In this document: in pieces, positions 1 through 64,000 of the stretch | Position numbering within the stretch: the stretch's first letter is position 1 | Layout of the letters: each line of letters starts with the position of its first letter | Origin: an uncultured Actinomycetes bacterium | GTDB taxonomy: Bacteria; Actinomycetota; Thermoleophilia; RBG-16-64-13 | Assembly (NCBI GenBank): GCA_963841735.1 | Contig: CAWJDT010000005.1 | Span: forward strand, 254,620 to 318,619 | Direction: 5' to 3' | DNA length: 64,000 nt | The notes under the pieces: generated by a model | Told to the model about the DNA's origin: nothing | Seen by the model: only the letters and a program-made list of their open reading frames with translations | Database searches by the model: none | Position numbers and translations under genes: made by a program

Positions 1-503
1 CTGTCTTCCGAGGCGTACATAGCGCGAAGCTCTTCACCAACAGAGGCTGAGAGCGAATCAAAGGCTCTTCGCAGCTTGATTTCGTCCAGCCCACCCAATG
101 CCACTCGCACTGCCTCAGCCGCCACCGGGTTGATGTCGCGACCTACTGCGGTGAGCCCGAGCTTGTGAGCTTCTCCGATTGTAGTTCCAGACCCCATGAA
201 AGGGTCAAAGGCAGTAACGCCTGCGTAGTCTTGCCTGCGATAGAACTCGCTCCGCAAGTCGCTATCGGCCGGAAGGAGGCAGCCGAGAAGGATTCCCCGG
301 AACACGGAACCGAGCCTTTTCGCCCACCACTTGTGCGTGTGGTAAATCGGTCGGTGGATCTCCTTTCGCCAGCTCTCTCGTTCGGCGATGCCCCCTAGAA
401 ACTCAAAGTCAAAAGCATCGGTCTCTATGAGCGCTGGCTGCCCACCGACTACCTGTGCTTCCCGGCTCGCCAGAAGAGGCAGCGTCTCAACACTCGTCTT
501 CAT
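1..503 (-). CDS. DUF1156-type adenine DNA methyltransferase, N-terminal part (runs off the left edge)
   Basis: Not in the ORF track. Manual translation from ATG 503 gives MKTSVETL...ERESWRKEIHRPIYHTHKWWAKRLGSVFR...AFDPFMGSGTTIGEA...GRDINPVA, containing the HKWW.+R motif and SAM-binding motif I. The start overlaps the end of the upstream gene. Confidence 0.85.
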   Translation of the reverse strand, partial: MKTSVETLPLLASREAQVVGGQPALIETDAFDFEFLGGIAERESWRKEIHRPIYHTHKWWAKRLGSVFRGILLGCLLPADSDLRSEFYRRQDYAGVTAFDPFMGSGTTIGEAHKLGLTAVGRDINPVAAEAVRVALGGLDEIKLRRAFDSLSASVGEELRAMYASED

Positions 504-1290
504 CAATATCGCTTTCGCTCAAGACCTCTGCGAAGTCACGGATTCTCACAACATCTGTGGCTGCACCTTTGGCCCGCCATGCTGTGAACCGATGCGCTGT
601 CCCGGCCGCTGGGTTTGGCACACGGCTAGGCTCGATTTCATTGGTCTCAAGATCGAAGGAGTAACCAACAATTAGCTCCGCGGTCTCGACGCGAATGAGA
701 TCGCCGACGGGCACAAGATCATCATTGACTTCAGCCTCACTTGGCAGAATCAGTGTTACCCGATGTGCCAACCCGCCGGCAATTCGGAACGGTGTCGGAG
801 CAACGTACATCTTGCGGTCTCGTATCATGATGTCGCCGTAGCTGCCGAAGCCCTTAACGCTCTTGTTCTTGTGAACATAGTCATGCTGAGCGTTCAGGAA
901 ATCGCCGTGGCAAAGGACAAAGTCGAGTACAGGGTACTGATCACCGTCGGGGTCCTTTGGGTAGCGACCAAACACGTAGTAGATATCCCGCCCGTTATGA
1001 AAGCCAGCCGGAACCTGACTATTACAGTCGAAACTCGCATCCCTACCCGGGTAAGCTAGGCCCTTGATTTCGTAGCCGACAGGAACCGTGACAAGCCGGA
1101 AGTCGGGATAGCTATTCCTGCCCCCCGCCTCGTAATTGAAGCCGGTGCTTGCCACCCGATCCTTGAACCAATTCTGGAAGTGGAACTCCTTGTCGCTGCT
1201 GCTGACGCGGCGGATGAGGACTCCCCGGCCAATGGCACTCGCGCACTCCTTGAAGATGGCTACAGCAGTTTCGTGGGGCTCGTGTTCCAT
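487..1290 (-). CDS. putative PD-(D/E)XK restriction-endonuclease-like protein
   Basis: YPDF...GYEIKG catalytic-type motif. Overlaps the methylase gene. GGAGA RBS precedes ATG 1290 (the ORF track extends to 1365). Confidence 0.6.
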   Translation of the reverse strand: MEHEPHETAVAIFKECASAIGRGVLIRRVSSSDKEFHFQNWFKDRVASTGFNYEAGGRNSYPDFRLVTVPVGYEIKGLAYPGRDASFDCNSQVPAGFHNGRDIYYVFGRYPKDPDGDQYPVLDFVLCHGDFLNAQHDYVHKNKSVKGFGSYGDIMIRDRKMYVAPTPFRIAGGLAHRVTLILPSEAEVNDDLVPVGDLIRVETAELIVGYSFDLETNEIEPSRVPNPAAGTAHRFTAWRAKGAATDVVRIRDFAEVLSESDIDEDEC

Positions 1291-1644
1291 GTGTTGTCTA
1301 TCTCCAGTTATCTTCATTGACGTCGAGAAGCGGCCTCGGCTGCCGCCCCTGCCTACACTGTACAACTAGCATCGGACAGGTACGAGGGTTTGGCTTTGCT
1401 TGTCTTGGAGCTCTTGCTGGTGGTTGAAGAGGGCGCCAATACTATACATATTTATAGCATGATGCCGCGACTTGACACAAGCCAGCGCACCGTACGCTTT
1501 TCGCCATTAACGAAATGAACAGCTGGCATCAGAGCGCCACTCACAAATCATCCTCCCTCTCGAAACTCCGGTCTTTTCTGGGGGGGTGCTAGTCTTCTTG
1601 AGACAGTGGACGACTAATTTGCGGAACCTCTCGGGGGGAAACGC

Positions 1645-2733
1645 TTGGCAGACATCACTCAGGATCTGGAGAGCTTGCTCGGTACGGCCTATGAGCTTTT
1701 CCGGAACTCTGACTGCGCTCGCGAGTGCGAAATCCTTGCGGACGCTCGCGCGGAGATTGAGCAGACCGGGTATGACAATTGGAACGGTGGAACGGATATC
1801 TACCGGGTCGTCCTCGAGATTCCTCTTGATGTCTATGCCAAGTGGGAATCGGAGTTAAAGAGTATCGAGGTCTCCCTCAAGCAAAGGGTCGAGGCGCTTT
1901 TTCGCAAGTATCCCGACGTGTGGCTGGGTGAAGTTGTCATCCTTCCGCAGCTCGCAACTCCTCTCAGGAGGCGAGACCTGCCTTCGTACACTATGTCCAA
2001 TAAGGATCTCGTTGCTGATCTAGAAGCTCAGAAGAACTTGATGATCGCCGTGTCAACTGATGGTCCCAGAATTCAGAAAGTGGACCATGAATATTCGGCG
2101 CGGCAGAAACGCATAGGGGTCGGACTCACTGAGCGTGGCCTGGAGGACCCGAACCCATACGCCGATCTCTGGGCCTGGTACGGGAAATGGAGCAGTGGCG
2201 ACCTACCTTCCTACCAGTCGCGTCGTGTCTACATCGGCGGGCTTCTGAATCCCCTGATACTTCAGCTCAGGAATGAGGCAAGTTCTAGCGACCTCCTCGC
2301 GTCGGTAAGGCCGACCGGATGGCCGCGTGTGGACAGGAACATAGGAGAAGTGCGGTCTACGCTGGGTCGGGCTCGAACCGAGGAACAGTATCAGGCCGTG
2401 GGCCTCCTTTGTCGTGAGACGATGATTTCGCTTGCGCAGGCCGTATACGATGCGCAGAACCATCCGAGCCCTGACGGCGTAGAGGTCAGTGATACCGACG
2501 CCAAGCGCATGTTGGACGCGTTCCTCGCGGCTGAGCTAGGTGGTCAGGAAAACGAAGATGTCCGCCGATATGCAAAGGCCGCTCTTAGCCTCGCTAACGC
2601 GCTTACACACAAGCGAACGGCCGGATTCAGGGACGCGGCTCTATGCGCAGAGGCCACAACTGCCGTCGTCAACATTGTCGCCATTGTGTCTGGCCAGAGA
2701 GACCCGGAACAACTAGGTCCTCGAATAGTGTGA
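1645..2733 (+). CDS. putative abortive-infection-like defence protein (AbiJ-type N-terminus, HEPN-like helical C-terminus)
   Basis: 362-aa ORF with YDNWNGG in the N-terminal domain and AVGLLCRETM...LANALTHKR in a helical C-terminal domain. Lies beside RM genes. Family assigned by motif resemblance only. Confidence 0.5.
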   Translation: MADITQDLESLLGTAYELFRNSDCARECEILADARAEIEQTGYDNWNGGTDIYRVVLEIPLDVYAKWESELKSIEVSLKQRVEALFRKYPDVWLGEVVILPQLATPLRRRDLPSYTMSNKDLVADLEAQKNLMIAVSTDGPRIQKVDHEYSARQKRIGVGLTERGLEDPNPYADLWAWYGKWSSGDLPSYQSRRVYIGGLLNPLILQLRNEASSSDLLASVRPTGWPRVDRNIGEVRSTLGRARTEEQYQAVGLLCRETMISLAQAVYDAQNHPSPDGVEVSDTDAKRMLDAFLAAELGGQENEDVRRYAKAALSLANALTHKRTAGFRDAALCAEATTAVVNIVAIVSGQRDPEQLGPRIV

Positions 2734-2776
2734 GCTAATGCCATATGGGCACGCGACCGCTGTCGACATCAGGCGA

Positions 2777-3979
2777 TCAGCGGGAAACACGGAAACCGAC
2801 GCTCGCGGACGTGTTGCCAGGCGCGAAGTTCAAAGCCAGGTACAGAACCCCAACGCCGCTGCCATCGTACCAATAGCCACCACGAAGGAAGCCACGCGCC
2901 GCGGTTTCGCCAGCATAACTATATAGTCCGCCGACGCCGTTGCCGGTGTTCCAACTACTTGCGCCCGTAATGCCCGTAGAAGCAGGGGTGGCAGGGACAG
3001 TCAGGCTGCCAGGTGCGGTTACAGCTGTCCATTCTTTCCAAGCATACGTACCTTCGCCGGTTATGCCAGGTTGGCCGGTGGTTACTGTGCCACTTGTCCA
3101 TTCCCAGACGTTGCCCGCCATGTCCCAGATGACTTCACCGTTGGTGAGGGTTAGGGTGCGTTTTTGGTCCGAATTGGACACGTTGCCAGTGTCGCTGTAG
3201 CCATCACCAGTATTTGAAACAGCTAGGGCGTTGGCAGGTACGTTGTCGTTATGCCCTCGGTAGATGAAACCAGAACCAACCGTGCCGGTGCTCCAGTTGA
3301 ATGCGACCGACAGAACGTTCTGAGCAATGGTCATCCATTCGGCTTCGGTGATCAGGTGGCAGCCGGTGCAGCCTGCTACGTTGGCGCTATTAGTGATGGC
3401 CGTAGTCTGGGAGATGCTGACCCAAGGTGAACCAGTCGGCTGACTGACCGGGACATTGCTGCCAGCGTCTTTGGCTTCATACTTCATAACACAAAAGTCA
3501 TTGGTGCCATAAGTACCGCTGCCGGGGACCGGTATGAAACCGCTCGGGCAGGCACTGCCGGTTGATGAACCATTGGCGGTCGTGGCGATGGCCGGAGAAG
3601 AGCCGTTAGTGACGGCGTAGGCGGTCGCGTTCTTGGTGGCCGTCAAATGGAAGGTTGAAGGAGCGACGCTGCTATAGGCCAGCGTAGTGCCGGTGCTTGC
3701 TTTCAGGCAGTACTTGCTATCCACCGTCGGAGCAGTCGGACAGTTGCTGCCATCAAGGGCGGTTGGATAAGAGCCGTATTCCACGCCGTACATCTTGAGC
3801 AGCCTGGAAGCATTGTCCAGATCGGATTGGACCGAGGCGACGGTGGCTCGGCTAGTGATGCCGGAGTAGCTAACAACCGTAATCGCGGCTAGGATGCCAA
3901 TGACGACGATTACAACCAAGAGCTCGACTATGGTAAAAGCCGGACGTCGATCCTTGGTCGGGCGCTTGTTGCTACGCAT
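2777..3979 (-). CDS. type IV prepilin-like protein fused to an FGE-sulfatase/C-type lectin domain (DGR-target-like)
   Basis: Prepilin motif AFTIVELLVVIVVIGILAAI. CP.GFI.VPG, FCVMKYEA, HLITEAEW, DMAGNVWEW and terminal RGGYW...VGFR motifs of the FGE/CLec fold. Confidence 0.9.
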   Translation of the reverse strand: MRSNKRPTKDRRPAFTIVELLVVIVVIGILAAITVVSYSGITSRATVASVQSDLDNASRLLKMYGVEYGSYPTALDGSNCPTAPTVDSKYCLKASTGTTLAYSSVAPSTFHLTATKNATAYAVTNGSSPAIATTANGSSTGSACPSGFIPVPGSGTYGTNDFCVMKYEAKDAGSNVPVSQPTGSPWVSISQTTAITNSANVAGCTGCHLITEAEWMTIAQNVLSVAFNWSTGTVGSGFIYRGHNDNVPANALAVSNTGDGYSDTGNVSNSDQKRTLTLTNGEVIWDMAGNVWEWTSGTVTTGQPGITGEGTYAWKEWTAVTAPGSLTVPATPASTGITGASSWNTGNGVGGLYSYAGETAARGFLRGGYWYDGSGVGVLYLALNFAPGNTSASVGFRVSR

Positions 3980-4023
3980 GTATGCATATAGTTTATGCTT
4001 GACTTGAGATTAGCGCAACATGT

Positions 4024-4173
4024 TTATCCACAATCATGCGCAACGTCACTTGCCGGTCTGTCCGATTCCCGAGCAAGACGCACGGCTCGTTCACGGAACT
4101 CGGTCGGATAGCGAACGCCCATCCCGGAGCGACAGCTGGCATTCAAGGTGTCCCAGCCGAACTGTTGCCTGCA
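4024..4173 (-). mobile_element. IS3-family remnant (probable left end plus truncated OrfA)
   Basis: ATG 4122 gives MGVRYPTEFRERAVRLARESDRPASDVAHDCG*, a typical IS3 OrfA HTH start. The upstream sequence TG...GGGACACC (4173..4147) resembles an IS3 terminal repeat. Confidence 0.7.
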
Positions 4174-4843
4174 GCCTAATCCTTTCGCCTCCCTCCAGAA
4201 CTGCCGTGTATGATCCGGGCTTCTCGCCGCGCCACTGCAAGTCGAGTTCGACCGGAAGGTCCTCAAGTGCAGCGGCATCTGCGAGTTGTGATCGGTAGCG
4301 GCCCCCACGCGCGGAGCGTTCAATCATCGGTAGATCCATTTGGATGTCTTGCCCGTTGAGAAGAAGGCGAGGTGCTCCCATTGCGATGTTCGGTGGCACA
4401 CGCAGCTCAAGTTGAAGTTGTACAACCGACCCAACCGACGACAGTATCAAGATTGCACGAGGCTGCAGCCAGGGAGCCGCGCCCACCAGCAGGATGGCCA
4501 GCTTCTCAATCCCTGTATCACTCCACCTCCGCACCGTGCGCTGATCGACATTGTGGAGGCTGCCGAACTCACTAAGGCGCTCAAGCACGTTTTCGCCGCT
4601 ACTATCCCAGCCGATGCTCACCATCGCTGCAGCGATGTCGCGGTCCTCACCGTATTCATCCGCAAGAGAAATCAACCGCTCAAGTGCAACGTCTGCGTCT
4701 CCGTCGCCAAGACCTCTCACGAGCACCTGCGCACGATGAAGACTTGAGGCTGACAACGTCTGCCGGAGCTTGCGCAGCGCCCGTAGTTCTGCGATCAGCA
4801 AGCCTGCAGCCCGACGCCTTCCTGGCATGCCGTCGTCGCCCAT
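4091..4843 (-). CDS. hypothetical protein, possible HTH regulator of the element
   Basis: 250-aa ORF with an HTH-like segment VDQRTVRRW, divergent from the transfer operon. Its 3' end runs into the IS remnant. Confidence 0.5.
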   Translation of the reverse strand: MGDDGMPGRRRAAGLLIAELRALRKLRQTLSASSLHRAQVLVRGLGDGDADVALERLISLADEYGEDRDIAAAMVSIGWDSSGENVLERLSEFGSLHNVDQRTVRRWSDTGIEKLAILLVGAAPWLQPRAILILSSVGSVVQLQLELRVPPNIAMGAPRLLLNGQDIQMDLPMIERSARGGRYRSQLADAAALEDLPVELDLQWRGEKPGSYTAVLEGGERIRLQATVRLGHLECQLSLRDGRSLSDRVP

Positions 4844-4997
4844 CTTGTCACCGCCCTATCACGATCGATTCCTGGCGCTCGCGCTACCACTCACGCCATG
4901 TCACTTCCATGTCATTACAACCCGCCTGGGCCGGGGGTCTAATGGGCCCAGGTGGCCAGAAAAGCCGCTCAGGCAAAACCAAGAGAAAGGATACAAA

Positions 4998-5306
4998 ATG
5001 ATGAGTGGTAAAGGGTTAGCTTTGTCCGGTAGCGATGGTTTCTCGCACCAATCTCTCGACCGGGTCACCCGACCGGTCCAGCGTGAAACTTCGATTGAGC
5101 TGGCACGGACTGCAGGCCAGGGTCAAGTGTTGAAGGCGCGCGAAGATATCCGGGCGGCCATTACCAGCGCGGCCCTGCAGAACGTTGGAGCGCTCAGCGC
5201 ACTCGAACAACACCTGATCGAGGTTGCGCCGATGGGAGCTGAGCGCTATCGGCACATTGTCGACGCCTACACCATGGGCGCCGCCCAGACGATCGCGCGG
5301 TGGTAG
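4998..5306 (+). CDS. small hypothetical protein of the mobile element
   Basis: AGAAAGGA RBS before ATG 4998. First gene of a tightly overlapping run of small ORFs. Confidence 0.7.
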   Translation: MMSGKGLALSGSDGFSHQSLDRVTRPVQRETSIELARTAGQGQVLKAREDIRAAITSAALQNVGALSALEQHLIEVAPMGAERYRHIVDAYTMGAAQTIARW

Positions 5307-5605
5307 TGATGCTTGCGTTTGGCATTACTCTCATCGTTCTTCTCGGCGCGGCCGTGATTGGCGTTGTCTCCCAGCAGTTGATCAAACACTGGCAGGCGGA
5401 GCGACGCCGCCAAGAGATTGGACGAATACAGCGCGAAGTGGCCGAAGCCAAGCGACAGCTGCAAATGCTGGCCACGGCGCACCAGACCTGGCTCAACGAT
5501 CAGGCTCATGAGGTTCGTAAGGCCCTCATCATGGAGTCATTCAGGTACTCGCACGGCGCTGTCCAGCGGGCGAGCAAGAACGAGTCATCGCACTCTGGAT
5601 ACTGA
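5300..5605 (+). CDS. single-TM coiled-coil membrane protein
   Basis: Hydrophobic N-terminus followed by a charged helical region. Overlaps both neighbours. Confidence 0.65.
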   Translation: MVVMLAFGITLIVLLGAAVIGVVSQQLIKHWQAERRRQEIGRIQREVAEAKRQLQMLATAHQTWLNDQAHEVRKALIMESFRYSHGAVQRASKNESSHSGY

Positions 5606-5775
5606 TGGACAACCCGGGCAGAAAGATCAGCGCTGCGCTAGCGATTCTGCTGGCAATAGCAGTCGCAACTCGGCTGGCTTGGGCGCTGCTCAAGCCAGCC
5701 GTGCCCTTCCTCATCATCGTGTTCGTGATCCTAGTCGCGCTATCGGTCTTCTGGCGCAGGCGCGGAGGCTGGTAG
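5605..5775 (+). CDS. 56-aa two-TM membrane protein
   Basis: Below the ORF-track cutoff: MDNPGRKISAALAILLAIAVATRLAWALLKPAVPFLIIVFVILVALSVFWRRRGGW*. TGATG stop/start overlap. Confidence 0.7.
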   Translation: MDNPGRKISAALAILLAIAVATRLAWALLKPAVPFLIIVFVILVALSVFWRRRGGW

Positions 5776-5901
5776 TACCAGGGGCCGAGCCTCGCCGGTC
5801 GCTGTTGTGAAATGTACATTTTCTATTGACTGATGCATTCGTGCATCGTTTACTAGACCTTATCTCTGCCGCACGCTCGGCAGGTCAGGGAGGAAGGAAG
5901 T

Positions 5902-6108
5902 ATGAGTCGCACCCCAGAGCATCGCATCTTCATTCGATCAATCAGGAAGGACCCGCCTGATTACGTCAAACTTGGTCAGGCGCTTCTGCGGCTGGCGACC
6001 ATGAAAGCAGCGGCAGAGGCCGAAGCTCCGACCAATAATGAGGCGGCCGACATACCGCCGCCTGTCAGGGTCGAGCCCGAAAGATCTGGGCAGGAGTCCG
6101 AATCATGA
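5902..6108 (+). CDS. small hypothetical protein
   Basis: GGAGGAAGG RBS. ATGA overlap with the coupling protein gene. Confidence 0.65.
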   Translation: MSRTPEHRIFIRSIRKDPPDYVKLGQALLRLATMKAAAEAEAPTNNEAADIPPPVRVEPERSGQESES

Positions 6109-8339
6109 GCGGAATTGTGAATGATCCAACTCTTGCCCTCGTCAGCCTCCTTGGTGCAGGAGCGGCGGCCGGTGGGATCGCGCTTCTGTCTGGGGAGCCT
6201 GAGGAACCTACCGTCTGGTTTCGCCTCAGCTGGCCACGTGAGGTGGACAACAAGGCCGTCGTCGGATTCCTGCGCACCATCGCCAGTGACCGTCAGCGCC
6301 ATGTCGTGGCTCTGGAGGCTATCGGCAGCGGCGGCCAACTGTCTTATCGGATCGGCTTGGCCGAAAAGCGCGCCCAATTCGTCATTGCCCAACTGAAGTC
6401 CTACATCCCCGGCGTATCAGCCGAACTCATCGAGCATGAACAGACCCGCTGCCCGCTCTCCGCCTGGCAAGTCCGCATGAGTTCCCATCAGCGAGCCCTG
6501 CGTACCAGTCAGCCCGAGTCGATCGCCCGGGCCATTATCACCGCTCTGTCCACTATGAGGAGCCAGGAGACTGCCACCGTGCAATGGCTGCTCGGACCGC
6601 GCCTGGAAGCTGCCACCACATCGGAGGGTCTGCTGCGCACCACCTCCTGGAAGCAAACCCTCAAGGGCACCTTTGTGGAAAGCACCAAGCTCGACCCCGA
6701 CACCCGCAAGGCCATTAAGGAAAAGAGCGAGGAGGCCGGATTCCGGGCGGTCTGCCGCATCGGTGTCCTCGCATCCAGCGATCAGGCCGCGGATATCATC
6801 GCGAGCAGGCTGGTGGGCGCGCTTCGCACGGCGGAGGCCCCCGGCGTGCGCATAACACTTAGAAGAGAGAACCCGGAACGCATCGCCCTGGCCAGGCCAC
6901 CGAGAAGCTGGCCGCTCGCCGTCAATGTCGAGGAGTTGGCCTCGCTCCTCGGTTGGCCTCTCGGTGAGATGAGTTATCCCGGCATCAATCGGGAGGGCGC
7001 ACGCCTTCTGCCGCCTAGTCCCATGGTTGCCCGGCACGGCCGCGTTCTTGCCGCCGCCAGCTACCCCGGAAGTGCGCAGAGGTTGGCTCTTAGCACTACC
7101 GACTCGCTACAGCACCTTCACTTGTTAGGACCGACCGGTGTCGGCAAGTCCACCCTCATGCTCAACCTCATTGTCCAGGACATGGCGGCCGGGCGCGGCG
7201 TGGTAGTCATCGACCCCAAGGGCGATCTCATCCAAGACGTGCTGGAGCGGGTGCCTATGGATCGCCAAAAAGATGTCGTCGTGCTCGATCCGGCGGACGA
7301 ACGCCGCCCGGTAGGCTTGAACGTCTTGCAGGGCGGCGGACGCTCACGGGAGCTGATCGCCGATCAGGTGCTGGCGGTCTTTCATGATCTCTACCGAGAG
7401 AACTGGGGACCACGTACCCAGGACATCCTGCACGCCTCGCTGCTGACGCTGGCAGGCAAACCGGGTATAACACTCTGCGCGCTGCCGATCCTGCTATCGA
7501 ATCGGGCCTTTCGCAAGTCAGTGACTCGCGACATCACCGACGGCATCGCCCTCAAGCCGTTCTGGAACTGGTTCGAGACCTTGAGCGAAGGCGAACGTCA
7601 ACAGGCAATCGCACCGGTCATGAACAAGCTGCGGGCCTTCTTGCTGCGGCCTAGCATGCGCGCGGTTATCGGCCAGGCTGAGCCGCGCTTCGATATTGAG
7701 ACCGTCTTTAGTAGCGGGGCCATCCTGCTGGTATCGCTCGCTAAGGGACTGCTGGGTCCGGAAGCCGCTGCGCTCCTGGGATCGCTCACTATCTCCCATC
7801 TATGGCAAGCGGCCCTAGGACGCGCCCGGGTCCCAGCGAATTCGCGCTCTCCGGTCTTCATCCATATCGATGAGTTCCAGGACTACATCCACCTGCCGAC
7901 CGACCTGGCCGAGGTGTTGGCTCAGGCTCGGGGACTGGGCGTCGGGCTGACCCTCGCACATCAGCACCTGGCCCAGCTGCCACCCGCCCTCAGGTTCGCC
8001 GTGCTGGCCAACGCTCGCTCGCGGGTCTGCTTCCAACTTGGGCATGAAGACGCCAAGCTGGTTGCGGCTGGACTGTCTGAAATCGGCCCGCTCGACCTTC
8101 AGAGTCTAGGCCGCTATGAAGCCTACCTGTCTCTGGTGGCCGAAGGCAACGTCACACCGTACGCCTCCGGGCGCACTATCGCCCCGCCTGAGCCCAGCAG
8201 CAATGCGCAGGCCATCCGCCGGATGAGCCGCGAGCGTTTCGGTCGAGACCTAGCCGACATCGAGCGCGACATCGCCGCCCAACTCGGTGAAAACGCCGCC
8301 CCCGAAGAGTCACCGATTGGCCGCAGGAGGTCATCATGA
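6105..8339 (+). CDS. VirD4/TraD-like type IV coupling protein (conjugative DNA transfer ATPase)
   Basis: Walker A GPTGVGKS, VIDPKGD, Walker B IHIDEFQ, ARGLGVGLTLAHQ and an N-terminal TM segment. Confidence 0.9.
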   Translation: MSGIVNDPTLALVSLLGAGAAAGGIALLSGEPEEPTVWFRLSWPREVDNKAVVGFLRTIASDRQRHVVALEAIGSGGQLSYRIGLAEKRAQFVIAQLKSYIPGVSAELIEHEQTRCPLSAWQVRMSSHQRALRTSQPESIARAIITALSTMRSQETATVQWLLGPRLEAATTSEGLLRTTSWKQTLKGTFVESTKLDPDTRKAIKEKSEEAGFRAVCRIGVLASSDQAADIIASRLVGALRTAEAPGVRITLRRENPERIALARPPRSWPLAVNVEELASLLGWPLGEMSYPGINREGARLLPPSPMVARHGRVLAAASYPGSAQRLALSTTDSLQHLHLLGPTGVGKSTLMLNLIVQDMAAGRGVVVIDPKGDLIQDVLERVPMDRQKDVVVLDPADERRPVGLNVLQGGGRSRELIADQVLAVFHDLYRENWGPRTQDILHASLLTLAGKPGITLCALPILLSNRAFRKSVTRDITDGIALKPFWNWFETLSEGERQQAIAPVMNKLRAFLLRPSMRAVIGQAEPRFDIETVFSSGAILLVSLAKGLLGPEAAALLGSLTISHLWQAALGRARVPANSRSPVFIHIDEFQDYIHLPTDLAEVLAQARGLGVGLTLAHQHLAQLPPALRFAVLANARSRVCFQLGHEDAKLVAAGLSEIGPLDLQSLGRYEAYLSLVAEGNVTPYASGRTIAPPEPSSNAQAIRRMSRERFGRDLADIERDIAAQLGENAAPEESPIGRRRSS

Positions 8340-9253
8340 CCCTCCCGTTCGCCCTCCCGCTCGCGTGGCCTTGGCTTTTCGAGACCACCTGCAAATCCGA
8401 GGCAAACCGCTTGCGCTGCGCGACGACTCTTAGTCTCTCTCGTATGCATTCTTCGAGAGACAAGGCTATGAGGCGCGGCCCCTCTGCTCATGGCGTTAGG
8501 CAGACTCTCAGTGAACGCGATGAAGCCATCATCAGGAGCGTAGAGGACTACCGCTATATGTCCTCCGGTCAGCTAGAGCTGCTGCACTTCTCCGACCAGG
8601 CCAGCCAACCGACCGCCGCCAGAACTTGCCGACGAGTGCTGTCGCGCCTCACCAAATTGGGCCTGCTATGGCAGCTTGAACGACGCATCGGAGGGGTGCG
8701 GGCAGGCTCGGCCTCCTACGTCTATGGCCTGGGAGCGCTGGGCTATCGGATTCTGCATGAGGGCTCGCCACCGAGGCAGAACGAACCGTCGACCCAGTTT
8801 CTCGATCACACGCTCGCCATCACCGGGCTGGCCGTCGATCTGCACGTCCAGGAGAGGAGCGGCTCGCTGGAGCTTCTCGAAGTCGCGACCGAGCCAAAAT
8901 GCTGGCGGCCGTTCACCGTCGGCCTGGAAAGTAGCGAGACCCTGAAGCCGGACCTCTTCGTCTCGCTGCGCTCCGGTGGCTACGAGTACCACTGGTTCGT
9001 CGAGGTCGATCTTGCCACTCATAGCGCCGCCTCGGTGCTTCGTAAATGTGCCATCTATCAGAAGTACTGGCAGACAGGCATTGAACAAGACAGGTCGGGG
9101 GTATTTCCGAAAGTCCTCTGGGTCACTCCGTACACCCGGCGGCAAGCGCTAATTCGACGCTCGATCTCGGCCTCTCGCCAGCTTCACCCGGATCTCTTTC
9201 AAGTGTGCAGTCGTGAGGCCGCCGTGGCCTGCCTGACGGGGGAAGAGTCATGA
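8336..9253 (+). CDS. replication-relaxation (Replic_Relax) family protein
   Basis: LSERD..II winged-helix start, FLDHTLAI, TEP.CWR, LKPD...WFVEVDLAT...K...Y motifs. AGGAGG precedes ATG 8336 (alternative start 8468). Confidence 0.88.
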   Translation: MTLPFALPLAWPWLFETTCKSEANRLRCATTLSLSRMHSSRDKAMRRGPSAHGVRQTLSERDEAIIRSVEDYRYMSSGQLELLHFSDQASQPTAARTCRRVLSRLTKLGLLWQLERRIGGVRAGSASYVYGLGALGYRILHEGSPPRQNEPSTQFLDHTLAITGLAVDLHVQERSGSLELLEVATEPKCWRPFTVGLESSETLKPDLFVSLRSGGYEYHWFVEVDLATHSAASVLRKCAIYQKYWQTGIEQDRSGVFPKVLWVTPYTRRQALIRRSISASRQLHPDLFQVCSREAAVACLTGEES

Positions 9254-10380
9254 GGCCGCTGCCGCTCGGACAGGTCATGGTCGGCGACGCCCGCCAAGTC
9301 CTGGACAGCCTGCCGGAGCATTCGGTCGACTGCGTCATAACCAGCCCGCCGTATTACCGGCTGCGCAACTACCAGCACGATGATCAGATTGGGCTGGAGG
9401 CGCATGTCGAGGACTGGGTGCGCGAACTGCGCGCCGTGGCCCGCAAGATCGCCAGAGTCCTAAAAGAGGAAGGAGCCTTTTGGTTGAGCCTTGGCGACAC
9501 GTTCTCGCGCTCAACAGAAGACGGAGCACTGCCGAAGTCACTCGTTCTGGCCCCGGAGCGCTTGGCTCTCGCTCTTATCAAGGACGGGTGGATTCTGCGC
9601 AACAAGGTGGTGTGGGCCAAGACCAACCCCATGCCGACCAGCGTACGCGACCGGCTCAGCTGCACCCACGAGTACCTGTATTTCTTCGTCCGCCGCCGCC
9701 ACTACTACTTTGATCTGGATGCCATCCGCATGCCGCATGTCAGCCCGCCTAACAAGGTCAGCGCAAGCGCCGGGACTTGGTCCGTGCCGCCAGGCTGGCG
9801 CGGGCCGAATAGCGGGCGCAACGAGGGCTTGGGCCGACTCAAACGGGCGGGTCTGGCTGGGCATCCGCTCGGCAAGAACCCCGGCGATGTGTGGCGCCTG
9901 GCCACGGCTGGCTATCGCGGGCAGCATCACGCTGTATTCCCGGAACGCTTGGTCGAACGGCCGCTGCTTGCCAGCTGCCCAGAGAAGGTCTGCTCGGCCT
10001 GCGGCAAGGCCTGGACCCGGCGGAGAGCGAAGTCACTAGGTCACGTGGCCGTCACTGCAACGCTGGCCCCAAATTGCCCATGCAAAGCAGGACCTCTCCC
10101 CGGCGTTGTCCTTGATCCGTTTATCGGCTCAGGCACGGTGGCGGTGGTAGCTGAGCGCCACAAACGCGACTGGATGGGAATCGACATCAACCCGACCTTC
10201 TCATCGCTCGTCGCCGGTCGGCTGGGGAACGCTCCCGCTAAGTATTCAACAGAACCCGCCCGGTCCGTTTCTCGATCAAACGCAGCCCATGCGCCAGGAC
10301 GCCCTGCGCCCGTGGGCTGCGCCACACCGAGAAGGCACGGCAACGAAGACAAACACGGAATCAAGGAGGTCAACGGATGA
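9250..10380 (+). CDS. site-specific DNA methyltransferase (N4-C/N6-A, beta-class motif order)
   Basis: Catalytic ITSPPY precedes SAM-binding VLDPFIGSGT. Also WAKTNPMP, HEY and H.AVFP motifs. Confidence 0.92.
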   Translation: MRPLPLGQVMVGDARQVLDSLPEHSVDCVITSPPYYRLRNYQHDDQIGLEAHVEDWVRELRAVARKIARVLKEEGAFWLSLGDTFSRSTEDGALPKSLVLAPERLALALIKDGWILRNKVVWAKTNPMPTSVRDRLSCTHEYLYFFVRRRHYYFDLDAIRMPHVSPPNKVSASAGTWSVPPGWRGPNSGRNEGLGRLKRAGLAGHPLGKNPGDVWRLATAGYRGQHHAVFPERLVERPLLASCPEKVCSACGKAWTRRRAKSLGHVAVTATLAPNCPCKAGPLPGVVLDPFIGSGTVAVVAERHKRDWMGIDINPTFSSLVAGRLGNAPAKYSTEPARSVSRSNAAHAPGRPAPVGCATPRRHGNEDKHGIKEVNG

Positions 10381-10673
10381 AGACTCTTGCCATTCGCATG
10401 GAGGAGGATCAGCACGCCCAGATGAGCGTTCTCGCTCAGCTTTCCGGTCGGACCATCACCGACGAGATACGGGAAGCCATCGAGACGCACATCGAAAGCA
10501 AGCGTTCCAATCCCGAGCTGACGGCCAAGGCCCAGGACGTTCTCGATGACATCGAGCGTCAGGCGCACGTCCGCCAATACGCGATCATCACGCTGTTCGG
10601 AGAGGGCGCCAAGCCCGAGCCGAAAAAAGCCGACGCCCACAAAGAGCCGACCCCAAACACCCCGTCCAAGTAA
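10377..10673 (+). CDS. ribbon-helix-helix-like DNA-binding protein
   Basis: MKTLAIRMEE...LAQLSGRTITDEIREAI RHH pattern. AAGGAGG RBS. Confidence 0.7.
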   Translation: MKTLAIRMEEDQHAQMSVLAQLSGRTITDEIREAIETHIESKRSNPELTAKAQDVLDDIERQAHVRQYAIITLFGEGAKPEPKKADAHKEPTPNTPSK

Positions 10674-10705
10674 CTTTTCTCTCGCCTGCAGCCACTCGGT
10701 GTTGC

Positions 10706-10747
10706 GGGGACCTGGTTCGCGGACAGAATCCGTCGAACCAGGTCCCC
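10706..10747 (+). terminator. strong hairpin after the transfer operon
   Basis: 14-bp perfect stem GGGGACCTGGTTCG / CGAACCAGGTCCCC. No U-tract. Confidence 0.5.
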
Positions 10748-10831
10748 AGGAATCACAAAATCCCTGCAAAACCGTTGTAGAATTGTCCCTATGCGATGCG
10801 TTTTCGCATCGTTCCTGGTAGAATAGAGGGA

Positions 10832-11215
10832 ATGAAACCGCGACGAAGGCGGGGATTTGGGATGACAAAAGAAGAGACAGAAAGACTCGGCGAACTATTG
10901 AAGGCGAAGCGGCAACAGCTTGGCCTGTCAACACACCGCCTGGCGAAGCTGGCTGACGTTGACCAGGCCACGGTCGTCCGAATCGAGAGCGGGGGTATCA
11001 GCGCGCCCCACTCTGACAAGCTCGCACGCATCGCGGCTGCGCTGGAACTACCTGCGAGCAAGGTCTTCGCCCTGGCCGGCTACTTCTTCCCGAACGACCT
11101 GCCAGAGCTGTCCACCTATCTCAGGCTGCAATATCCGGAACTACTCGCAGAAGACAGAGTGAAGATCGAGCAACTAATTGGACGACTAGAAAAGAAACGC
11201 AAAGTAGCTATCTAA
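10832..11215 (+). CDS. XRE-family HTH transcriptional regulator
   Basis: LGELLKAKRQQLGLSTHRLAKLADVDQATVVRIESG. Start is 10832 or 10862. Confidence 0.88.
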   Translation: MKPRRRRGFGMTKEETERLGELLKAKRQQLGLSTHRLAKLADVDQATVVRIESGGISAPHSDKLARIAAALELPASKVFALAGYFFPNDLPELSTYLRLQYPELLAEDRVKIEQLIGRLEKKRKVAI

Positions 11216-11243
11216 GGCAATGGGCCAGAAAGGAGGGAGGGTA

Positions 11244-12974
11244 ATGGCACCAGAACACACAGATGAGGCGGGCACCATGGACGAACGCACAGCGAGTCCG
11301 GTTCAAGCAGGAGACGTGCGTGCAGTCATATACCTGCGCGTTTCGACGAGGGAGCAAGCTGAGATGGGCGGCGAAGCGGAGGGATACTCCATCCCGGCTC
11401 AACGAGCAGCCTGCACACGCAAGGCCGGTTCCCTGAATGCTTTTGTCACTGAGGAGTTCGTCGACCGAGGCGAGAGTGCCAAGACCGCCAATCGCCCCGA
11501 ATTGATGAACATGCTCCGATACCTACGCGAGCACCCCGTCCAGTACGTCATCGTGCACAAGGTTGACCGTCTGGCCCGCAACAGAGCCGATGATGTCGCC
11601 ATCACCGTGGCGGTGAAGAATGCCGGGGCGACCCTCGTCTCCTGCTCCGAGAACATCGACGAGACGCCGAGCGGCCTTCTCTTGCACGGCATCATGAGTT
11701 CAATCGCAGAGTTTTACAGTGCCAACCTGGCGACCGAAGTCCGCAAAGGAATGGACCAGAAGGCCAAGACTGGTGGAACGCCTACAAAGGCTCCGGTCGG
11801 CTACCTGCATGTCCGCCGGCTGGAAAATGGCCACGAGGTCAAGACGATCGAAGTAGATCCCGACCGCGCGCCCCTCGTCCTGCTGGCGTTTCAGCTCTAC
11901 GCCACCGGGCAATGGACGATTAGCGAGCTGAACGACAAGCTCGCTGATATGGGTCTCACATCCCGACCCGGCCCCAACACCCCAGCCAAACGCATGAGTC
12001 GGGCGGCCTTCCATATGGTGCTCTGCAACCCCTACTACATCGGCAAGGTAAAACATCGCGGGATGCAGTATGACGGCAACCACCCACCTCTGATCCCTCT
12101 CGAGCTTTTCAACCAAGTTCAGGCCATGTTGGTGGCGCATCGGCACGCAGGGGAAAAGCAACAGACCTACATCCACTACCTCAAAGGCAGCATATTCTGC
12201 GGCACGTGCGGCGCCAAGCTCAGCCTCATGAACCCGCGCAGCTGCAACGGCGATCTCTATCACTACTTCTTCTGCCTGGGGCGGCAGTACAACAAGCACA
12301 GCTGCTCGCAGAAGGTCATGGATATCACTCAAGTCGAGAAGCTGGTCGAGGAGCACTACCTGACAATCCAGCTACCAGAAGAACGGGTAGCGGAGATCAC
12401 CTATTCGCTGCGGCAGGCCCTAGCCGACCACCGCGAAGAGGCGGAAGCGGCCGAGCGACTGGAGACTCTGAGAATAAGCCGCCTGAGCAAGGAACGGGAG
12501 AAGCTTTTGCAGCTTCACTATGCGGATGCCGTTCCAGCCGATCTATTCAAGCAGGAGGCGGGGCGCATCACCCGCGAACTTGAAGAGGCCCGTCGGCAGC
12601 TGGCGATCGTCTCAGTCTCCTTCGATACGATTGAGAAGAACATGGAACGAGCCCTCAAACTGGCCCGAGATTGCTACACGGCCTACAAAGACGCAGACGA
12701 CACGACTAGACGGCTTTTCAACCAGGCGTTCTTCGACAAGCTCCTCATCTGCTACGACGGCACGGTGACGCACGAGTTGGCTGAGCCCTTCAAGCTGCTA
12801 CTCGACCCAGACTTAGTCGGTTGGTTCAAGCCAAAGGGAAGATCAAGGAAAGCGGCAGGGGCAAGCAACACCGCGCGGAGGGCTGATAACGCCAACAGCC
12901 TGGCTTTTGGCCAGGCTGTTGGTTCAAACAACGAAACTTTGGTGGGGGATACTGGATTTGAACCGGCAAGATGA
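11244..12974 (+). CDS. large serine recombinase (integrase)
   Basis: YLRVS catalytic Ser, DRLARN, recombinase domain, Zn ribbon CGTCG...C...C and coiled coil. GGAGGGAGG RBS before ATG 11244. Confidence 0.95.
   Translation: MAPEHTDEAGTMDERTASPVQAGDVRAVIYLRVSTREQAEMGGEAEGYSIPAQRAACTRKAGSLNAFVTEEFVDRGESAKTANRPELMNMLRYLREHPVQYVIVHKVDRLARNRADDVAITVAVKNAGATLVSCSENIDETPSGLLLHGIMSSIAEFYSANLATEVRKGMDQKAKTGGTPTKAPVGYLHVRRLENGHEVKTIEVDPDRAPLVLLAFQLYATGQWTISELNDKLADMGLTSRPGPNTPAKRMSRAAFHMVLCNPYYIGKVKHRGMQYDGNHPPLIPLELFNQVQAMLVAHRHAGEKQQTYIHYLKGSIFCGTCGAKLSLMNPRSCNGDLYHYFFCLGRQYNKHSCSQKVMDITQVEKLVEEHYLTIQLPEERVAEITYSLRQALADHREEAEAAERLETLRISRLSKEREKLLQLHYADAVPADLFKQEAGRITRELEEARRQLAIVSVSFDTIEKNMERALKLARDCYTAYKDADDTTRRLFNQAFFDKLLICYDGTVTHELAEPFKLLLDPDLVGWFKPKGRSRKAAGASNTARRADNANSLAFGQAVGSNNETLVGDTGFEPAR
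12921..12964. other. probable hybrid att site of the serine recombinase, with a tRNA 3'-end fragment as the right arm
   Basis: Inverted repeat GGTTCAAA (12921-12928) / TTTGAACC (12957-12964) centred on GT 12942-12943. The minus strand reads GGTTCAAATCCAGTATCCCCCACCA (T-loop, acceptor strand, ACCA). Confidence 0.75.
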
Positions 12975-13223
12975 GAATTGCCCGGAATAGTGGCCTCACG
13001 GTCTCAGACTCGCCCCCGGCGGCTCCGTATCTCCGGTCCAGACGATGGCACAGTTCGGCCCCTCGGGGGTATCCCTGGGGAAGTGAACACGCGAAGCATG
13101 ACTCCCACCAGAACCAGCTCCGCCAGCGCCACCACGACCCCGACATGCCAAGGCTTGATCCGCCTCAGTCCAGCATTGCGCCGGCGCCGATACGTGCCCA
13201 CTTGCCCAAAGACCTGCCGCTTG

Positions 13224-14513
13224 TCATGCGTCGCCGCGGCCGAACCGCGCCACCAAGGCCAAGCGATCATCTTGCGACCGCCTCTCTTCATGAAAACGTT
13301 CGCTCGCGCGACATAGGGCCGCCGGCAAATCGGAGAGCGGGCAGCAGCTCGCGACGTCCCTCCAAACAGCGGTGATGCCCTCCACGCCAAACAGCGCACC
13401 GCCGCGGCGTGACTCGGCTATGCCATCTGTGTAGAGCAGGAGTGCCGCGCCCGAGGCGAAGGGAACCGTCCCGCCCGCAAAGAGCTCGCTCGCCCCCACT
13501 CCCAGCGGAAGGTTGGCCGGAAGGTCGATCTCCTCGAGCGTTCCTCCCTGTTCAAGCCGGACCGGAGGCGGGTGCCCGGCCACAGCCGCGGCCAGCTCCC
13601 CTGCTGCGCTGTAACGACAGATCACCAGAGTCACAAATCGGTCGGCGGAGATGACGTCCGCCAGCAACCTGTTCGCCTGCGCGAGCAGCTCACTCGGATC
13701 GCCACACGTGCGGGCGAGTTCGCTGATGCCGCGACGCGCCTGAGCGGCCATGCCCGCCACCTCTATTCCCTTGCCGCAACAGTCGCCCACGTAGACGACC
13801 ACCTCCCCGGAATCGAGGGCAAAGGCGTCGTAGAAATCGCCGCCCACCTGAGCCATCTCGGTCGCCGAAGTGAAGGCCACGGCCAGATCCACGCCGGGGA
13901 TGCGCGGCAGATCCCGCGGCAAGAGAGCCATCTCCACCGCTTGGAGTAAAGCCCGCTGCCGCTCCTCCTCTTGATAGCGGCCAAGAAATGAGCCGCATAT
14001 CCGACAAGCCTGCTCCAGAACGTCGGCGCTGGCGGAGAACTTCTCGGGGGCTGAGTCGGCCAGGTGAAGAGAGCCCAGGGAGCCGTCCTCGCCCAGAAGC
14101 GGAAAGATGGCGATAGATTCATACCCTTCGAGGATGCACCGCCCCCGCACGTGCCCCAACTCTTCGGGCGCGAACTCCTTGCCGATGGACTGCACCCTCC
14201 CCCACACGAAGGAGCCGCCGGCTGTGAAGAAGGGAAGCCCAGGGTCGCCCAGACGTGAGCACACGCGCCCGCACATGCATTCGCCGGCGCCGATGAGGGC
14301 CTCGTCTTGTAGGAAGCGGGCATTCAAACCCCGATGGACAACGGCGGGGATCCATCCTCCCCCTCGTCCCTCTGTCTCCACCATCCTGAGCATGGCCGCG
14401 TCGCAGCCGGTTAGCTCCCGAGCCCAGTCGGTCAGACTCCCAGCGGCCTCGTCGAACGTGCGGGCCTGGGCTACCCGCGCGACGATCTCAGTCAGTGCCC
14501 TGGTATATGGCAC
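13224..14513 (-). CDS. GAF domain + SpoIIE/PP2C serine phosphatase
   Basis: VGGDFYD, VGDCCGKG, AGHPPP, LLYTDGI, DD motifs. GTG 14513 directly follows the upstream stop. Confidence 0.9.
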   Translation of the reverse strand: MPYTRALTEIVARVAQARTFDEAAGSLTDWARELTGCDAAMLRMVETEGRGGGWIPAVVHRGLNARFLQDEALIGAGECMCGRVCSRLGDPGLPFFTAGGSFVWGRVQSIGKEFAPEELGHVRGRCILEGYESIAIFPLLGEDGSLGSLHLADSAPEKFSASADVLEQACRICGSFLGRYQEEERQRALLQAVEMALLPRDLPRIPGVDLAVAFTSATEMAQVGGDFYDAFALDSGEVVVYVGDCCGKGIEVAGMAAQARRGISELARTCGDPSELLAQANRLLADVISADRFVTLVICRYSAAGELAAAVAGHPPPVRLEQGGTLEEIDLPANLPLGVGASELFAGGTVPFASGAALLLYTDGIAESRRGGALFGVEGITAVWRDVASCCPLSDLPAALCRASERFHEERRSQDDRLALVARFGRGDA

Positions 14514-14514
14514 G

Positions 14515-15522
14515 CTATTCCCCCTGCCAGTCGCTCTGCCATACCACCGACCCTGTCGTGTCCACATAGGCCAAGGTGCTCATCAGCTGCACCGCCGCCA
14601 ACCCTCCCGCAAACGGGTCGCCCGCGTCATACCGCGGCGTGATGACGAACGAGCCGCTCGTGTCCACATATCCCCAAAGACCGCCGTCCTCTGCCTGCAC
14701 CGGAGCCAGCCCCTCGCCAAAGGGCCATGCGTCGGCGAACTGGGGCTCGACCGCCCAAGCCCCGCTGGTGTCGATGTAGCCCCATTTGCCCTTCTCCCTG
14801 TCGTATGCCGCGGCCAGCCCATCGGAGAACGGTCTCACCAGGCTGAACCCCGGCCGGATGACCCAGGCGCCGGTCTGGTCGATGAAGCCCCAACCATCGC
14901 CGACCACAACCGCCGCAAGCCCGTCGGAGAAGGCCATGGCGCCGTCGAACCGAGCCTCGATCACCCAAGCACCGGCATCGTCTATGTAGCCGAACTTGCC
15001 CCCCGCCCCTGCCATCGCCAGACCGCCCGACAAACTCTCCGCGTACTCGAACTCGGCCGCGATCACCAACGAACCAGCGCTATCGATGTAGCCCCACAGG
15101 CCATCGGACTCCGGCTGCACGGCCGCCAGACCTTCGGAGAACGACCAGGCGTTGGCGAACTGCGCTTGTATCAAGAATGATCCGCTACTGTCGATGTATC
15201 CCCACCTGCTCTGGTTGCCGGTGCGCACCAAGGCGAGACCCTCGGAGAACGGCCAGGCCTCGTAGTACCTCGGCTGGATGACCAGCGCACCGCTCCCGTC
15301 CATGTAGCCCATCTGCCCGTCGGCGACGATGGGATAGAGCTGTGAGGCATCGATCATGCCGGTGGCGCCCGTGCCGCCGGTGGTGCCGGGACCGGCCGCG
15401 CCAACCCCAGTCGTGACCGAGCCCCCGACCCCTGGATGACCGGCTTCGGACGAAGAACAGCCGGCAAACGCAACCGCCCCTACCAGCAGCAGAACCACGA
15501 GGAGCATGAACAGGCGTCTCAT
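14515..15522 (-). CDS. WG (KWG)-repeat lipoprotein 1
   Basis: Signal peptide with lipobox FAGC, Gly/Thr linker, repeated FSEGLA...WGYID..G..VI.P units. Confidence 0.9.
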   Translation of the reverse strand: MRRLFMLLVVLLLVGAVAFAGCSSSEAGHPGVGGSVTTGVGAAGPGTTGGTGATGMIDASQLYPIVADGQMGYMDGSGALVIQPRYYEAWPFSEGLALVRTGNQSRWGYIDSSGSFLIQAQFANAWSFSEGLAAVQPESDGLWGYIDSAGSLVIAAEFEYAESLSGGLAMAGAGGKFGYIDDAGAWVIEARFDGAMAFSDGLAAVVVGDGWGFIDQTGAWVIRPGFSLVRPFSDGLAAAYDREKGKWGYIDTSGAWAVEPQFADAWPFGEGLAPVQAEDGGLWGYVDTSGSFVITPRYDAGDPFAGGLAAVQLMSTLAYVDTTGSVVWQSDWQGE

Positions 15523-15526
15523 CGAA

Positions 15527-16780
15527 TCACGGCGCCGTGACCGCCGAAGTTGTGGGGTGCGGTGTACTCTGCCAGACCACCTTGCCGGTGGTGTCGATAT
15601 AGGCCTTCGCAAACGCGGCTCCGGGTCGCCCTTGCACCAGGGCGAGACCACCGGAAAAGGCCCAGGCATAGTGATACTGCGGCTCGACCACCACGGCGCC
15701 CGTCGTGTCAATGTATCCGTATCTCGTCACCCCGCCCTCCCGCGTCTCGACCGCGGCAAGGCCTTCGGAGAAGTCGTACGTCATAGAGTATTGCGGCTGT
15801 ATGGCCATCGTTCCGGTACGATCCATGTAGCCGTGCCCTCTCTCGCCCCCAACCGCGGCAAGGCCTTCGGCGAAGCGAGAGCTCTGTTCGAACCGGGGCT
15901 CGATGACGAATGCACCGGTAGCGTCGATGAAACCCCATTTGTCTTCGGCCATGACCGCCGCGAGCCCTTCGGAAAAAGACTCCGCGTCGTCAAACTGGGC
16001 CTCGATCACCCAGGCCCCCGTCTTGTCGATGTAGCCATACTTGGTCACGTCGCCGTCCAAAACCGCCACAGCGGCAAGCCCCTCGGAGAAAGCGGCGGCT
16101 TCCTCAAAGTGCACCTTGACCACCCGCTTGCCGGTGGTGTTCATATAGCCCCACTTGCCCTTGTCAGACACCGCCGCCAGTCCCTCCGAGAACGGCTCCA
16201 CATAGTTGGAGTCAGGCTCGATAACAAACTGCCCTGTCTTGTCGATGAAACCCGTGGCATTGTCGGCGAGAGTCACGAGCGCGAGACCGTCGGAGAAGGG
16301 GTACGCGAACGCGTACTGCGGCTCGACCACCACGGTCCCGGTCAAGTCGATGAACCCCCACTTTGAGTCCACGGTCACAACCGCGAGACCCTCGTAGAAA
16401 GGTTCGGCGTACTGAAAGCGCGGCTCGATGGCCACTTTGCCCGTCTTGTCGATATAGCCGTAGGTGCCGGTGGCATCATCCAGAACCGGGAAGAGCGGCC
16501 CCGCGGCAGGGGTGATACCGTCCGAGACGGTGGTTGTGACGGGGGCCAACGCGCCGCCGGCAGCAGTGGAGCCGTCATCCCTCAGGGCGTAGTAGACGCC
16601 GCCGCCGATGGCGGCCACCGTGATCACGATACCCAGGCCCCAGAGCAGCAGCCTTCCACGGCGTCCCAAGAAGCGAGGCTCCTTGGTGACCGACAGCTCC
16701 GCGGCGCCCTTGGATTCACCGGTCACCAGCTTCTGGCCCTCAGGCGGCGCGTCTTGTCTCAACAGAGTGGTTCTCCTCAC
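15527..16780 (-). CDS. WG-repeat protein 2 with an N-terminal TM anchor
   Basis: TM segment LLLWGLGIVITVAAIGGGVYY followed by WG repeats. Confidence 0.9.
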   Translation of the reverse strand: MRRTTLLRQDAPPEGQKLVTGESKGAAELSVTKEPRFLGRRGRLLLWGLGIVITVAAIGGGVYYALRDDGSTAAGGALAPVTTTVSDGITPAAGPLFPVLDDATGTYGYIDKTGKVAIEPRFQYAEPFYEGLAVVTVDSKWGFIDLTGTVVVEPQYAFAYPFSDGLALVTLADNATGFIDKTGQFVIEPDSNYVEPFSEGLAAVSDKGKWGYMNTTGKRVVKVHFEEAAAFSEGLAAVAVLDGDVTKYGYIDKTGAWVIEAQFDDAESFSEGLAAVMAEDKWGFIDATGAFVIEPRFEQSSRFAEGLAAVGGERGHGYMDRTGTMAIQPQYSMTYDFSEGLAAVETREGGVTRYGYIDTTGAVVVEPQYHYAWAFSGGLALVQGRPGAAFAKAYIDTTGKVVWQSTPHPTTSAVTAP

Positions 16781-16904
16781 GGTTATGCGCGGCCGGAGCC
16801 CGCCCTCCTCAGCGTAGGCTTAAACGCTACCTGCAGGCGACGACGCGGTCAAGGCCGGCGCGTACTGCATTCTTCGCCCGCCAGACCACTTCTGGTGGCC
16901 CACC

Positions 16905-18257
16905 TCACATGCGTGGACCAGAAGGCGGCACCCACTGCTGCGAGAACACGAACTCGCCGGTCAGGTCGATGTAGCCCTGCTGGCCATCCATCCACACCTG
17001 GGCGAGCGCGCCCTCGAACGGAGAGGCCCCCGTGTACCGCGGCGATATCACCCACGCACCCGTCGTATCGATGTAGCCGAAGAGATACGGGTTGTCATCG
17101 GCGCTGACGCGGTCTTTCTTCACCGCCATCCCCGCCACAGCGAGACCCTCCGAGAACAGGCCGGCCCTGGCGAACTGTGGGTCGATCGCCCAGGCCCCGG
17201 TCTTGTCGATGTAGCCCCACTTGCCACCGGAACAGACCGCGGCGAGTCCCTCAGAGAAGTCGCCGGCATCCTGGAACTGCGGTTCGATGACCCTGGCGCC
17301 GGTGGTGTCGATCCAGCCGGATCCTTTGCCATCGACGCGGACAAGAGCAAGCCCCTCCCGGAACGACTGCGCATCTTCGTACTGCGGCTCGATCACTTCC
17401 GCGCCCGTCTTGTCGATGAAACCCCACAGCCAGGTGTTCTCGGAGGGGTGAGCGCACACGACCGCGAGGCCTTCCGAGAAGGGTAGGGCATAACCGTACC
17501 GCGGCTCCACCAGCACCTTGCCGATCTTGTCGATGAAGCCTATCAGATTGCCCGTCTGCACCATCCCGATGCCCTCAGAGAAGCCATCGGCATAGTCCCA
17601 TTCCTCTCTGGGCTCGATGACCCACTCACCCATCTTGTCGACGAACCCGCACTTGTTTAGATCATCGTCCGAGCTGTATCCCGCCCCGGCTAGACCCTCA
17701 GCGAACGGCGACACCACCTGGAACTCCGGCGGGATGACCCAGGCTCCGGTCTTGTCGATAAAGCCGTACCGGCCACCCGGCTCTTGGGCGGGGGCAAGTC
17801 CCTCCGAAAAGGCCAGAACCCATTCGAAACGCGGTTCGATGGCCCAGGCGCCGGTAGTGTCGACGAAACCCCACAAGGGCGGACCCACCTCCAAGTCGCC
17901 CCCGGCCACCGAGACCACCGCGGCAGCCAGACCGTCGACGAAGACGGGCTGCTCCACAAACCGCGGCTCGATCACGATGGTGCCGGTGTTGTCGATGAAG
18001 CCCCACTTCTCGTCCACCTGGACAGGGTAGAGCGCGACGTCCTCCGTCTGAGCGTCCCCCTGAGTCTTCTGGGGGTCAGAACTCGCGGTGTCAACAAGAC
18101 CCGCCACGGCAGTAGTGGTGGTAGCCGCGTCCGCGACGGTGGTGATGGTGCTTCCTGTGGCCACAGCACCGCCGGAGGAATCACAGCCGGCGACCCATAG
18201 TCCCAAGGCGGCGGCGATAAGTGCAGCGGCAGCAAGAAGATGGAATCTGGGCACCAT
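16905..18257 (-). CDS. WG-repeat lipoprotein 3
   Basis: GGGGAGG RBS, ATG 18257 overlapping the upstream TAA, lipobox VAGC, Thr-rich linker, WG repeats. Confidence 0.9.
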   Translation of the reverse strand: MVPRFHLLAAAALIAAALGLWVAGCDSSGGAVATGSTITTVADAATTTTAVAGLVDTASSDPQKTQGDAQTEDVALYPVQVDEKWGFIDNTGTIVIEPRFVEQPVFVDGLAAAVVSVAGGDLEVGPPLWGFVDTTGAWAIEPRFEWVLAFSEGLAPAQEPGGRYGFIDKTGAWVIPPEFQVVSPFAEGLAGAGYSSDDDLNKCGFVDKMGEWVIEPREEWDYADGFSEGIGMVQTGNLIGFIDKIGKVLVEPRYGYALPFSEGLAVVCAHPSENTWLWGFIDKTGAEVIEPQYEDAQSFREGLALVRVDGKGSGWIDTTGARVIEPQFQDAGDFSEGLAAVCSGGKWGYIDKTGAWAIDPQFARAGLFSEGLAVAGMAVKKDRVSADDNPYLFGYIDTTGAWVISPRYTGASPFEGALAQVWMDGQQGYIDLTGEFVFSQQWVPPSGPRM

Positions 18258-19585
18258 TACTCGACCTCCCCTTTCGTGTCCTCTACTGACGCGCCCGGCC
18301 AGATCACCTTGCCGGTCGAATCGATGTAGCGGTATTTGTCCGTGGGATACGACATGCCCCAGTCCGGGATCTCGTCGTACCAAGGCATGACCATAGCCAG
18401 CCCTCCGGAGAAGGAGTCACCAATATAGTACCGCGGCTCGATGACCCACGCGCCGGTCTTGTCGATGTACCCGACGCGGCTCGGGTGGGCGGAGTCGTTG
18501 GCGATGTCCAGGGAAACCACGGCTCTGCCCTCGGAGAAGTCGCGCGCAAAGTCGAACCGCGGCTCGATGGCCCAAGCACCGGTCTTGTCGAGGTAGCCCC
18601 ACTTGCGAAGGGTATAGGTCTTCTTGGTGTCCACCCACATGGAGGCCACACCTTCGGAGAAGTGCAGATCCCATCCAACGAGCTCCTCGGGCGAGTCCAG
18701 CTTGAACACCCAAGCGCCCGTCCGGTCCACACAGCCGCTCGTGTACCCGTCGGAGATACTCCAATCGCTCACAAAAGCCAGCCCCTCGGAGAACCCGTAC
18801 GCTTGGACAAGCCGCGGCTGGATGACCCAGGCGCCGGTCTTGTCGATGTAGCCCCAGCGGAGGATGTCGTTCGCGTCAGGCACCCGGACGGCGGCGAGGC
18901 CCTCGGAAAAAGAACGAGCGTAGTCGAAGCGCGGCTGGACCACCCAGGCGCCGGTCTTGTCGATGAAACCGTAGCGCCTGTTGCCCTGTGCGTCCCACCC
19001 GGATGCGAGCGCAAGGCCCTCGGAGAAGGGCTCGGCGTCGTCGAACCGCGGCTCGATGGCCCAAGCGCCGGTCTTGTCGATGTAGCCATGGTTGGGGGTA
19101 CCGTCGGCGTTGTATTCGTCAATCAGGGCCAGGCCCTCCGTGAACGCCCCCAGGCCCTCCCCAAACCGTGGCTCGATGACCCAGGCGCCGGTCTTGTCGA
19201 TGTAGCCCCACTTGCACGAACTTTGACTTTCGCCCGCCCCCGCGCGGCCGAGCCCCTCCGAGAACGTTTCGGCTCTCTGGAACAGGGGTTCGATGACCAT
19301 GATGCCACTGCCATCGATGTAGCCCATCTTGTCGCCCACGCCCACCGGGTGAAGATCCTCGTCGCTCAGCATGACGGTGCTCTGAGTAGTAGTGCTGGGG
19401 TCGGTGTTGGGAGCGGCGGCTGCCGTGCTCGACTGGACGCCCGGCTGGACGCTCTGCGTGGTTGTGACGGCGGGCTCGCCCGACTCGCAGCCCCCGGCTC
19501 CCAGTAGCCCCACGGCCAGGACAAGAGCCGCGATCGGCATCCCCAAACCACTGGCGAAGGGCAGATGGCTCGTGCGATTCCACAT
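18257..19585 (-). CDS. WG-repeat lipoprotein 4
   Basis: GGAGGGG RBS before ATG 19585, lipobox-like AGGC, very regular GYIDKTGAWVIEPRF units. Confidence 0.9.
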   Translation of the reverse strand: MWNRTSHLPFASGLGMPIAALVLAVGLLGAGGCESGEPAVTTTQSVQPGVQSSTAAAAPNTDPSTTTQSTVMLSDEDLHPVGVGDKMGYIDGSGIMVIEPLFQRAETFSEGLGRAGAGESQSSCKWGYIDKTGAWVIEPRFGEGLGAFTEGLALIDEYNADGTPNHGYIDKTGAWAIEPRFDDAEPFSEGLALASGWDAQGNRRYGFIDKTGAWVVQPRFDYARSFSEGLAAVRVPDANDILRWGYIDKTGAWVIQPRLVQAYGFSEGLAFVSDWSISDGYTSGCVDRTGAWVFKLDSPEELVGWDLHFSEGVASMWVDTKKTYTLRKWGYLDKTGAWAIEPRFDFARDFSEGRAVVSLDIANDSAHPSRVGYIDKTGAWVIEPRYYIGDSFSGGLAMVMPWYDEIPDWGMSYPTDKYRYIDSTGKVIWPGASVEDTKGEVE

Positions 19586-19696
19586 GTCTACCCCTCCGAT
19601 CATGCTATTCCCCAACGTGATAGCCGATTGGACTGATCCTACTCGCACCAGGTTTCCCCCGGCCGCGCGCGACTCGGGCGACGCCGCTCCGCCCGC

Positions 19697-22327
19697 CTAC
19701 TCCTCCCAGGCTATCAACGGCAATTCATTGGGGATAAGCACGTCGTCGTTGCGCGGCAGCACCCGCACCGTATATCCGTGCGTACCCGAGGTCCGGCCGG
19801 CCACCATCCCCCGATAGACGTGCTCGCCGTGCTCACACTCCGCCCAGGTGAGCGGAGTGCCTCGGCCGTTGCGCAGCCCTCCGTCGGGACGGAGACGACT
19901 GGTGTAGACCTCCACGACGACTTCCGAAGGATCCAGGCAGCCCAGGGCCACTTTGGCGGTCACCTCGAACTCCTCGCCTGCCCTCACCACCGAGCCGTCC
20001 CTACCGTCCACCCAGGTGACTCTCACGTCACACCAAACGTCGCGCACCCGCGACTTCCAGGCGGAGATCTCCTTTGCCTTGGCGAAGCCATCGGCAGACA
20101 CCTGCCTATAGCGCGCGGCCGCCGGCAGATAGAACTGCTCGGCATATTGCCTCACCATGCGGTCGCCCGAAAAGACGGGAGCCAGCGCCCCTATGGACTT
20201 CTTCATCATCGCGATCCAGCCTCGCGGCAGCCCGTCCTCGTCGCGCTGGTAGAAGAGGGGAACCACTTCCCGCTCCAACAGCGTGTATAGAGAATCGGCT
20301 TCGATCTCGTCCTGGTAATCCGAATGGGCGAATTCCTGGCCGTCGCCTATCGCCCAGCCCACGCCCGGCCGGTAGCCTTCGACCCACCAACCGTCTAGGA
20401 CGGACAGATTGAGGCCGCCGTTGGGCACCACTTTCATGCCGCTGGTGCCGCAGGCCTCGTATGGACGGCGGGGGGTGTTGAGCCACACGTCGGCCCCTTG
20501 CACCAGCAGACCGGCCTTGCGCAGATCGTAGTCTTCGACGAAGACAACGTGGTCGCTGAGGCCCTCCCGGTTGACCGTCTCGAGCATCTCTCGGATGAAA
20601 TCCTTGCCCGCGCCATCCCGGGGATGGGCTTTGCCGGCCATGACAAACTGCACCGGCCGTTCTTCGTTTAGGACTATGGCCTTGAGCCGCTCGACGTCAT
20701 GAAGCAAGAGCGTGGCCCGCTTGTAGGTAGCGAAGCGCCGCGCGAAACCGATGGTGAGAATGTCGCCTCGCAGCGGCAAGTGCGCGAGTGGCTCTCTCCC
20801 CCGCCCGGCCCGGTGGCCGCGGGCCTGGGCCTGAGCCTGCGCTTGGGCGTAGGCCACCAGCCGCTCCCGCAGGGCAACGTGCGTCCGCCACAACTCCTCG
20901 TCGGGGATGCCGGCCACCCGCTCCCAGGACCCGGGAACCGAGGCATCAAACCGCCACTCAGCGCCCAGGTGCCGGTCGTACAGATCGGCCATCTCGTGTG
21001 CCACCCAGGTCTGGGTATGCACCCCATTGGTGACCGATTCGATCGGCATCTCCGACCGGGGAAAGTGCGCCCAACCGGGCTTCATCATGTCGGCGGTGGT
21101 GCGGCGGTGGAGGCGGCTCACGGCGTTACGGCGAGGCGAATGGCGTAGCGCCATCACCGCTACGTTGAACTCCTCTTCCGTATTCTCCCGGTTGGTCTGC
21201 CCGATGTTCATGAAGCGTTCGACATCGAGCCCCATGTCCTTGATATACGTGGCCAGATGACTCTCGATGAGCGGCGCCGAAAAGAGGTCGAAGCCCGCCG
21301 GTACCGGCGTGTGCGTGGTGAACAGGGTTCCCGCCCCGGTCCCCTGGCGGGCCTCGAGGAACGACAAACCATACTCGACCATGACGGCGCGGATGCGCTC
21401 CAGACTGGCAAACACCGAGTGCCCCTCGTTTAGGTGACAGACGTCGGGGCTGACGCCCAAGGCCTTGAGAGCCCTCATTCCGCCGATGCCCAGCAACAGC
21501 TCCTGAGAGAGCCGCTCTTCCGGTCCGCCCCCGTACAGCTCATCGGTCATGCGCTGCGCCGCGTGGTCGTTCTCGGGCAGGGCGCTGTCGAGCAGGTACA
21601 GACTGATGCGACCCACCTGTGCCCGCCACACCCGAGCCCAGACCAGACGGTCGGCGATCTCCACCGCCACCTTGAGAGGCTCGGCCAACTCGGCCGGAGT
21701 CGCCGGTTCGGCGCCCGGAGCGGCTGCCGGGTTCAACGATGTGCCCGTTGGCGGCCAACTCTCCCCTACCATCACAGGCAGGACGGGCAGAGTGCTGAAG
21801 TCGTGCCCGCGGTACTCCTCCTGCTGCCAGCCCTCCTGGTCGAGCTGCTGGATGAAGTAGCCTTTGTTGTAGAGAAGACCCACGGCCACCAGGGGCAACC
21901 CCAGCCCACTCGCCGACTTGAGATGATCGCCGGCCAGCACGCCCAATCCCCCGGAGTATATGGGCAGGCAGGCAGTCAAGCCATACTCCATGCAGAAGTA
22001 GGCCACGCACGTATCTGCCCGGCCCGGATGGTTCGACTGAAACCATCCCGGCTGTGCCAAATAGCGATGAAGATCGTCCAGAGCCTCATCCAAAAGGGCC
22101 AGGTAGGCTTCGTCCCCAGCGGCCTGCTTCAACCGCTCCCGTGACACCCGCCGGAGCAGTGACACCGGGTTGTCCCCGCACTTCTCCATAAGCACTGGGT
22201 CAAGGCGCCGGAACGCCTCCTGGGCCCGAGCCTCCCAGGTCCAACGAAGGTTGTGGGCCAACTCTTCTAGCCCGCTGAGTCGTTCGGGAATATCTGGATG
22301 CACATTGAACTGATGGATCTTGGGCAA
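19697..22327 (-). CDS. glgP: alpha-glucan (glycogen/starch) phosphorylase
   Basis: YSGGLGVLAGDHLKS, HLNEGH, FTTHTPV, ARRFATYKR and the PLP motif EACGTSGMK. Confidence 0.97.
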   Translation of the reverse strand: MPKIHQFNVHPDIPERLSGLEELAHNLRWTWEARAQEAFRRLDPVLMEKCGDNPVSLLRRVSRERLKQAAGDEAYLALLDEALDDLHRYLAQPGWFQSNHPGRADTCVAYFCMEYGLTACLPIYSGGLGVLAGDHLKSASGLGLPLVAVGLLYNKGYFIQQLDQEGWQQEEYRGHDFSTLPVLPVMVGESWPPTGTSLNPAAAPGAEPATPAELAEPLKVAVEIADRLVWARVWRAQVGRISLYLLDSALPENDHAAQRMTDELYGGGPEERLSQELLLGIGGMRALKALGVSPDVCHLNEGHSVFASLERIRAVMVEYGLSFLEARQGTGAGTLFTTHTPVPAGFDLFSAPLIESHLATYIKDMGLDVERFMNIGQTNRENTEEEFNVAVMALRHSPRRNAVSRLHRRTTADMMKPGWAHFPRSEMPIESVTNGVHTQTWVAHEMADLYDRHLGAEWRFDASVPGSWERVAGIPDEELWRTHVALRERLVAYAQAQAQAQARGHRAGRGREPLAHLPLRGDILTIGFARRFATYKRATLLLHDVERLKAIVLNEERPVQFVMAGKAHPRDGAGKDFIREMLETVNREGLSDHVVFVEDYDLRKAGLLVQGADVWLNTPRRPYEACGTSGMKVVPNGGLNLSVLDGWWVEGYRPGVGWAIGDGQEFAHSDYQDEIEADSLYTLLEREVVPLFYQRDEDGLPRGWIAMMKKSIGALAPVFSGDRMVRQYAEQFYLPAAARYRQVSADGFAKAKEISAWKSRVRDVWCDVRVTWVDGRDGSVVRAGEEFEVTAKVALGCLDPSEVVVEVYTSRLRPDGGLRNGRGTPLTWAECEHGEHVYRGMVAGRTSGTHGYTVRVLPRNDDVLIPNELPLIAWEE

Positions 22328-22416
22328 GGCCGCTCGATTCTTCTCCGCCGCCCAGGACGTCTTTCGGCTAGGACTTGCACATTATCCCACACGAGGAATC
22401 GCCGGCCCCAGAAACA

Positions 22417-22446
22417 CCAAAGCCCCGCGCTGCGACGGGGCTTTGG
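22417..22446. terminator. terminator-like hairpin between divergent genes
   Basis: CCAAAGCCCCG / CGGGGCTTTGG 11-bp stem. Confidence 0.55.
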
Positions 22447-22730
22447 ATTGGGGGGCCTCTATCTGCTGCCAGTGTGCACTGGGATTCCTGAACGTCGCCT
22501 GAACGCGTCTAGCCGAGCAAGGGTTCGCGGTACTGCCCTCCGCCGGCACGCCCTGGGGCTCGCTTCAGCTTTCCTACGCCTTTGCCGACCACTAAACAGT
22601 GCGTGAACGAATCGCGCGCGCTTCCACCCAGGTCGCGCGCGTTGTTGCTCAAGTCCCGAAGTTCATATAGAGAGGAACCAACATAGCCCGCCACAGCATC
22701 CTCAAAGCCACCCTGGCCGATGCCGAGGCG

Positions 22731-24287
22731 GTGGGCATCCCAGCAAGTATCTTTGCGCGCCGCTGGTTCATCCTCTGCACACTCTGCGGTAGCCTGCTTT
22801 CGGTGATGATCGCCAACGGCGGGCTGAATCTGGCTCTCCCGGCTATCGCCACCGAGCTGAAGCTGGGATCGCTGGCCCTCACCTGGGTGGTCGAGATCTA
22901 TTCGCTTCTGTTCGCCGCCCTCCTCTTCACGTTCGCCGCGGTGAGTGACCGATACGGCCGCAAGGCGGTCATGCAGGCCGGGCTGCTGCTGTTTGTGTTC
23001 AGTTCGCTCTACGCAGGCCTGCTGGCCTCGAGCGGAACGGAGCTGATCCTAGCTCGCGCCGTTATGGGAGTCGGGGGAGCGATGGTCATGCCCACCACCC
23101 TCTCTGTCATAAACGTGGTCTTTCCACCGCAAGAGAGACCGCGGGCCGTAGCCATCTGGACGGGGATCGCAGGGGTAGGGATGATGCTCGGCTTCGTGAT
23201 CGGCGGGGTACTCCTGGACCACCTCGGCTGGGAGTCCACCTTCTTCCTCAGCGCCGGGGTAGCGGTGGTCACCCTAGTCTGCAACCAATTCCTCGTCAAG
23301 GAGTCTCACGACCAGAGACGCACCCCAGTGGATTGGCTCGGCGGTTTGCTCTCCGCCACCGGCCTTCTCGGACTCGTCTACGGCATCATGGAGGCCCCCT
23401 CTCGCGGCCTTGGCGACCACTGGGTGCTCCTGGGCCTGATCGCGGGCGTCGTGTGCCTATCCAGTTTCGTGCTCTGGCAGCGCCGGACTACACACCCTAT
23501 GCTGGATGTGCGCCTGTTCAAACAGAAGGCCTTCGGCATCTCGGCCCTAGTGGTGACACTGGCGTTCTTTGCCTTGGCGGGCGTCTTCTTCGGGGTAAGC
23601 CAGTTGTTCATGCTGGTAATGGGTTTCGGGGCCTTCAAGACCTCTTTGGCCATCATCCCCATGATGATGCCCATGCTCATACTCTCGCCGCTTGTTCCCT
23701 TCCTGGCAGCGCGCATCGGAAGCCGCTGGACCGTAGCCGCGGGCCTGGTCATGGTCGCCGGGGGCTTCATCATCATGGCCCAGTGGCCCACGGTGCCCTC
23801 GCTCGGGCAGGTCTACCAAGGCATGTTGGTGTTGGCTGCCGGGCTGGCCTTCGCTATGACCCCCGCGACGAGCCTGATGATGTCGGCAGTCCCGCGCTCA
23901 CGCTCGGGCATGGGAGCGGCGATGAACGACACCACCCGTGAACTCGGCGCGGCTCTCGGTATAGCCGTGCTCGGCGCCATCCTGAGCTCCGGATATACCG
24001 ACAAGATCGGCTCCGTCCTGGGGTTCCTGCCCGAACAGGCACGCCCACTGGTGCAGAAGTCACTCGCCGGTGCTCTAGCCCTAGCGGGACAGGGCGGCGA
24101 CGCAGGAGCTCAACTGGCGCTTGTGGCTAGGACCGCCTGGATGGACACCCTCAAGTTCTCCATGGTAGTCGCGGCGATCATCTGCGCCGTCTCAGCCGCC
24201 ATCGCCGCCATCTGGATGCCACACCGCGAGAGGTGGGCGGCCCCGGATTCTCTCCCGGCGACAGAGGAAACACCCGTCGCTGAGTAG
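22731..24287 (+). CDS. MFS drug:H+ antiporter (DHA2/EmrB-QacA type)
   Basis: NLALPAI, SDRYGRK, PTTLS, LDVRLFK, NDTTRELG motifs and many TM segments. The true start may be ATA 22683. Confidence 0.92.
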   Translation: MGIPASIFARRWFILCTLCGSLLSVMIANGGLNLALPAIATELKLGSLALTWVVEIYSLLFAALLFTFAAVSDRYGRKAVMQAGLLLFVFSSLYAGLLASSGTELILARAVMGVGGAMVMPTTLSVINVVFPPQERPRAVAIWTGIAGVGMMLGFVIGGVLLDHLGWESTFFLSAGVAVVTLVCNQFLVKESHDQRRTPVDWLGGLLSATGLLGLVYGIMEAPSRGLGDHWVLLGLIAGVVCLSSFVLWQRRTTHPMLDVRLFKQKAFGISALVVTLAFFALAGVFFGVSQLFMLVMGFGAFKTSLAIIPMMMPMLILSPLVPFLAARIGSRWTVAAGLVMVAGGFIIMAQWPTVPSLGQVYQGMLVLAAGLAFAMTPATSLMMSAVPRSRSGMGAAMNDTTRELGAALGIAVLGAILSSGYTDKIGSVLGFLPEQARPLVQKSLAGALALAGQGGDAGAQLALVARTAWMDTLKFSMVVAAIICAVSAAIAAIWMPHRERWAAPDSLPATEETPVAE

Positions 24288-24365
24288 GCCGAATCCCACC
24301 CGATCCATATAGCCGCCCCAGGCAAGAAGGGCCCAGCTCTTCTTGCGAACACACTGACGCTACAA

Positions 24366-25025
24366 CTAGCGGATGCCCAGAAGCTTGTGAATCTGCAGCG
24401 AGAGACGCCACTCAGGGTGAGCCATCACCAAGGCGATGGCCCGCTTGGCGGAGTTGGTGTCGCCGGGGATCGTGCCACTCTCGGGCTGGATGAAGACCGT
24501 CGCCTCGGGGCACGACGCTGCCACCCGCTCGGCGGTGACAGCGTCGAGGCTATCGTCCGCTACCAGTTTCAGCTCGTCCACCCGTCCGCACCAACCCGGT
24601 GCCACCCTATATAGAGGAGCCTTGGGACTTACGGTGACCCAGTCGAAGTCCACACCGGCTTCTGCCGGGGGAGCCAGCGTGCCATTCGTCTCCACGTGGA
24701 CACGAATCTCGCGGCGATGCGCTTCGGCCAGCAACTCCACCACACCCTCGGCCTGCAATAGTGGTTCACCACCGGTAAGACACAGCCGGGCCAGCCGCGA
24801 GCGGCACACTATCTCGCCGAAACTCAGCTCTTCCCCCGCGCCGGGATCCCAGCTCTCCCGCGTGTCGCACCAGCGGGTGCAGGCCAGTTGCAGTTCGGGC
24901 GCGTTACACCCGACCAGCCGTACAAACGTCATGGGAGTGCCGGTCCAGAAGCCTTCGCCCTGAAGCGAATCGAAGATCTCAAGCACACGGAGAGTGGCCA
25001 TGGGGTCTCGCTGTTCGGGGGTCAT
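24366..25025 (-). CDS. queE: 7-carboxy-7-deazaguanine synthase (radical SAM)
   Basis: EIFDSLQGEG, FVRL.GCN...C..WCDT, TGGEP, ETNG, VSPK, LSLQIHK. Confidence 0.93.
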   Translation of the reverse strand: MTPEQRDPMATLRVLEIFDSLQGEGFWTGTPMTFVRLVGCNAPELQLACTRWCDTRESWDPGAGEELSFGEIVCRSRLARLCLTGGEPLLQAEGVVELLAEAHRREIRVHVETNGTLAPPAEAGVDFDWVTVSPKAPLYRVAPGWCGRVDELKLVADDSLDAVTAERVAASCPEATVFIQPESGTIPGDTNSAKRAIALVMAHPEWRLSLQIHKLLGIR

Positions 25026-25089
25026 ATGGCCCCACGATCTTATCCGTGCGTTGGCAACGCTGCAACCATCTACCCTAGAGTGGGTTGCG

Positions 25090-25118
25090 TTGACATCCCC
25101 GTGTCGGCCAGCTAGAAT
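25090..25118 (+). promoter_or_regulatory. sigma70-type promoter
   Basis: TTGACA-17 nt-TAGAAT. Confidence 0.7.
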
Positions 25119-25133
25119 GCCCCAGCAAAAAAA

Positions 25134-26844
25134 ATGAAGCGCTCCAACCGCTTCAAGGGGACGAAGAGAATGGGCGAATCAATGCCCGATGCCTGTCGCT
25201 CAATAGAGCATCCGCGCTTGAGTCCGCACCCTTGCAAGAGTAGACGATCACCGAATTGCCGTCGTCTGGTTGCGGTATGGATCGGTCTTACCGCCATACT
25301 CGTGGTGTTCTGCTCGTCTCCTGCGCCTGCCAGCGCCGCTGACACTAAGGTCCTCGTGGGCACTCACCGCTACCACACGGCCCAACTCATCTCCAAGACC
25401 ATGTTCCCGCAAGCCCTTCCCGCCGGTGCAGGCGTGGTGGTGGCTCCAGGCGAGACCTTCCCCGAAGCCCTCTGCGGAGCTCCGCTGGCCGCCGCTTACG
25501 GCGGCCCGGTTCTGCTTACGCTAAGAACCGGATTGGAGAACGGCACCAAGGCCGAACTGCAGCGTCTAGCCCCTACCTGGGTGTTTTGCATAGGCCTCCC
25601 CACCGCGGTGGTAAGGGCCATCGAGGGAGCGCTGCCAAGGGCCAAGGTCATTTCTATCAACGGAACCAACGTCTATGACATGAGCTACCGGGTGGCTAAG
25701 GCCCTGCAGCAAAAAGTGGGCGACCTCACCGGAGCCACCGCCATCATCACCATAGGCACCAACTTCCCCGACGCCCTGGGGGTCTCTCCGCTGGCCTGTG
25801 CCAAGCTATGGCCCATCCTGTTGACCGAACCCATCACCAAGCTCGTACCTGAGCCGACACTTAACCCCAAAGCCGGCCAGGCTCTATCTGAGCTAGGCAT
25901 CACCCAGGTCATCAAGGTGGGCACCTATGTCGACCACGCCGGCCAACATCAAGTACTACAACCTCTCCGGGGCCGATCGCTACTACACCAACGCCAACGT
26001 AGCCAAATGGGCCCAGGCCTATGCCGGCCTTACCTATACCCACACCGGCTTCGCCACCGGAGACAAGTTTCCCGACGCACTGGCCGCCGGACCATATTTG
26101 GCCCAAAGAAGAGGCATCCTGCTTCTTACAGGGCCCTCCACCGTTCCCCCGGCGATTTCGACTGCGATAGCGGCCCACGTCTCCGAGATACAAAGCATCA
26201 GCCTCATTGGACTGGGAAGCCCTGCCACCTGGCAACTTGCTCTGCTCGCGCCCGTCAGCAGCCCGCCCTACGCTCCCAATGTTGGTGTCGGGTCAAGAGG
26301 TGCCGCGGTCCTGTGGCTGGAGAGAAAACTGGCGAGTCTCACCTACCGGCCCGGACCGATAGACGGTGTCTACGACGAGAAGACCTACCAAGCGGTGGTC
26401 GCCTTCCAGAAATGGGAAGGCTTGGGCATCGACGGAAGCATGGCGAACATCGACTGGAGCAAGCTGTACGCCGCGAAGCCGCCCACAGCGCGCAGATCAG
26501 GCACGGTTGCCTGGATTGAGATCAACAAGTCCCGGCAGGTGCTGCTATACGTGCGCGAGGGCCAGGTCATCAGAACTCTGCCCTGTTCTACCGGAAGTGC
26601 GAGAGTCGGAGATATCACCCCATCCGGTGACTTCGCCATAACGTCGCAGTTCCCCGGGTGGCAAGGAGGAGTCTACAACGCATGCGTCTTCACACCGGCG
26701 CCAGATGGAGGGTCGGTCGCGATCCACGGTTTGGACAGTGTACCCACCTCTGCGTCCACCCACGGATGCGTTCGGCTGAAGGTCTGGGACATGGCCGAGC
26801 TCTTCCCCTACCTGGGCATAGGAACGGGCGTATTCGTCTACTAG
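25134..26844 (+). CDS. cell-wall-binding repeat 2 protein with PG-binding and L,D-transpeptidase domains (apparent frameshift near 25930)
   Basis: FPEAL, FPDAL and G.DRY.T CWB2 motifs continue across two ORFs. IDGVYDEKTYQAVVAFQ PG-binding domain. IHG...STHGCVRL YkuD motif. Start uncertain. Confidence 0.85.
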
Positions 26845-26877
26845 CAGCTCGTCCCTGTGGCGCTCTGAGCAGGTCCG

Positions 26878-27240
26878 CTAGGCAGTGACTTCCACGTAGG
26901 TGTTGGGCCCCTCACTCAAGCGCACCCGCACCACCGGTAGCCCAGCTTCCTCAAGGTGCGCAAAGGCCCAGGCGGCTACCGCCTCCACAGTGGGCACGAA
27001 GGTGAAGATCTCATTGAGTAGCTGGTGGTCCATGGGCTCCACGATCAGCTCACTCACCCGAGCCCTCAGATCGGCGAAGTCCATGACCATGCCGGCCGCG
27101 GGGCCGGACTCCTGGGGAGTGCCCTGCACCGTCACTTCGAGGCCATAGGTGTGACCGTGCAGCCGACAGCACTTGCCCTCGTGGTCGGGCAGCCGGTGGG
27201 CGGCCGCGAAGGTCGTGGAGACGGTTATGGTCGTCTTCAT
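26878..27240 (-). CDS. queD: 6-carboxy-5,6,7,8-tetrahydropterin synthase
   Basis: FAAAHRL, C.RLHGHTY, GMVMDF, DHQLLN, PTVE. ATG overlaps the queC stop. Confidence 0.95.
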   Translation of the reverse strand: MKTTITVSTTFAAAHRLPDHEGKCCRLHGHTYGLEVTVQGTPQESGPAAGMVMDFADLRARVSELIVEPMDHQLLNEIFTFVPTVEAVAAWAFAHLEEAGLPVVRVRLSEGPNTYVEVTA

Positions 27241-27959
27241 GGACGCTCCCCGTTCTCGTAGGGGATCGGATCGGCGGCGCCGGCGACGGCGAAGGCCGCG
27301 CGCCGCGCCTGGCAAGTGTCGCAGACCCCGCAGGCCGGCCGGCGCCCTTGATAGCAGGAATGGGTCAACTCGTATGGCACCCCGTGGTCCAGACCCCAAC
27401 GGATGATGTCGGCCTTGGACCAGTGCGCGAAGGGCGCCTGCACCCGCAGCCCGTGCTGGGTACCAAGCCGAACGGCCTGGTCGGCCGCCTCGACGAACTC
27501 AGGCCGGCAATCGGGATAGCCTGTGTGATCGTCATGATGGACTCCCAGCCACAACACCGCGGGGCCGAACGCGTCCTGCACGGACGCCATGCGCGCTAGA
27601 AACAGCAGGTTGCGGGCGGGAACGTACGACGGAGCCACGCCCTTGGCTAGGGTAAGGTCGCGCCCTTCGGGCAGACAGACCTCGGCGTCGGTAAGGGCAG
27701 ATCCCGCTATCGAACCCAGATCAAGGACATGGTGCTTCATGGCCAGCGCTGCCGCCACTGCTCGAGCCGCCTCCAGCTCTACCGAGTGCTTTTGCCCGTA
27801 GAGAAAGGTGAAGGCTTCGATGGGTCCCCCGGGATGATGCTCGGCGATCCACACCGCCAGGGTCGCCGAATCTAGGCCCCCGCTCAGGAGTAGACAATGG
27901 GTCACCGCCGCCGGGGTGACCCCGTCCAGGCGCGTGAGCCCCGGTGCCCGCTCGCTCAC
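27237..27959 (-). CDS. queC: 7-cyano-7-deazaguanine synthase
   Basis: LSGGLDS, YGQKH..E, YVPARN, GYPDCRPEF, THSCY...CGVCDTC. Confidence 0.96.
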   Translation of the reverse strand: MSERAPGLTRLDGVTPAAVTHCLLLSGGLDSATLAVWIAEHHPGGPIEAFTFLYGQKHSVELEAARAVAAALAMKHHVLDLGSIAGSALTDAEVCLPEGRDLTLAKGVAPSYVPARNLLFLARMASVQDAFGPAVLWLGVHHDDHTGYPDCRPEFVEAADQAVRLGTQHGLRVQAPFAHWSKADIIRWGLDHGVPYELTHSCYQGRRPACGVCDTCQARRAAFAVAGAADPIPYENGERP

Positions 27960-28402
27960 GCCCTCTCCTCGAGAGGCTGCTGAACAGCGCGGCTGCCGTG
28001 TTCGGCCCTCACCACGGTCCTGATATTCCCCCGCACGGCGAAGTCGGCTATCACCCTCATCCAGCGGGGGTCCAGTAGCGCCACCAGCTCGTCAAGGATC
28101 TGGTTGGCGGCCGCCTCGTGCGAGATGGGGCGGTCCCGAAAGTCGTTGATATACAGCTTCAAAGACCTCAATTCCACGATCCAATCCCGTGGCTGATAGC
28201 GGATCTTGATGAGGGCGAAGTCCGGGAAGCCCGAGCGCGGACACAGGCAGGTGAACTCGGGGATGTCAAAGGAGATCAGGTATGGGCGCATGGTGTGAGG
28301 ATTTGGCCACCGCTCCAGCTTGTTCTCGCGGATAGTCGCGAGACCGTAGAGTCCCTGTTCGGGAAGTCCCTGCTGTTCGCCGGTGTTGGAATCCGCCTCC
28401 AT
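27956..28402 (-). CDS. queF: NADPH-dependent preQ0 reductase (short type I)
   Basis: PEFTCLCP.SG.PDFA, ELRSLKLY, ISHE, RGNI. Probable leaderless ATG 28402. Confidence 0.95.
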   Translation of the reverse strand: MEADSNTGEQQGLPEQGLYGLATIRENKLERWPNPHTMRPYLISFDIPEFTCLCPRSGFPDFALIKIRYQPRDWIVELRSLKLYINDFRDRPISHEAAANQILDELVALLDPRWMRVIADFAVRGNIRTVVRAEHGSRAVQQPLEERA

Positions 28403-28474
28403 TGGGGAAGTATACCTTGCTGCTATAGTGGCGGCAGCGAGGGCGACCTCGCCGGGTGAAGGGAGAGAAAGGGA

Positions 28475-28873
28475 ATGGACGACAAGGTCATCCGCAGAAT
28501 CCTGCTCTGTTACGACGGCTCCGACGGCGCGGAGAAGGCGGCTGGACTTGCCATCAGCCTGGCCCACAAGTACGACGCCACCGTCGTTGTGTGCCACGCC
28601 TTTGGGCACCTGCCCGTCACCTCAAAGCCGAGCGAAGTTCGCCGTTTGCTCAATCCGGTGATCGATAGGCTCACTCAGTCGGCGATAAAGACTCAGATCG
28701 CCATTTCCGACGCAGTGCCGGCCCAGGGCATTCTGGATACCGCCGACGAGCACCACGTCGACCTCATCATCATGGGAAGCCGCGGACGCGGCACCTTCGC
28801 CAATCTGCTGCTGGGCTCCACCTCCGAACGGGTGCTCCGCTACGCCAAGGTCCCTGTGTTGATCGCCCGATGA
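28475..28873 (+). CDS. universal stress protein
   Basis: ILLCYDGS, DLIIMGSRG, LLGSTSERVL, PVLI. Confidence 0.93.
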   Translation: MDDKVIRRILLCYDGSDGAEKAAGLAISLAHKYDATVVVCHAFGHLPVTSKPSEVRRLLNPVIDRLTQSAIKTQIAISDAVPAQGILDTADEHHVDLIIMGSRGRGTFANLLLGSTSERVLRYAKVPVLIAR

Positions 28874-29619
28874 AGCGGAGCGACCGCCGTTGGCTCTGGC
28901 TGCTGGCCTCGGGGCTGGCGGCAGCCTCCCTCATCCTTTACGCTGTCCAGATAGCTATCTTCCGCACCGCCCGCGATACGTTCTTCTACATATTCCAGGA
29001 CCTAGCCTTCTTGCCGCTCACGTTGCTTGTGGCGGGCCTCGTGGTCGAGCGACTCATCTCACTGCGCGAGAAGAAAACGATCGTCCACAGGATGAACATG
29101 GTCGTCGGAGCCTTCTTCAGCGAGTTGGGCTCGCCCCTGCTGGCCGAGTTGCTTCCGGCCATGTCCTCCGCCGAGGAGATCAGGGAGCGACTCCATCTGC
29201 AGACTACGTGGACAAGAGAGGACTTCCGCGGCGCCTTCAAGTTCGCGCACACTCTGAAATGCGACATCGACCTGGGCCGCATAGACCGCGAAGCACTGAA
29301 AGCGCACCTCATTGAACAGCGCACTTTCATGCTCCGCCTGCTTGAGAATCCCAACCTCATGGAGCACGAGCGCTTCACCGACCTGCTGTGGGCTGTGTTG
29401 CACCTCGAGGAGGAGCTAGAAGCACGCGTTTCGTTGACCGACCTCCTCCCCACCGACGAAGTCCACCTGCAGGTGGACGTGCGCCGCGCCTACAACGCGC
29501 TGCTCGCCGAATGGGTGCTCTACGTCGAGCACCTCAAGGCCGACTACCCTTATCTCTTCTCGCTGATAGTGCGGACGCATCCCTTCCAGGACGCGCCCTC
29601 AGCCGTAGTCAAGCAGTAG
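28870..29619 (+). CDS. membrane protein of unknown function (2 TM plus helical domain)
   Basis: ATGA overlap with usp. Two N-terminal TM segments and an LLENPNLMEHE.FTDLLWAV region. Confidence 0.75.
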   Translation: MKRSDRRWLWLLASGLAAASLILYAVQIAIFRTARDTFFYIFQDLAFLPLTLLVAGLVVERLISLREKKTIVHRMNMVVGAFFSELGSPLLAELLPAMSSAEEIRERLHLQTTWTREDFRGAFKFAHTLKCDIDLGRIDREALKAHLIEQRTFMLRLLENPNLMEHERFTDLLWAVLHLEEELEARVSLTDLLPTDEVHLQVDVRRAYNALLAEWVLYVEHLKADYPYLFSLIVRTHPFQDAPSAVVKQ

Positions 29620-29809
29620 ACACCCAGCGACGGGCCGCGGAGCCATCACGCCCTCACGCGGCGTGGAGCAGAACCGCCGCCCGCCCAATCGCAAGCCTGG
29701 TTGCTGCCCGTAGGCGCGGCTGATATCTTGAGATGTTGCCGGACTGCTACGGCCCCTCGCTGCCGTCATCCGGCCGAGCTGGGCGACACAGAGCGAAGGG
29801 AGGTTCGGC

Positions 29810-30493
29810 ATGAGACATGTATGGATCGTCTGGCTACGCTACGTTCTCGTTGGCCTTGTGTCGGCGACCTTGATGGTCGCCATCTCCGGATGCAGCGGAT
29901 TCGGTTGCGGGTGCGATAACGAAGACGAAGAGGCGCGCCAGGCCCTTCTCCACGGCACTCTGGTCTCTATCGATCCCGGAGACATCCATGAGACCGACAC
30001 CACAATCCCAGCGTCCTCATCAGGAACCACCGTCACCTGCCCTGATACCGGTGAGCCGATTTCGAACGGCACTTCCCCCGGCCAAGGCTTCTCCGTTCCG
30101 AACGGCACCGTGCCGCCCCTACCCTCCGTCAGTGACAACCCCGGGGTGGACATGATTACCAACTGGAAGTACTTCTTCTACGGCCCCACTCCGGTCTCAA
30201 CTAAGGTGCAGCTTCTCGAGAACGGCCAGCAGCATGTCGGGGAACTGACCGACTTTGCCGCGACGCCGTTTGCCGCGGGCCTGCACGCGGACGTGACCAA
30301 GTCCTCGTGGACTTCGGGCGAGACAACAGGCCAGGTGATCTACGACCTGTTCATGGATGGAACCACCCTCGTCACGGGCGGGACAGGCACCATGATCCTT
30401 GAGGACAAGGTGTGGAAGGTATCGGAGCAGTCCTTCCAGGAGTTGCTGACTCTGCAGCAGGAGTCGTCGGCCTTGTCCACCAAAACACCGTGA
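29810..30493 (+). CDS. putative lipoprotein
   Basis: GGGAGG RBS, signal peptide with ISGC lipobox, Pro/Thr/Ser linker, compact C-terminal domain ending WKVS. Confidence 0.75.
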   Translation: MRHVWIVWLRYVLVGLVSATLMVAISGCSGFGCGCDNEDEEARQALLHGTLVSIDPGDIHETDTTIPASSSGTTVTCPDTGEPISNGTSPGQGFSVPNGTVPPLPSVSDNPGVDMITNWKYFFYGPTPVSTKVQLLENGQQHVGELTDFAATPFAAGLHADVTKSSWTSGETTGQVIYDLFMDGTTLVTGGTGTMILEDKVWKVSEQSFQELLTLQQESSALSTKTP

Positions 30494-30550
30494 TAGACAA
30501 CGACGTAATAGAATCCATCGACATCCGACCGCGATGAGGGAGACAAACCC

Positions 30551-32179
30551 ATGCAGCTAGTACATGCCATCAGGTCACGCGCCGGCGCGAACAAGGTGCT
30601 GCTCCTGCTTACGGCTATCCTCTTCCTCACCTTCCTCGATACCACCATCATGAGCGTCGCCGCCGTCGACCTCCAGGGGACCCTGCACACTTCGGTCTCC
30701 GACCTGCAGTGGATCATCAACGGCTACGCCCTGATGTTCGCTGCCCTCATGCTCGCCTTCGGCACTTTGGGCGACCGACTGGGCCGCAAACGGGTGATGC
30801 TGGGCGGAGTCTTGGTATTCATCGCCGGGTCGGTGTTCGGTGCCTTGGCACCCAACACCTGGTCCCTGGTGGCAGCTCGGGGCGTCATGGGCATCGGCGC
30901 CGCCGCGTGTGAACCTGGGACTCTCTCCGTGCTTCGTCAGATCTACCCGGAGCGCGGCGCCCGAGCCCGCGCCATCGGTTGGTGGGCGGCTATGGCCGGT
31001 CTCGCCCTGGCCATGGGACCCGTCATCGGCGGCATCCTGGTGGGCCTCGGTGGGTGGCGGGCCATCTTCTGGTTCAACCTAGCCGCCGGAGTGGCGATCT
31101 TCTTTGCGGCCAAGGCGATAATCCCCGAGAGCGCCGACCCCGAGACGGGCAAGACCGACTGGGTGGGGTATATCCTGGGGCCTGTGGCGCTCGGAACCAT
31201 CGTGTTCGCCATCATCATCGGCGAGACGGCCGGATACTTCTCTGGCAAAGTGCTTGACCCTCTTCGCCGTGGGCGCGGTCGCTCTGGGCCTGTTCATCTT
31301 CGCTGAGTCCCGAGTCAAGACTCCCATGCTGGAGGTCAAGTACTTCCGACGAGCGCCCTTCTCGGGCTCGCTGACGGTGGCCTTCGCCACCTACTTCGGG
31401 GTCTTCTCCATCTTCTTCTTGACTGCCATCTACCTGCAGGTGGTGCTTCACTACTCGGCCTTCCGCCTGGCGGCCCTCTTCGTCCCGATGGCGCTGGGCA
31501 TGATCATCGCCTCTTCGTTCGCCGGCCGATGGGTGGCTGAGCGCGGCGCACGAACTCCGGTCACCTTTGGCTGCCTAGTCGCGGGTGTAGGCGTGCTGCT
31601 GACCGACTTGGCCCTGCTACCCGCCCCCGCCGACGTCCATTTCGCCCCCCTGGTGTTGGCCCTCACCGTCGCCGGCATCGGCTTCGGGGTCGCAGTGGTG
31701 CCGATCACCACCGTCGCGCTATCCGCCCTGCCCGCCCGCCACTCAGGCATGGCTGCATCGGCCACGACCACCACGCGCGAGGTCGGCACCGTGATCGGGG
31801 TGGCAGCTCTGGGCTCGCTCTTCAGCGGAAGGTTGACCAGCTTCCTAACCCAGCGCCTGGTGGATCTGGGCTTTCCCGTGGAAATGAGGGAGCCGATAAT
31901 CACGGGCGTCCTCACGGGTCAGATCACCCTCGATCTTGACCCAAAGTACCTCCCGGTGATCCAGAACCCCACTATAGAGGTAGCTGCGCAGGTGGTCAGC
32001 ACCTTCCCAGCAGGTGAACAAAGGGCCGCCGCCGAGTTGTGGCCAATGGCATCGTGCAATCTACGCAGGCGGCATTTGACGCCGTACATAACGGGGTGAG
32101 CTGGTCGCTTATGGTGGCGGGATGCGTCATCCTGGCCTCGGGCATAGTGGCCTTCTTCACCTTCCCCAGAACTTCCTGA
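30551..32179 (+). CDS. MFS transporter, DHA2 type (apparent frameshifts near 31255 and 32040)
   Basis: LDTTIM, LQWIINGY, GDRLGRK, WRAIFWFN motifs continue into ORF 31254..32099. The final TM is in another frame ending TGA 32179. Confidence 0.85.
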
Positions 32180-32277
32180 CCGTCGTAAAAGAGAGAGGAC
32201 CCCACTCGCCACCTGTGAGGCCCTCTCTGCATGCCCTGCGTAGGACGCGTCGGCTCCCTAGACCACCGTCGGCACCC

Positions 32278-33969
32278 TTAGACCACCGTATACTTGGGCC
32301 CGCCCCCGCCCTCCGGCGGAACCCACTGGATGTTCTCGAACGGGTCTTTGATGTCACAGGTCTTGCAGTGGACGCAGTTTGAGAAGTTGACCTTGAGGGT
32401 CTTTTCCCCGGTGGACTCGTCCACCGTCATCTCGTAGACACTCGCCGGGCAGAACCTCACGCAGGGATTCTGGTATTCCTCGGCGCAGCGGCCATAGCAG
32501 ATGGCCAGGTCCTTCACCTTGAGGTGACAGGGCTGAGCCTCTTCGTGGATGGCCCCAGAGTGGTAGACGTCGGTCTCTTTGTCAAACGTCAACTTGCCGT
32601 CGTACTTGATGTCACCGATCGCCACGTCGGACGGCGTGACAGTGCCGTGTCGGTCCCCCACCCTCTGCATGTGGGTGTGATCGGGCATAGCCGGCAGTCT
32701 CTTGCTGATGACGCTCCCCCCCAAAGCAAACTGCGCTCCCGCCGTCAGCATCCCCCGGTACAGACCGCGCGTCATGGCCTGGTGGAAGTTGCGCACCTTG
32801 TAGAGATCCTTCATCTCGGCGCTTTCGGCCAGGGCCTTGCCGTAGCCCGCCAGCCGGGCGTCGGAGAGGTCGTCGACCACCAAGCCGGCGAATATGGTCT
32901 CGGCGGCAAGCATCCCTGAGCGCATAGCGATATCGATGCCCTTGATCTTCTGCGCGTTGAAGAGATTGGCCCCGTCGCCGATGAGCAGGCCGCCGGGGAA
33001 GGACAGCTCCGGTATGGAGTAGTAGCCCCCCACCGGCACCGTCTTGGCGCCGTACTGCACCACCTTGCCGTCCTTGAGCAGAGCGGCCACAAGCGGATGC
33101 ATCTTGGACTTCTGAAACTCCCGATGCGGGTCGATGAAGGGATCGCCATAGTCAAGGCTGGTGAGCTGGCCGACGGAGACCATGTTGTCGGTCATGCCGT
33201 ACACGAAGCCGCCGCCAAAGGCGTCGCTCTCCAGCGGATATCCCAGAGAATGGATGACCTCACCCGGCTCGAGCCTTGCCTCGGGCAGTTGCCACACTTC
33301 CTTGACCCCGACTTCGAACCCGGGCGAGTTCTTGCCCGTGTCCAGCTTGAAGCGCGCTATGACATCCTTGGTCAGATTGCCCCGCGAGCCTTCGCCGAGC
33401 ACGGTGACCCGGGCGTGCAGGTCGGTGCCGGGCTCGTAGTTGGGCTTCTTGTCGCCCTTGGCGTCGACTCCGCGGTCGCCTGTGCGCACCCCGATGACCC
33501 GGCCCTCTTCATAGAGGACCTCCACCCCAGCGAAGCCCGGGAACACATCGACTCCGTTCGCCTCCACCAACTCGGCCATCCACTTGTTGAGCCGCGACAT
33601 CGAGACCACGACGTTGCCCTCGTTCTTCAGCGGCGGCGGAGTGAAAGGTGCCTTGATCTTGCCGTTTCGAGTGAGGAAGTAGATGGACTCCTTCGTAACC
33701 TCGCCCTCGAGCGGCGCGCCCTTCTGCACGTAGTCGGGAACCAGCTCCTTGAGCGGGCCCGGGTCCATGACCGCTCCCGAGATCCCGTGGGCCCCGACGG
33801 TGAAGCCCTTCTCCAGTACAGCGATACTCAGCTCGCCGAGCTTCTGGCCCTCACCCTTGGCGTTATGGGCTTTGATCAGGCCCGACAGATGGAGCGCGCT
33901 ACTGAGTGAGGCGATCCCGCCGCCCACGTACAGCACGTCGACATCCATAACCTCATGTTCGTCGGTCAT
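32278..33969 (-). CDS. electron transfer flavoprotein:quinone oxidoreductase
   Basis: FAD motif VGGGIASL, ISGAV, GVKEVW, KIKGI and C-terminal 4Fe-4S motif RFCPA...NCVHCKTCDIKDP. Confidence 0.95.
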   Translation of the reverse strand: MTDEHEVMDVDVLYVGGGIASLSSALHLSGLIKAHNAKGEGQKLGELSIAVLEKGFTVGAHGISGAVMDPGPLKELVPDYVQKGAPLEGEVTKESIYFLTRNGKIKAPFTPPPLKNEGNVVVSMSRLNKWMAELVEANGVDVFPGFAGVEVLYEEGRVIGVRTGDRGVDAKGDKKPNYEPGTDLHARVTVLGEGSRGNLTKDVIARFKLDTGKNSPGFEVGVKEVWQLPEARLEPGEVIHSLGYPLESDAFGGGFVYGMTDNMVSVGQLTSLDYGDPFIDPHREFQKSKMHPLVAALLKDGKVVQYGAKTVPVGGYYSIPELSFPGGLLIGDGANLFNAQKIKGIDIAMRSGMLAAETIFAGLVVDDLSDARLAGYGKALAESAEMKDLYKVRNFHQAMTRGLYRGMLTAGAQFALGGSVISKRLPAMPDHTHMQRVGDRHGTVTPSDVAIGDIKYDGKLTFDKETDVYHSGAIHEEAQPCHLKVKDLAICYGRCAEEYQNPCVRFCPASVYEMTVDESTGEKTLKVNFSNCVHCKTCDIKDPFENIQWVPPEGGGGPKYTVV

Positions 33970-33991
33970 TGCCGCATCCTCCCCAGGTTCG

Positions 33992-34981
33992 TCAGGACGC
34001 CGCTTTGCGCCGGCGGATCTCTTCGGTCAGAGCGGGCACCACCGTGAGCAGGTCGCCCACCACGCCGTAGTCGGCAAAGGAGAATATGGGCGCGTCGGGG
34101 TCACGATTGATGGCCACGATGCACTTGGAGGTCTGCATGCCGGCCCGGTGCTGAATGGATCCAGAGAGACCGCAGGCAATGTACAACTGGGGTGACACGG
34201 TCTTGCCGGTCTGCCCTATCTGGAACTGGTGATGCTTCCATCCTGAGTCGACAACGGCCCGCGTTGCGCCCACGGCGGCGCCAAGTTCGTCGGCCAGGGC
34301 TTGGATGAGGGCGAAGTTCTCGGCGGTGCCCACGCCCCGCCCTCCGGCGACGATCACCGAGGCCTCCTCAAGGCTGACAATGCCGGCGTTTTCGCACACC
34401 ACGTCGACCACTTTAACGAGAAGCCCGGTAGCACCGAACTCCACCAGCAGCGGCACGACCTCGGCGTCGAAGGGCGCTTCCTCGCGGGCGAACACATTCG
34501 ACCGCACAGTGGCCACCACAGGGCTGACGGTCGCCTCTTTGTCCACGATCACGCTGCCGCCGAAGCAGGGGTGCGTCACTGTCACGCGGCCGTCTTGGGC
34601 CTCGATGCCGGTAATGTCCACCAGCAGACCCGAGCCCAGCCGGGCCGCACAGGCGGAGGCGATGTCCCTACCGTCCGGCGAACCCGAGCAGAGCACCACA
34701 GCCGGATCGGCCGCCTTGACCGCGGCCACGGCTGCGTCGACGAAGGGGCCGGGCCGGAAGACCGCGGCCTCCGGGCTCTCCACCACATAGACCTTCTCGG
34801 CGCCATAACGGGCCGCCTGAGCAGCCAACGAGCCGGTGTCGGCGGCGATGACCACGACGCTCACCGGTCCGCCCACCGCTCCACTCAGAGCGCGGGCCCG
34901 GGTGATACTTTCTAGAGTGACGTTGGCGAACTTGCCGTCTTTGGCCTCGCCCACGACCAGGATGCCTTTTTTGTCGTTCAC
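33992..34981 (-). CDS. etfA: electron transfer flavoprotein alpha subunit
   Basis: VAGGRG, GATRAVVD, QIGQTGKTVSP, GLSGSIQH, AINRDPDAPIF. Confidence 0.96.
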   Translation of the reverse strand: MNDKKGILVVGEAKDGKFANVTLESITRARALSGAVGGPVSVVVIAADTGSLAAQAARYGAEKVYVVESPEAAVFRPGPFVDAAVAAVKAADPAVVLCSGSPDGRDIASACAARLGSGLLVDITGIEAQDGRVTVTHPCFGGSVIVDKEATVSPVVATVRSNVFAREEAPFDAEVVPLLVEFGATGLLVKVVDVVCENAGIVSLEEASVIVAGGRGVGTAENFALIQALADELGAAVGATRAVVDSGWKHHQFQIGQTGKTVSPQLYIACGLSGSIQHRAGMQTSKCIVAINRDPDAPIFSFADYGVVGDLLTVVPALTEEIRRRKAAS

Positions 34982-34997
34982 TGGTGTCTCCCCCGGC

Positions 34998-35774
34998 CTA
35001 GATATGCTTCGCGGTGGTCAAGAAGTCGGCGATCTTCTGGGCGCCGCTGCCGTCGTCCTCTACCTTGACGCCCGCCTGGCGGGGCTCTGGAGAGCGGCCT
35101 GACAGCACCCGAGTCTTGGCTCCGGACAGTCCCAGCTGGCTCGTGTCAAGAGAGAGCGCCGCGCAATCCTTGATATCCAGAGGCTTCCGCTTCGCGCCCA
35201 TGATGCCTTTCATCGAGGGGAAGCGCGGATCGTTGATGCCCTTGACCACAGAGAGAACAGCCGGGGTCGGACACTCGTAGGCGATGTAGCCCTGCTCTGT
35301 CTCGCGATGAACGGTGAGCTTAGAGCTCTCGACCTCCACCTTGGCCAGTACCGACAGCAAGGGGACCCCAAGCAGCTCGGCGACGGCGGCCGGAACGCAA
35401 CCGGTCTCTCCGTCGGTGGAGCGGACTCCGAAGAGCACCAGGTCCCACTCAAGGGTCTTGAGCGCCTCGGCCAGCGCATAGGCCGTGCCCTGAGCGTCGG
35501 AGCCGGCAAGCGCGGCATCCGTCACCAGGAGGGCGCTGTCGGCCCCCATAGCCAAAGCTTTGCGGATGGCATCCTCCGCCTTCTCCGGCCCCATGCAGAC
35601 CACCGCTACTTCGCCGCCGTGAGCCTCCTTGATGCGAAGGGCTTCCTCCACCGCGTACTCGTCGTACGGGTTGAGGATGCAGGTCACGTTGCGATCAAGC
35701 CGCCACGAAGAAGGATCCAGCTTGACCTCAGCCTCTGTATCTACCACCTGCTTAACACACACCGCTATGTTCAT
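34998..35774 (-). CDS. etfB: electron transfer flavoprotein beta subunit
   Basis: VCVKQV, NPYDEYAVEEAL, ALAMGAD, NDPRFPS. Confidence 0.96.
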   Translation of the reverse strand: MNIAVCVKQVVDTEAEVKLDPSSWRLDRNVTCILNPYDEYAVEEALRIKEAHGGEVAVVCMGPEKAEDAIRKALAMGADSALLVTDAALAGSDAQGTAYALAEALKTLEWDLVLFGVRSTDGETGCVPAAVAELLGVPLLSVLAKVEVESSKLTVHRETEQGYIAYECPTPAVLSVVKGINDPRFPSMKGIMGAKRKPLDIKDCAALSLDTSQLGLSGAKTRVLSGRSPEPRQAGVKVEDDGSGAQKIADFLTTAKHI

Positions 35775-35870
35775 CAGTCATCCATTTCTTTTCGTGAGGC
35801 GAACCCCGCCCCGATGCGCCCGGGCCGCAGGTGCGTACATGATAGTGCAGAGAGCGCCGAATGGGGGAGG

Positions 35871-37358
35871 CTAGTCCTCCGGAAGCAAGAACTTCGCCAG
35901 ATCGACGTCGGCGAACGGCGAACGCTCGAACCGCTCCTTCAGCGCATACGGCACCGTGCAGTCGAAGATAGTCTTGCAGCTGATGCTGGAGTCCCGAAGC
36001 ATCGGGTTGAATTCGGGGGTAGCCGAAGGATCCAGCGTGTGGCACTTGACCCCCGGGATGAAGATGGTGCTGATGTCGCCCTGGAAGCGCGTGGTCATGG
36101 CCCACATCACATCGGCGGAGTCGTAGAGGTCCACGTCCTCGTCAACCAGGATGACGTGCTTGAGTTCCGAGAAGGCCGCGAAGGCCACTATGGCCGCCTG
36201 GCGCTGCCGGCCCTCGTCGGTAGGCAGCCGCTTCTTTATCTGCAGGATGGCCAAGTACTTGCCCCCGCCGCCTGGATGGCAGTAGACGTTCTGCAGCAAC
36301 CCAGGGATGGCATCCTCTACAAGCCGGTAAATGCTGGCCTCGGTGGGCAAGCCCGCCAGGGTGACATGCTCCTCCCCCGGACCCACAAGTATCTGTAGGA
36401 TGGGGTCGGTGCGCATGGTGATACCCGTGACCCGCAGAACCGCCATGTCGTGTTGCGCCTGTCCCACGTATCCGGGAAACTCGGGCATAGCCCAGCCCGC
36501 CCCGGTGTTCTCGTCCTCTTCAGCCCTCTCTCCCGGCCGGAACTCCCCCTCCAACACGATCTCGGCCCGGGCGATCGCCTTCGCCCCCGGCTGAGTCACG
36601 CATTGCACCAACTCCACCGGCCGGCCCCGCAGGCCCCCGCCGATGGTCAACTCATCGAAACCCAAGGGCGTGGTGGGAGCCTCGAACGAAGTGGCCACGT
36701 AGATGGCAGGATCCACACCGATGCTCACTGAGACTGGCAAAGGCTTGCCCGCGGCCTCCGCTTTCAGCCGGAACTCATCTATGTGCCGGCCCGGGGTGAA
36801 GCTGACGCTCAAACGGTCCGGCCCCAAGACGCACATGCGGTGGATGGTGACGTCGGAGACGCCGGTCTCCGGGTCTTCGGCCCGCATGAGCCCCATGTTG
36901 AAAAACGGTCCCGCGTCGCGGGCGGTGCTGGTGATAGGCGGTATGATCTTGTTGATATCGATGGCCGACTCGAAGACCACCTCTTGGCAGGGAGCCTTAT
37001 CCCGAGTCACGACCACTGGAAGGACGGGCCGGTTGAGCGCGTCCAGCAGGTCGAAGGCCAACCGTTCCGGGGTGCTTCCCAATAGAAGCGCAGTCCTCTT
37101 GCGGCTGGCAAGAACGCCGGCGACAACGGATACGGCAAAGCCCTTGACGTTCTCGAACAACATGGCCGGGCCGATCTTGGTGGGCGGAGCCACCGGAGTC
37201 CCCGCACCGACACGCCGGTAGACCCCGGCCACTTCCAGATAAGGATCAACCTCGACCTTGGTCGAGACGAGTTGGCCGGGCGCCTGCGCCAAGAACGCGA
37301 GAGCAGTGCGTAGATCCGTTATATCGGAGGCCTTGATCGGCCCTGGCTCACTGGACAC
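35871..37358 (-). CDS. UbiD-family (prFMN-dependent) decarboxylase, aromatic-acid type
   Basis: DAGPFF, DVTIHR, AEIVLEG, PEFPGY, ILVDEDVD, HTLDPS, KTIFDCTVP. Confidence 0.92.
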   Translation of the reverse strand: MSSEPGPIKASDITDLRTALAFLAQAPGQLVSTKVEVDPYLEVAGVYRRVGAGTPVAPPTKIGPAMLFENVKGFAVSVVAGVLASRKRTALLLGSTPERLAFDLLDALNRPVLPVVVTRDKAPCQEVVFESAIDINKIIPPITSTARDAGPFFNMGLMRAEDPETGVSDVTIHRMCVLGPDRLSVSFTPGRHIDEFRLKAEAAGKPLPVSVSIGVDPAIYVATSFEAPTTPLGFDELTIGGGLRGRPVELVQCVTQPGAKAIARAEIVLEGEFRPGERAEEDENTGAGWAMPEFPGYVGQAQHDMAVLRVTGITMRTDPILQILVGPGEEHVTLAGLPTEASIYRLVEDAIPGLLQNVYCHPGGGGKYLAILQIKKRLPTDEGRQRQAAIVAFAAFSELKHVILVDEDVDLYDSADVMWAMTTRFQGDISTIFIPGVKCHTLDPSATPEFNPMLRDSSISCKTIFDCTVPYALKERFERSPFADVDLAKFLLPED

Positions 37359-37460
37359 GGTTGCTCCTATCTTCGACCCCCGTCGGCAATACCCAGCAGG
37401 TTAGTCCAACAACCGATGCGCGACAAGCGGCCGGCCAACAACGGACTCCCGGAGCGTGGC

Positions 37461-37886
37461 CTAGACGGCCACCAGACGATACGAGGCCGTGATCGGCGTA
37501 CCAGCCTTGAGCATCGCCCAAACCGGGCAGAGCTGGCCCTCGGCTATCCGTAGCGCCCGCTCCACCGAGTCCGGGCCCACCCCCGCTCCCCGCACCACGA
37601 AATCCAACTTGATCTCGGTAAGCACGGTGGGATGCTCGTCGGAGCGCACCGCCCGAGCATCGACTTCCAACCCTGTGAGCGGCTGCTTCATCCGTTCGAG
37701 CACCAGTGCGACTGTGCTGCCGCTGCACACCGCCAGACTCGTGAGGAGCATCTGCAGCGGGCTCGGACCTGAGCAGGCCTCGCTAGGCGGCAGAGGATAG
37801 TCGAGTGTGACTGTGTGCCCCCCCACGCTCGCGGCGAATCTCATACCGCTCTCGCGGACGGCGTGCACCTGCATCTCGTTGGGCAT
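37461..37886 (-). CDS. OsmC-like family protein
   Basis: GPSPLQMLL.SLAVC...CPV two-Cys pattern. AGGAG RBS. Confidence 0.88.
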   Translation of the reverse strand: MPNEMQVHAVRESGMRFAASVGGHTVTLDYPLPPSEACSGPSPLQMLLTSLAVCSGSTVALVLERMKQPLTGLEVDARAVRSDEHPTVLTEIKLDFVVRGAGVGPDSVERALRIAEGQLCPVWAMLKAGTPITASYRLVAV

Positions 37887-38017
37887 GCTCGTCTCCTGCC
37901 TTGATAACCAACGGTCGATAGTGGACGCGCTATCGCGCAGGCCAGACACGGCTAGACGATAAGAGACGACGGAGGGCGCCTCAGTCGTGGATCAGAGTCT
38001 TGCGCAGCGCTCGCCCG

Positions 38018-38602
38018 TCAGGGTAGCACTCCTGAGTTGTAGAAGAATGACCACATCTCGCGTTGCGTCAATTTCGCCAATCTGGTATCGGGTGGGTAGT
38101 GATATTTGGCCGGCCAAAGCATGCCAAAGTTCTCGGCAAAGCACTCAAACGGGTTCTTGCGACCATAGTACGGGTAGCAGAACCTGTACACCCACTTGGA
38201 TTCGGGATACCCGCGCCGGGTGAGCTCAAGGTCCCAGGCGGCGTCGATCTGGGGCCTGCCCCCTTTGGCGTCGGCGGCCAGTTGCACCTCGTGTCCAAAC
38301 TCATGAAGTACCTGGTCGGTGAACACCTTGCCCGACTTGAGAATGCACACGTCAATAGATCCCTTGACGGCCCGTCCGCCATAATTGATGTTGACGGTGA
38401 AGTTTGGCCACACTTCCTGGACTATGGCCAACAACTCAGGGTGGTAGTCGAGCACCTCACTGACCATCCGCCGGTGCCACCTGTCCCCGCCCTTGATGGT
38501 ATACGCGTCGGCCGCTCCCGCCACCGATAACACAAGAACGATGGTACAGACCCCGATAAGCACGACCCGCCACATCCCTCGGGTGAAACCGCGCGATCCC
38601 AT
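38018..38602 (-). CDS. secreted zincin-like metalloprotein
   Basis: Signal peptide ending ADA, HEFGH motif and downstream NPFECFAE. GAGGTG RBS. Confidence 0.7.
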   Translation of the reverse strand: MGSRGFTRGMWRVVLIGVCTIVLVLSVAGAADAYTIKGGDRWHRRMVSEVLDYHPELLAIVQEVWPNFTVNINYGGRAVKGSIDVCILKSGKVFTDQVLHEFGHEVQLAADAKGGRPQIDAAWDLELTRRGYPESKWVYRFCYPYYGRKNPFECFAENFGMLWPAKYHYPPDTRLAKLTQREMWSFFYNSGVLP

Positions 38603-38999
38603 ACACCTCGAGTTGGGGCGTTGAGTCCGACAGAGTAGAAGCGGGGGCGGCACCTCCGCCTCCACCAATCGCCCGTGTGAACTCAAATGACGGACGGCAA
38701 GACGACCCAAGAGCGACTTAGTCATGCGCTCACCTCTTGCTCACAGTGTGCACAAATTCTACCACCTGCGAAACCCTCGTGCCAATCCGGCAGGATTTCG
38801 GCAATGCCACGAGGCGTAGACACGAAGGGGCTGTGCAGCGCGCAAAGATCTGGTGAGACCGACAAGGGGGAAGCAACGAAGACCAACTAGTGCCGCACAC
38901 AGGCGGTGCTGCGTATCAACCACGAACAACGGAAAACAGGCGCGAACAACTGCGGCGTTGGCCGAGCGTTGGCTGAGAATTGTCACAACCGGCGACGAT

Positions 39000-39135
39000 T
39001 GTCTGCCTAATAGGGCAGCGATCACATTCGCCGCTTCTTCCGAAAGAGCCGGTACCGCGTGGCTGTAGATGTCGAGCGTCATGGCCACTGTGGCGCGGCC
39101 CAGGCGCTCGGAAATCACCTTGGGGGCGCCGGCGC
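39000..39135 (-). pseudogene. tyrosine integrase C-terminal fragment
   Basis: PKVISERLGRATVAMTLDIYSHAVP matches the box II region, with the LGH His changed to Arg. The rest of the gene is absent. Confidence 0.85.
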
Positions 39136-39166
39136 CCCAGTGTGCCCTTGGCCAACGGCTCGTGAT

Positions 39167-40864
39167 TCACGCCGGCTGCCGGAGCGAGAGTCGCTCTTGG
39201 GCTTGAGCCTGACGGTCCAGGACTTCGCGCACCCGACGGGCCAGGTCCGCGGGCGTGAATGGTTTCTCGAGGTAGTCGACCCCTTCGTCCAGCCGACCGG
39301 AGCGCACAACAGCGTTGCGGGTATATCCGGACATGTAAAGCGCTGGCAGTTCTGGATGGAGGACTCTGGCTGCCTGGACAAGTTCGTCGCCTTGCAGGCT
39401 TCCGGGAAGGACCACATCGGTCAGCAGGAGATCCACCGAAGGACTGGCTCCTTTCAAAGGGGAAAGAGCTTCATCACCGCTCCCGGCCACCAGTATCGTA
39501 TAGCCAAGATGCCCAAGGACCCGTTTGATCAGTACCTGGAGAGCGACTTCGTCCTCCACCACAAGGATGGTTTCGCGCCCGAGGAGCGAGGCTGGCGGTC
39601 CTGCGGCAGCGGCGAGCGCCTTGGCCGGCTCATTGATGCGTGGTAAGTAGACTTTGAAGGTAGTGCCCTGCCCGAGCTCGCTGTAGACGAAGACGCTGCC
39701 GCCGCTCTGCTTGACCGTGCCATAAAGGGTGGCAAGCCCCAGCCCTGTCCCTTTACCCGGTTCCTTGGTGGTGAAGAAGGGTTCGAAAACATGAGACTTG
39801 GTCTCGTCGTTCATGCCCGCCCCAGTATCCGACACGGCCAGCATCACGAAGGCGCCGGGTTTGGCCCCTCCGTGCACCCGGCAGTAATCGTCGTCTAGCT
39901 CAACGTTGGCGGTTTCCAGGGTGAGCCTGCCCCCATCCGGCATGGCGTCCCGGGCGTTTATCGCCAGATTGAGAAGTACCTGTTCGAATTGATGGCGGTC
40001 TACGGCCACCAGGCCAAGCTCGGGGTGAAGAAGCGTGGCCAAATCGATATCTTCGCCCAGGGTGCGAACCAGAAAGCGCTGGCTACTCGTCAGGATCTCG
40101 TTCAGGGAGAGCACCTCGGGCTGAAGGGCCTCGCTCCGGGAGAAGGCCAGGATCTGCCGAGTTAGGGCGCTGCCCCGCTCGCCGGCCGCCTTGATCTCCT
40201 CCACGTCACCGCGAAGTGAGCCGGCGGCGCATTCCTCTGAAGCTAGTATCAGGTCGCTGTACCCGATGATGGCGGTGAGCAGATTGTTGAAGTCGTGGGC
40301 AATCCCGCCCGCCAGCCGACCGATGGCTTCCATCCTCTGGGCTTGATTGAGCCGTCCCTCGCTCTCATTCAGCGCCTTCTCCGCCTGCTTGCACTCGGTG
40401 ATGTCACGGACGATGGATTGGAGAAGGAACTTGCCGTCGATATCGACCCGCCGTGTACTGAGCTCCACCGCAAAACGGGTGCCGTCCGCCTTGATGTGCA
40501 CGGTCTCCACAATCGGAGAGCCTGTCTCCAGTGCTTCCCGTACCCGCTCGCTTTGAGCCGCTCGTCCTTCGAGCGGCACCAGGTCGCACACGCGAAGGCC
40601 GAGTAACTCCTCCCGCCTGTAACCGTGCATCTCTAGAGCTCTGTCGTTGACCTCCAAGAAGCGGCCGTCATCGTCGGACAGAAAGACCGCTTCGTCGGCC
40701 CGTCCTAGCAGATGCGCAAAGCGGGCGTTTGTCGCCGGCCGCTTCGATTCGGTCTCGTTGGCTTGCACGTAGCGCCTCTGTCGACACCGCCCAATGGCCC
40801 ACATGCTGGCCACTCTCTCTCCTGGTGAAGTCACGCACAAATGACCGCATCGTCGGCTGTTCAA
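39167..40864 (-). CDS. PAS hybrid sensor histidine kinase with receiver domain
   Basis: PAS domain, H-box [37 protein letters not shown] and receiver LTDVVLP...KPF. Start uncertain. Confidence 0.93.
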
Positions 40865-41047
40865 TGCTTCTCTATAACACGTTCATTCATGGTTCAAGTC
40901 CATCTACTTGGTTACAGTGTCCGGCTAGGGCTCGTTTGTGACTGTTGAGGTGAGAGAGCCCCGCGACCACGCGAGCCTCTCCACAAGAAGAAGAGGAGCG
41001 GCCGGTGTCCCCCCCGGCCGCTCCCCGATCCCCATGATGGGATCCTG

Positions 41048-41713
41048 TTACTCTGCCTCTGCCCGCAGCACAGTCTGATCGATAGCGCTTTCAACCATGG
41101 GTAACGCGGTGTATTCGCCGTCCTGCCAATCGACCGGGACGAAGCGCTCCGCCATGGTGTTGTCGATCTTGAAGCGGCCCTGGAACGCGCCCAGCGGCAC
41201 GTAGTAGACACCGGAGACGACACCGATCGACCCGGTCCCCAGAAAGTACACGCATTTGTCGCCGACCTCGCTGAGAGGGGCGCCATCCAGCAACACGCTG
41301 ACTTCGGTCTCCGCGTCCAGTTGCGTCGGCGCCCCGAACTTGTCGCCGTTCACCGTGGCCATAGACGTGACTCCGCCGACTTCAGCGATCGTGATCTCCT
41401 TCCCCTCGGCGACGTCACCCTTCAGGCATTTCGAGACCCTGAAGGTTACTTTGGTATAGGCGGTGGAGTTGAAATCCAAGTACGAAACCTGGGTCACCTC
41501 ACCACGGACGATGAGGTCGGCGGCCTTTTTGAGCTGGTCCACGCTTTCATATACCACCGCGAAATCGGCGCTGGCTGTGACGGTCGGTCGCAAGGTAGGC
41601 GCCGTCTCGGACCCGGCCGGGGCTCCAATGCCTACACCAACGGTGACCGACACGACTATCGCCAACGTCACGAGCGCCAGCAGAGAGATCATCCATCTCT
41701 TGTTCCGCTTCAT
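41048..41713 (-). CDS. exported/membrane-anchored protein with a predicted TIMP/NTR-like OB-fold
   Basis: AAGGAGG RBS, N-terminal hydrophobic segment, ADLIVRGEV...VTFRVSKCLKG...GDKCVYFL pattern. The fold is an inference. Confidence 0.7.
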   Translation of the reverse strand: MKRNKRWMISLLALVTLAIVVSVTVGVGIGAPAGSETAPTLRPTVTASADFAVVYESVDQLKKAADLIVRGEVTQVSYLDFNSTAYTKVTFRVSKCLKGDVAEGKEITIAEVGGVTSMATVNGDKFGAPTQLDAETEVSVLLDGAPLSEVGDKCVYFLGTGSIGVVSGVYYVPLGAFQGRFKIDNTMAERFVPVDWQDGEYTALPMVESAIDQTVLRAEAE

Positions 41714-41724
41714 CAGTCACCTCC

Positions 41725-42396
41725 TTAGTACAGGTAGTTGATGCCCGCGCAGTCGTTATCCTGGCAGGCGTTCACGGTACGGCCGGCGCCGAGCGTGCAC
41801 ATGATCTGGTTCGTATAGACAGTGTGCCCCAGGCCCATGATGTGGCCCATCTCGTGAGCTATGGTCCCCTTCTCGTTGAAGTCGCTAAGGGGATCGAAGA
41901 GGGGTGCGTTGAGCTTAATCTTTCCCCAGTTCCAGTTGGTCACGTACGGACTGATCCACACGCCGTTCAAGATATGCTCGGTCACAGCCGCGATCCCTGT
42001 AGCGGGGTCATAGTAGTAGTTGTCATATACATCCATCACGCTATAGAGCTGGGTGTAGGTACGGAGCCAGCAAATGGGCGTTGTTATTCCGAGACGGTAG
42101 GTCGTGTGTATCCAATCCCATATGGCCGACGTGATGTCACCCTCGTGACCGCTCGCCGAACTGGTGATGTAGTAGTACCTGTCGTTGGCACCGTAGTCGC
42201 CGACACCACCGTTGAGCACGTGTCCGTTGTAGGTGGTGTACGCCCACGCCGTTCCCGCGCACGCCATCACAATGACAATCGTAGCGATCAACACGAGTAG
42301 CAATCGGGGTCTTCCCAAGATCAAGGTCACTCCTCTCATCATTTGCCACAACCATCGAGCCGTCTCCCGTTGCTCCCACCTCCTTGGCCGCTGCAA
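41725..42396 (-). CDS. secreted matrixin-like metzincin protease
   Basis: HEMGHIMGLGH followed by Met-turn QIM. Signal peptide ending AWA. The real start is probably downstream of 42396. Confidence 0.88.
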   Translation of the reverse strand: MQRPRRWEQRETARWLWQMMRGVTLILGRPRLLLVLIATIVIVMACAGTAWAYTTYNGHVLNGGVGDYGANDRYYYITSSASGHEGDITSAIWDWIHTTYRLGITTPICWLRTYTQLYSVMDVYDNYYYDPATGIAAVTEHILNGVWISPYVTNWNWGKIKLNAPLFDPLSDFNEKGTIAHEMGHIMGLGHTVYTNQIMCTLGAGRTVNACQDNDCAGINYLY

Positions 42397-42531
42397 TCCG
42401 CCATCACTTCGGTTGTGTCCAGATGAACGGCAAACATGACGGCAGGCCGCAACCAGGCACCACGGTGTGTCTGAGGGATGGGCGGACTGGGGAACACGAG
42501 TCGTGAGAACGCGACCTGGCTGGGAGAAGCG

Positions 42532-43326
42532 CTATTTCGGGACGTGACCTCGAAGCGCGTCTCCCATCCTGCCGAGAAGGAGTTGCTCTAGTTCGCTGTC
42601 AAGGGGCCTATCTGCGACGAATGCCCCGTCTGACTCCCGAATGACGCCCACCGACTGCAGACCTTGAATGGCAGCCCTCTCCTGCGGATCGATGGTCTCG
42701 GAAACCGGGCTTGTTGGGACGGCTGTCTCAGAGAAGCTGGGGCCAAACGCCTTCCACAGCAACACCGCATACTGCCCCTCAAGTATTGGCTCGGCCGCCG
42801 ATGCACTGGTGACCTCGGATCGGGTGATGAGTCCCTGGTCGACTGCCTCATCCAGCAATAACGCCTGGTCCATTGTTGGGCTGTCAACGGGCTCTGCCGA
42901 CCAGGCAATCCTCGTGAAGACGAGTTGCATCACGTGCTCCACCGCGCTCAGTTTTGTCACCCCGCCGGCGAGCTCTGCCGTGCCCGGATTTGCCAGGGTT
43001 GTATGTGAGTCCTGAGCAACGGTAGATCGGTCGGCCTCCCGGCCGGCGAACGACAAAGATAGCGACAGCGCGAGAACAACAAGGATCAGCATGACGGCCG
43101 CGATCACTATCCGGGGGGCTCTCCACGACCGAGCCCGCGTGCGTGGGCCACGGCCTCTGGCGGTCCGCACGCGGGGTGCCGACGCCGGGGTATCGACACT
43201 CGCCAGTACCCGCCCAAGTACACGCCGCCCCCGTTCACTCTTCACCCACTCCTCCGCGGATGGCCGGGGTGTGGGCCTCGCCGCCCTGATGTCATCTATC
43301 AATCTGTCTTGATCCTCGTCTCTCAT
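42532..43326 (-). CDS. putative anti-sigma factor (single TM)
   Basis: ATGA overlap with the ECF sigma gene. Short cytoplasmic N-terminus, one TM, extracellular domain. Confidence 0.7.
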   Translation of the reverse strand: MRDEDQDRLIDDIRAARPTPRPSAEEWVKSERGRRVLGRVLASVDTPASAPRVRTARGRGPRTRARSWRAPRIVIAAVMLILVVLALSLSLSFAGREADRSTVAQDSHTTLANPGTAELAGGVTKLSAVEHVMQLVFTRIAWSAEPVDSPTMDQALLLDEAVDQGLITRSEVTSASAAEPILEGQYAVLLWKAFGPSFSETAVPTSPVSETIDPQERAAIQGLQSVGVIRESDGAFVADRPLDSELEQLLLGRMGDALRGHVPK

Positions 43327-43922
43327 GACTCTTCCGACTCCCTTGGGATTGGTGGCGAGTCTGCCTTACTATATGTCCGGATCTCGTCAAGAATTGCCAA
43401 GAGGTGTCGCCGTGCTCGACGGAGCGCTTGGGCAAACGCCATGGAACTGCATCCTAGCGACTGGGCCGCCTCCTTGTAGCTCAGTCCATCCCAAGCAACA
43501 AGAAGAAGGGCCTCGCGGTCCTTTGCCGGCAGCATGGACAGAGCCTTTCCGATCAAGAGGCTGCGAGCGCCTGCGAACGGCGCATCTGAGTCGGCTGAGT
43601 GAGCCCACATCACCTGCTCTTCGATACGCTGCTCGAGCGCGAGTCTGCGCCGCTTGCTTCGCATCTGGTTTCCCAGCACTTTGCGGGCGACTCCGTAGAG
43701 CCAGGGAAGAATCTCAACCGGTGCATCGTCTAGACGGCGGGCTAGGACGACAAATACCTCCGACACCACATCTTCGGCCTCGACGAGGGTCGCCCCACGA
43801 TGGCGGGCGTAGTCGAGGATACGGGGGGCATATTCCAGAAACATTGCTTCCAGACGCAGACGACGCTCGCCCGCTGTCCACGTATGCGAGTCGTTTCCTG
43901 TGCTTGGCCGGTACACGTTCAC
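43323..43922 (-). CDS. ECF RNA polymerase sigma factor
   Basis: AEDVVSEVF, PWLYGVARKVL, LPAKDREALLLVAWDGLSYKEAA. Confidence 0.93.
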   Translation of the reverse strand: MNVYRPSTGNDSHTWTAGERRLRLEAMFLEYAPRILDYARHRGATLVEAEDVVSEVFVVLARRLDDAPVEILPWLYGVARKVLGNQMRSKRRRLALEQRIEEQVMWAHSADSDAPFAGARSLLIGKALSMLPAKDREALLLVAWDGLSYKEAAQSLGCSSMAFAQALRRARRHLLAILDEIRTYSKADSPPIPRESEES

Positions 43923-44079
43923 ATCATCTATCCCGAGCCGCGAGCGCCGCAGACCTAGGGGAGCGCGCGCGGCGTGGCAGCAGTTTGATCAGTTGTTGTC
44001 GCAGGGAGCGCTTGTGAGTTCGCACCCCTTGCCACCATACCTTACCCGCGTCCGGCGCACTACCCAGTAAAGCGTCTTT

Positions 44080-44105
44080 TGGAACGCCCCGGGTTTGACG
44101 GAGGC
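44080..44105 (+). mobile_element. solitary IS3-family terminal inverted repeat
   Basis: TGGAACGCCCCGGGTTTGACGGAGGC resembles IS3-family ends. No transposase nearby. Confidence 0.6.
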
Positions 44106-44374
44106 TCGTTCAATCGTATGCCACGACTAGAGTGGCGACTTGCTGATTGTAGCGCTCGAGCATTTTGAGGGGCGAGAGCGGTCCGATCCGGCCCTTCTCG
44201 GAATCCAAGACGACTGGAGTCCCTGGCGCTAGGACCTCGGACAGCGGGGAATGCTACTTAGGAACGTCCGTTGACAACCGGTGCCAGATGGTTCGTTGGC
44301 TGAATGTTGGCTGAAAGGGTCTTCTACCAATACTGCAAAGCGATGAAGGTATGCCTCTACCAGGAAGATCTAGG

Positions 44375-44447
44375 TGGCGGGACCCGGACTTGAACCGGGG
44401 ACACCATGATTTTCAGTCATGTGCTCTACCAACTGAGCTATCCCGCC
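44375..44447 (-). tRNA. tRNA-Phe(GAA)
   Basis: Cloverleaf GGCGGGA...TCCCGCCA, anticodon loop CT GAA AA, T-loop TTCAAGT. Confidence 0.97.
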
Positions 44448-44502
44448 ACGTGACTCGTGACCTGAACCGCGGCATAGCACCGCGGCGCCCGGAAGACCGA
44501 GG

Positions 44503-44576
<74 letters not shown>

Positions 44577-44677
44577 GCGAACGGTATGCGAGATTATCGC
44601 ACGTCTCGAGCCTCTGGCAAGCGCGATTGAAAATCGATCGAAGATGGTTGTGCCGCGCGTGACCCGCGACGTCCAAG

Positions 44678-44749
44678 TGGGCGCAGCAGGATTTGAACCT
44701 GCGACCCCCTGCTTGTAAGGCAGGTGCTCTCCCACTGAGCTATGCGCCC
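44678..44749 (-). tRNA. tRNA-Val(TAC)
   Basis: GGGCGCA...TGCGCCCA, anticodon loop CT TAC AA. Confidence 0.97.
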
Positions 44750-44767
44750 CGGCCCTCCATGAAAGGA

Positions 44768-44840
44768 TGCCCCCAGGGGAATTCGAATCCCCGCCGTCGC
44801 CTTGAAAGGGCGATGTCCTAGGCCACTAGACGATGGGGGC
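44768..44840 (-). tRNA. tRNA-Glu(TTC)
   Basis: GCCCCCA...TGGGGGCA, anticodon loop CT TTC AA. Confidence 0.97.
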
Positions 44841-45007
44841 GTATCTGGCGCTGCGGCAGCCCCCAGGCGCTCTCTCAGCCCGGCGCGCCGCTCACAGCTT
44901 GGAGATGCTAACACGAAGACGCGCCCGACCACCAGCAGTGCAGCCACGCGGCCGTTGCAGCGCGCCGGCCGCGCTTGCCCACCTGCTTCCGACTTGATAG
45001 CCTGAGG

Positions 45008-47214
45008 ATGATGGCACTTCGCCGCAAACCAAGCTCCGATCGCCCCGGGAGCGGTCGCTGGACGACGGCCAAGCCGCGGGTCATTCACATGGGCCGTGCT
45101 GTGCTGCGCGGTGGTTCTGAATGCTCCTGGGTCATCGTGATCCGCTTCACCGACTCCGAACTTCATCCACTTGCTCCCGTCGGGGCGGTCATCGTGTCCG
45201 TCGCGGCGATAGCCGCCGCCCTCGCCGGAGCTCTGGTCGGCCTGATGGCCGCTCTGGCGGCGGTCGCCGTTGCCTTCCTCCTGCTCGCCGACTTCAGCAG
45301 TGGCATTGCGACCGCCAACGCCGTGGCGGTCAGCGGTGGTCTGGGTGGCCGCGGCGGTGGCCACCGGTCTCTTGACCGACCGCCTGCGCGGCAAGTAGCC
45401 GCCCGCCAGGCTGCGCTCGAAGAGACTCTGGAGGTCACCGCCTCGTCCAGGGATACCCTCGGCCGCCTCCTTGACCTCAGTCCCGCAGTTCTTCGAGGGC
45501 GAGACACTCGCCGAAGTCGCCGGGACGATCTGTGACACGGCCGTGTCCACCTTCGGAGCAGACGGCGCGCGCTTGTACCGCCTGAGCGACGATACCATCG
45601 ACATCCTTGCCCTCTGTCCCGCCCCGGAGGAGGTCCAGCCCGGCTTCACCCTGCGGCCCTCGGACTTTCCTGGACTCGATACCATGCTCGCCCAGCACCG
45701 GCCATCGTTCGTTCGCGACCTTCGCCAGATGGATCGCAGAGCAGCTGTCGCGCCAGCTCCGCGCGAGCACCGGGGTAGTGTCGACGGTCCGGGCCCCCAT
45801 CATCGGCCAGGAAGGGCTCGTCGGCGTGTTGGAGCTAGACTGGAACCGGGAGATCGAGAAGCCGACCGACGAGTCTCTCGCCACCATGCAACGCTTCGCC
45901 GACCAGGCCGCCATCGCCTGGCAGAGCGCTCTCCACCTGGAGGCCCAGCGTCGCGCCGATGCTCTCAACGAGACCCTACACCGCGTCGTGGCCCTTGCTC
46001 CCAGTTTTCACATCAGCGGAACCAAGGAGGAAGTGGCCCGGGCCATCTGCGAAGCCGCCGTCGCGACCTTCGACTGCGACCGAGCCTCGCTCTACCAGGT
46101 GCAGGGCGACCGCCTGCGGGTACTGGATTGCTTTCCTCCTCTGGATTCGCTATCCCCCGGCCACACCTTCGCCTTGAGCGAAGACATGCCGCTGGTGCGC
46201 GAGATCCGCTCACGCAAGCCCACCTTCATCCCCGACGTCGACCACCCCAGCCGCCAGATGCGCCCCTGGCCGCCCGAAGTCATCCGCCAAACAGGTACCC
46301 ACTCGGCCCTCTACGTGCCAGTCCGCTTCACCGAGCGCGGCCCGCGAGACCTCCTGGTCCTCAGCTGGAAACGACCCCGAGAACGTCCCGACGACAACTT
46401 CATGGTGATCGTGGAGCGATTTGCCGATCAACTCGCCCTCGCGCTCGCCAGTTCGTCGGCCGAACGCCTGCACGCCCGGCTCGAAGCCAGCCTCCTCCCC
46501 ACGGCTCCGGTCGATCACCCCTTGCTGAAAGCCGTCATCCGTTATCGCCCCGGTGAGCACCGCCTGCGGTTGGGAGGAGACTTCGTGGGCTCGACCGTCG
46601 ATGCCGACGACATCCTCCATTTCATCATCGGCGACGTCAGCGGCCATGGGCCCGACGCAGCCGCTCTGGGAGCGACCCTCCGCTCGACCTGGAAGGCCAT
46701 GGCACTCGCCGGGCGAGAACCTCCCCAAGACGGTCTCTATCATGCGTGAGGTACTCCTGAGTGAACGGAGAGAGCCCAATGCGTTCGCCACCGTCCTGGT
46801 CGGACAAATAGACCTACGGGAACACGAACTGCTTCTGCATCAATGCCGGCCACCTGCCTCCGCTGCTCATCGCCGGCCGAGTCACCCCGCTCGAGACCCA
46901 GCCCTCGGCCCCCCTGGGGTTCGACGAAGGCCGTCGACAGCCCGGTGTACCACTTCCCCTTGCCCGCCAGATGGAGCCTTTTCTGCTATACGGATGGCCT
47001 GATCGATGCCCCCGTGGCCCCCGGAGCCTCGCTACGGTACGGCGAGGAGCGGCTGAAGGAACGTCTTGGGTCCTGGGCAGAGTCTGGGCCCACCGACGGG
47101 GACGTGGACGCCCTCATAGCCGAGATCGAATCCGCCAGCGGCAAGGCCTTCGCGGACGATGTAGCCGTCCTTCTGATCGCCACCAGGGACCCAGCGCACG
47201 AGGCCGGGACCTGA
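45008..47214 (+). CDS. membrane-anchored GAF-GAF-SpoIIE/PP2C phosphatase (several apparent frameshifts)
   Basis: TM segments, two GAF domains, then LGGDF, IGDVSGHG, NAGHLPP, YTDGL, DDVA spread over successive overlapping ORFs. Confidence 0.8.
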
Positions 47215-47361
47215 AGTGAGGCCCTCAGGCACCCCGCGGCCGAGGGGGCACCCCGTAGGCCGCATGGGTGCCCTGGAACGGTTTGCGGACCTTCGCACCC
47301 AAAGTCAAGGGCACCCATGCGGCCCCTCGGGGCACTAAGCGTGTGCTAGGCTTCTAGGCCG

Positions 47362-48489
47362 ATGAAGACCTCTCCGCGAAGCAGCGTACTCATAGACCTG
47401 GCCGCGGTCCGCCACAACGTGGCTCACCTCCGCGCCTTGCTCTCCCCCGGCTGCCGCATGATGGTGGCCGTCAAGGCCGACGGCTACGGACACGGCACTC
47501 TCCCTGTGGCGCGCGCCGCCGTCGCGGCCGGCGCACAAGGGGTCGCCGTGGCTACCGCCGAGGAGGCGGTGGCCCTGCGCGAAGCGGGGTTCACCGGGAT
47601 GGTGCTGGTGATGGGCCCCCTCTACAGCTTGGACCAGTACGAGGAGATGGCCCGCCAGGGAGTCGACTTCGCCGTGGTCAGCGATCACATGGCCGCCGTC
47701 CTGCCCAGCCTGAGGGACTCCGGGCTGAAGGCGAGAGTGCATCTCAAGGTCGACAGCGGCATGAACCGGCAAGGACTGTTCCCCGAGGACATCGGGGCCT
47801 TTCTGGACGCCATCCGTGGTATCCCTGAGATAGAGCTGGTGGGGGTCATGACCCACTTTGCCTGCGTCACCGAGGATCCCGCCACCGTCGCCTTCCAACT
47901 CGGCCGGTTCCTCCCGGCCGTGGAGAGGGTGCGGCGGGAGTGGCCGGGCGCCATCGCGCACGCGGCCAACAGCGCCGCCACTGTCTGTTCCAGAGAATCC
48001 CACCTGGATATGGTCCGCTGTGGCTGCGCGGTCTACGGACTCTCTCCATGGCAGAAAGACCCTCTGGCCGAAGGACTCGTCCCCGTGCTCACCTGGCGGT
48101 CGCAGGTAGCCCTGGTCAAACGAGTGGCGCCGGGCGAAGGGGTCGGCTACGGCCACACCTTCCGCGCGGACAGGCCTACCGATGTGGCGCTGGTGCCGCT
48201 TGGCTACGGGGACGGCATATTCCGCGCCCTGAGCAACCAGGGCGAGGTCCTCATCAACGGCAGACGCTACCCGGTGGCCGGCCGGGTGTCCATGGACTCT
48301 TTCGGCGTCGACGTCGGCAGCGACGGCCAAGTCAGGGTCGGCGACACGGTGACCCTCATCGGCGCCGACGGCGCAGAACGCATCACCGTGGAAGAAGTCG
48401 CCCACAGGCTGGACACCATCAACTACGAGATCACCTGCGACATCGCCCTCGACCGGTCGGAGCGGGTGTTCCTGAACGACCAGGACTGA
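47362..48489 (+). CDS. alr: alanine racemase
   Basis: AVKADGYGHG PLP motif, HLKVDSGMNR, GYGDG, GRVSMD, TINYE. Confidence 0.97.
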   Translation: MKTSPRSSVLIDLAAVRHNVAHLRALLSPGCRMMVAVKADGYGHGTLPVARAAVAAGAQGVAVATAEEAVALREAGFTGMVLVMGPLYSLDQYEEMARQGVDFAVVSDHMAAVLPSLRDSGLKARVHLKVDSGMNRQGLFPEDIGAFLDAIRGIPEIELVGVMTHFACVTEDPATVAFQLGRFLPAVERVRREWPGAIAHAANSAATVCSRESHLDMVRCGCAVYGLSPWQKDPLAEGLVPVLTWRSQVALVKRVAPGEGVGYGHTFRADRPTDVALVPLGYGDGIFRALSNQGEVLINGRRYPVAGRVSMDSFGVDVGSDGQVRVGDTVTLIGADGAERITVEEVAHRLDTINYEITCDIALDRSERVFLNDQD

Positions 48490-48615
48490 CCGCCGCCCCG
48501 CGGTTGGGATTCATCTCCTATGGGAACCTTCCGATGGAGATGATAGGACGCAGCGAAGCGCCCGCAACAGGCGATCCCGGCGCGACGGCCGCAAGCGGCG
48601 ACAAGGGACGGCGGC

Positions 48616-49522
48616 ATGCTCATCAAGGATGAGTTCTACAGGGCAGTGCTCGACAAGATCAGCGACGGGGTCTACGTGTGCGACCGCGACCGCCGCATCG
48701 TCTACTGGAGCCCCGGGGCCGAGCGCATCACCGGTTACCAGGCCGATGAAGTCCGAGGTTCATCCTGCGGCGACGGGCTTCTCATGCACGTGGACGAGAG
48801 CGGCAAAGCCCTTTGCGGAGACGGATGCCCGCTGAGTCGCCGCCATGGCCGGTGAGGCCCCCGAGGCCCGGGTCTATCTGCATCACAAGAGCGGCCACCG
48901 GGTTCCCGTCTGGGTGCGCGCTACCGCCGTTCACGACAAGGACGGGCAGGTGGAGGGGACTGTGGAGGTCTTCTCCGACAACTCGCTGCTTGTCGAGGCC
49001 CTCAGGCAAGTCGAGGAGTTGAGCGTCGAAGTCGAGACCGACCCCCTCACCGGACTGGGCAACCGTCGGAGCATGCTGGCCAGACTCGACGCCTATAGAG
49101 CCGAGAGACGCCGGCTGGAAGCTGCCGCCGGCGTGCTCTTCATCGACATCGACCACTTCAAGCATGTCAACGACACGTATGGCCACGAGATCGGTGACCG
49201 GGTGCTAAAGATGGTGGCCGAGACCATGAGGCAGAACGTGAGATCGTCGGACTGGGCGGCACGCTGGGGAGGAGAGGAATTCCTGGTGCTCCTCCCACAC
49301 GTCGACTCGGAGGGCCTCCTGTCGATGGGGGAAAAGCTGCGCATCCTGGTCGCCAATTCGTTCTTGACCATCGACCAGGGCAAAGAAGTGCGCGTTACCA
49401 TCTCCCTGGGCGGAACCCTCTTCCGCCCCGGCGACACGAGCAAGACGGTGGTCGCCAGGGCCGACCGCCTGCTCTACGAGAGCAAGTCCAAGGGGCGCAA
49501 CCGCACTACCTGGGCCGCCTAG
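48616..49522 (+). CDS. PAS-GGDEF diguanylate cyclase (apparent frameshift near 48840)
   Basis: PAS domain split over two ORFs. DPLTGLGNR, DIDHFKHVNDTYGH, RWGGEEF. Confidence 0.88.
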
Positions 49523-50205
49523 CCCGGCAGATCCTTTCCGCACGACCGGCAGAACGCGTCATCGGGCTCGGTGGCGGCCCCGCAAGCAGTACAACGTGTC
49601 TCAGCCCAAGGCTGTGCCGGAGGGCCGACTCGTTGCCCGCACGAGCGGCAGAACCCATCGCCGGCGGCAAAGGGCGTGCCGCAGGCGGCGCACCGCAAAG
49701 CCGCCCCGAATTGCGGCCCGTAGGCACCCGGCCCGCCTGGATACCCCGGCGACGGGGATGGGCGATTGCTATGACCGGGTGGCACGGCCCAGACTTCCAA
49801 CCGATGCTTGAGGCCGTTGGTCTTCACCCAGTAGATGATCCAGCACACGAACCCGCCGAGCCCGGCCAGAGAGGCGATCACTGAAGTCGAGAAGGTGGGG
49901 ATCCAGTCCACCACCCAGGCGGCCGGCATCAATACTGCGAAGGCCATGCCCACGCCGTAGCCGAGATCACCCTGAGATAGCAGGCCGCGGGTCTGGTATT
50001 CGGCCTGGACCGAGTCCCTGACCTTGATGACCGTGTATATGATCCAGCCGAAGTTGAAGACGGGGATGAAGTTCAGCCACACGTGTCCGGGCGGCATCGC
50101 CCGATTCTGAGGACTCACCCGGTTCAGAAGATCGCGCAGGTTCCGCAGGAAGAAGAACCCGACAAGGAACGCGACCCCCAAGTAGAGCAGGGCGAAGAAC
50201 ACCAC
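49519..50205 (-). CDS. membrane protein with C-terminal double zinc ribbons
   Basis: WLNFIPVFN TM region and two CxxCG...FCRSCG units. Confidence 0.8.
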   Translation of the reverse strand: MVFFALLYLGVAFLVGFFFLRNLRDLLNRVSPQNRAMPPGHVWLNFIPVFNFGWIIYTVIKVRDSVQAEYQTRGLLSQGDLGYGVGMAFAVLMPAAWVVDWIPTFSTSVIASLAGLGGFVCWIIYWVKTNGLKHRLEVWAVPPGHSNRPSPSPGYPGGPGAYGPQFGAALRCAACGTPFAAGDGFCRSCGQRVGPPAQPWAETRCTACGAATEPDDAFCRSCGKDLPG

Positions 50206-50376
50206 CCAAAGAATCAGTCCCAGGCCCCAGACCCGTCAAAGTCCCAACTGTTCAACATGCCACCCCTCCCCTAACGTGACATCACCCAAGTCTGTCTGAC
50301 CAGCCGATGCGGGTGAGGCCCGGCGCACGCCGAGCGTCACCGCGAACGTCTTTCTCTGAGCCCGAACCTGCTCGCT

Positions 50377-51827
50377 CTACTTGACGGCGGCAACTGCCTT
50401 GTCGCGCGCGTCCTCCAGCATCTTCAGTTCGGGAGTCTTGATGAACTCGTTCTTCTGCAGCAGGTCGATGATGGCCCGCGTTTCTTTGACGTCGGCCAGG
50501 GTGGTGTTGTAGACCTCGTCCCAGGTCAGCTCGACCCGGGCCACCCCGTCCTTGATGGCCTGCATGGCCACGTCGGCCGCCTCCACGGCGAAGACCTCGG
50601 TCTCCTGCATGCTGGGCATGATGTAGTCGGGGCTGAGGCCCTTCTTCTCGGCGAAGTTGGCCACGGCGTGGGCGGCGGCGATGGCCATGCTCGTCGGTGA
50701 TCTTGCGGGCCCGCACCAAGAGAGCGCCCTTGAGGATGCCCGGGAAGCCGATGGAGTTGTTCACCTGGTTGGGGAAGTCGCCCCGGCCGGTCGCCACGAC
50801 GTAGGCACCCGCTTCCTTGGCGGCGTACGGGTAGATCTCGGGCACCGGGTTGGCGCAGGCGAACACGATGGACTTCGGCGCCATGGACTGGATCCACTCC
50901 GGCTTGATGGCTCCGGGCTGGGACGCCCCGATGACGACGTCGGCGCCCTTGAAGGCCTCTGCCTCGGTGTCGATGCGCTTCGGGTTGGTGGCCTCGCAGA
51001 TCTCCCACTTGCGGTAGAAGGCGGTGTCGGCCTTGACGTCGTCGCGGCCCTTGTGGAGGCCGCCCTTGGTGTCGAACACGATCATCTTCTCGGGATCGAC
51101 CCCGTCGGTCAGGAGCAGCCGGGCGATGGTGCTGTTGGCGGCGCCGGCGCCTATGAGGACCACCTTGGCGTCTTTGAGCTCCTTGCCCACCACCCGCAGA
51201 GCGTTGATGAGACCGGCCAGCGTCACGCTGGCGGTGCCCTGGGCGTCATCGTGCCACACCGGGATGTCGCACTCTTCGCGCAGGGTGTCGAGCACCTTGA
51301 AGCAGTTGGGCTGGCTGATGTCTTCCAGGTTGACCGCGCCGAAAGAAGGCTCGAGCATTTTTACAAATTCGATGATCTTGTCGGGGTCGTGCTTGCCCTG
51401 CTTTGTTGTAGCTGTTGACGCAGAGCGCCACGCCGTCGACGCCGCCCAGGTACTTCATGAGGAAGGCCTTGCCCTCCATGACGCCCAGGCCGCCGGGAGG
51501 GGTCACGTCGCCGTCGCCCAGCACGCGGGTGGAGTCGGAGACCACCGCCACCAGGTTGCCCCGGTTGCTGAGATCGAACGAGGCGTCGTTATTGTCCCGG
51601 ATGGTCGTCGAGACCATGGACACGCCCGGCGTGTAGTAGACGTTGAACCAGTTGAAGCCGTAGATGCCGGCCTTCGGCATGGTCACCGTCTTGCCCCGGT
51701 AGAACTTGTGAGCGGTAGCCGCGAGCTCTTTCAGGAAGATGGTCTGAGCCTTGGCCCTCTGCTCCGGGGTGAAATCGTCGGGGAAATACGAGCCGAGGTC
51801 GGAGAGGCTGAGGTCGGGCGTCTTCAT
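50377..51827 (-). CDS. NAD(P)-dependent malic enzyme (two apparent frameshifts)
   Basis: YYTPGVS, VMEGKA, NLEDI, HDDAQGT, GAGAA, ANPVPEI, ATGRGDFPNQVNN across three ORFs. Confidence 0.92.
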
Positions 51828-52006
51828 TGTGATCGCTCCCAGGGTCGCGTAGTCGAACAACCCGCCGACGACCGGCCGCCGACGGTCAGAATCCGTAAGT
51901 CATCATAACATCCGTTCTCTCCGGGTGGCCCTGGCGCGGCCGGGCGCGGACGGCGTCGGGGCCCGGCCATGTCGACAGAATCCCCTGCACCTAGTACGAT
52001 GCCCCA

Positions 52007-52628
52007 ATGATTCAACGCACCATGGACAAGATCGTGATGAAGGCCTTCCTGTGGGCCTTTCCCTCCTGGGTGCGGCCCAACCACCTGACGGTCCTGAGGC
52101 TGCTGCTCATTCCCGTCATCCTGCTGTTGCTCTACTTCGAGTACCGGTGGTGGGCGCTGGGAGTGTTCGTCGCGGCCATGTGCACCGATTTCATCGACGG
52201 CACTATGGCCCGCCAGCGCCGTCAGATCAGCACCTTCGGAGTCTATGTGGACCCAATCGCCGACAAACTGCTGGTGGGCGCGGTGCTTGCCTGGGTGGGG
52301 TACCACGATCTAGTGGTGCAGATCTTCCTGGCCTTCATCGTTCTCGAACTCGTGTTCACCGCCGTCGGTGCAAGCGTCCTTCTGAAGACGGGCAGTTCCA
52401 GCCCCTCCAATATCTTCGGCAAGGCCAAGATGACGGTGCAGAGCGTTGCGCTGTTCTTGTTTCTCCTAGCGGGCATCCTCGACCTGGACACGCTGTTGGA
52501 TGTGTCCCGTTATCATGCTGTGGCTGGCCCTGGCCCTAGCCGTGGTCTCGGGGGCCAAGCAGATCTTCGACGTCGTGCGCAAACGACCTCCGTCGAGCAA
52601 CCAGGAGACCGTGAGCGATGGATCGTAG
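52007..52628 (+). CDS. CDP-alcohol phosphatidyltransferase (apparent frameshift near 52512)
   Basis: PNHLTVLR and D..DG..AR...S.FG...DPIADK signature. The last TM is in a shifted frame ending TAG 52628. Confidence 0.88.
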
Positions 52629-54586
52629 CCGCACAGATAGCCGCGGGCGCGGCACCAGCAGGCCCAGCGTCCTCACCGCCGGATCCTCCAACCGAAAGAC
52701 AAGCCGCTCCCGGCCGAAGTCCGGCTCCAAGGCGCCCGCACTCTCTCCGTCCGGGTCGACTCCACGACCCACCAGTCGTTCCTCGTCCGCGCCCCACTCC
52801 GGCCCGACCCGGAGGCCGACACGCTCCGCGCGCTCGATCAAGATCCGACGTCTGGTCCTGCTCGGCGTCGGCGCGCGGTCCTGACGCTGGCCCTGCTGGT
52901 CGTCATCGACTCCAGCCTCTCCTACAACAAGATCCACGAGGGAGTCAACATCTCCGGACAGAGCATGGCTGGTCTCACCCGCGATGAAGCCGCGGCCGCC
53001 CTCACCCGGTACGTCGACACCGCTGAGAAACAGCCGATCACTCTAGTGAGCGGCAACAGCACCTGGAAGGTCATGCCCGAAGACGTCGGAATCAGCATCG
53101 ACATCACCGGCACGGTGGAGACCGCGATGCAGGTGACCCGCAAGAGCAACTTGCTTGTCGATTTTGGGCGGCGCTTGAGGACTCTACTCCAGCTCGACTG
53201 ACGTGCCGCTGCAGGGCACGGTCGACATCGCCAAGATGGATACCGTCATATCCGATGTGGCCGGTGACCTCGATCTACCGCCGGTCGATGCCGGTCTGGC
53301 TGTCGATGACAACGGATCCATCAGCATGATCGAGGCGCAGAGCGGTTGGGTGGTCGACCGAGCCCGCACTGCAAGAGCAGCTCAGCGGACTGCTGTTCAC
53401 CCTTCACGCTACCGAGTTCGAGATCCCCATGATGGTCAAGGAGGCGGAGGTCAAGGCCGACCAAGAGACCACGGCCTTGGAACAGGCCAAGACCATCCTC
53501 GGAGCACCTATGACCCTCACCTACAAGGACAAGACCTGGACCTTCTCCCCCAAGCAGATCGCCACCTATCTGGGTTTCAGCTCCAAGATCGTGGCAGGGA
53601 TCTCCACCCTGGTGCCTTACGTCTCGGCGGACAAGATGAGCCCGTTGTTCACCGAGATCTCCGCCGAAGTCGGCACGCAGCCGGTGGATGCCACCTTCGA
53701 GAGCGACGGAACCCAGGCCTGGGTGGTCCCTGGGGTCAACGGCGAAGTGCTCGACCCTGAGAAGACCGCGGCCGCCCTTACGGCCGCCACCCTCAAGACG
53801 AGCGGACGGACGGCGGAGGTAGTCCTTGTGACGAAGGAGCCCGACCGCACCACCGCGGACGCCCAGGCAATGGGTATCAAAGACAAGCTGGGACCGGGAT
53901 ACACCACCATATGGGACGGCGGCACTTGGGAGAGAGCTGAGAACGTAAGGGTGGCCACAGGATATGTGACCGACGTGCTGGTTCGCCCAGGCGATGTGTA
54001 CGACTTCGAGAGAGAGATCGGCCCCCGCACCGAAGAGCGGGGATTCCAGCTGGCGAAGGGCATAACCGGGCCGGGCAAGCTGGAGGACGTGCTGGGGGGC
54101 GGCATCTGCCAGGTATCCACCACCCTGTTCAACGCCGCCTTCTTGGCCGGTCTGGCCATTGTGGAGCGCCATAACCATTCCCTCTACATCGAACACTATC
54201 CCCTGGGTAGAGACGCAACGGTGACGGTGGGCGCCAACATGCGCTTCAAGAACGATACCGACAATTGGATCTTGGTCCGCGGAACCTCCACCGGCATCAG
54301 AACCACCTTCAATATCTACGGCACCGATGACGGCCGCCAGGTCAGCTTTACCACCGGCGAACTCTATGACGTAGTGCCGACAGTGGTGGTCAGTGCCACC
54401 AACACTTCGCTGGAGTGGATGAAGATGAATATCGCCTATGAGGGTCAACCGGGCGGAAGGATCATGGTGGACCGCACCGTCACGTGGCCGGACGGCACGG
54501 AGAAGAAGGACCAGTTGGAAAGCTACTGGAAGATGCTCCCCAGGCAGATCGAGTGGGGCTACGGCCCAACGGCTGGCTCCAACTAG
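52618..54586 (+). CDS. VanW/YoaR-family protein with peptidoglycan-binding repeats (several apparent frameshifts)
   Basis: GGGICQVSTTLFNA, ERHNHS, YPLGRDATV. The upstream ORFs give the TM and PG_binding_4-like segments. Confidence 0.85.
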
Positions 54587-54713
54587 CCGGTCTCCATTAC
54601 ATTATTGAGCTCGATGTACTAACCTTGACGCACAATCGCGCCCCGACACCGGGGCGCGATTGTGCGACTGAGCGTCATCGGCACTTAGCCAAGCACACGA
54701 ATAGGAGATATTA

Positions 54714-56051
54714 GTGAGCGCGAGTGTGGAGATCGGCCAGCAGCTGGGCTTCTGGACCCTTGCCCCTTTCGCCTGCATGCTGGTCGCGGTGGCGATCATG
54801 CCTTTGGTCTGCGGGTGCTGGTTTGAACGCAACTGGAACAAGGGCATCGTGGCCTTGGTGTTGGGCGTACCCACGGTGGTGTATCTCATCGCCCACTTTG
54901 GTCACACCGGCCTGGAGTTGGCTGCGGAGACGGGTCACGAATACGTTTCGTTCATCGTCCTTCTCTTCGCGCTGTTCACGGTCTCCGGAGGCATCTATCT
55001 CACCGGTAACCTAGTCGCCACTCCGCGTCACAATCTCGCGTTCCTCGCCGTCGGCGCCGTGCTGGCCAGTTTCATCGGCACCATGGGAGCCTCGATGGTG
55101 CTCATCCGCCCCCTCCTGAGAGCCAACTCTGAGCGCAAGTACGCCAAGCACACGGTGGTCTTCTTCATTTTCGCCGTCAGCAACATGGGTGGGCTGTTGA
55201 CCCCGCTGGGCGACCCGCCCCTCTTCTTGGGCTTTCTGCGCGGGGTGCCGTTTACTTGGACCTTCGGTCTGTGGGCCGAGTGGCTGACGAGCGTTGGACT
55301 TGTGTTGCTGGCGTACATGGCCTTCGAGTTCTACTACCACCGCAAGGAACCCGAGGCGGCAATACGCGCCGACGTGGCCGACTACGTGCCCATGCGGATC
55401 AAGGGCTGGTTCAACGCGATCCCCCTGGCCCTTGTGATAGTCGCGGTGCTGCTCTCCAACACCTTGAAGGATGCCGGCGATGCCATCCACTTCCCGTTTG
55501 TCCGCGAAGTCATCCTGGTGGCCCTGGCCATCGTCTCGCTAACGGTAGGTCCTCGAGGGCCCCGAGCGGCCAACCATTTCCACTGGAGTCCCATGATCGA
55601 AGTGGGCGTGCTTTTTGCCGGCATCTTCGCCACCATGATCCCAGCGCTTGCGCTACTGCAGGCACGTGGCGCCTCCATAGGAATAACGCAGGCGTGGCAG
55701 TACTTCTGGGCAACGGGCGGGCTCTCGGCGTTCCTCGACAACGCCCCCACGTACCTAGCCTTCACCTCGGTGGCCCAGGGACAGGTTGGAGCGGACTCCG
55801 TGGGTGCGCTCACCGCATCGGGAGTGATCCCCAGCCTCGGCTTCTCCCCCGCCGCCTTCCTAGCCGCCATATCGTGCGGAGCGGTGATGCTGGGCGCCAT
55901 GACATACATAGGCAACGCCCCCAACTTCGCGGTGAAATGCATCGCCGAAAAGTCGGGCCTCAAGATGCCCTCTTTCTTCGGCTATATGAAGTACTCATTG
56001 GCGGTGCTGGTGCCTATCTTCGCCATCATCACGGTCATCTTCTTCCTCTAG
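54714..56051 (+). CDS. putative Na+/H+ antiporter (ion transporter superfamily)
   Basis: Multi-TM. SNMGGLLTPLGDPPLFLG, LDNAPTY, TYIGNAPNF. AGGAG RBS. Confidence 0.88.
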   Translation: MSASVEIGQQLGFWTLAPFACMLVAVAIMPLVCGCWFERNWNKGIVALVLGVPTVVYLIAHFGHTGLELAAETGHEYVSFIVLLFALFTVSGGIYLTGNLVATPRHNLAFLAVGAVLASFIGTMGASMVLIRPLLRANSERKYAKHTVVFFIFAVSNMGGLLTPLGDPPLFLGFLRGVPFTWTFGLWAEWLTSVGLVLLAYMAFEFYYHRKEPEAAIRADVADYVPMRIKGWFNAIPLALVIVAVLLSNTLKDAGDAIHFPFVREVILVALAIVSLTVGPRGPRAANHFHWSPMIEVGVLFAGIFATMIPALALLQARGASIGITQAWQYFWATGGLSAFLDNAPTYLAFTSVAQGQVGADSVGALTASGVIPSLGFSPAAFLAAISCGAVMLGAMTYIGNAPNFAVKCIAEKSGLKMPSFFGYMKYSLAVLVPIFAIITVIFFL

Positions 56052-56078
56052 GCACTCAATCAAAACTCGTAGAGGTCT

Positions 56079-56107
56079 TTGACTCCGCTGGGTCTAACCC
56101 GTAGCAT
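56079..56107 (+). promoter_or_regulatory. sigma70-type promoter
   Basis: TTGACT-17 nt-TAGCAT upstream of the SPFH gene. Confidence 0.6.
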
Positions 56108-56166
56108 GGAGAGAGCGCGGCGGCACCCGAGCCTGCCGACAACACCGAGATCAAAGGGGGAGCTGT

Positions 56167-57060
56167 ATGCCCACATACGGAATCGTGATTATCGTGGTCG
56201 TAGTCGTATTCTTGTTCTTAGGAATCAGGGTTGTGCGGCCAACCCACCGAGGATTGACAGAACGCTTCGGCAAGTACAATCGCTACGCCAACCCCGGGTT
56301 CCATTGGATCTTCCCGATAGTCGAGCGGATGTTCCGGGTGGATATCCGCGAGCTGCTTGTGGACGCACAGCCCCAGATGATCATCACCAACGACAACCTG
56401 AACGCCCGGGTCGATGCCCAGGTGTATCTCAAGGTGATGGCCAATGAACAAAGCGTCAAAGCTTCCCAGTACAACGTGGCCAACTACGAGATGCAGATCG
56501 TCAACCTAGCCCGCACCACGCTCCGTAACATCATCGGGACTTTGACCCTGAAGTCGGCCAACAGCGAGCGGGGCAAGATCAACGAAGAGCTGCGCAAGAC
56601 CCTGCTCGCCGAGACGGCCAGCTGGGGCATAGAGATCCTTCGGACGGAGCTCAAAGAGATAGACCCGCCCGAGGACGTGCAGGTGACCATGAACAAAGTG
56701 GTGAAGGCCGAGAACGAAAAGGTCGCGGCCGTCGACTACGCCACCGCCTCCGAGACGCAGGCCGACGGCCAACGCCGCGCCGCGATCAAAGTCGCCGAGG
56801 GTAGCAGGCAAGCGAAGATCCTCGAAGCCGAGGGGCAGGCCCAGGCGATACAACTGGTCAACGAGGCCGCCGAGAAGTACTTCGTCGGCAACGCTCAGGT
56901 GTTGCGGAAGCTCGAGGCGGTAGAGCGGGCGCTCGTCTCGAATGCCAAGATAGTGGTACCGGCCGACACCCAGTTGATCAACGTGATAGGGGAGCTGGCC
57001 GGTGTTACGCCGATACCGCTGATGCCAAAGGCCGCGGCGCCCACGCCCGAAAAGAGATAG
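56167..57060 (+). CDS. SPFH/band 7 (stomatin/QmcA-like) protein
   Basis: N-terminal TM, ERFGKY...PG, TTLRNIIG, WGIEI and an AE-rich coiled coil. Confidence 0.93.
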   Translation: MPTYGIVIIVVVVVFLFLGIRVVRPTHRGLTERFGKYNRYANPGFHWIFPIVERMFRVDIRELLVDAQPQMIITNDNLNARVDAQVYLKVMANEQSVKASQYNVANYEMQIVNLARTTLRNIIGTLTLKSANSERGKINEELRKTLLAETASWGIEILRTELKEIDPPEDVQVTMNKVVKAENEKVAAVDYATASETQADGQRRAAIKVAEGSRQAKILEAEGQAQAIQLVNEAAEKYFVGNAQVLRKLEAVERALVSNAKIVVPADTQLINVIGELAGVTPIPLMPKAAAPTPEKR

Positions 57061-57205
57061 CGGCCACAATCTCTCTATGCAAATCGCTCCGCCCTCCCTG
57101 CCGGGGGGGCGGAGCTGGTCTGTGTTTTGGTTTTCCGATGCCCAACTCTTCGTCTTACCGAGAGAGATTCCTTCGCGCCAATAGACCCGCGGCGATGATG
57201 CCGGC

Positions 57206-58009
57206 ATGACGGCTCAGACCCAGTGGGCGCTGGTAACCGGAGCGTGCTCCGGCATAGGCCTAGGCATCGCCCGCGAGCTTGCGGCCAGAGGCTACTCGCT
57301 GGTATTGGTTAGTAACCGAGGAGCGGAGTTGAAGCAGGCCGCCAAGGATCTCGCGGCCCAGTATGAGGTGGCCGCCCACCCGGTAGTCACGGACTTGGCT
57401 AGACCTGAAGCCGCCGGAGACCTCTACAAGGAGGTGGGCCGCTTGGGAGCGGAGGTCGATGTGCTGGTGAGTAACGCCGGCATGCTCTTCTTCGGTGAGG
57501 TGGCCGAGGCCGACCCGGCTAGAGTGAACGACATGCTTCAACTGCAGGTAGTGACGCCCTCTCTGCTTGCGCACTACTTCGGCCGCGATATGCGTGCCCG
57601 CCGCCACGGACAAATACTGCTTGTCTCAAGCGCGGCCTCCTGGTGTGACTTCCCCGGCATCGCCTTCTATGGCGGCTCCAAAAGGTATCTGCGCGGTCTC
57701 GCGGCTTCGCTGCGCGAGGAGCTGCGTCCTTGGGGCGTAAGCGTTACCTGCCTAGCTCCCGGAGCCGTTGCCACCGGCCTCTATGATTGCGCGGGCGGCC
57801 CGGCCGCAGCGGCCGCGAGGGCCGGCCTACTCGGCGATCCGGCCCGCGTGGCGCGGGCCGCGGTGCGTGGCATGCTCCGCGGTAGAGCTTTGGTGCTTCC
57901 CGGCACTTCGGCGAAACTCATGGCCACGGCAACTGCGCTGACCCCGCGGTGGCTCATCCGCCTCGTCCGGTCGCGCACAGACTTCCTCCCCCGCCCGGAG
58001 AACCGGTGA
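57206..58009 (+). CDS. short-chain dehydrogenase/reductase
   Basis: TGACSGIG, SNAG, YGGSK, PGAV. Confidence 0.93.
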   Translation: MTAQTQWALVTGACSGIGLGIARELAARGYSLVLVSNRGAELKQAAKDLAAQYEVAAHPVVTDLARPEAAGDLYKEVGRLGAEVDVLVSNAGMLFFGEVAEADPARVNDMLQLQVVTPSLLAHYFGRDMRARRHGQILLVSSAASWCDFPGIAFYGGSKRYLRGLAASLREELRPWGVSVTCLAPGAVATGLYDCAGGPAAAAARAGLLGDPARVARAAVRGMLRGRALVLPGTSAKLMATATALTPRWLIRLVRSRTDFLPRPENR

Positions 58010-59310
58010 CCCCGCTCGGCGACAAGACAACCGACTGCGTCCGCGGCGTGAACCGAGTCAAACTGATCCTCTCAACCACGGTGTGCACCTTGGCCGCCGT
58101 CGCCCTACTGGCCGGGACGGCGGCTCCTGTTCACGCCGCCGGCATCTCCGAGAGAGACAGGCTCAGCCTCCTCGACTCCGCCACCAGGCTCACCAACAAC
58201 GCGCTCAAGTATCTCCACACCACCTACTGGGAGGCCAACTACCACTATGAGGTCGTTGGCGGCATGGAAATGGCCTTGCCCGCCGTGCCCTTGACGAACG
58301 AAGCCTCCATCCGCCCCCAGGCATCAGCGCTCTGCGCCACCGCACTCATGCTCAACACCGGCAGATATGACCCCGCCACCACCGGAGTGTCCGCTAACGA
58401 AGCCCGGAGGCGCGTAGTCGCCTGGTCCAACGCGCTGGCGCTGTCCTACAACGAGCAGCGCTGGGGCAAGGGCTGGCAGTCGGCCTTGTGGACGTACTAC
58501 TGGGCCTTCGGCTCCAAGCAGGTCTGGAGCTCCCTCCCCCCTGCTACTCGGACAAGGGTGACGGCAGCCGTCACCGCCGAGGCCAACTACCTGCTCACCA
58601 TCCCACCGCCCTTCTATGCGGACAAGAACGGCAAGGTGCTTTCCCCGGGCGACTCCAAGTCGGAGGAGAATGCGTGGAACGCCTCGCTGCTGTTTATGGC
58701 CGCAAAGATGTTTCTGGCTCAACCCAGCGCCGCGAAGTGGGACGCGCAGGCCAGGTGGTACATGATCGCCGCTTACGCCTCCCCCCAACAGATCGGGACC
58801 GACCGGCGAATCACCGGGAGCAACATCAACTCCGACGGCACAGTGATCAACCACGGCTATATCAACGTCGACTACTTCACCTGCCAAGCGGAGTTCGCCA
58901 TGAAGTCGCACATCGTCGCCCGGCAAACCGGTACGAGCGCCCCTTGGGAGTGCTCCAACAACCTCGCGCTGGTCTGGAGAGCACTCACCAGGCTGCGGTT
59001 CACCGGCGGGACCATCTATCGCTTAGATCCGGCCCGCCGGCCTTCGGCTGATGTCTACTACCCCTACGGGTGCGACTACAGCTCGTATAGAAAGTTCAAC
59101 CTCGCGCAGATGGACGTGGAGGCCTTCTTGCAGCACGTCGACAAACAGGCTTTTGCCTGGGCGAACGCCCATCTCAAGTACACCCTGGCGCAACAGGCGC
59201 GACACGTTGACGGCCATGCCTTCGCCGCCGGAGAGAACGCCAACCCCGGTGACGAGCCCTTCTTGGCCGTCACCGGAGCGGAGATGGTGGCCCGCCTGCT
59301 CTATCGCTAG
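58006..59310 (+). CDS. secreted protein of unknown function
   Basis: Signal peptide ending VHA. Trp/Tyr/Asn-rich helical body. Start is GTG 58006 or 58048. Confidence 0.75.
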   Translation: MTPLGDKTTDCVRGVNRVKLILSTTVCTLAAVALLAGTAAPVHAAGISERDRLSLLDSATRLTNNALKYLHTTYWEANYHYEVVGGMEMALPAVPLTNEASIRPQASALCATALMLNTGRYDPATTGVSANEARRRVVAWSNALALSYNEQRWGKGWQSALWTYYWAFGSKQVWSSLPPATRTRVTAAVTAEANYLLTIPPPFYADKNGKVLSPGDSKSEENAWNASLLFMAAKMFLAQPSAAKWDAQARWYMIAAYASPQQIGTDRRITGSNINSDGTVINHGYINVDYFTCQAEFAMKSHIVARQTGTSAPWECSNNLALVWRALTRLRFTGGTIYRLDPARRPSADVYYPYGCDYSSYRKFNLAQMDVEAFLQHVDKQAFAWANAHLKYTLAQQARHVDGHAFAAGENANPGDEPFLAVTGAEMVARLLYR

Positions 59311-59344
59311 CTGCGGCTACACCCGCGGAGTGATCGCTCGCCAA

Positions 59345-61567
59345 TCATTCTTCGAGCTGAAGCTTGGGCACCACACCGATCTCGTGGATCTCGCGTTTGT
59401 GACTGGGACGAAGAGCCTTGCCTTCGACGTCGAAGTCGGGCAGGAGCCGGTCGAGCCACCGTGGTAGCCACCACGCCTTCTGACCAAGCAGCGCCATCAC
59501 GGCAGGCACGATGGTCATGCGCACCACGAAGGCATCCAGCAGTATGGCGCAGGCGAGACCGAACCCGATCGTGGCGATAGTGGGGTCGCCGGCGAACACG
59601 CCGAACCCGCCGAACACTCCCATCATTATGAGCGCGGCCGCGGTGACCACCCGTGCCCCATGACCGAGTCCCGAGACGACGGCCTCGCGTGGCGAGGCCC
59701 CGTGAATGTATTCCTCGCGCATGCGGATCACCAGAAAGACCTGGTAGTCCATGGCCAGCCCGAATACGATGGCCACCAGAAGAATGGGCATGACGCTCAT
59801 GATCGGGGCAGGCTGTTCCACGATGCCGAACAGACTGCCAAGCCAACCTTGTTGAAAGACGGCGACGATCACTCCTAGAGTGGCCATTATGCTGACCAGG
59901 AATCCGAGCGAGGCGATCAGCGGCACGACGAGAGACCGGAACGCCAGCGTGAGAACGATGAAAGCGAGCCCGACGACGATCACCAGGTACAGCGGCAGCG
60001 CGCTATTGAGTCTCGCGGTCATGTCGATCTCCAGGGCGGTCTTTCCGGTCACGAGGACCTCCGCACCGGTCTGTGCACGGAGCGAGGCGCTCTCACCCCG
60101 AATCGCCTTGACAAGGTCGTTCGTCGACTGACTGCTCGCGCCGTCCTTGGGTATGACGCTGAGGACAGCGGTGTTACCGCTCTCGTTGAACATGGGATCT
60201 GTGACCATCACCACATCGCCGAGCTGTTTGATGGCGCCACCAACGTAGGTGGCCGCTGCGTTGCCGTCCGAACTGGCAGTCGCGTCTACGACCACCATCA
60301 GAGGCCCGTTGAAGCCCGGGCCAAAGCCCTGGGCCAGCAAGTCGTATGCCTTCCGCTGCGTGGTAGTGGGCGCGGCGGTGCCGTTGTCAGGCAGAGCCAT
60401 CCGCAGGCTCATTACCGGAAGGGCAAGACCGATCAGCAGCACGAGCCCCGCAATCAGGAAGGGAACGCGATGGCGAACAACGAAGGCTCCCCAGCGCTGG
60501 CCCACGGCGGGCCTCGCGCTGACGGCCTCGGGATCGCGTGCGCGCAGCCCCGGGATCCGCCCGGACAGGACCCTCCGCCCGGCGAAACCGACCAGAGCCG
60601 GCAGCAGGGTGAGCGCCATCAGCACAGCGATAACGACTCCCAGCGCTGCAAACAGGCCCATCAAGGTAGTGGTGCCGATGTTGATGGCAACAAGCCCGCA
60701 CAATGCAATAACAACCGTGAGACCGGCGAACACCACTGTGGATCCCGCCGTGCCCGTCGCATGGCCGATGGCCTCGCCGGGGTCCTTGCCTATGGCGATC
60801 TCATGCCTGAACCGCGACACAATGAGAAGCGCATAGTCGATGGCTACCGCCAAACCGATCATGACCGCAAGTGTCGGGGTGGCCGACTGTATGTGAATGA
60901 ACCCGCTCAGCGTGGTCATGATAGCCATCGTGAGCCCCACGCCGAGGATGGCCGTTAGCAACGGCAGACCGGCGGCCACGAGCGAGCCAAAAGTGACGAT
61001 AAGCACAAGCGCGGCAATAACGACTCCCGACAGATCAGCAGCGCCCATCTCGGGAATCGCCTGCAGAGCGTCGCCGCCGATCTCCACTGTGAGCCCGGCG
61101 TCCCGGCCTGGCTCTACGGCAGCCTTCAAAGAGTCCCGAGCAGCGTCGGTCAGGCCGATCGGCGCCGCGCTATAGGTGACCTGCGCATAACCGATCGTCC
61201 CGGCCTCATTGACTGCTTGAGCCTCGAACGGGTCGACCACCCGAGCGACCTCAGGTCCCGCCTTCAGCTCGTCGACCACCCGCTCGACAGCCGCCCGGTT
61301 GCCCGCGGTCGTCAGAGTCTGTCCCGCGGGAGCAGCGAACACGACCTGGGCAGTCGCCCCCTGAGCCGCAAGCTGAGGAAAGCGCTCGCCAAGCAGATCG
61401 ATCGCCTTCTGCGCCTCGGTCCCAGGGATAGAGAACTCAGTCGAGGATGGTCCCGAAAGAGTCAAAGCGCCGACCACGAAGACGGCCAGTACGCCAAGCC
61501 AGATGACCACAGTAAGCTTGCGGCGCCGGTAACAGAACACGCCGAGCCTATGAAGAACCTTGGCCAT
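59345..61567 (-). CDS. MMPL (RND-like) transporter
   Basis: GLAVAIDYAL...RFRHE, GFGPGFNGPL, FGLAMDYQVFL..RMRE, WWLPRWLD. Confidence 0.95.
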   Translation of the reverse strand: MAKVLHRLGVFCYRRRKLTVVIWLGVLAVFVVGALTLSGPSSTEFSIPGTEAQKAIDLLGERFPQLAAQGATAQVVFAAPAGQTLTTAGNRAAVERVVDELKAGPEVARVVDPFEAQAVNEAGTIGYAQVTYSAAPIGLTDAARDSLKAAVEPGRDAGLTVEIGGDALQAIPEMGAADLSGVVIAALVLIVTFGSLVAAGLPLLTAILGVGLTMAIMTTLSGFIHIQSATPTLAVMIGLAVAIDYALLIVSRFRHEIAIGKDPGEAIGHATGTAGSTVVFAGLTVVIALCGLVAINIGTTTLMGLFAALGVVIAVLMALTLLPALVGFAGRRVLSGRIPGLRARDPEAVSARPAVGQRWGAFVVRHRVPFLIAGLVLLIGLALPVMSLRMALPDNGTAAPTTTQRKAYDLLAQGFGPGFNGPLMVVVDATASSDGNAAATYVGGAIKQLGDVVMVTDPMFNESGNTAVLSVIPKDGASSQSTNDLVKAIRGESASLRAQTGAEVLVTGKTALEIDMTARLNSALPLYLVIVVGLAFIVLTLAFRSLVVPLIASLGFLVSIMATLGVIVAVFQQGWLGSLFGIVEQPAPIMSVMPILLVAIVFGLAMDYQVFLVIRMREEYIHGASPREAVVSGLGHGARVVTAAALIMMGVFGGFGVFAGDPTIATIGFGLACAILLDAFVVRMTIVPAVMALLGQKAWWLPRWLDRLLPDFDVEGKALRPSHKREIHEIGVVPKLQLEE

Positions 61568-61858
61568 TAGCGGATACCTTTCTCTTTGTCGGGGGAAAAC
61601 CCCCGCGAAATACCAATGCATGACAGATCGGACACTGTATCGGCAGATGCCCGAAACTACTTAACTGGTCGTGCAGTATACAGTGAAGCTACTATCCGTC
61701 AACTCTATTACGCCAGCACTTTGCTTTCCGATATTGTTAATGATCACTTAGTCTTATGCTCTGGAGCGCAAGCAGCGCCGCGCCAACGAAGCAGGTTCGC
61801 CGCCCGAAATCATGGATAATGACTCTGTCGACCAAACCACGTTTGTCGCACAAGGTGT

Positions 61859-62344
61859 ATGAGCATGGATGAAGCTCAGAATCAGTTGATTATTGAACTC
61901 CTCGACTCGTTCGATGAACTGTGGGGCGGCGCAGGGAGCTCCGGCATACTCGATGGGCTCTCCCACGCGAACCTAGTAGACCTCACAGTGTCACAGCTAT
62001 GTGTCCTCATGTTCCTGAGACCGGGGCCCCAGCGTATCGGCCGGCTTGCGGAGAGGCTAAGGACCAGTCTGCCCTCGGCGACCAGCATCGCCAATCGCAT
62101 GGAGCAGCGGGGTCTCATCGAGCGGGAGCACGACGAGAGCGATGGCCGTGTGGTCTTGTGCCGTCTCACCCAATCTGGCGAGGAGCTGATCAATATTCTC
62201 TATCAGCATCAGCGAGGGCTCATGGCCAGTCGGTTCGAGACTCTCAGCCTGGGGGAATTGGGCACGGTCAGCCACGCCTTTGAGCTGATGGCCAAAGCGG
62301 TGCAGCAATTCCTCGACAATGAAGGGGTCAGCAAGGTCACATAG
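61859..62344 (+). CDS. MarR-family regulator
   Basis: LTVSQ...LAERL...GLIEREHDESDGRVVLCRLT.SG. Divergent from the MMPL gene. Confidence 0.92.
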   Translation: MSMDEAQNQLIIELLDSFDELWGGAGSSGILDGLSHANLVDLTVSQLCVLMFLRPGPQRIGRLAERLRTSLPSATSIANRMEQRGLIEREHDESDGRVVLCRLTQSGEELINILYQHQRGLMASRFETLSLGELGTVSHAFELMAKAVQQFLDNEGVSKVT

Positions 62345-62472
62345 GTCCAGAAGCCGCACTGATCTACCGGAACTGCACAACTTTCGGTGAGCATTTTCGG
62401 ACGGGTCGGGCCGTGTAGCCGACCGCGTGAATCCTTACAAACAGAAAGCCCCGCAAAACGGGGCTTCTCTAA

Positions 62473-62545
62473 TGAGCCGTGATGGACTCGAACCATCGAC
62501 CATCGGATTAAAAGTCCGGTGCTCTACCAACTGAGCTAACGGCCC
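62473..62545 (-). tRNA. tRNA-Lys(TTT)
   Basis: GGGCCGT...ACGGCTCA, anticodon loop CT TTT AA, followed by hairpin AAGCCCCG/CGGGGCTT. Confidence 0.97.
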
Positions 62546-62558
62546 ACGCAGGCGTCAG

Positions 62559-62587
62559 ATTGTAGCCTTGGCCCCAGGTGATGTCAA
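62559..62587 (-). promoter_or_regulatory. sigma70 promoter of tRNA-Lys
   Basis: Minus-strand TTGACA-17 nt-TACAAT. Confidence 0.8.
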
Positions 62588-62727
62588 CGCGCGCCGAACC
62601 ACGCAGCAAGCCGCGTCACCGCCCCCGCACGTTACGGAACCGTAACCATTTTCTAACGTTAGCCTTATTCCCAACTGGGTAACCTGGACCTAGACCACAC
62701 ACGGTGAAACCACAAGAGGCAAACGAC

Positions 62728-63876
62728 ATGACCCTTCACAAGAGAACGAAGAGGACCGCGGGAACCATCGCCCTCATGCTCATGCTCTGCATGACCCTGC
62801 TGCTCGCGCTCCCCTCCGGCGCCTTGGCTTGGAACAACTGCCCCAAGGGACTGGTGAACGATCCCTACCCGGGAGCGTGCCGGCGCTATGTGGACACCAA
62901 CGGTGACAACATCTGTGATCTCTCGCAATCGGAACCGGTCGCCTCCACCACCACCTCCACCACCAAGGTGACGGCGACCACCACCACCGTGGCTGTGGCT
63001 ACCACCACGTCCGGAGAGCCCCCTACCGGTAGTTGCCCGCTTGGTCCCTGCCTGGGCTGCGGCGCCTGCGCCAGCTTCAGCCTGGACACCATCGTGGAAT
63101 CCACCATCGTGGACTCCACCATCTCCACAAGCATCGTCGATGGCACTGCTTCCGAAGCCGCCCTCGTCGCCTTCGCCGCGTCGGCCGCCACCTCCACCAC
63201 TACACCGACCTCCGGCGGATCGGGAAGCTCGGACACTGCGGCCACTGCCGCCTCTGCCGCCTCTGCCGCAACGGTAGCGTCCGCTGCGGCGACCGACTCC
63301 GGCGGTGCCACCCTCCTCACCCACTACATGGTCAGCCCTATCGCTCTTGGGTTCTTCCTCATCTACGCCGTGAGTTTTGCCCTCTACAAGACCAAGCGCA
63401 TCCGCGTGACCACGCACCGCAAGATATGGAACGTCCTCCTGCTGGCCACCTTCTTGATCACCGGCATCTTCGGGCTGCTCCTTACCATCCAGCTCGACTA
63501 CACCTTGCCGTTCACCATCCCCATAAACATCTTGTTCTGGCACGTGGAAGCAGGCATCGTGATGACGCTCATCTCCCTCTTCCACATGGGCTGGCACTTC
63601 AAGTACTACCGAAACCTGGTCCGGGCCGGCCGCGCCAAAGTCCGCGTCGCCCGCGAAGCCGAGCGGGCCGGCGAACGGGTCCGAGTGCCCGCACGTCCGC
63701 AGTTGGTTCTTGAGTCCCGCGACCAGCGCCTGGCCGAACGCGAAGCCCGCCGCATCGAGCGCGAACGCGCGGGGGCGGCCACCGAGCCTGGCCGCGTGAC
63801 CGCAGCTGGATACGCGACGGAGCGCCGTTCCCAGGCCCCGGCCCCGCGCCACTGGGCCGAGCCTGAGATGAAGTAG
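62728..63876 (+). CDS. Cys-motif extracellular domain plus DUF4405-like His-containing membrane domain
   Basis: Signal peptide, CPKGLVNDPYPGAC..Y.D.N.D.ICD, CPLGPCLGCGAC, Thr/Ser linkers, TMs with HVEAG and HMGWH. Confidence 0.78.
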   Translation: MTLHKRTKRTAGTIALMLMLCMTLLLALPSGALAWNNCPKGLVNDPYPGACRRYVDTNGDNICDLSQSEPVASTTTSTTKVTATTTTVAVATTTSGEPPTGSCPLGPCLGCGACASFSLDTIVESTIVDSTISTSIVDGTASEAALVAFAASAATSTTTPTSGGSGSSDTAATAASAASAATVASAAATDSGGATLLTHYMVSPIALGFFLIYAVSFALYKTKRIRVTTHRKIWNVLLLATFLITGIFGLLLTIQLDYTLPFTIPINILFWHVEAGIVMTLISLFHMGWHFKYYRNLVRAGRAKVRVAREAERAGERVRVPARPQLVLESRDQRLAEREARRIERERAGAATEPGRVTAAGYATERRSQAPAPRHWAEPEMK

Positions 63877-63939
63877 CAGCGCCGCCGGTCGAGTCGGAAC
63901 ACTCAAGACCGGGAAGTTCCGGAGCGCAGGGAAGTTCCG

Positions 63940-63983
63940 GAGCGGCGCCCGGGCCGACAGGCCCGGGCGCCGCTCGCACTTTC
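63940..63983 (+). terminator. intrinsic terminator
   Basis: 16-bp perfect stem (63940-63955 / 63960-63975) followed by GCACTTTT. Confidence 0.75.
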
Positions 63984-64000
63984 TGACAGAACGTTGTATT

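Follow-up and report, generated by a model that had tools for sequence, protein, structure and literature searches.

The window, by which we mean the whole stretch of 64,000 nucleotides that was analysed, contains a gene predicted to encode a type IV pilin fused to a domain of the C-type-lectin (CLec) kind, called copy 1 here, and this gene lies among the defence and transfer genes of a mobile island. The features of the locus are:

within 3..1365, minus strand: start of a DUF1156-type N6/N4 DNA methylase (PglX, MTase_II and DUF1156_MTase models), which continues upstream of the window
487-1365, minus strand, within the same feature: ORF of 292 aa
1645..2733, plus strand: ORF of 362 aa, possibly of Abi type from its language-model look-alikes, convergent with the pilin gene
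2777..3979, minus strand: pilin-CLec copy 1, 400 aa, from the ORF, Pfam/TIGRFAM matches and a predicted model
copy 1, residues 1-14: prepilin leader, with the cleavage site between RRPA and FTIVELL
copy 1, up to about residue 140: alpha1 helix and pilin head
copy 1, about residues 141-400: FGE-type C-type-lectin domain
2798..2875, minus strand: variable-region-like segment, about residues 369-394 of copy 1, with ten codons that are AAY in related active DGR templates
3990..4018, minus strand: promoter-like element, -35 TTGCGC (4018-4013), 17-nt spacer, -10 TAAACT (3995-3990)
4024..4323, minus strand: possible IS3-family OrfA HTH fragment (HTH_Tnp_1, E 0.0015, below the Pfam cut-off)
4091..5605: three small ORFs with no function assigned, 250 aa on the minus strand and 178 aa and 101 aa on the plus strand
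6105..8339, plus strand: TraD/VirD4-like coupling ATPase (TrwB_AAD_bind and T4SS-DNA_transf)
8336..9253, plus strand: Replic_Relax relaxase-like protein (E 5.2e-40)
9250..10380, plus strand: N6_N4 DNA methylase, by family match
11220..12974, plus strand: large serine recombinase (Resolvase, Recombinase and Zn_ribbon_recom), the approximate right end of the island

The island is about 24 kb long and holds the serine recombinase, the Replic_Relax protein and the TraD-like ATPase together with cargo of Old, CBASS, methylase and nuclease type, and it is best described as an integrated, mobilisable element. Its ends are approximate and the repeat search covered each half separately; past the serine recombinase the GC content climbs from 56-59% to 62-65%. 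Both flanks have orthologues in the genus of the host, 77-87% identical for one and up to 71% for the other, and in the genus relatives these flanks are not adjacent; in one relative (G004) they are separated by about 15.7 kb of unrelated genes of native GC, and the left one is inverted. The best plasmid matches of the TraD-like ATPase are in Streptomyces and Embleya at 36-40% identity. The first-pass annotation had placed copy 1 between an Abi-like gene and an IS3 remnant, and both of these assignments are tentative. The 362-aa ORF resembles AbiTii (0.97) and AbiJ_NTD3 (0.92) in the Atlas language model but had no match in Pfam, NCBIfam or PADLOC, and the IS3 assignment is represented by an HTH_Tnp_1 match, the score of which stays under the family cut-off.

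From the family matches and the predicted model, copy 1 codes for a type IV pilin of modular build that ends in an FGE-type C-type-lectin domain, a putative ligand binder, which agrees with the prepilin and FGE/CLec fusion proposed at first from the ORF. Pfam N_methyl (PF07963) matched residues 13-34 (E 1.1e-5, 25.2 bits against a cut-off of 21.2), FGE-sulfatase (PF03781) matched residues 173-300 (E 2.6e-5, 24.4 bits against 23.3) and TIGR02532 scored 23.3 bits against 16.3. The leader and cleavage region reads MRSNKRPTKDRRPA before the cut and FTIVELLVV after it, and has the basic leader, Ala at -1, Phe at +1, Glu at +5 and hydrophobic segment of a prepilin with a class III signal peptide. 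In the AlphaFold model (pLDDT 94.4) a pilin alpha1 helix and head are followed by the FGE-type CLec domain, and the pilin part is predicted to have the lollipop fold, with a helix at 17-68 and strands at 81-124. When this model was compared with known structures, residues 12-161 matched type IV pilins (PilA4, 6xxd_A, Z 9.4; minor pilins, Z 8.3-8.6), and the top match of residues 135-400 was TaqVP (5vf4_A, Z 20.0, rmsd 3.1, 223 aligned), with TvpA (2y3c_A, Z 14.1), an FGE paralogue (Z 13.5) and Mtd (Z 13.2) following. A catalytic FGE has a cysteine pair within the C-terminal active-site segment. The last 50 residues of copy 1 have no cysteine, and PDB FGE sequences match it at E 0.7-0.9 only.

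The host chromosome is probably that of a member of the Actinomycetota, judged by one marker protein, ETF-QO, which shares 74-78% identity with proteins from MAGs of Actinobacteria and Thermoleophilia. A type IV pilus and a prepilin peptidase are encoded by this genome, as the first-pass annotation had advised checking: whole-genome family searches found pilB-pilT-pilC, an A24 prepilin peptidase and seven native prepilins. The T2SSE, T2SSF and Peptidase_A24 matches all lie outside the window, and the RVT_1 family search of the whole 89.7%-complete genome gave no match, which bears out the earlier remark that the window has no pilus or RT gene. Ala at -1 is found in 18 of the 109 other top homologues that bear the motif whereas all seven native host pilins have Gly, and Ala as a host-specific adaptation was therefore rejected. 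Because of this same difference at -1, processing of copy 1 by the host peptidase is not assured.

Copy 1 had been described as a lone cargo gene, which turned out to be wrong, as a paralogue with 67% identity (copy 2, C5:245748-246947) lies 10.4 kb upstream in the same island, just outside the window. A 28-nt upstream stretch is common to copies 1 and 2 and also to other island copies, and the promoter-like element, the -10 of which is followed 10 nt downstream by the start codon of copy 1, precedes each of the five island-borne copies in alignment A3. A sigma-70 consensus scan of positions 2500-4400 called no promoter, and the promoter reading comes from the conservation across the five island copies together with a by-eye reading of the hexamers. 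The AT-rich region noticed upstream of the gene is real, with 16 of about 43 nt before the ATG being G+C by hand count, and it is promoter-like. Between copies 1 and 2 the dN is 0.27 and the dS 1.72, giving a dN/dS of about 0.16, both ORFs are intact, and both copies are by this measure under purifying selection. Going by their sequences, copies 1 and 2 are horizontally acquired single-gene cassettes, each with its own promoter-like element. That they are sisters that arose by duplication after capture was considered, and no tree resolves such a pair; the CLec-only tree pairs copy 1 with P0003 (97% SH-aLRT).

Among 2100 homologues the best are 59-69% identical to copy 1 and the sole organism name given is Candidatus Saccharibacteria; likewise, when species genomes were searched, the named records among the 38 best loci all belonged to Saccharibacteria, Saccharimonas or Saccharimonadales. 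Copies 1 and 2 fall inside a 64-row clade with 100% support, all named rows of which are Saccharimonadota (the phylogeny reported here is from quick trees and a 29-row AU test). Vertical inheritance, which the first-pass annotation had set against capture, was examined in 60 genus, family and class relatives of the host, where there was no full-length copy and at most N-terminal pilin matches and one C-terminal match, and in 400 sampled genomes of the phylum, where there was no full-length match either. The pilin-CLec family is, from these comparisons, native to Saccharibacteria and other CPR, and the earlier description of a Saccharibacteria-like gene in a mobile element of a non-CPR genome is consistent with the homologue names, the 64-row clade and the probable Actinomycetota host. 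A search of plasmids for carriers gave two weak Janthinobacterium matches only. A vehicle shared by Saccharibacteria and the host was tried as an explanation and found no backing other than membership of the same families, as the Replic_Relax proteins beside the L024 and L091 homologues have no BLASTP similarity to that of the island (E 10 and 0.026). When the island ORFs were compared with the genome-contig loci L022-L101, matches were confined to the TraD-like gene (L060) and to a serine recombinase with 27% identity (L065).

An assembly or binning error that joined a piece of Saccharibacteria DNA to an actinobacterial contig is highly improbable, considering that the gene lies about 12 kb and about 11 kb inside the island on one contig of 318,619 bp with host-genus orthologues on both flanks, and that its GC of 57% and GC3 of 63-68% contrast with the median flank GC of 0.41 (41%) at the homologue loci. 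Such an artefact could be suspected from the state of the genome, a 2.8-Mb draft of 8 contigs with 89.7% completeness and 2.3% contamination, and from public runs, each of which contains at most 8% of the words in window 1500-5500, but the neighbouring Old, CBASS and TraD genes have their nearest plasmid matches in Streptomyces, and the same arrangement is seen again in other contigs and in one isolate genome. The check for a chimera across the two junctions that was proposed at the outset succeeded for the 5' junction, which is bridged by two independent short contigs from two studies, one with 0 differences, and not for the 3' junction, which was bridged by no contig from four runs.

The proposal that FGE/CLec genes of this kind are DGR targets is supported by the family itself, nine of the 96 genes of which have template repeats (TRs) with at least 84% of mismatches at adenines, and bAvd and RVT_1 are present in all five examined loci with such TRs. 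When the five island copies were compared with the L027 and L040 TRs, 25 of 26 TR-adenine columns vary and 52 of 102 other columns do; in the AAY codons all 20 sites at positions 1 and 2 are variable, while position 3 stays C or T in 9 of 10. From this codon pattern, the binding-site codons of the predicted ligand-binding CLec domain were written by a DGR. A template repeat was sought in the island and the genome, and the sole match was the other paralogue (62%, without adenine bias). Because the genome has neither an RT nor a TR, copy 1 is, as judged from sequence, a former and not a current DGR target; the label of DGR target given to it at first is kept for the adenine-mutagenesis signature of its C-terminal codons and has to be put in the past tense. 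With the RT and the template repeat gone, the putative binding site is therefore frozen. What this means is that frozen DGR products can persist as ordinary genes.

Residues 135-400 of copy 1 share their fold with the DGR variable proteins TaqVP (5VF4), TvpA (2Y3C) and Mtd (1YU0), which also have a C-terminal variable region, and the variable codons of copy 1 correspond to template AAY codons. Unlike these proteins, copy 1 has no cognate TR or RT, is fused behind a type IV pilin and belongs to a genome outside the CPR, where it lies in a mobile defence island. DGRs are described as abundant in CPR (Paul et al. 2017, cited in PMC10221324). The DGR targets with pilin-CLec architecture in Saccharibacteria and other CPR (L027, L040, L064, L086, L091) belong to the same family, with 50-70% full-length identity; they share with copy 1 the leader, the pilin head, the CLec scaffold and the GFRVSR end, and they are found in epibiont genomes of 37-52% GC, some with bAvd and RVT_1 directly downstream, whereas the island copies have 57% GC, lack a DGR and lie among defence and transfer genes in a 2.8-Mb genome.

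Three further high-GC metagenome contigs, newly found in this analysis, also carry the pilin-CLec gene and, by alignment, the same promoter-like element beside defence genes, in the following gene orders:

L112: REase-like, Old, pilin
L114: type I RM, GajA, GajB (Gabija), pilin
L123: Old, 398-aa ORF, pilin (split into two frames), CBASS cyclase

In a Leucobacter isolate (L060) and in L142 the homologue is on the same short contig as an MT-A70 methylase and a TraD-like gene, which is 33% (over 690 aa) and 37% identical, respectively, to that of the island; of the seven high-GC loci, these two have transfer-gene and not defence-gene neighbours. The question whether related elements carry similar genes, raised in the first-pass annotation, is thus answered by both sets. 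A single clade of the five island copies was rejected in the AU test (29 rows, delta lnL 135.5, p-AU 3e-41) and therefore capture happened at least twice. As for cassette boundaries, no tRNA that could supply a boundary fragment was found in L112, L114, L123, L142, L060 or L002, and neither the window nor L002 contains the boundary repeat of L112 and L114. Whatever its function, the gene documents a concrete and recurrent case in which genes of CPR epibionts have entered the pool of mobile genes of the probable hosts, and it is a possible marker for uncultured Actinomycetota that interact with Saccharibacteria.

A function in receptor masking or adhesion is one that we infer only. The reading that we favour, as possible rather than probable, is that the captured Saccharibacteria pilin-CLec protein, with its frozen DGR site, is displayed by the host machinery and masks a receptor of epibionts or phages. 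The host prepilin peptidase and PilB/PilT/PilC would process the protein and display it on pili or as a membrane-anchored pseudopilin, and its lectin head would bind a glycan of the actinobacterial cell wall, a ligand of the type that Saccharibacteria pilus adhesins recognise. The likeliest benefit would be surface interference, in which the receptor of epibionts, and possibly of phages, is occupied or masked. Hosts may in this way reuse the attachment protein of their parasites. Receptor masking would account for the recurrence beside anti-phage systems, and the recurrent defence-island context makes an adhesin or decoy function more plausible; this neighbourhood is only guilt by association, defence genes being common cargo of any mobile element. 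Pilin copies 1 and 2 and the L112 and L114 homologues matched none of the 5027 models of PADLOC-DB 2.0.

A different benefit would go to the element, if the lectin pilin were an adhesin that holds donor and recipient together or builds aggregates or biofilm and so raises transfer. Copy 1 is 2.1 kb from the TraD-like/Replic_Relax module, in Saccharibacteria the L091 homologue has a Replic_Relax gene on one side and T4SS pilin genes on the other, and the transfer-gene context of L060 and L142 suits a transfer role no less than a decoy. We nevertheless consider this explanation rather unlikely, as the neighbours in L112, L114 and L123 are defence genes with no transfer genes seen on those contigs, the window has no recognisable mating-pore set and mating is not obviously in need of two diverged copies per island. 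In such a role the lectin pilin would be similar to the R64 thin pilus PilV tip adhesins, type IV pilins of a mobile element in which the shufflon-varied C-terminus sets the cells that are bound; they are type IVb with their own machinery, vary by site-specific inversion and have an experimentally shown role in mating. PilV differs from copy 1 in having its own machinery and in varying by inversion and not by retro-mutagenesis.

It is improbable that the protein serves in phage protection with epibionts being only the gene donor, the bulky lectin pilin in host pili or on the wall blocking adsorption. The native type IV pili of the host would be usable by phages and the defence-island contexts of the island, L112, L114 and L123 would suit such a role, but no PADLOC model matched, homologues numbered 0 in 50,697 phage records with 2 matches in the viral contig collection, which gives no phage link, and it is not apparent why a binding site written in an epibiont lineage should suit phage receptors. 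Chance sweeping of the genes into the island, with no use to host or element, has equally little chance of being correct: both copies are intact despite the saturated dS and at the low dN/dS given above, the promoter-like element is conserved in five diverged island copies and independent captures recur, even if the split L123 copy points to possible decay of at least one of the island copies.

Endogenous retroviral env genes and phage superinfection exclusion are cases of receptor interference by captured attachment proteins, and they are conceptual analogues of receptor masking by the pilin-CLec protein, although they concern viruses and not cellular epibionts. If the masking of an epibiont receptor is true, it would be a bacterial counterpart of the interference by endogenous viral envelope genes; receptor interference between bacteria and epibionts was not found in the literature searched. 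Bacterial resistance to cellular epibionts such as Saccharibacteria is largely poorly understood, and the resistance described in one preprint concerns changes in host wall polysaccharides (bioRxiv 10.64898/2026.10.06.756255). Hosts that recycle a parasite attachment protein would represent a new class of immunity, with the first 'anti-epibiont' immunity gene. The masking of epibiont receptors is directly testable in co-cultures such as Leucobacter/TM7i, an existing system (PMC9894109).

Saccharibacteria pilus adhesins are reported to bind the peptidoglycan and the cell-wall polysaccharide of the host, and susceptibility to differ when these polysaccharides are altered (PMC11623550; bioRxiv 10.64898/2026.10.06.756255). 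The functional model for the family in its native lineage is the pair PilX1 and PilX2 of Nanosynbacter lyticus TM7x, which like copy 1 are pilins with a grafted lectin module and which bind the host cell wall; going by the description in that paper their folds, a beta-jelly roll and a seven-bladed beta-propeller, differ from the CLec of copy 1 (PMC11623550). Because the characterised PilX1 and PilX2 have other folds, host binding by a CLec pilin is putative. Streptococcus sanguinis PilB, as described in a preprint, also has a bulky adhesive module C-terminal of the pilin, but this is a vWA module and not a CLec, encoded in a chromosomal pilus locus and without a hypervariable site (bioRxiv 10.1101/2021.01.27.428410).

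A wider proposal, which we consider doubtful, is that actinobacterial hosts repeatedly capture DGR-written epibiont adhesins into defence islands and express them as receptor-blocking decoys, the differences between L112 and L114 being a sign of ongoing updating. Such updating would come from re-capture, from gene conversion or from a DGR that acts in trans. The L112 and L114 alleles, in a shared high-GC cassette, are otherwise 84% identical and differ almost completely at the template-adenine sites.

The first-pass annotation had described the gene at window positions 2777..3979 as a prepilin N-terminus fused to an FGE/C-type-lectin (CLec) domain, and this two-domain description was borne out. 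In Pfam searches a prepilin N-terminal methylation motif (residues 13-34) and FGE-sulfatase (residues 173-300) were found, both barely above the curated cut-offs, and NCBIfam gave a TIGR02532 match and a GspG-like match to residues 15-78. When a profile of 104 homologues was used, the N-terminus of the family matched solved type IV pilins (best 9egp_A, E 1.2e-17) and FGE-like chains were matched weakly. The AlphaFold2 model built from the 104-homologue alignment (mean pLDDT 94.4, pTM 0.89) has a helix at residues 17-68, then a small beta head and then a C-terminal alpha/beta domain. In a structure search of all against representatives, residues 12-161 resembled type IV pilins (6xxd_A, Z 9.4; minor pilins, Z about 8), and residues 135-400 resembled TaqVP (5vf4_A; Z 20.0, rmsd 3.1, 223 aligned), TvpA (Z 14.1), an FGE paralogue (Z 13.5) and Mtd (Z 13.2). 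The modelled C-terminal part thus shares its fold with TaqVP, TvpA and Mtd, which are variable proteins of diversity-generating retroelements (DGRs). Five relatives of about 660-690 aa (P0013, P0020, P0116, P0092 and P0102), 40-55% identical to the CLec part, carry FGE-sulfatase near the start of the chain or far along it, in some cases after a pilin N-terminus, and may be tandem-CLec forms.

The same annotation had called the gene lone cargo, which it is not, because the island of about 24 kb in which it lies (the left ~13 kb of the window and ~11 kb upstream; GC 56-59% vs 62-65% in the chromosome) also holds a second pilin-CLec gene and genes of defence and transfer.

Genes of the island, from left to right (L002 is the stretch upstream of the window; G000 is the host genome, of which the window is C5:254620-318619)
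outside the window: 716-aa candidate nuclease, the leftmost gene listed
G000:C5:245748-246947 (L002:10746-11948), minus strand: pilin-CLec copy 2, 400 aa, 67% identical to copy 1, nuclease on one side and 415-aa ORF on the other, Old and CBASS genes close by
415-aa ORF
Old-type ATPase-TOPRIM
L002:15366-18012: CBASS-like module, two different cyclases (PADLOC Cyclase E 5e-117 and 2e-87) and one S_4TM effector
DUF1156-type methylase and 292-aa ORF
362-aa ORF
2777..3979, minus strand: pilin-CLec copy 1, ORF of 400 residues
possible IS3 HTH fragment and three small ORFs
right end, in this order: TraD-like ATPase, Replic_Relax, second methylase, large serine recombinase

The ends of the island are approximate because no empty site was found in relatives from the host's genus. 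A WG_beta_rep array of five paralogues flanks it on both sides (window 14515-19648 and L002:7203-8060), and integration may have taken place within the array or next to it. Of 15 genomes from the genus of the host, 6 have an orthologue of a glycosyltransferase in the left flank (77-87% identity) and 8 have one of a SpoIIE phosphatase in the right flank (41-71%). Chimeric assembly as the source of the gene is unlikely because host-type genes stand on both sides of it on one 318,619-bp contig, its composition is not Saccharibacteria-like, its neighbours are of actinobacterial type, the same arrangement recurs elsewhere, and the 5' junction is bridged by two independent short contigs, one of them (3947-4097) with 0 differences. 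Independent support for the junctions, which it had been proposed to check with reads, thus covers the 5' one; the 3' junction is bridged by no such contig.

As to where the gene came from, the closest named homologues were those of Saccharibacteria, as had been proposed, and not vertically inherited actinobacterial genes. A search that found 2100 homologues gave best non-self matches that were full length and 59-69% identical, and the sole organism names given with them were Candidatus Saccharibacteria. When one genome per species was searched (185,579 species; best 80 of 114 relatives kept), all those of the 38 best relatives that carried a name were Saccharibacteria, Saccharimonas or Saccharimonadales, and the first other name in the ranking was a Leucobacter isolate. 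In an 81-row tree both host copies fell within a 64-row clade with 100% support, whose named rows were all Saccharimonadota. Apart from G000's own copies, no full-length match was found in 60 genomes from the genus, family and class to which the host belongs; the matches there were to a pilin N-terminus of the generic kind (best E 3e-10), except for one in G058 that was C-terminal (E 4.7e-13). When 400 genomes drawn evenly from the phylum were searched with a profile, there was again no full-length match and one to the pilin part only, a 251-aa frame at G359:C69:371-751 (E 6.9e-46). The family is sometimes mobile-element cargo within Saccharibacteria too, because in two of their loci (L024:4668-5447; L091:3125-3937 and 9493-11350) the homologue has a Replic_Relax gene close by, joined in L091 by genes for T4SS pilins.

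The pilin-CLec family includes true DGR targets. In 9 of 96 homologue genes from fetched genome loci the last ~120-160 nt were repeated nearby, with 84-100% of the mismatches at template adenines, and bAvd and a reverse transcriptase gene (RVT_1) followed directly downstream in all five loci with such a template repeat (TR) that were examined and in none of five without. In G000 (89.7% complete) there was no match to RVT_1, and the 3' ends of copies 1 and 2 matched nothing there but each other (62%, no adenine bias). When the binding-site codons of the five island-borne copies, copy 1 included, were aligned to the TRs of loci L027 and L040, 25 of 26 columns with A in both templates varied vs 52 of 102 other columns (Fisher p 9e-6); in ten AAY codons all 20 sites at positions 1 and 2 varied, and position 3 stayed C or T in nine of the codons. 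These predicted binding-site codons bear the signature of retro-mutagenesis which, together with the lack of RVT_1 and TR in G000, marks the island copies as former DGR targets whose site is frozen. Copies 1 and 2 are both intact and show purifying selection, with dN 0.27 against a saturated dS of 1.72 (ratio about 0.16), and are most divergent in their last 45 residues (48% identity). Their GC (57-58%; GC3 63-68%) is above that of every close Saccharibacteria homologue measured (0.38-0.56), which fits a long residence in high-GC genomes. At the Saccharibacteria loci L022-L059 the pilin-CLec genes were nearly always GC-richer than the locus (e.g. 0.53 vs 0.44; 0.54 vs 0.43), probably an effect of their Gly/Ala/Thr/Ser-rich composition.

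Similar genes are indeed carried by related elements. The JGI metagenome contigs were scanned (best 80 of 277 relatives kept), and flank GC was surveyed at the 105 homologue loci, from genomes and metagenomes alike, whose flanks came to at least 1.5 kb. The median was 0.41, with values below 0.50 at 94 loci and of 0.55 or more at seven. Two of these seven, L084 and L065, have distant homologues (38-42%) adjoining PilB/RuvB or a DGR and look like native CPR-type contexts. At the other five the homologues are closer (45-74%) and the setting is a mobile or defence one.

High-GC loci with closer homologues
L112: type III REase-like helicase, Old, then pilin-CLec
L114: type I RM S and R, GajA (E 6.5e-170), GajB (E 1.1e-117), then pilin-CLec
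L123: integrase fragment, Old, 398-aa ORF, pilin-CLec split into two frames, then CBASS cyclase
L142: TraD-like gene (37% identity to the island's) and MT-A70 methylase
L060 (Leucobacter sp. isolate): TraD-like gene (33% identity to the island's) and MT-A70 methylase
L112:7847-9859 and L114:7848-9785: shared pilin cassette, with hyper-divergence precisely in the final ~100 nt of the gene

Between L112 and L123 the Old proteins share 95% identity and the pilins 58-69%, and L112 and L114 have 82% identical pilins behind different upstream systems. DNA homology between L112 and L114 sets in ~73 nt ahead of the start codon, extends across the gene at 84%, is interrupted over its last ~100 nt and then continues for ~600 nt downstream at 91.5%. 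Here 23 of 26 template-adenine columns differ vs 23 of 102 others (p 8e-10), and neither contig has an RT or a TR. This suggests that the binding site may have been rewritten or exchanged after the cassette entered high-GC genomes. All five island-borne copies share a promoter-like upstream element of ~45 nt (-35 TTGCGC/TTGCAC, 17-nt spacer, -10 TAAACT/TATACT) with the start codon within ~10 nt of it, and several Saccharibacteria homologues are preceded by a similar TGCTAnACT-N7-ATG arrangement. The island-copy group was defined by GC and context before trees were built; L112 and L114 grouped with low-GC rows (96-97% support) and L123 with Saccharibacteria rows (95%). An AU test on 29 rows rejected the five island copies as one clade (delta lnL 135.5, p-AU 3e-41), so that there were at least two captures into high-GC islands. 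While the protein design, a CPR pilin-CLec DGR target, is already known, its repeated capture as a promoter-bearing single-gene cassette by mobile defence islands of high-GC, probably actinobacterial, genomes appears to be new; full-text literature searches on Saccharibacteria gene transfer or defence islands and on host resistance to epibionts found no report of it. In L123 (4619-5817) the two overlapping frames, of 163 aa and 236 aa, reflect either a frameshifted pseudogene or a sequencing error. A 58-74-nt repeat with GGTTCGAGAGTTGTCC stands at gene boundaries (L112:10608-10665, 11504-11561 and 13479-13536; L114:7766-7839 and 11785-11858), in one case immediately upstream of the L114 pilin cassette. 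It does not occur in the window or in L002, and it may be either a site of recombination or a conserved terminus that small paralogous genes share.

The host is probably an uncultured Actinomycetota lineage, to judge from one marker, the chromosomal ETF-QO in the window, which is 74-78% identical to proteins labelled by NCBI as Actinobacteria bacterium RBG_16_64_13, Actinomycetia, Thermoleophilia and Actinobacteria (best matches overall up to 90%). The island TraD-like protein has its closest matches on plasmids of Streptomyces and Embleya (36-40%). Type IV pilus and prepilin peptidase genes, which it had been advised to look for, are present in G000 (2.82 Mb, 8 contigs, 89.7% complete, 2.3% contamination): a native pilB-pilT-pilC operon amid housekeeping genes, a second PilB-like gene, one A24 prepilin peptidase and seven other prepilin genes. 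These seven all have Gly at -1 whereas both island pilins have Ala, a natural variant of the family that occurs in 20 of 111 motif-bearing sequences among 120 homologues listed, both host copies counted.

We propose that the A24 peptidase of the host would process the island prepilin, that the processed pilin would be displayed on, or primed into, host pili or be kept as a membrane-anchored pseudopilin, and that its lectin head would bind wall glycan of actinobacterial cells. The analogy is with Saccharibacteria pilus adhesins, which are reported to bind actinobacterial wall glycan (PMC11623550; bioRxiv 10.64898/2026.10.06.756255), but the characterised TM7x adhesins have folds other than the CLec head. 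Since Old, Gabija, RM and CBASS genes are repeatedly immediate neighbours of the pilin-CLec gene, we tentatively favour surface interference, by which the protein might mask or occupy the receptor of epibionts, perhaps of phages. The TraD-linked copies speak instead for the main rival, an adhesin aiding transfer of the element or cell aggregation, which we regard as rather unlikely. PADLOC has no model for the pilin-CLec protein.

Leucobacter is a proven host of Saccharibacteria (PMC9894109). In two of 80 relatives of the Leucobacter isolate, loci of 53-55% GC encode a pilin N-terminus of the same style joined to a Fib_succ_major domain.

Pilin-Fib_succ_major proteins, 386-420 aa, with a Saccharibacteria-style prepilin N-terminus
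L103:646-1803
L104:1393-2652
L105:1357-2586

With these, a second class of captured pilin, again of epibiont type, may exist in Microbacteriaceae-like genomes. Elsewhere in the window, at 30551-32099, two overlapping ORFs correspond to profile positions 3-187 and 188-346 of one MFS_1 transporter, a gene that is probably frameshifted or split.
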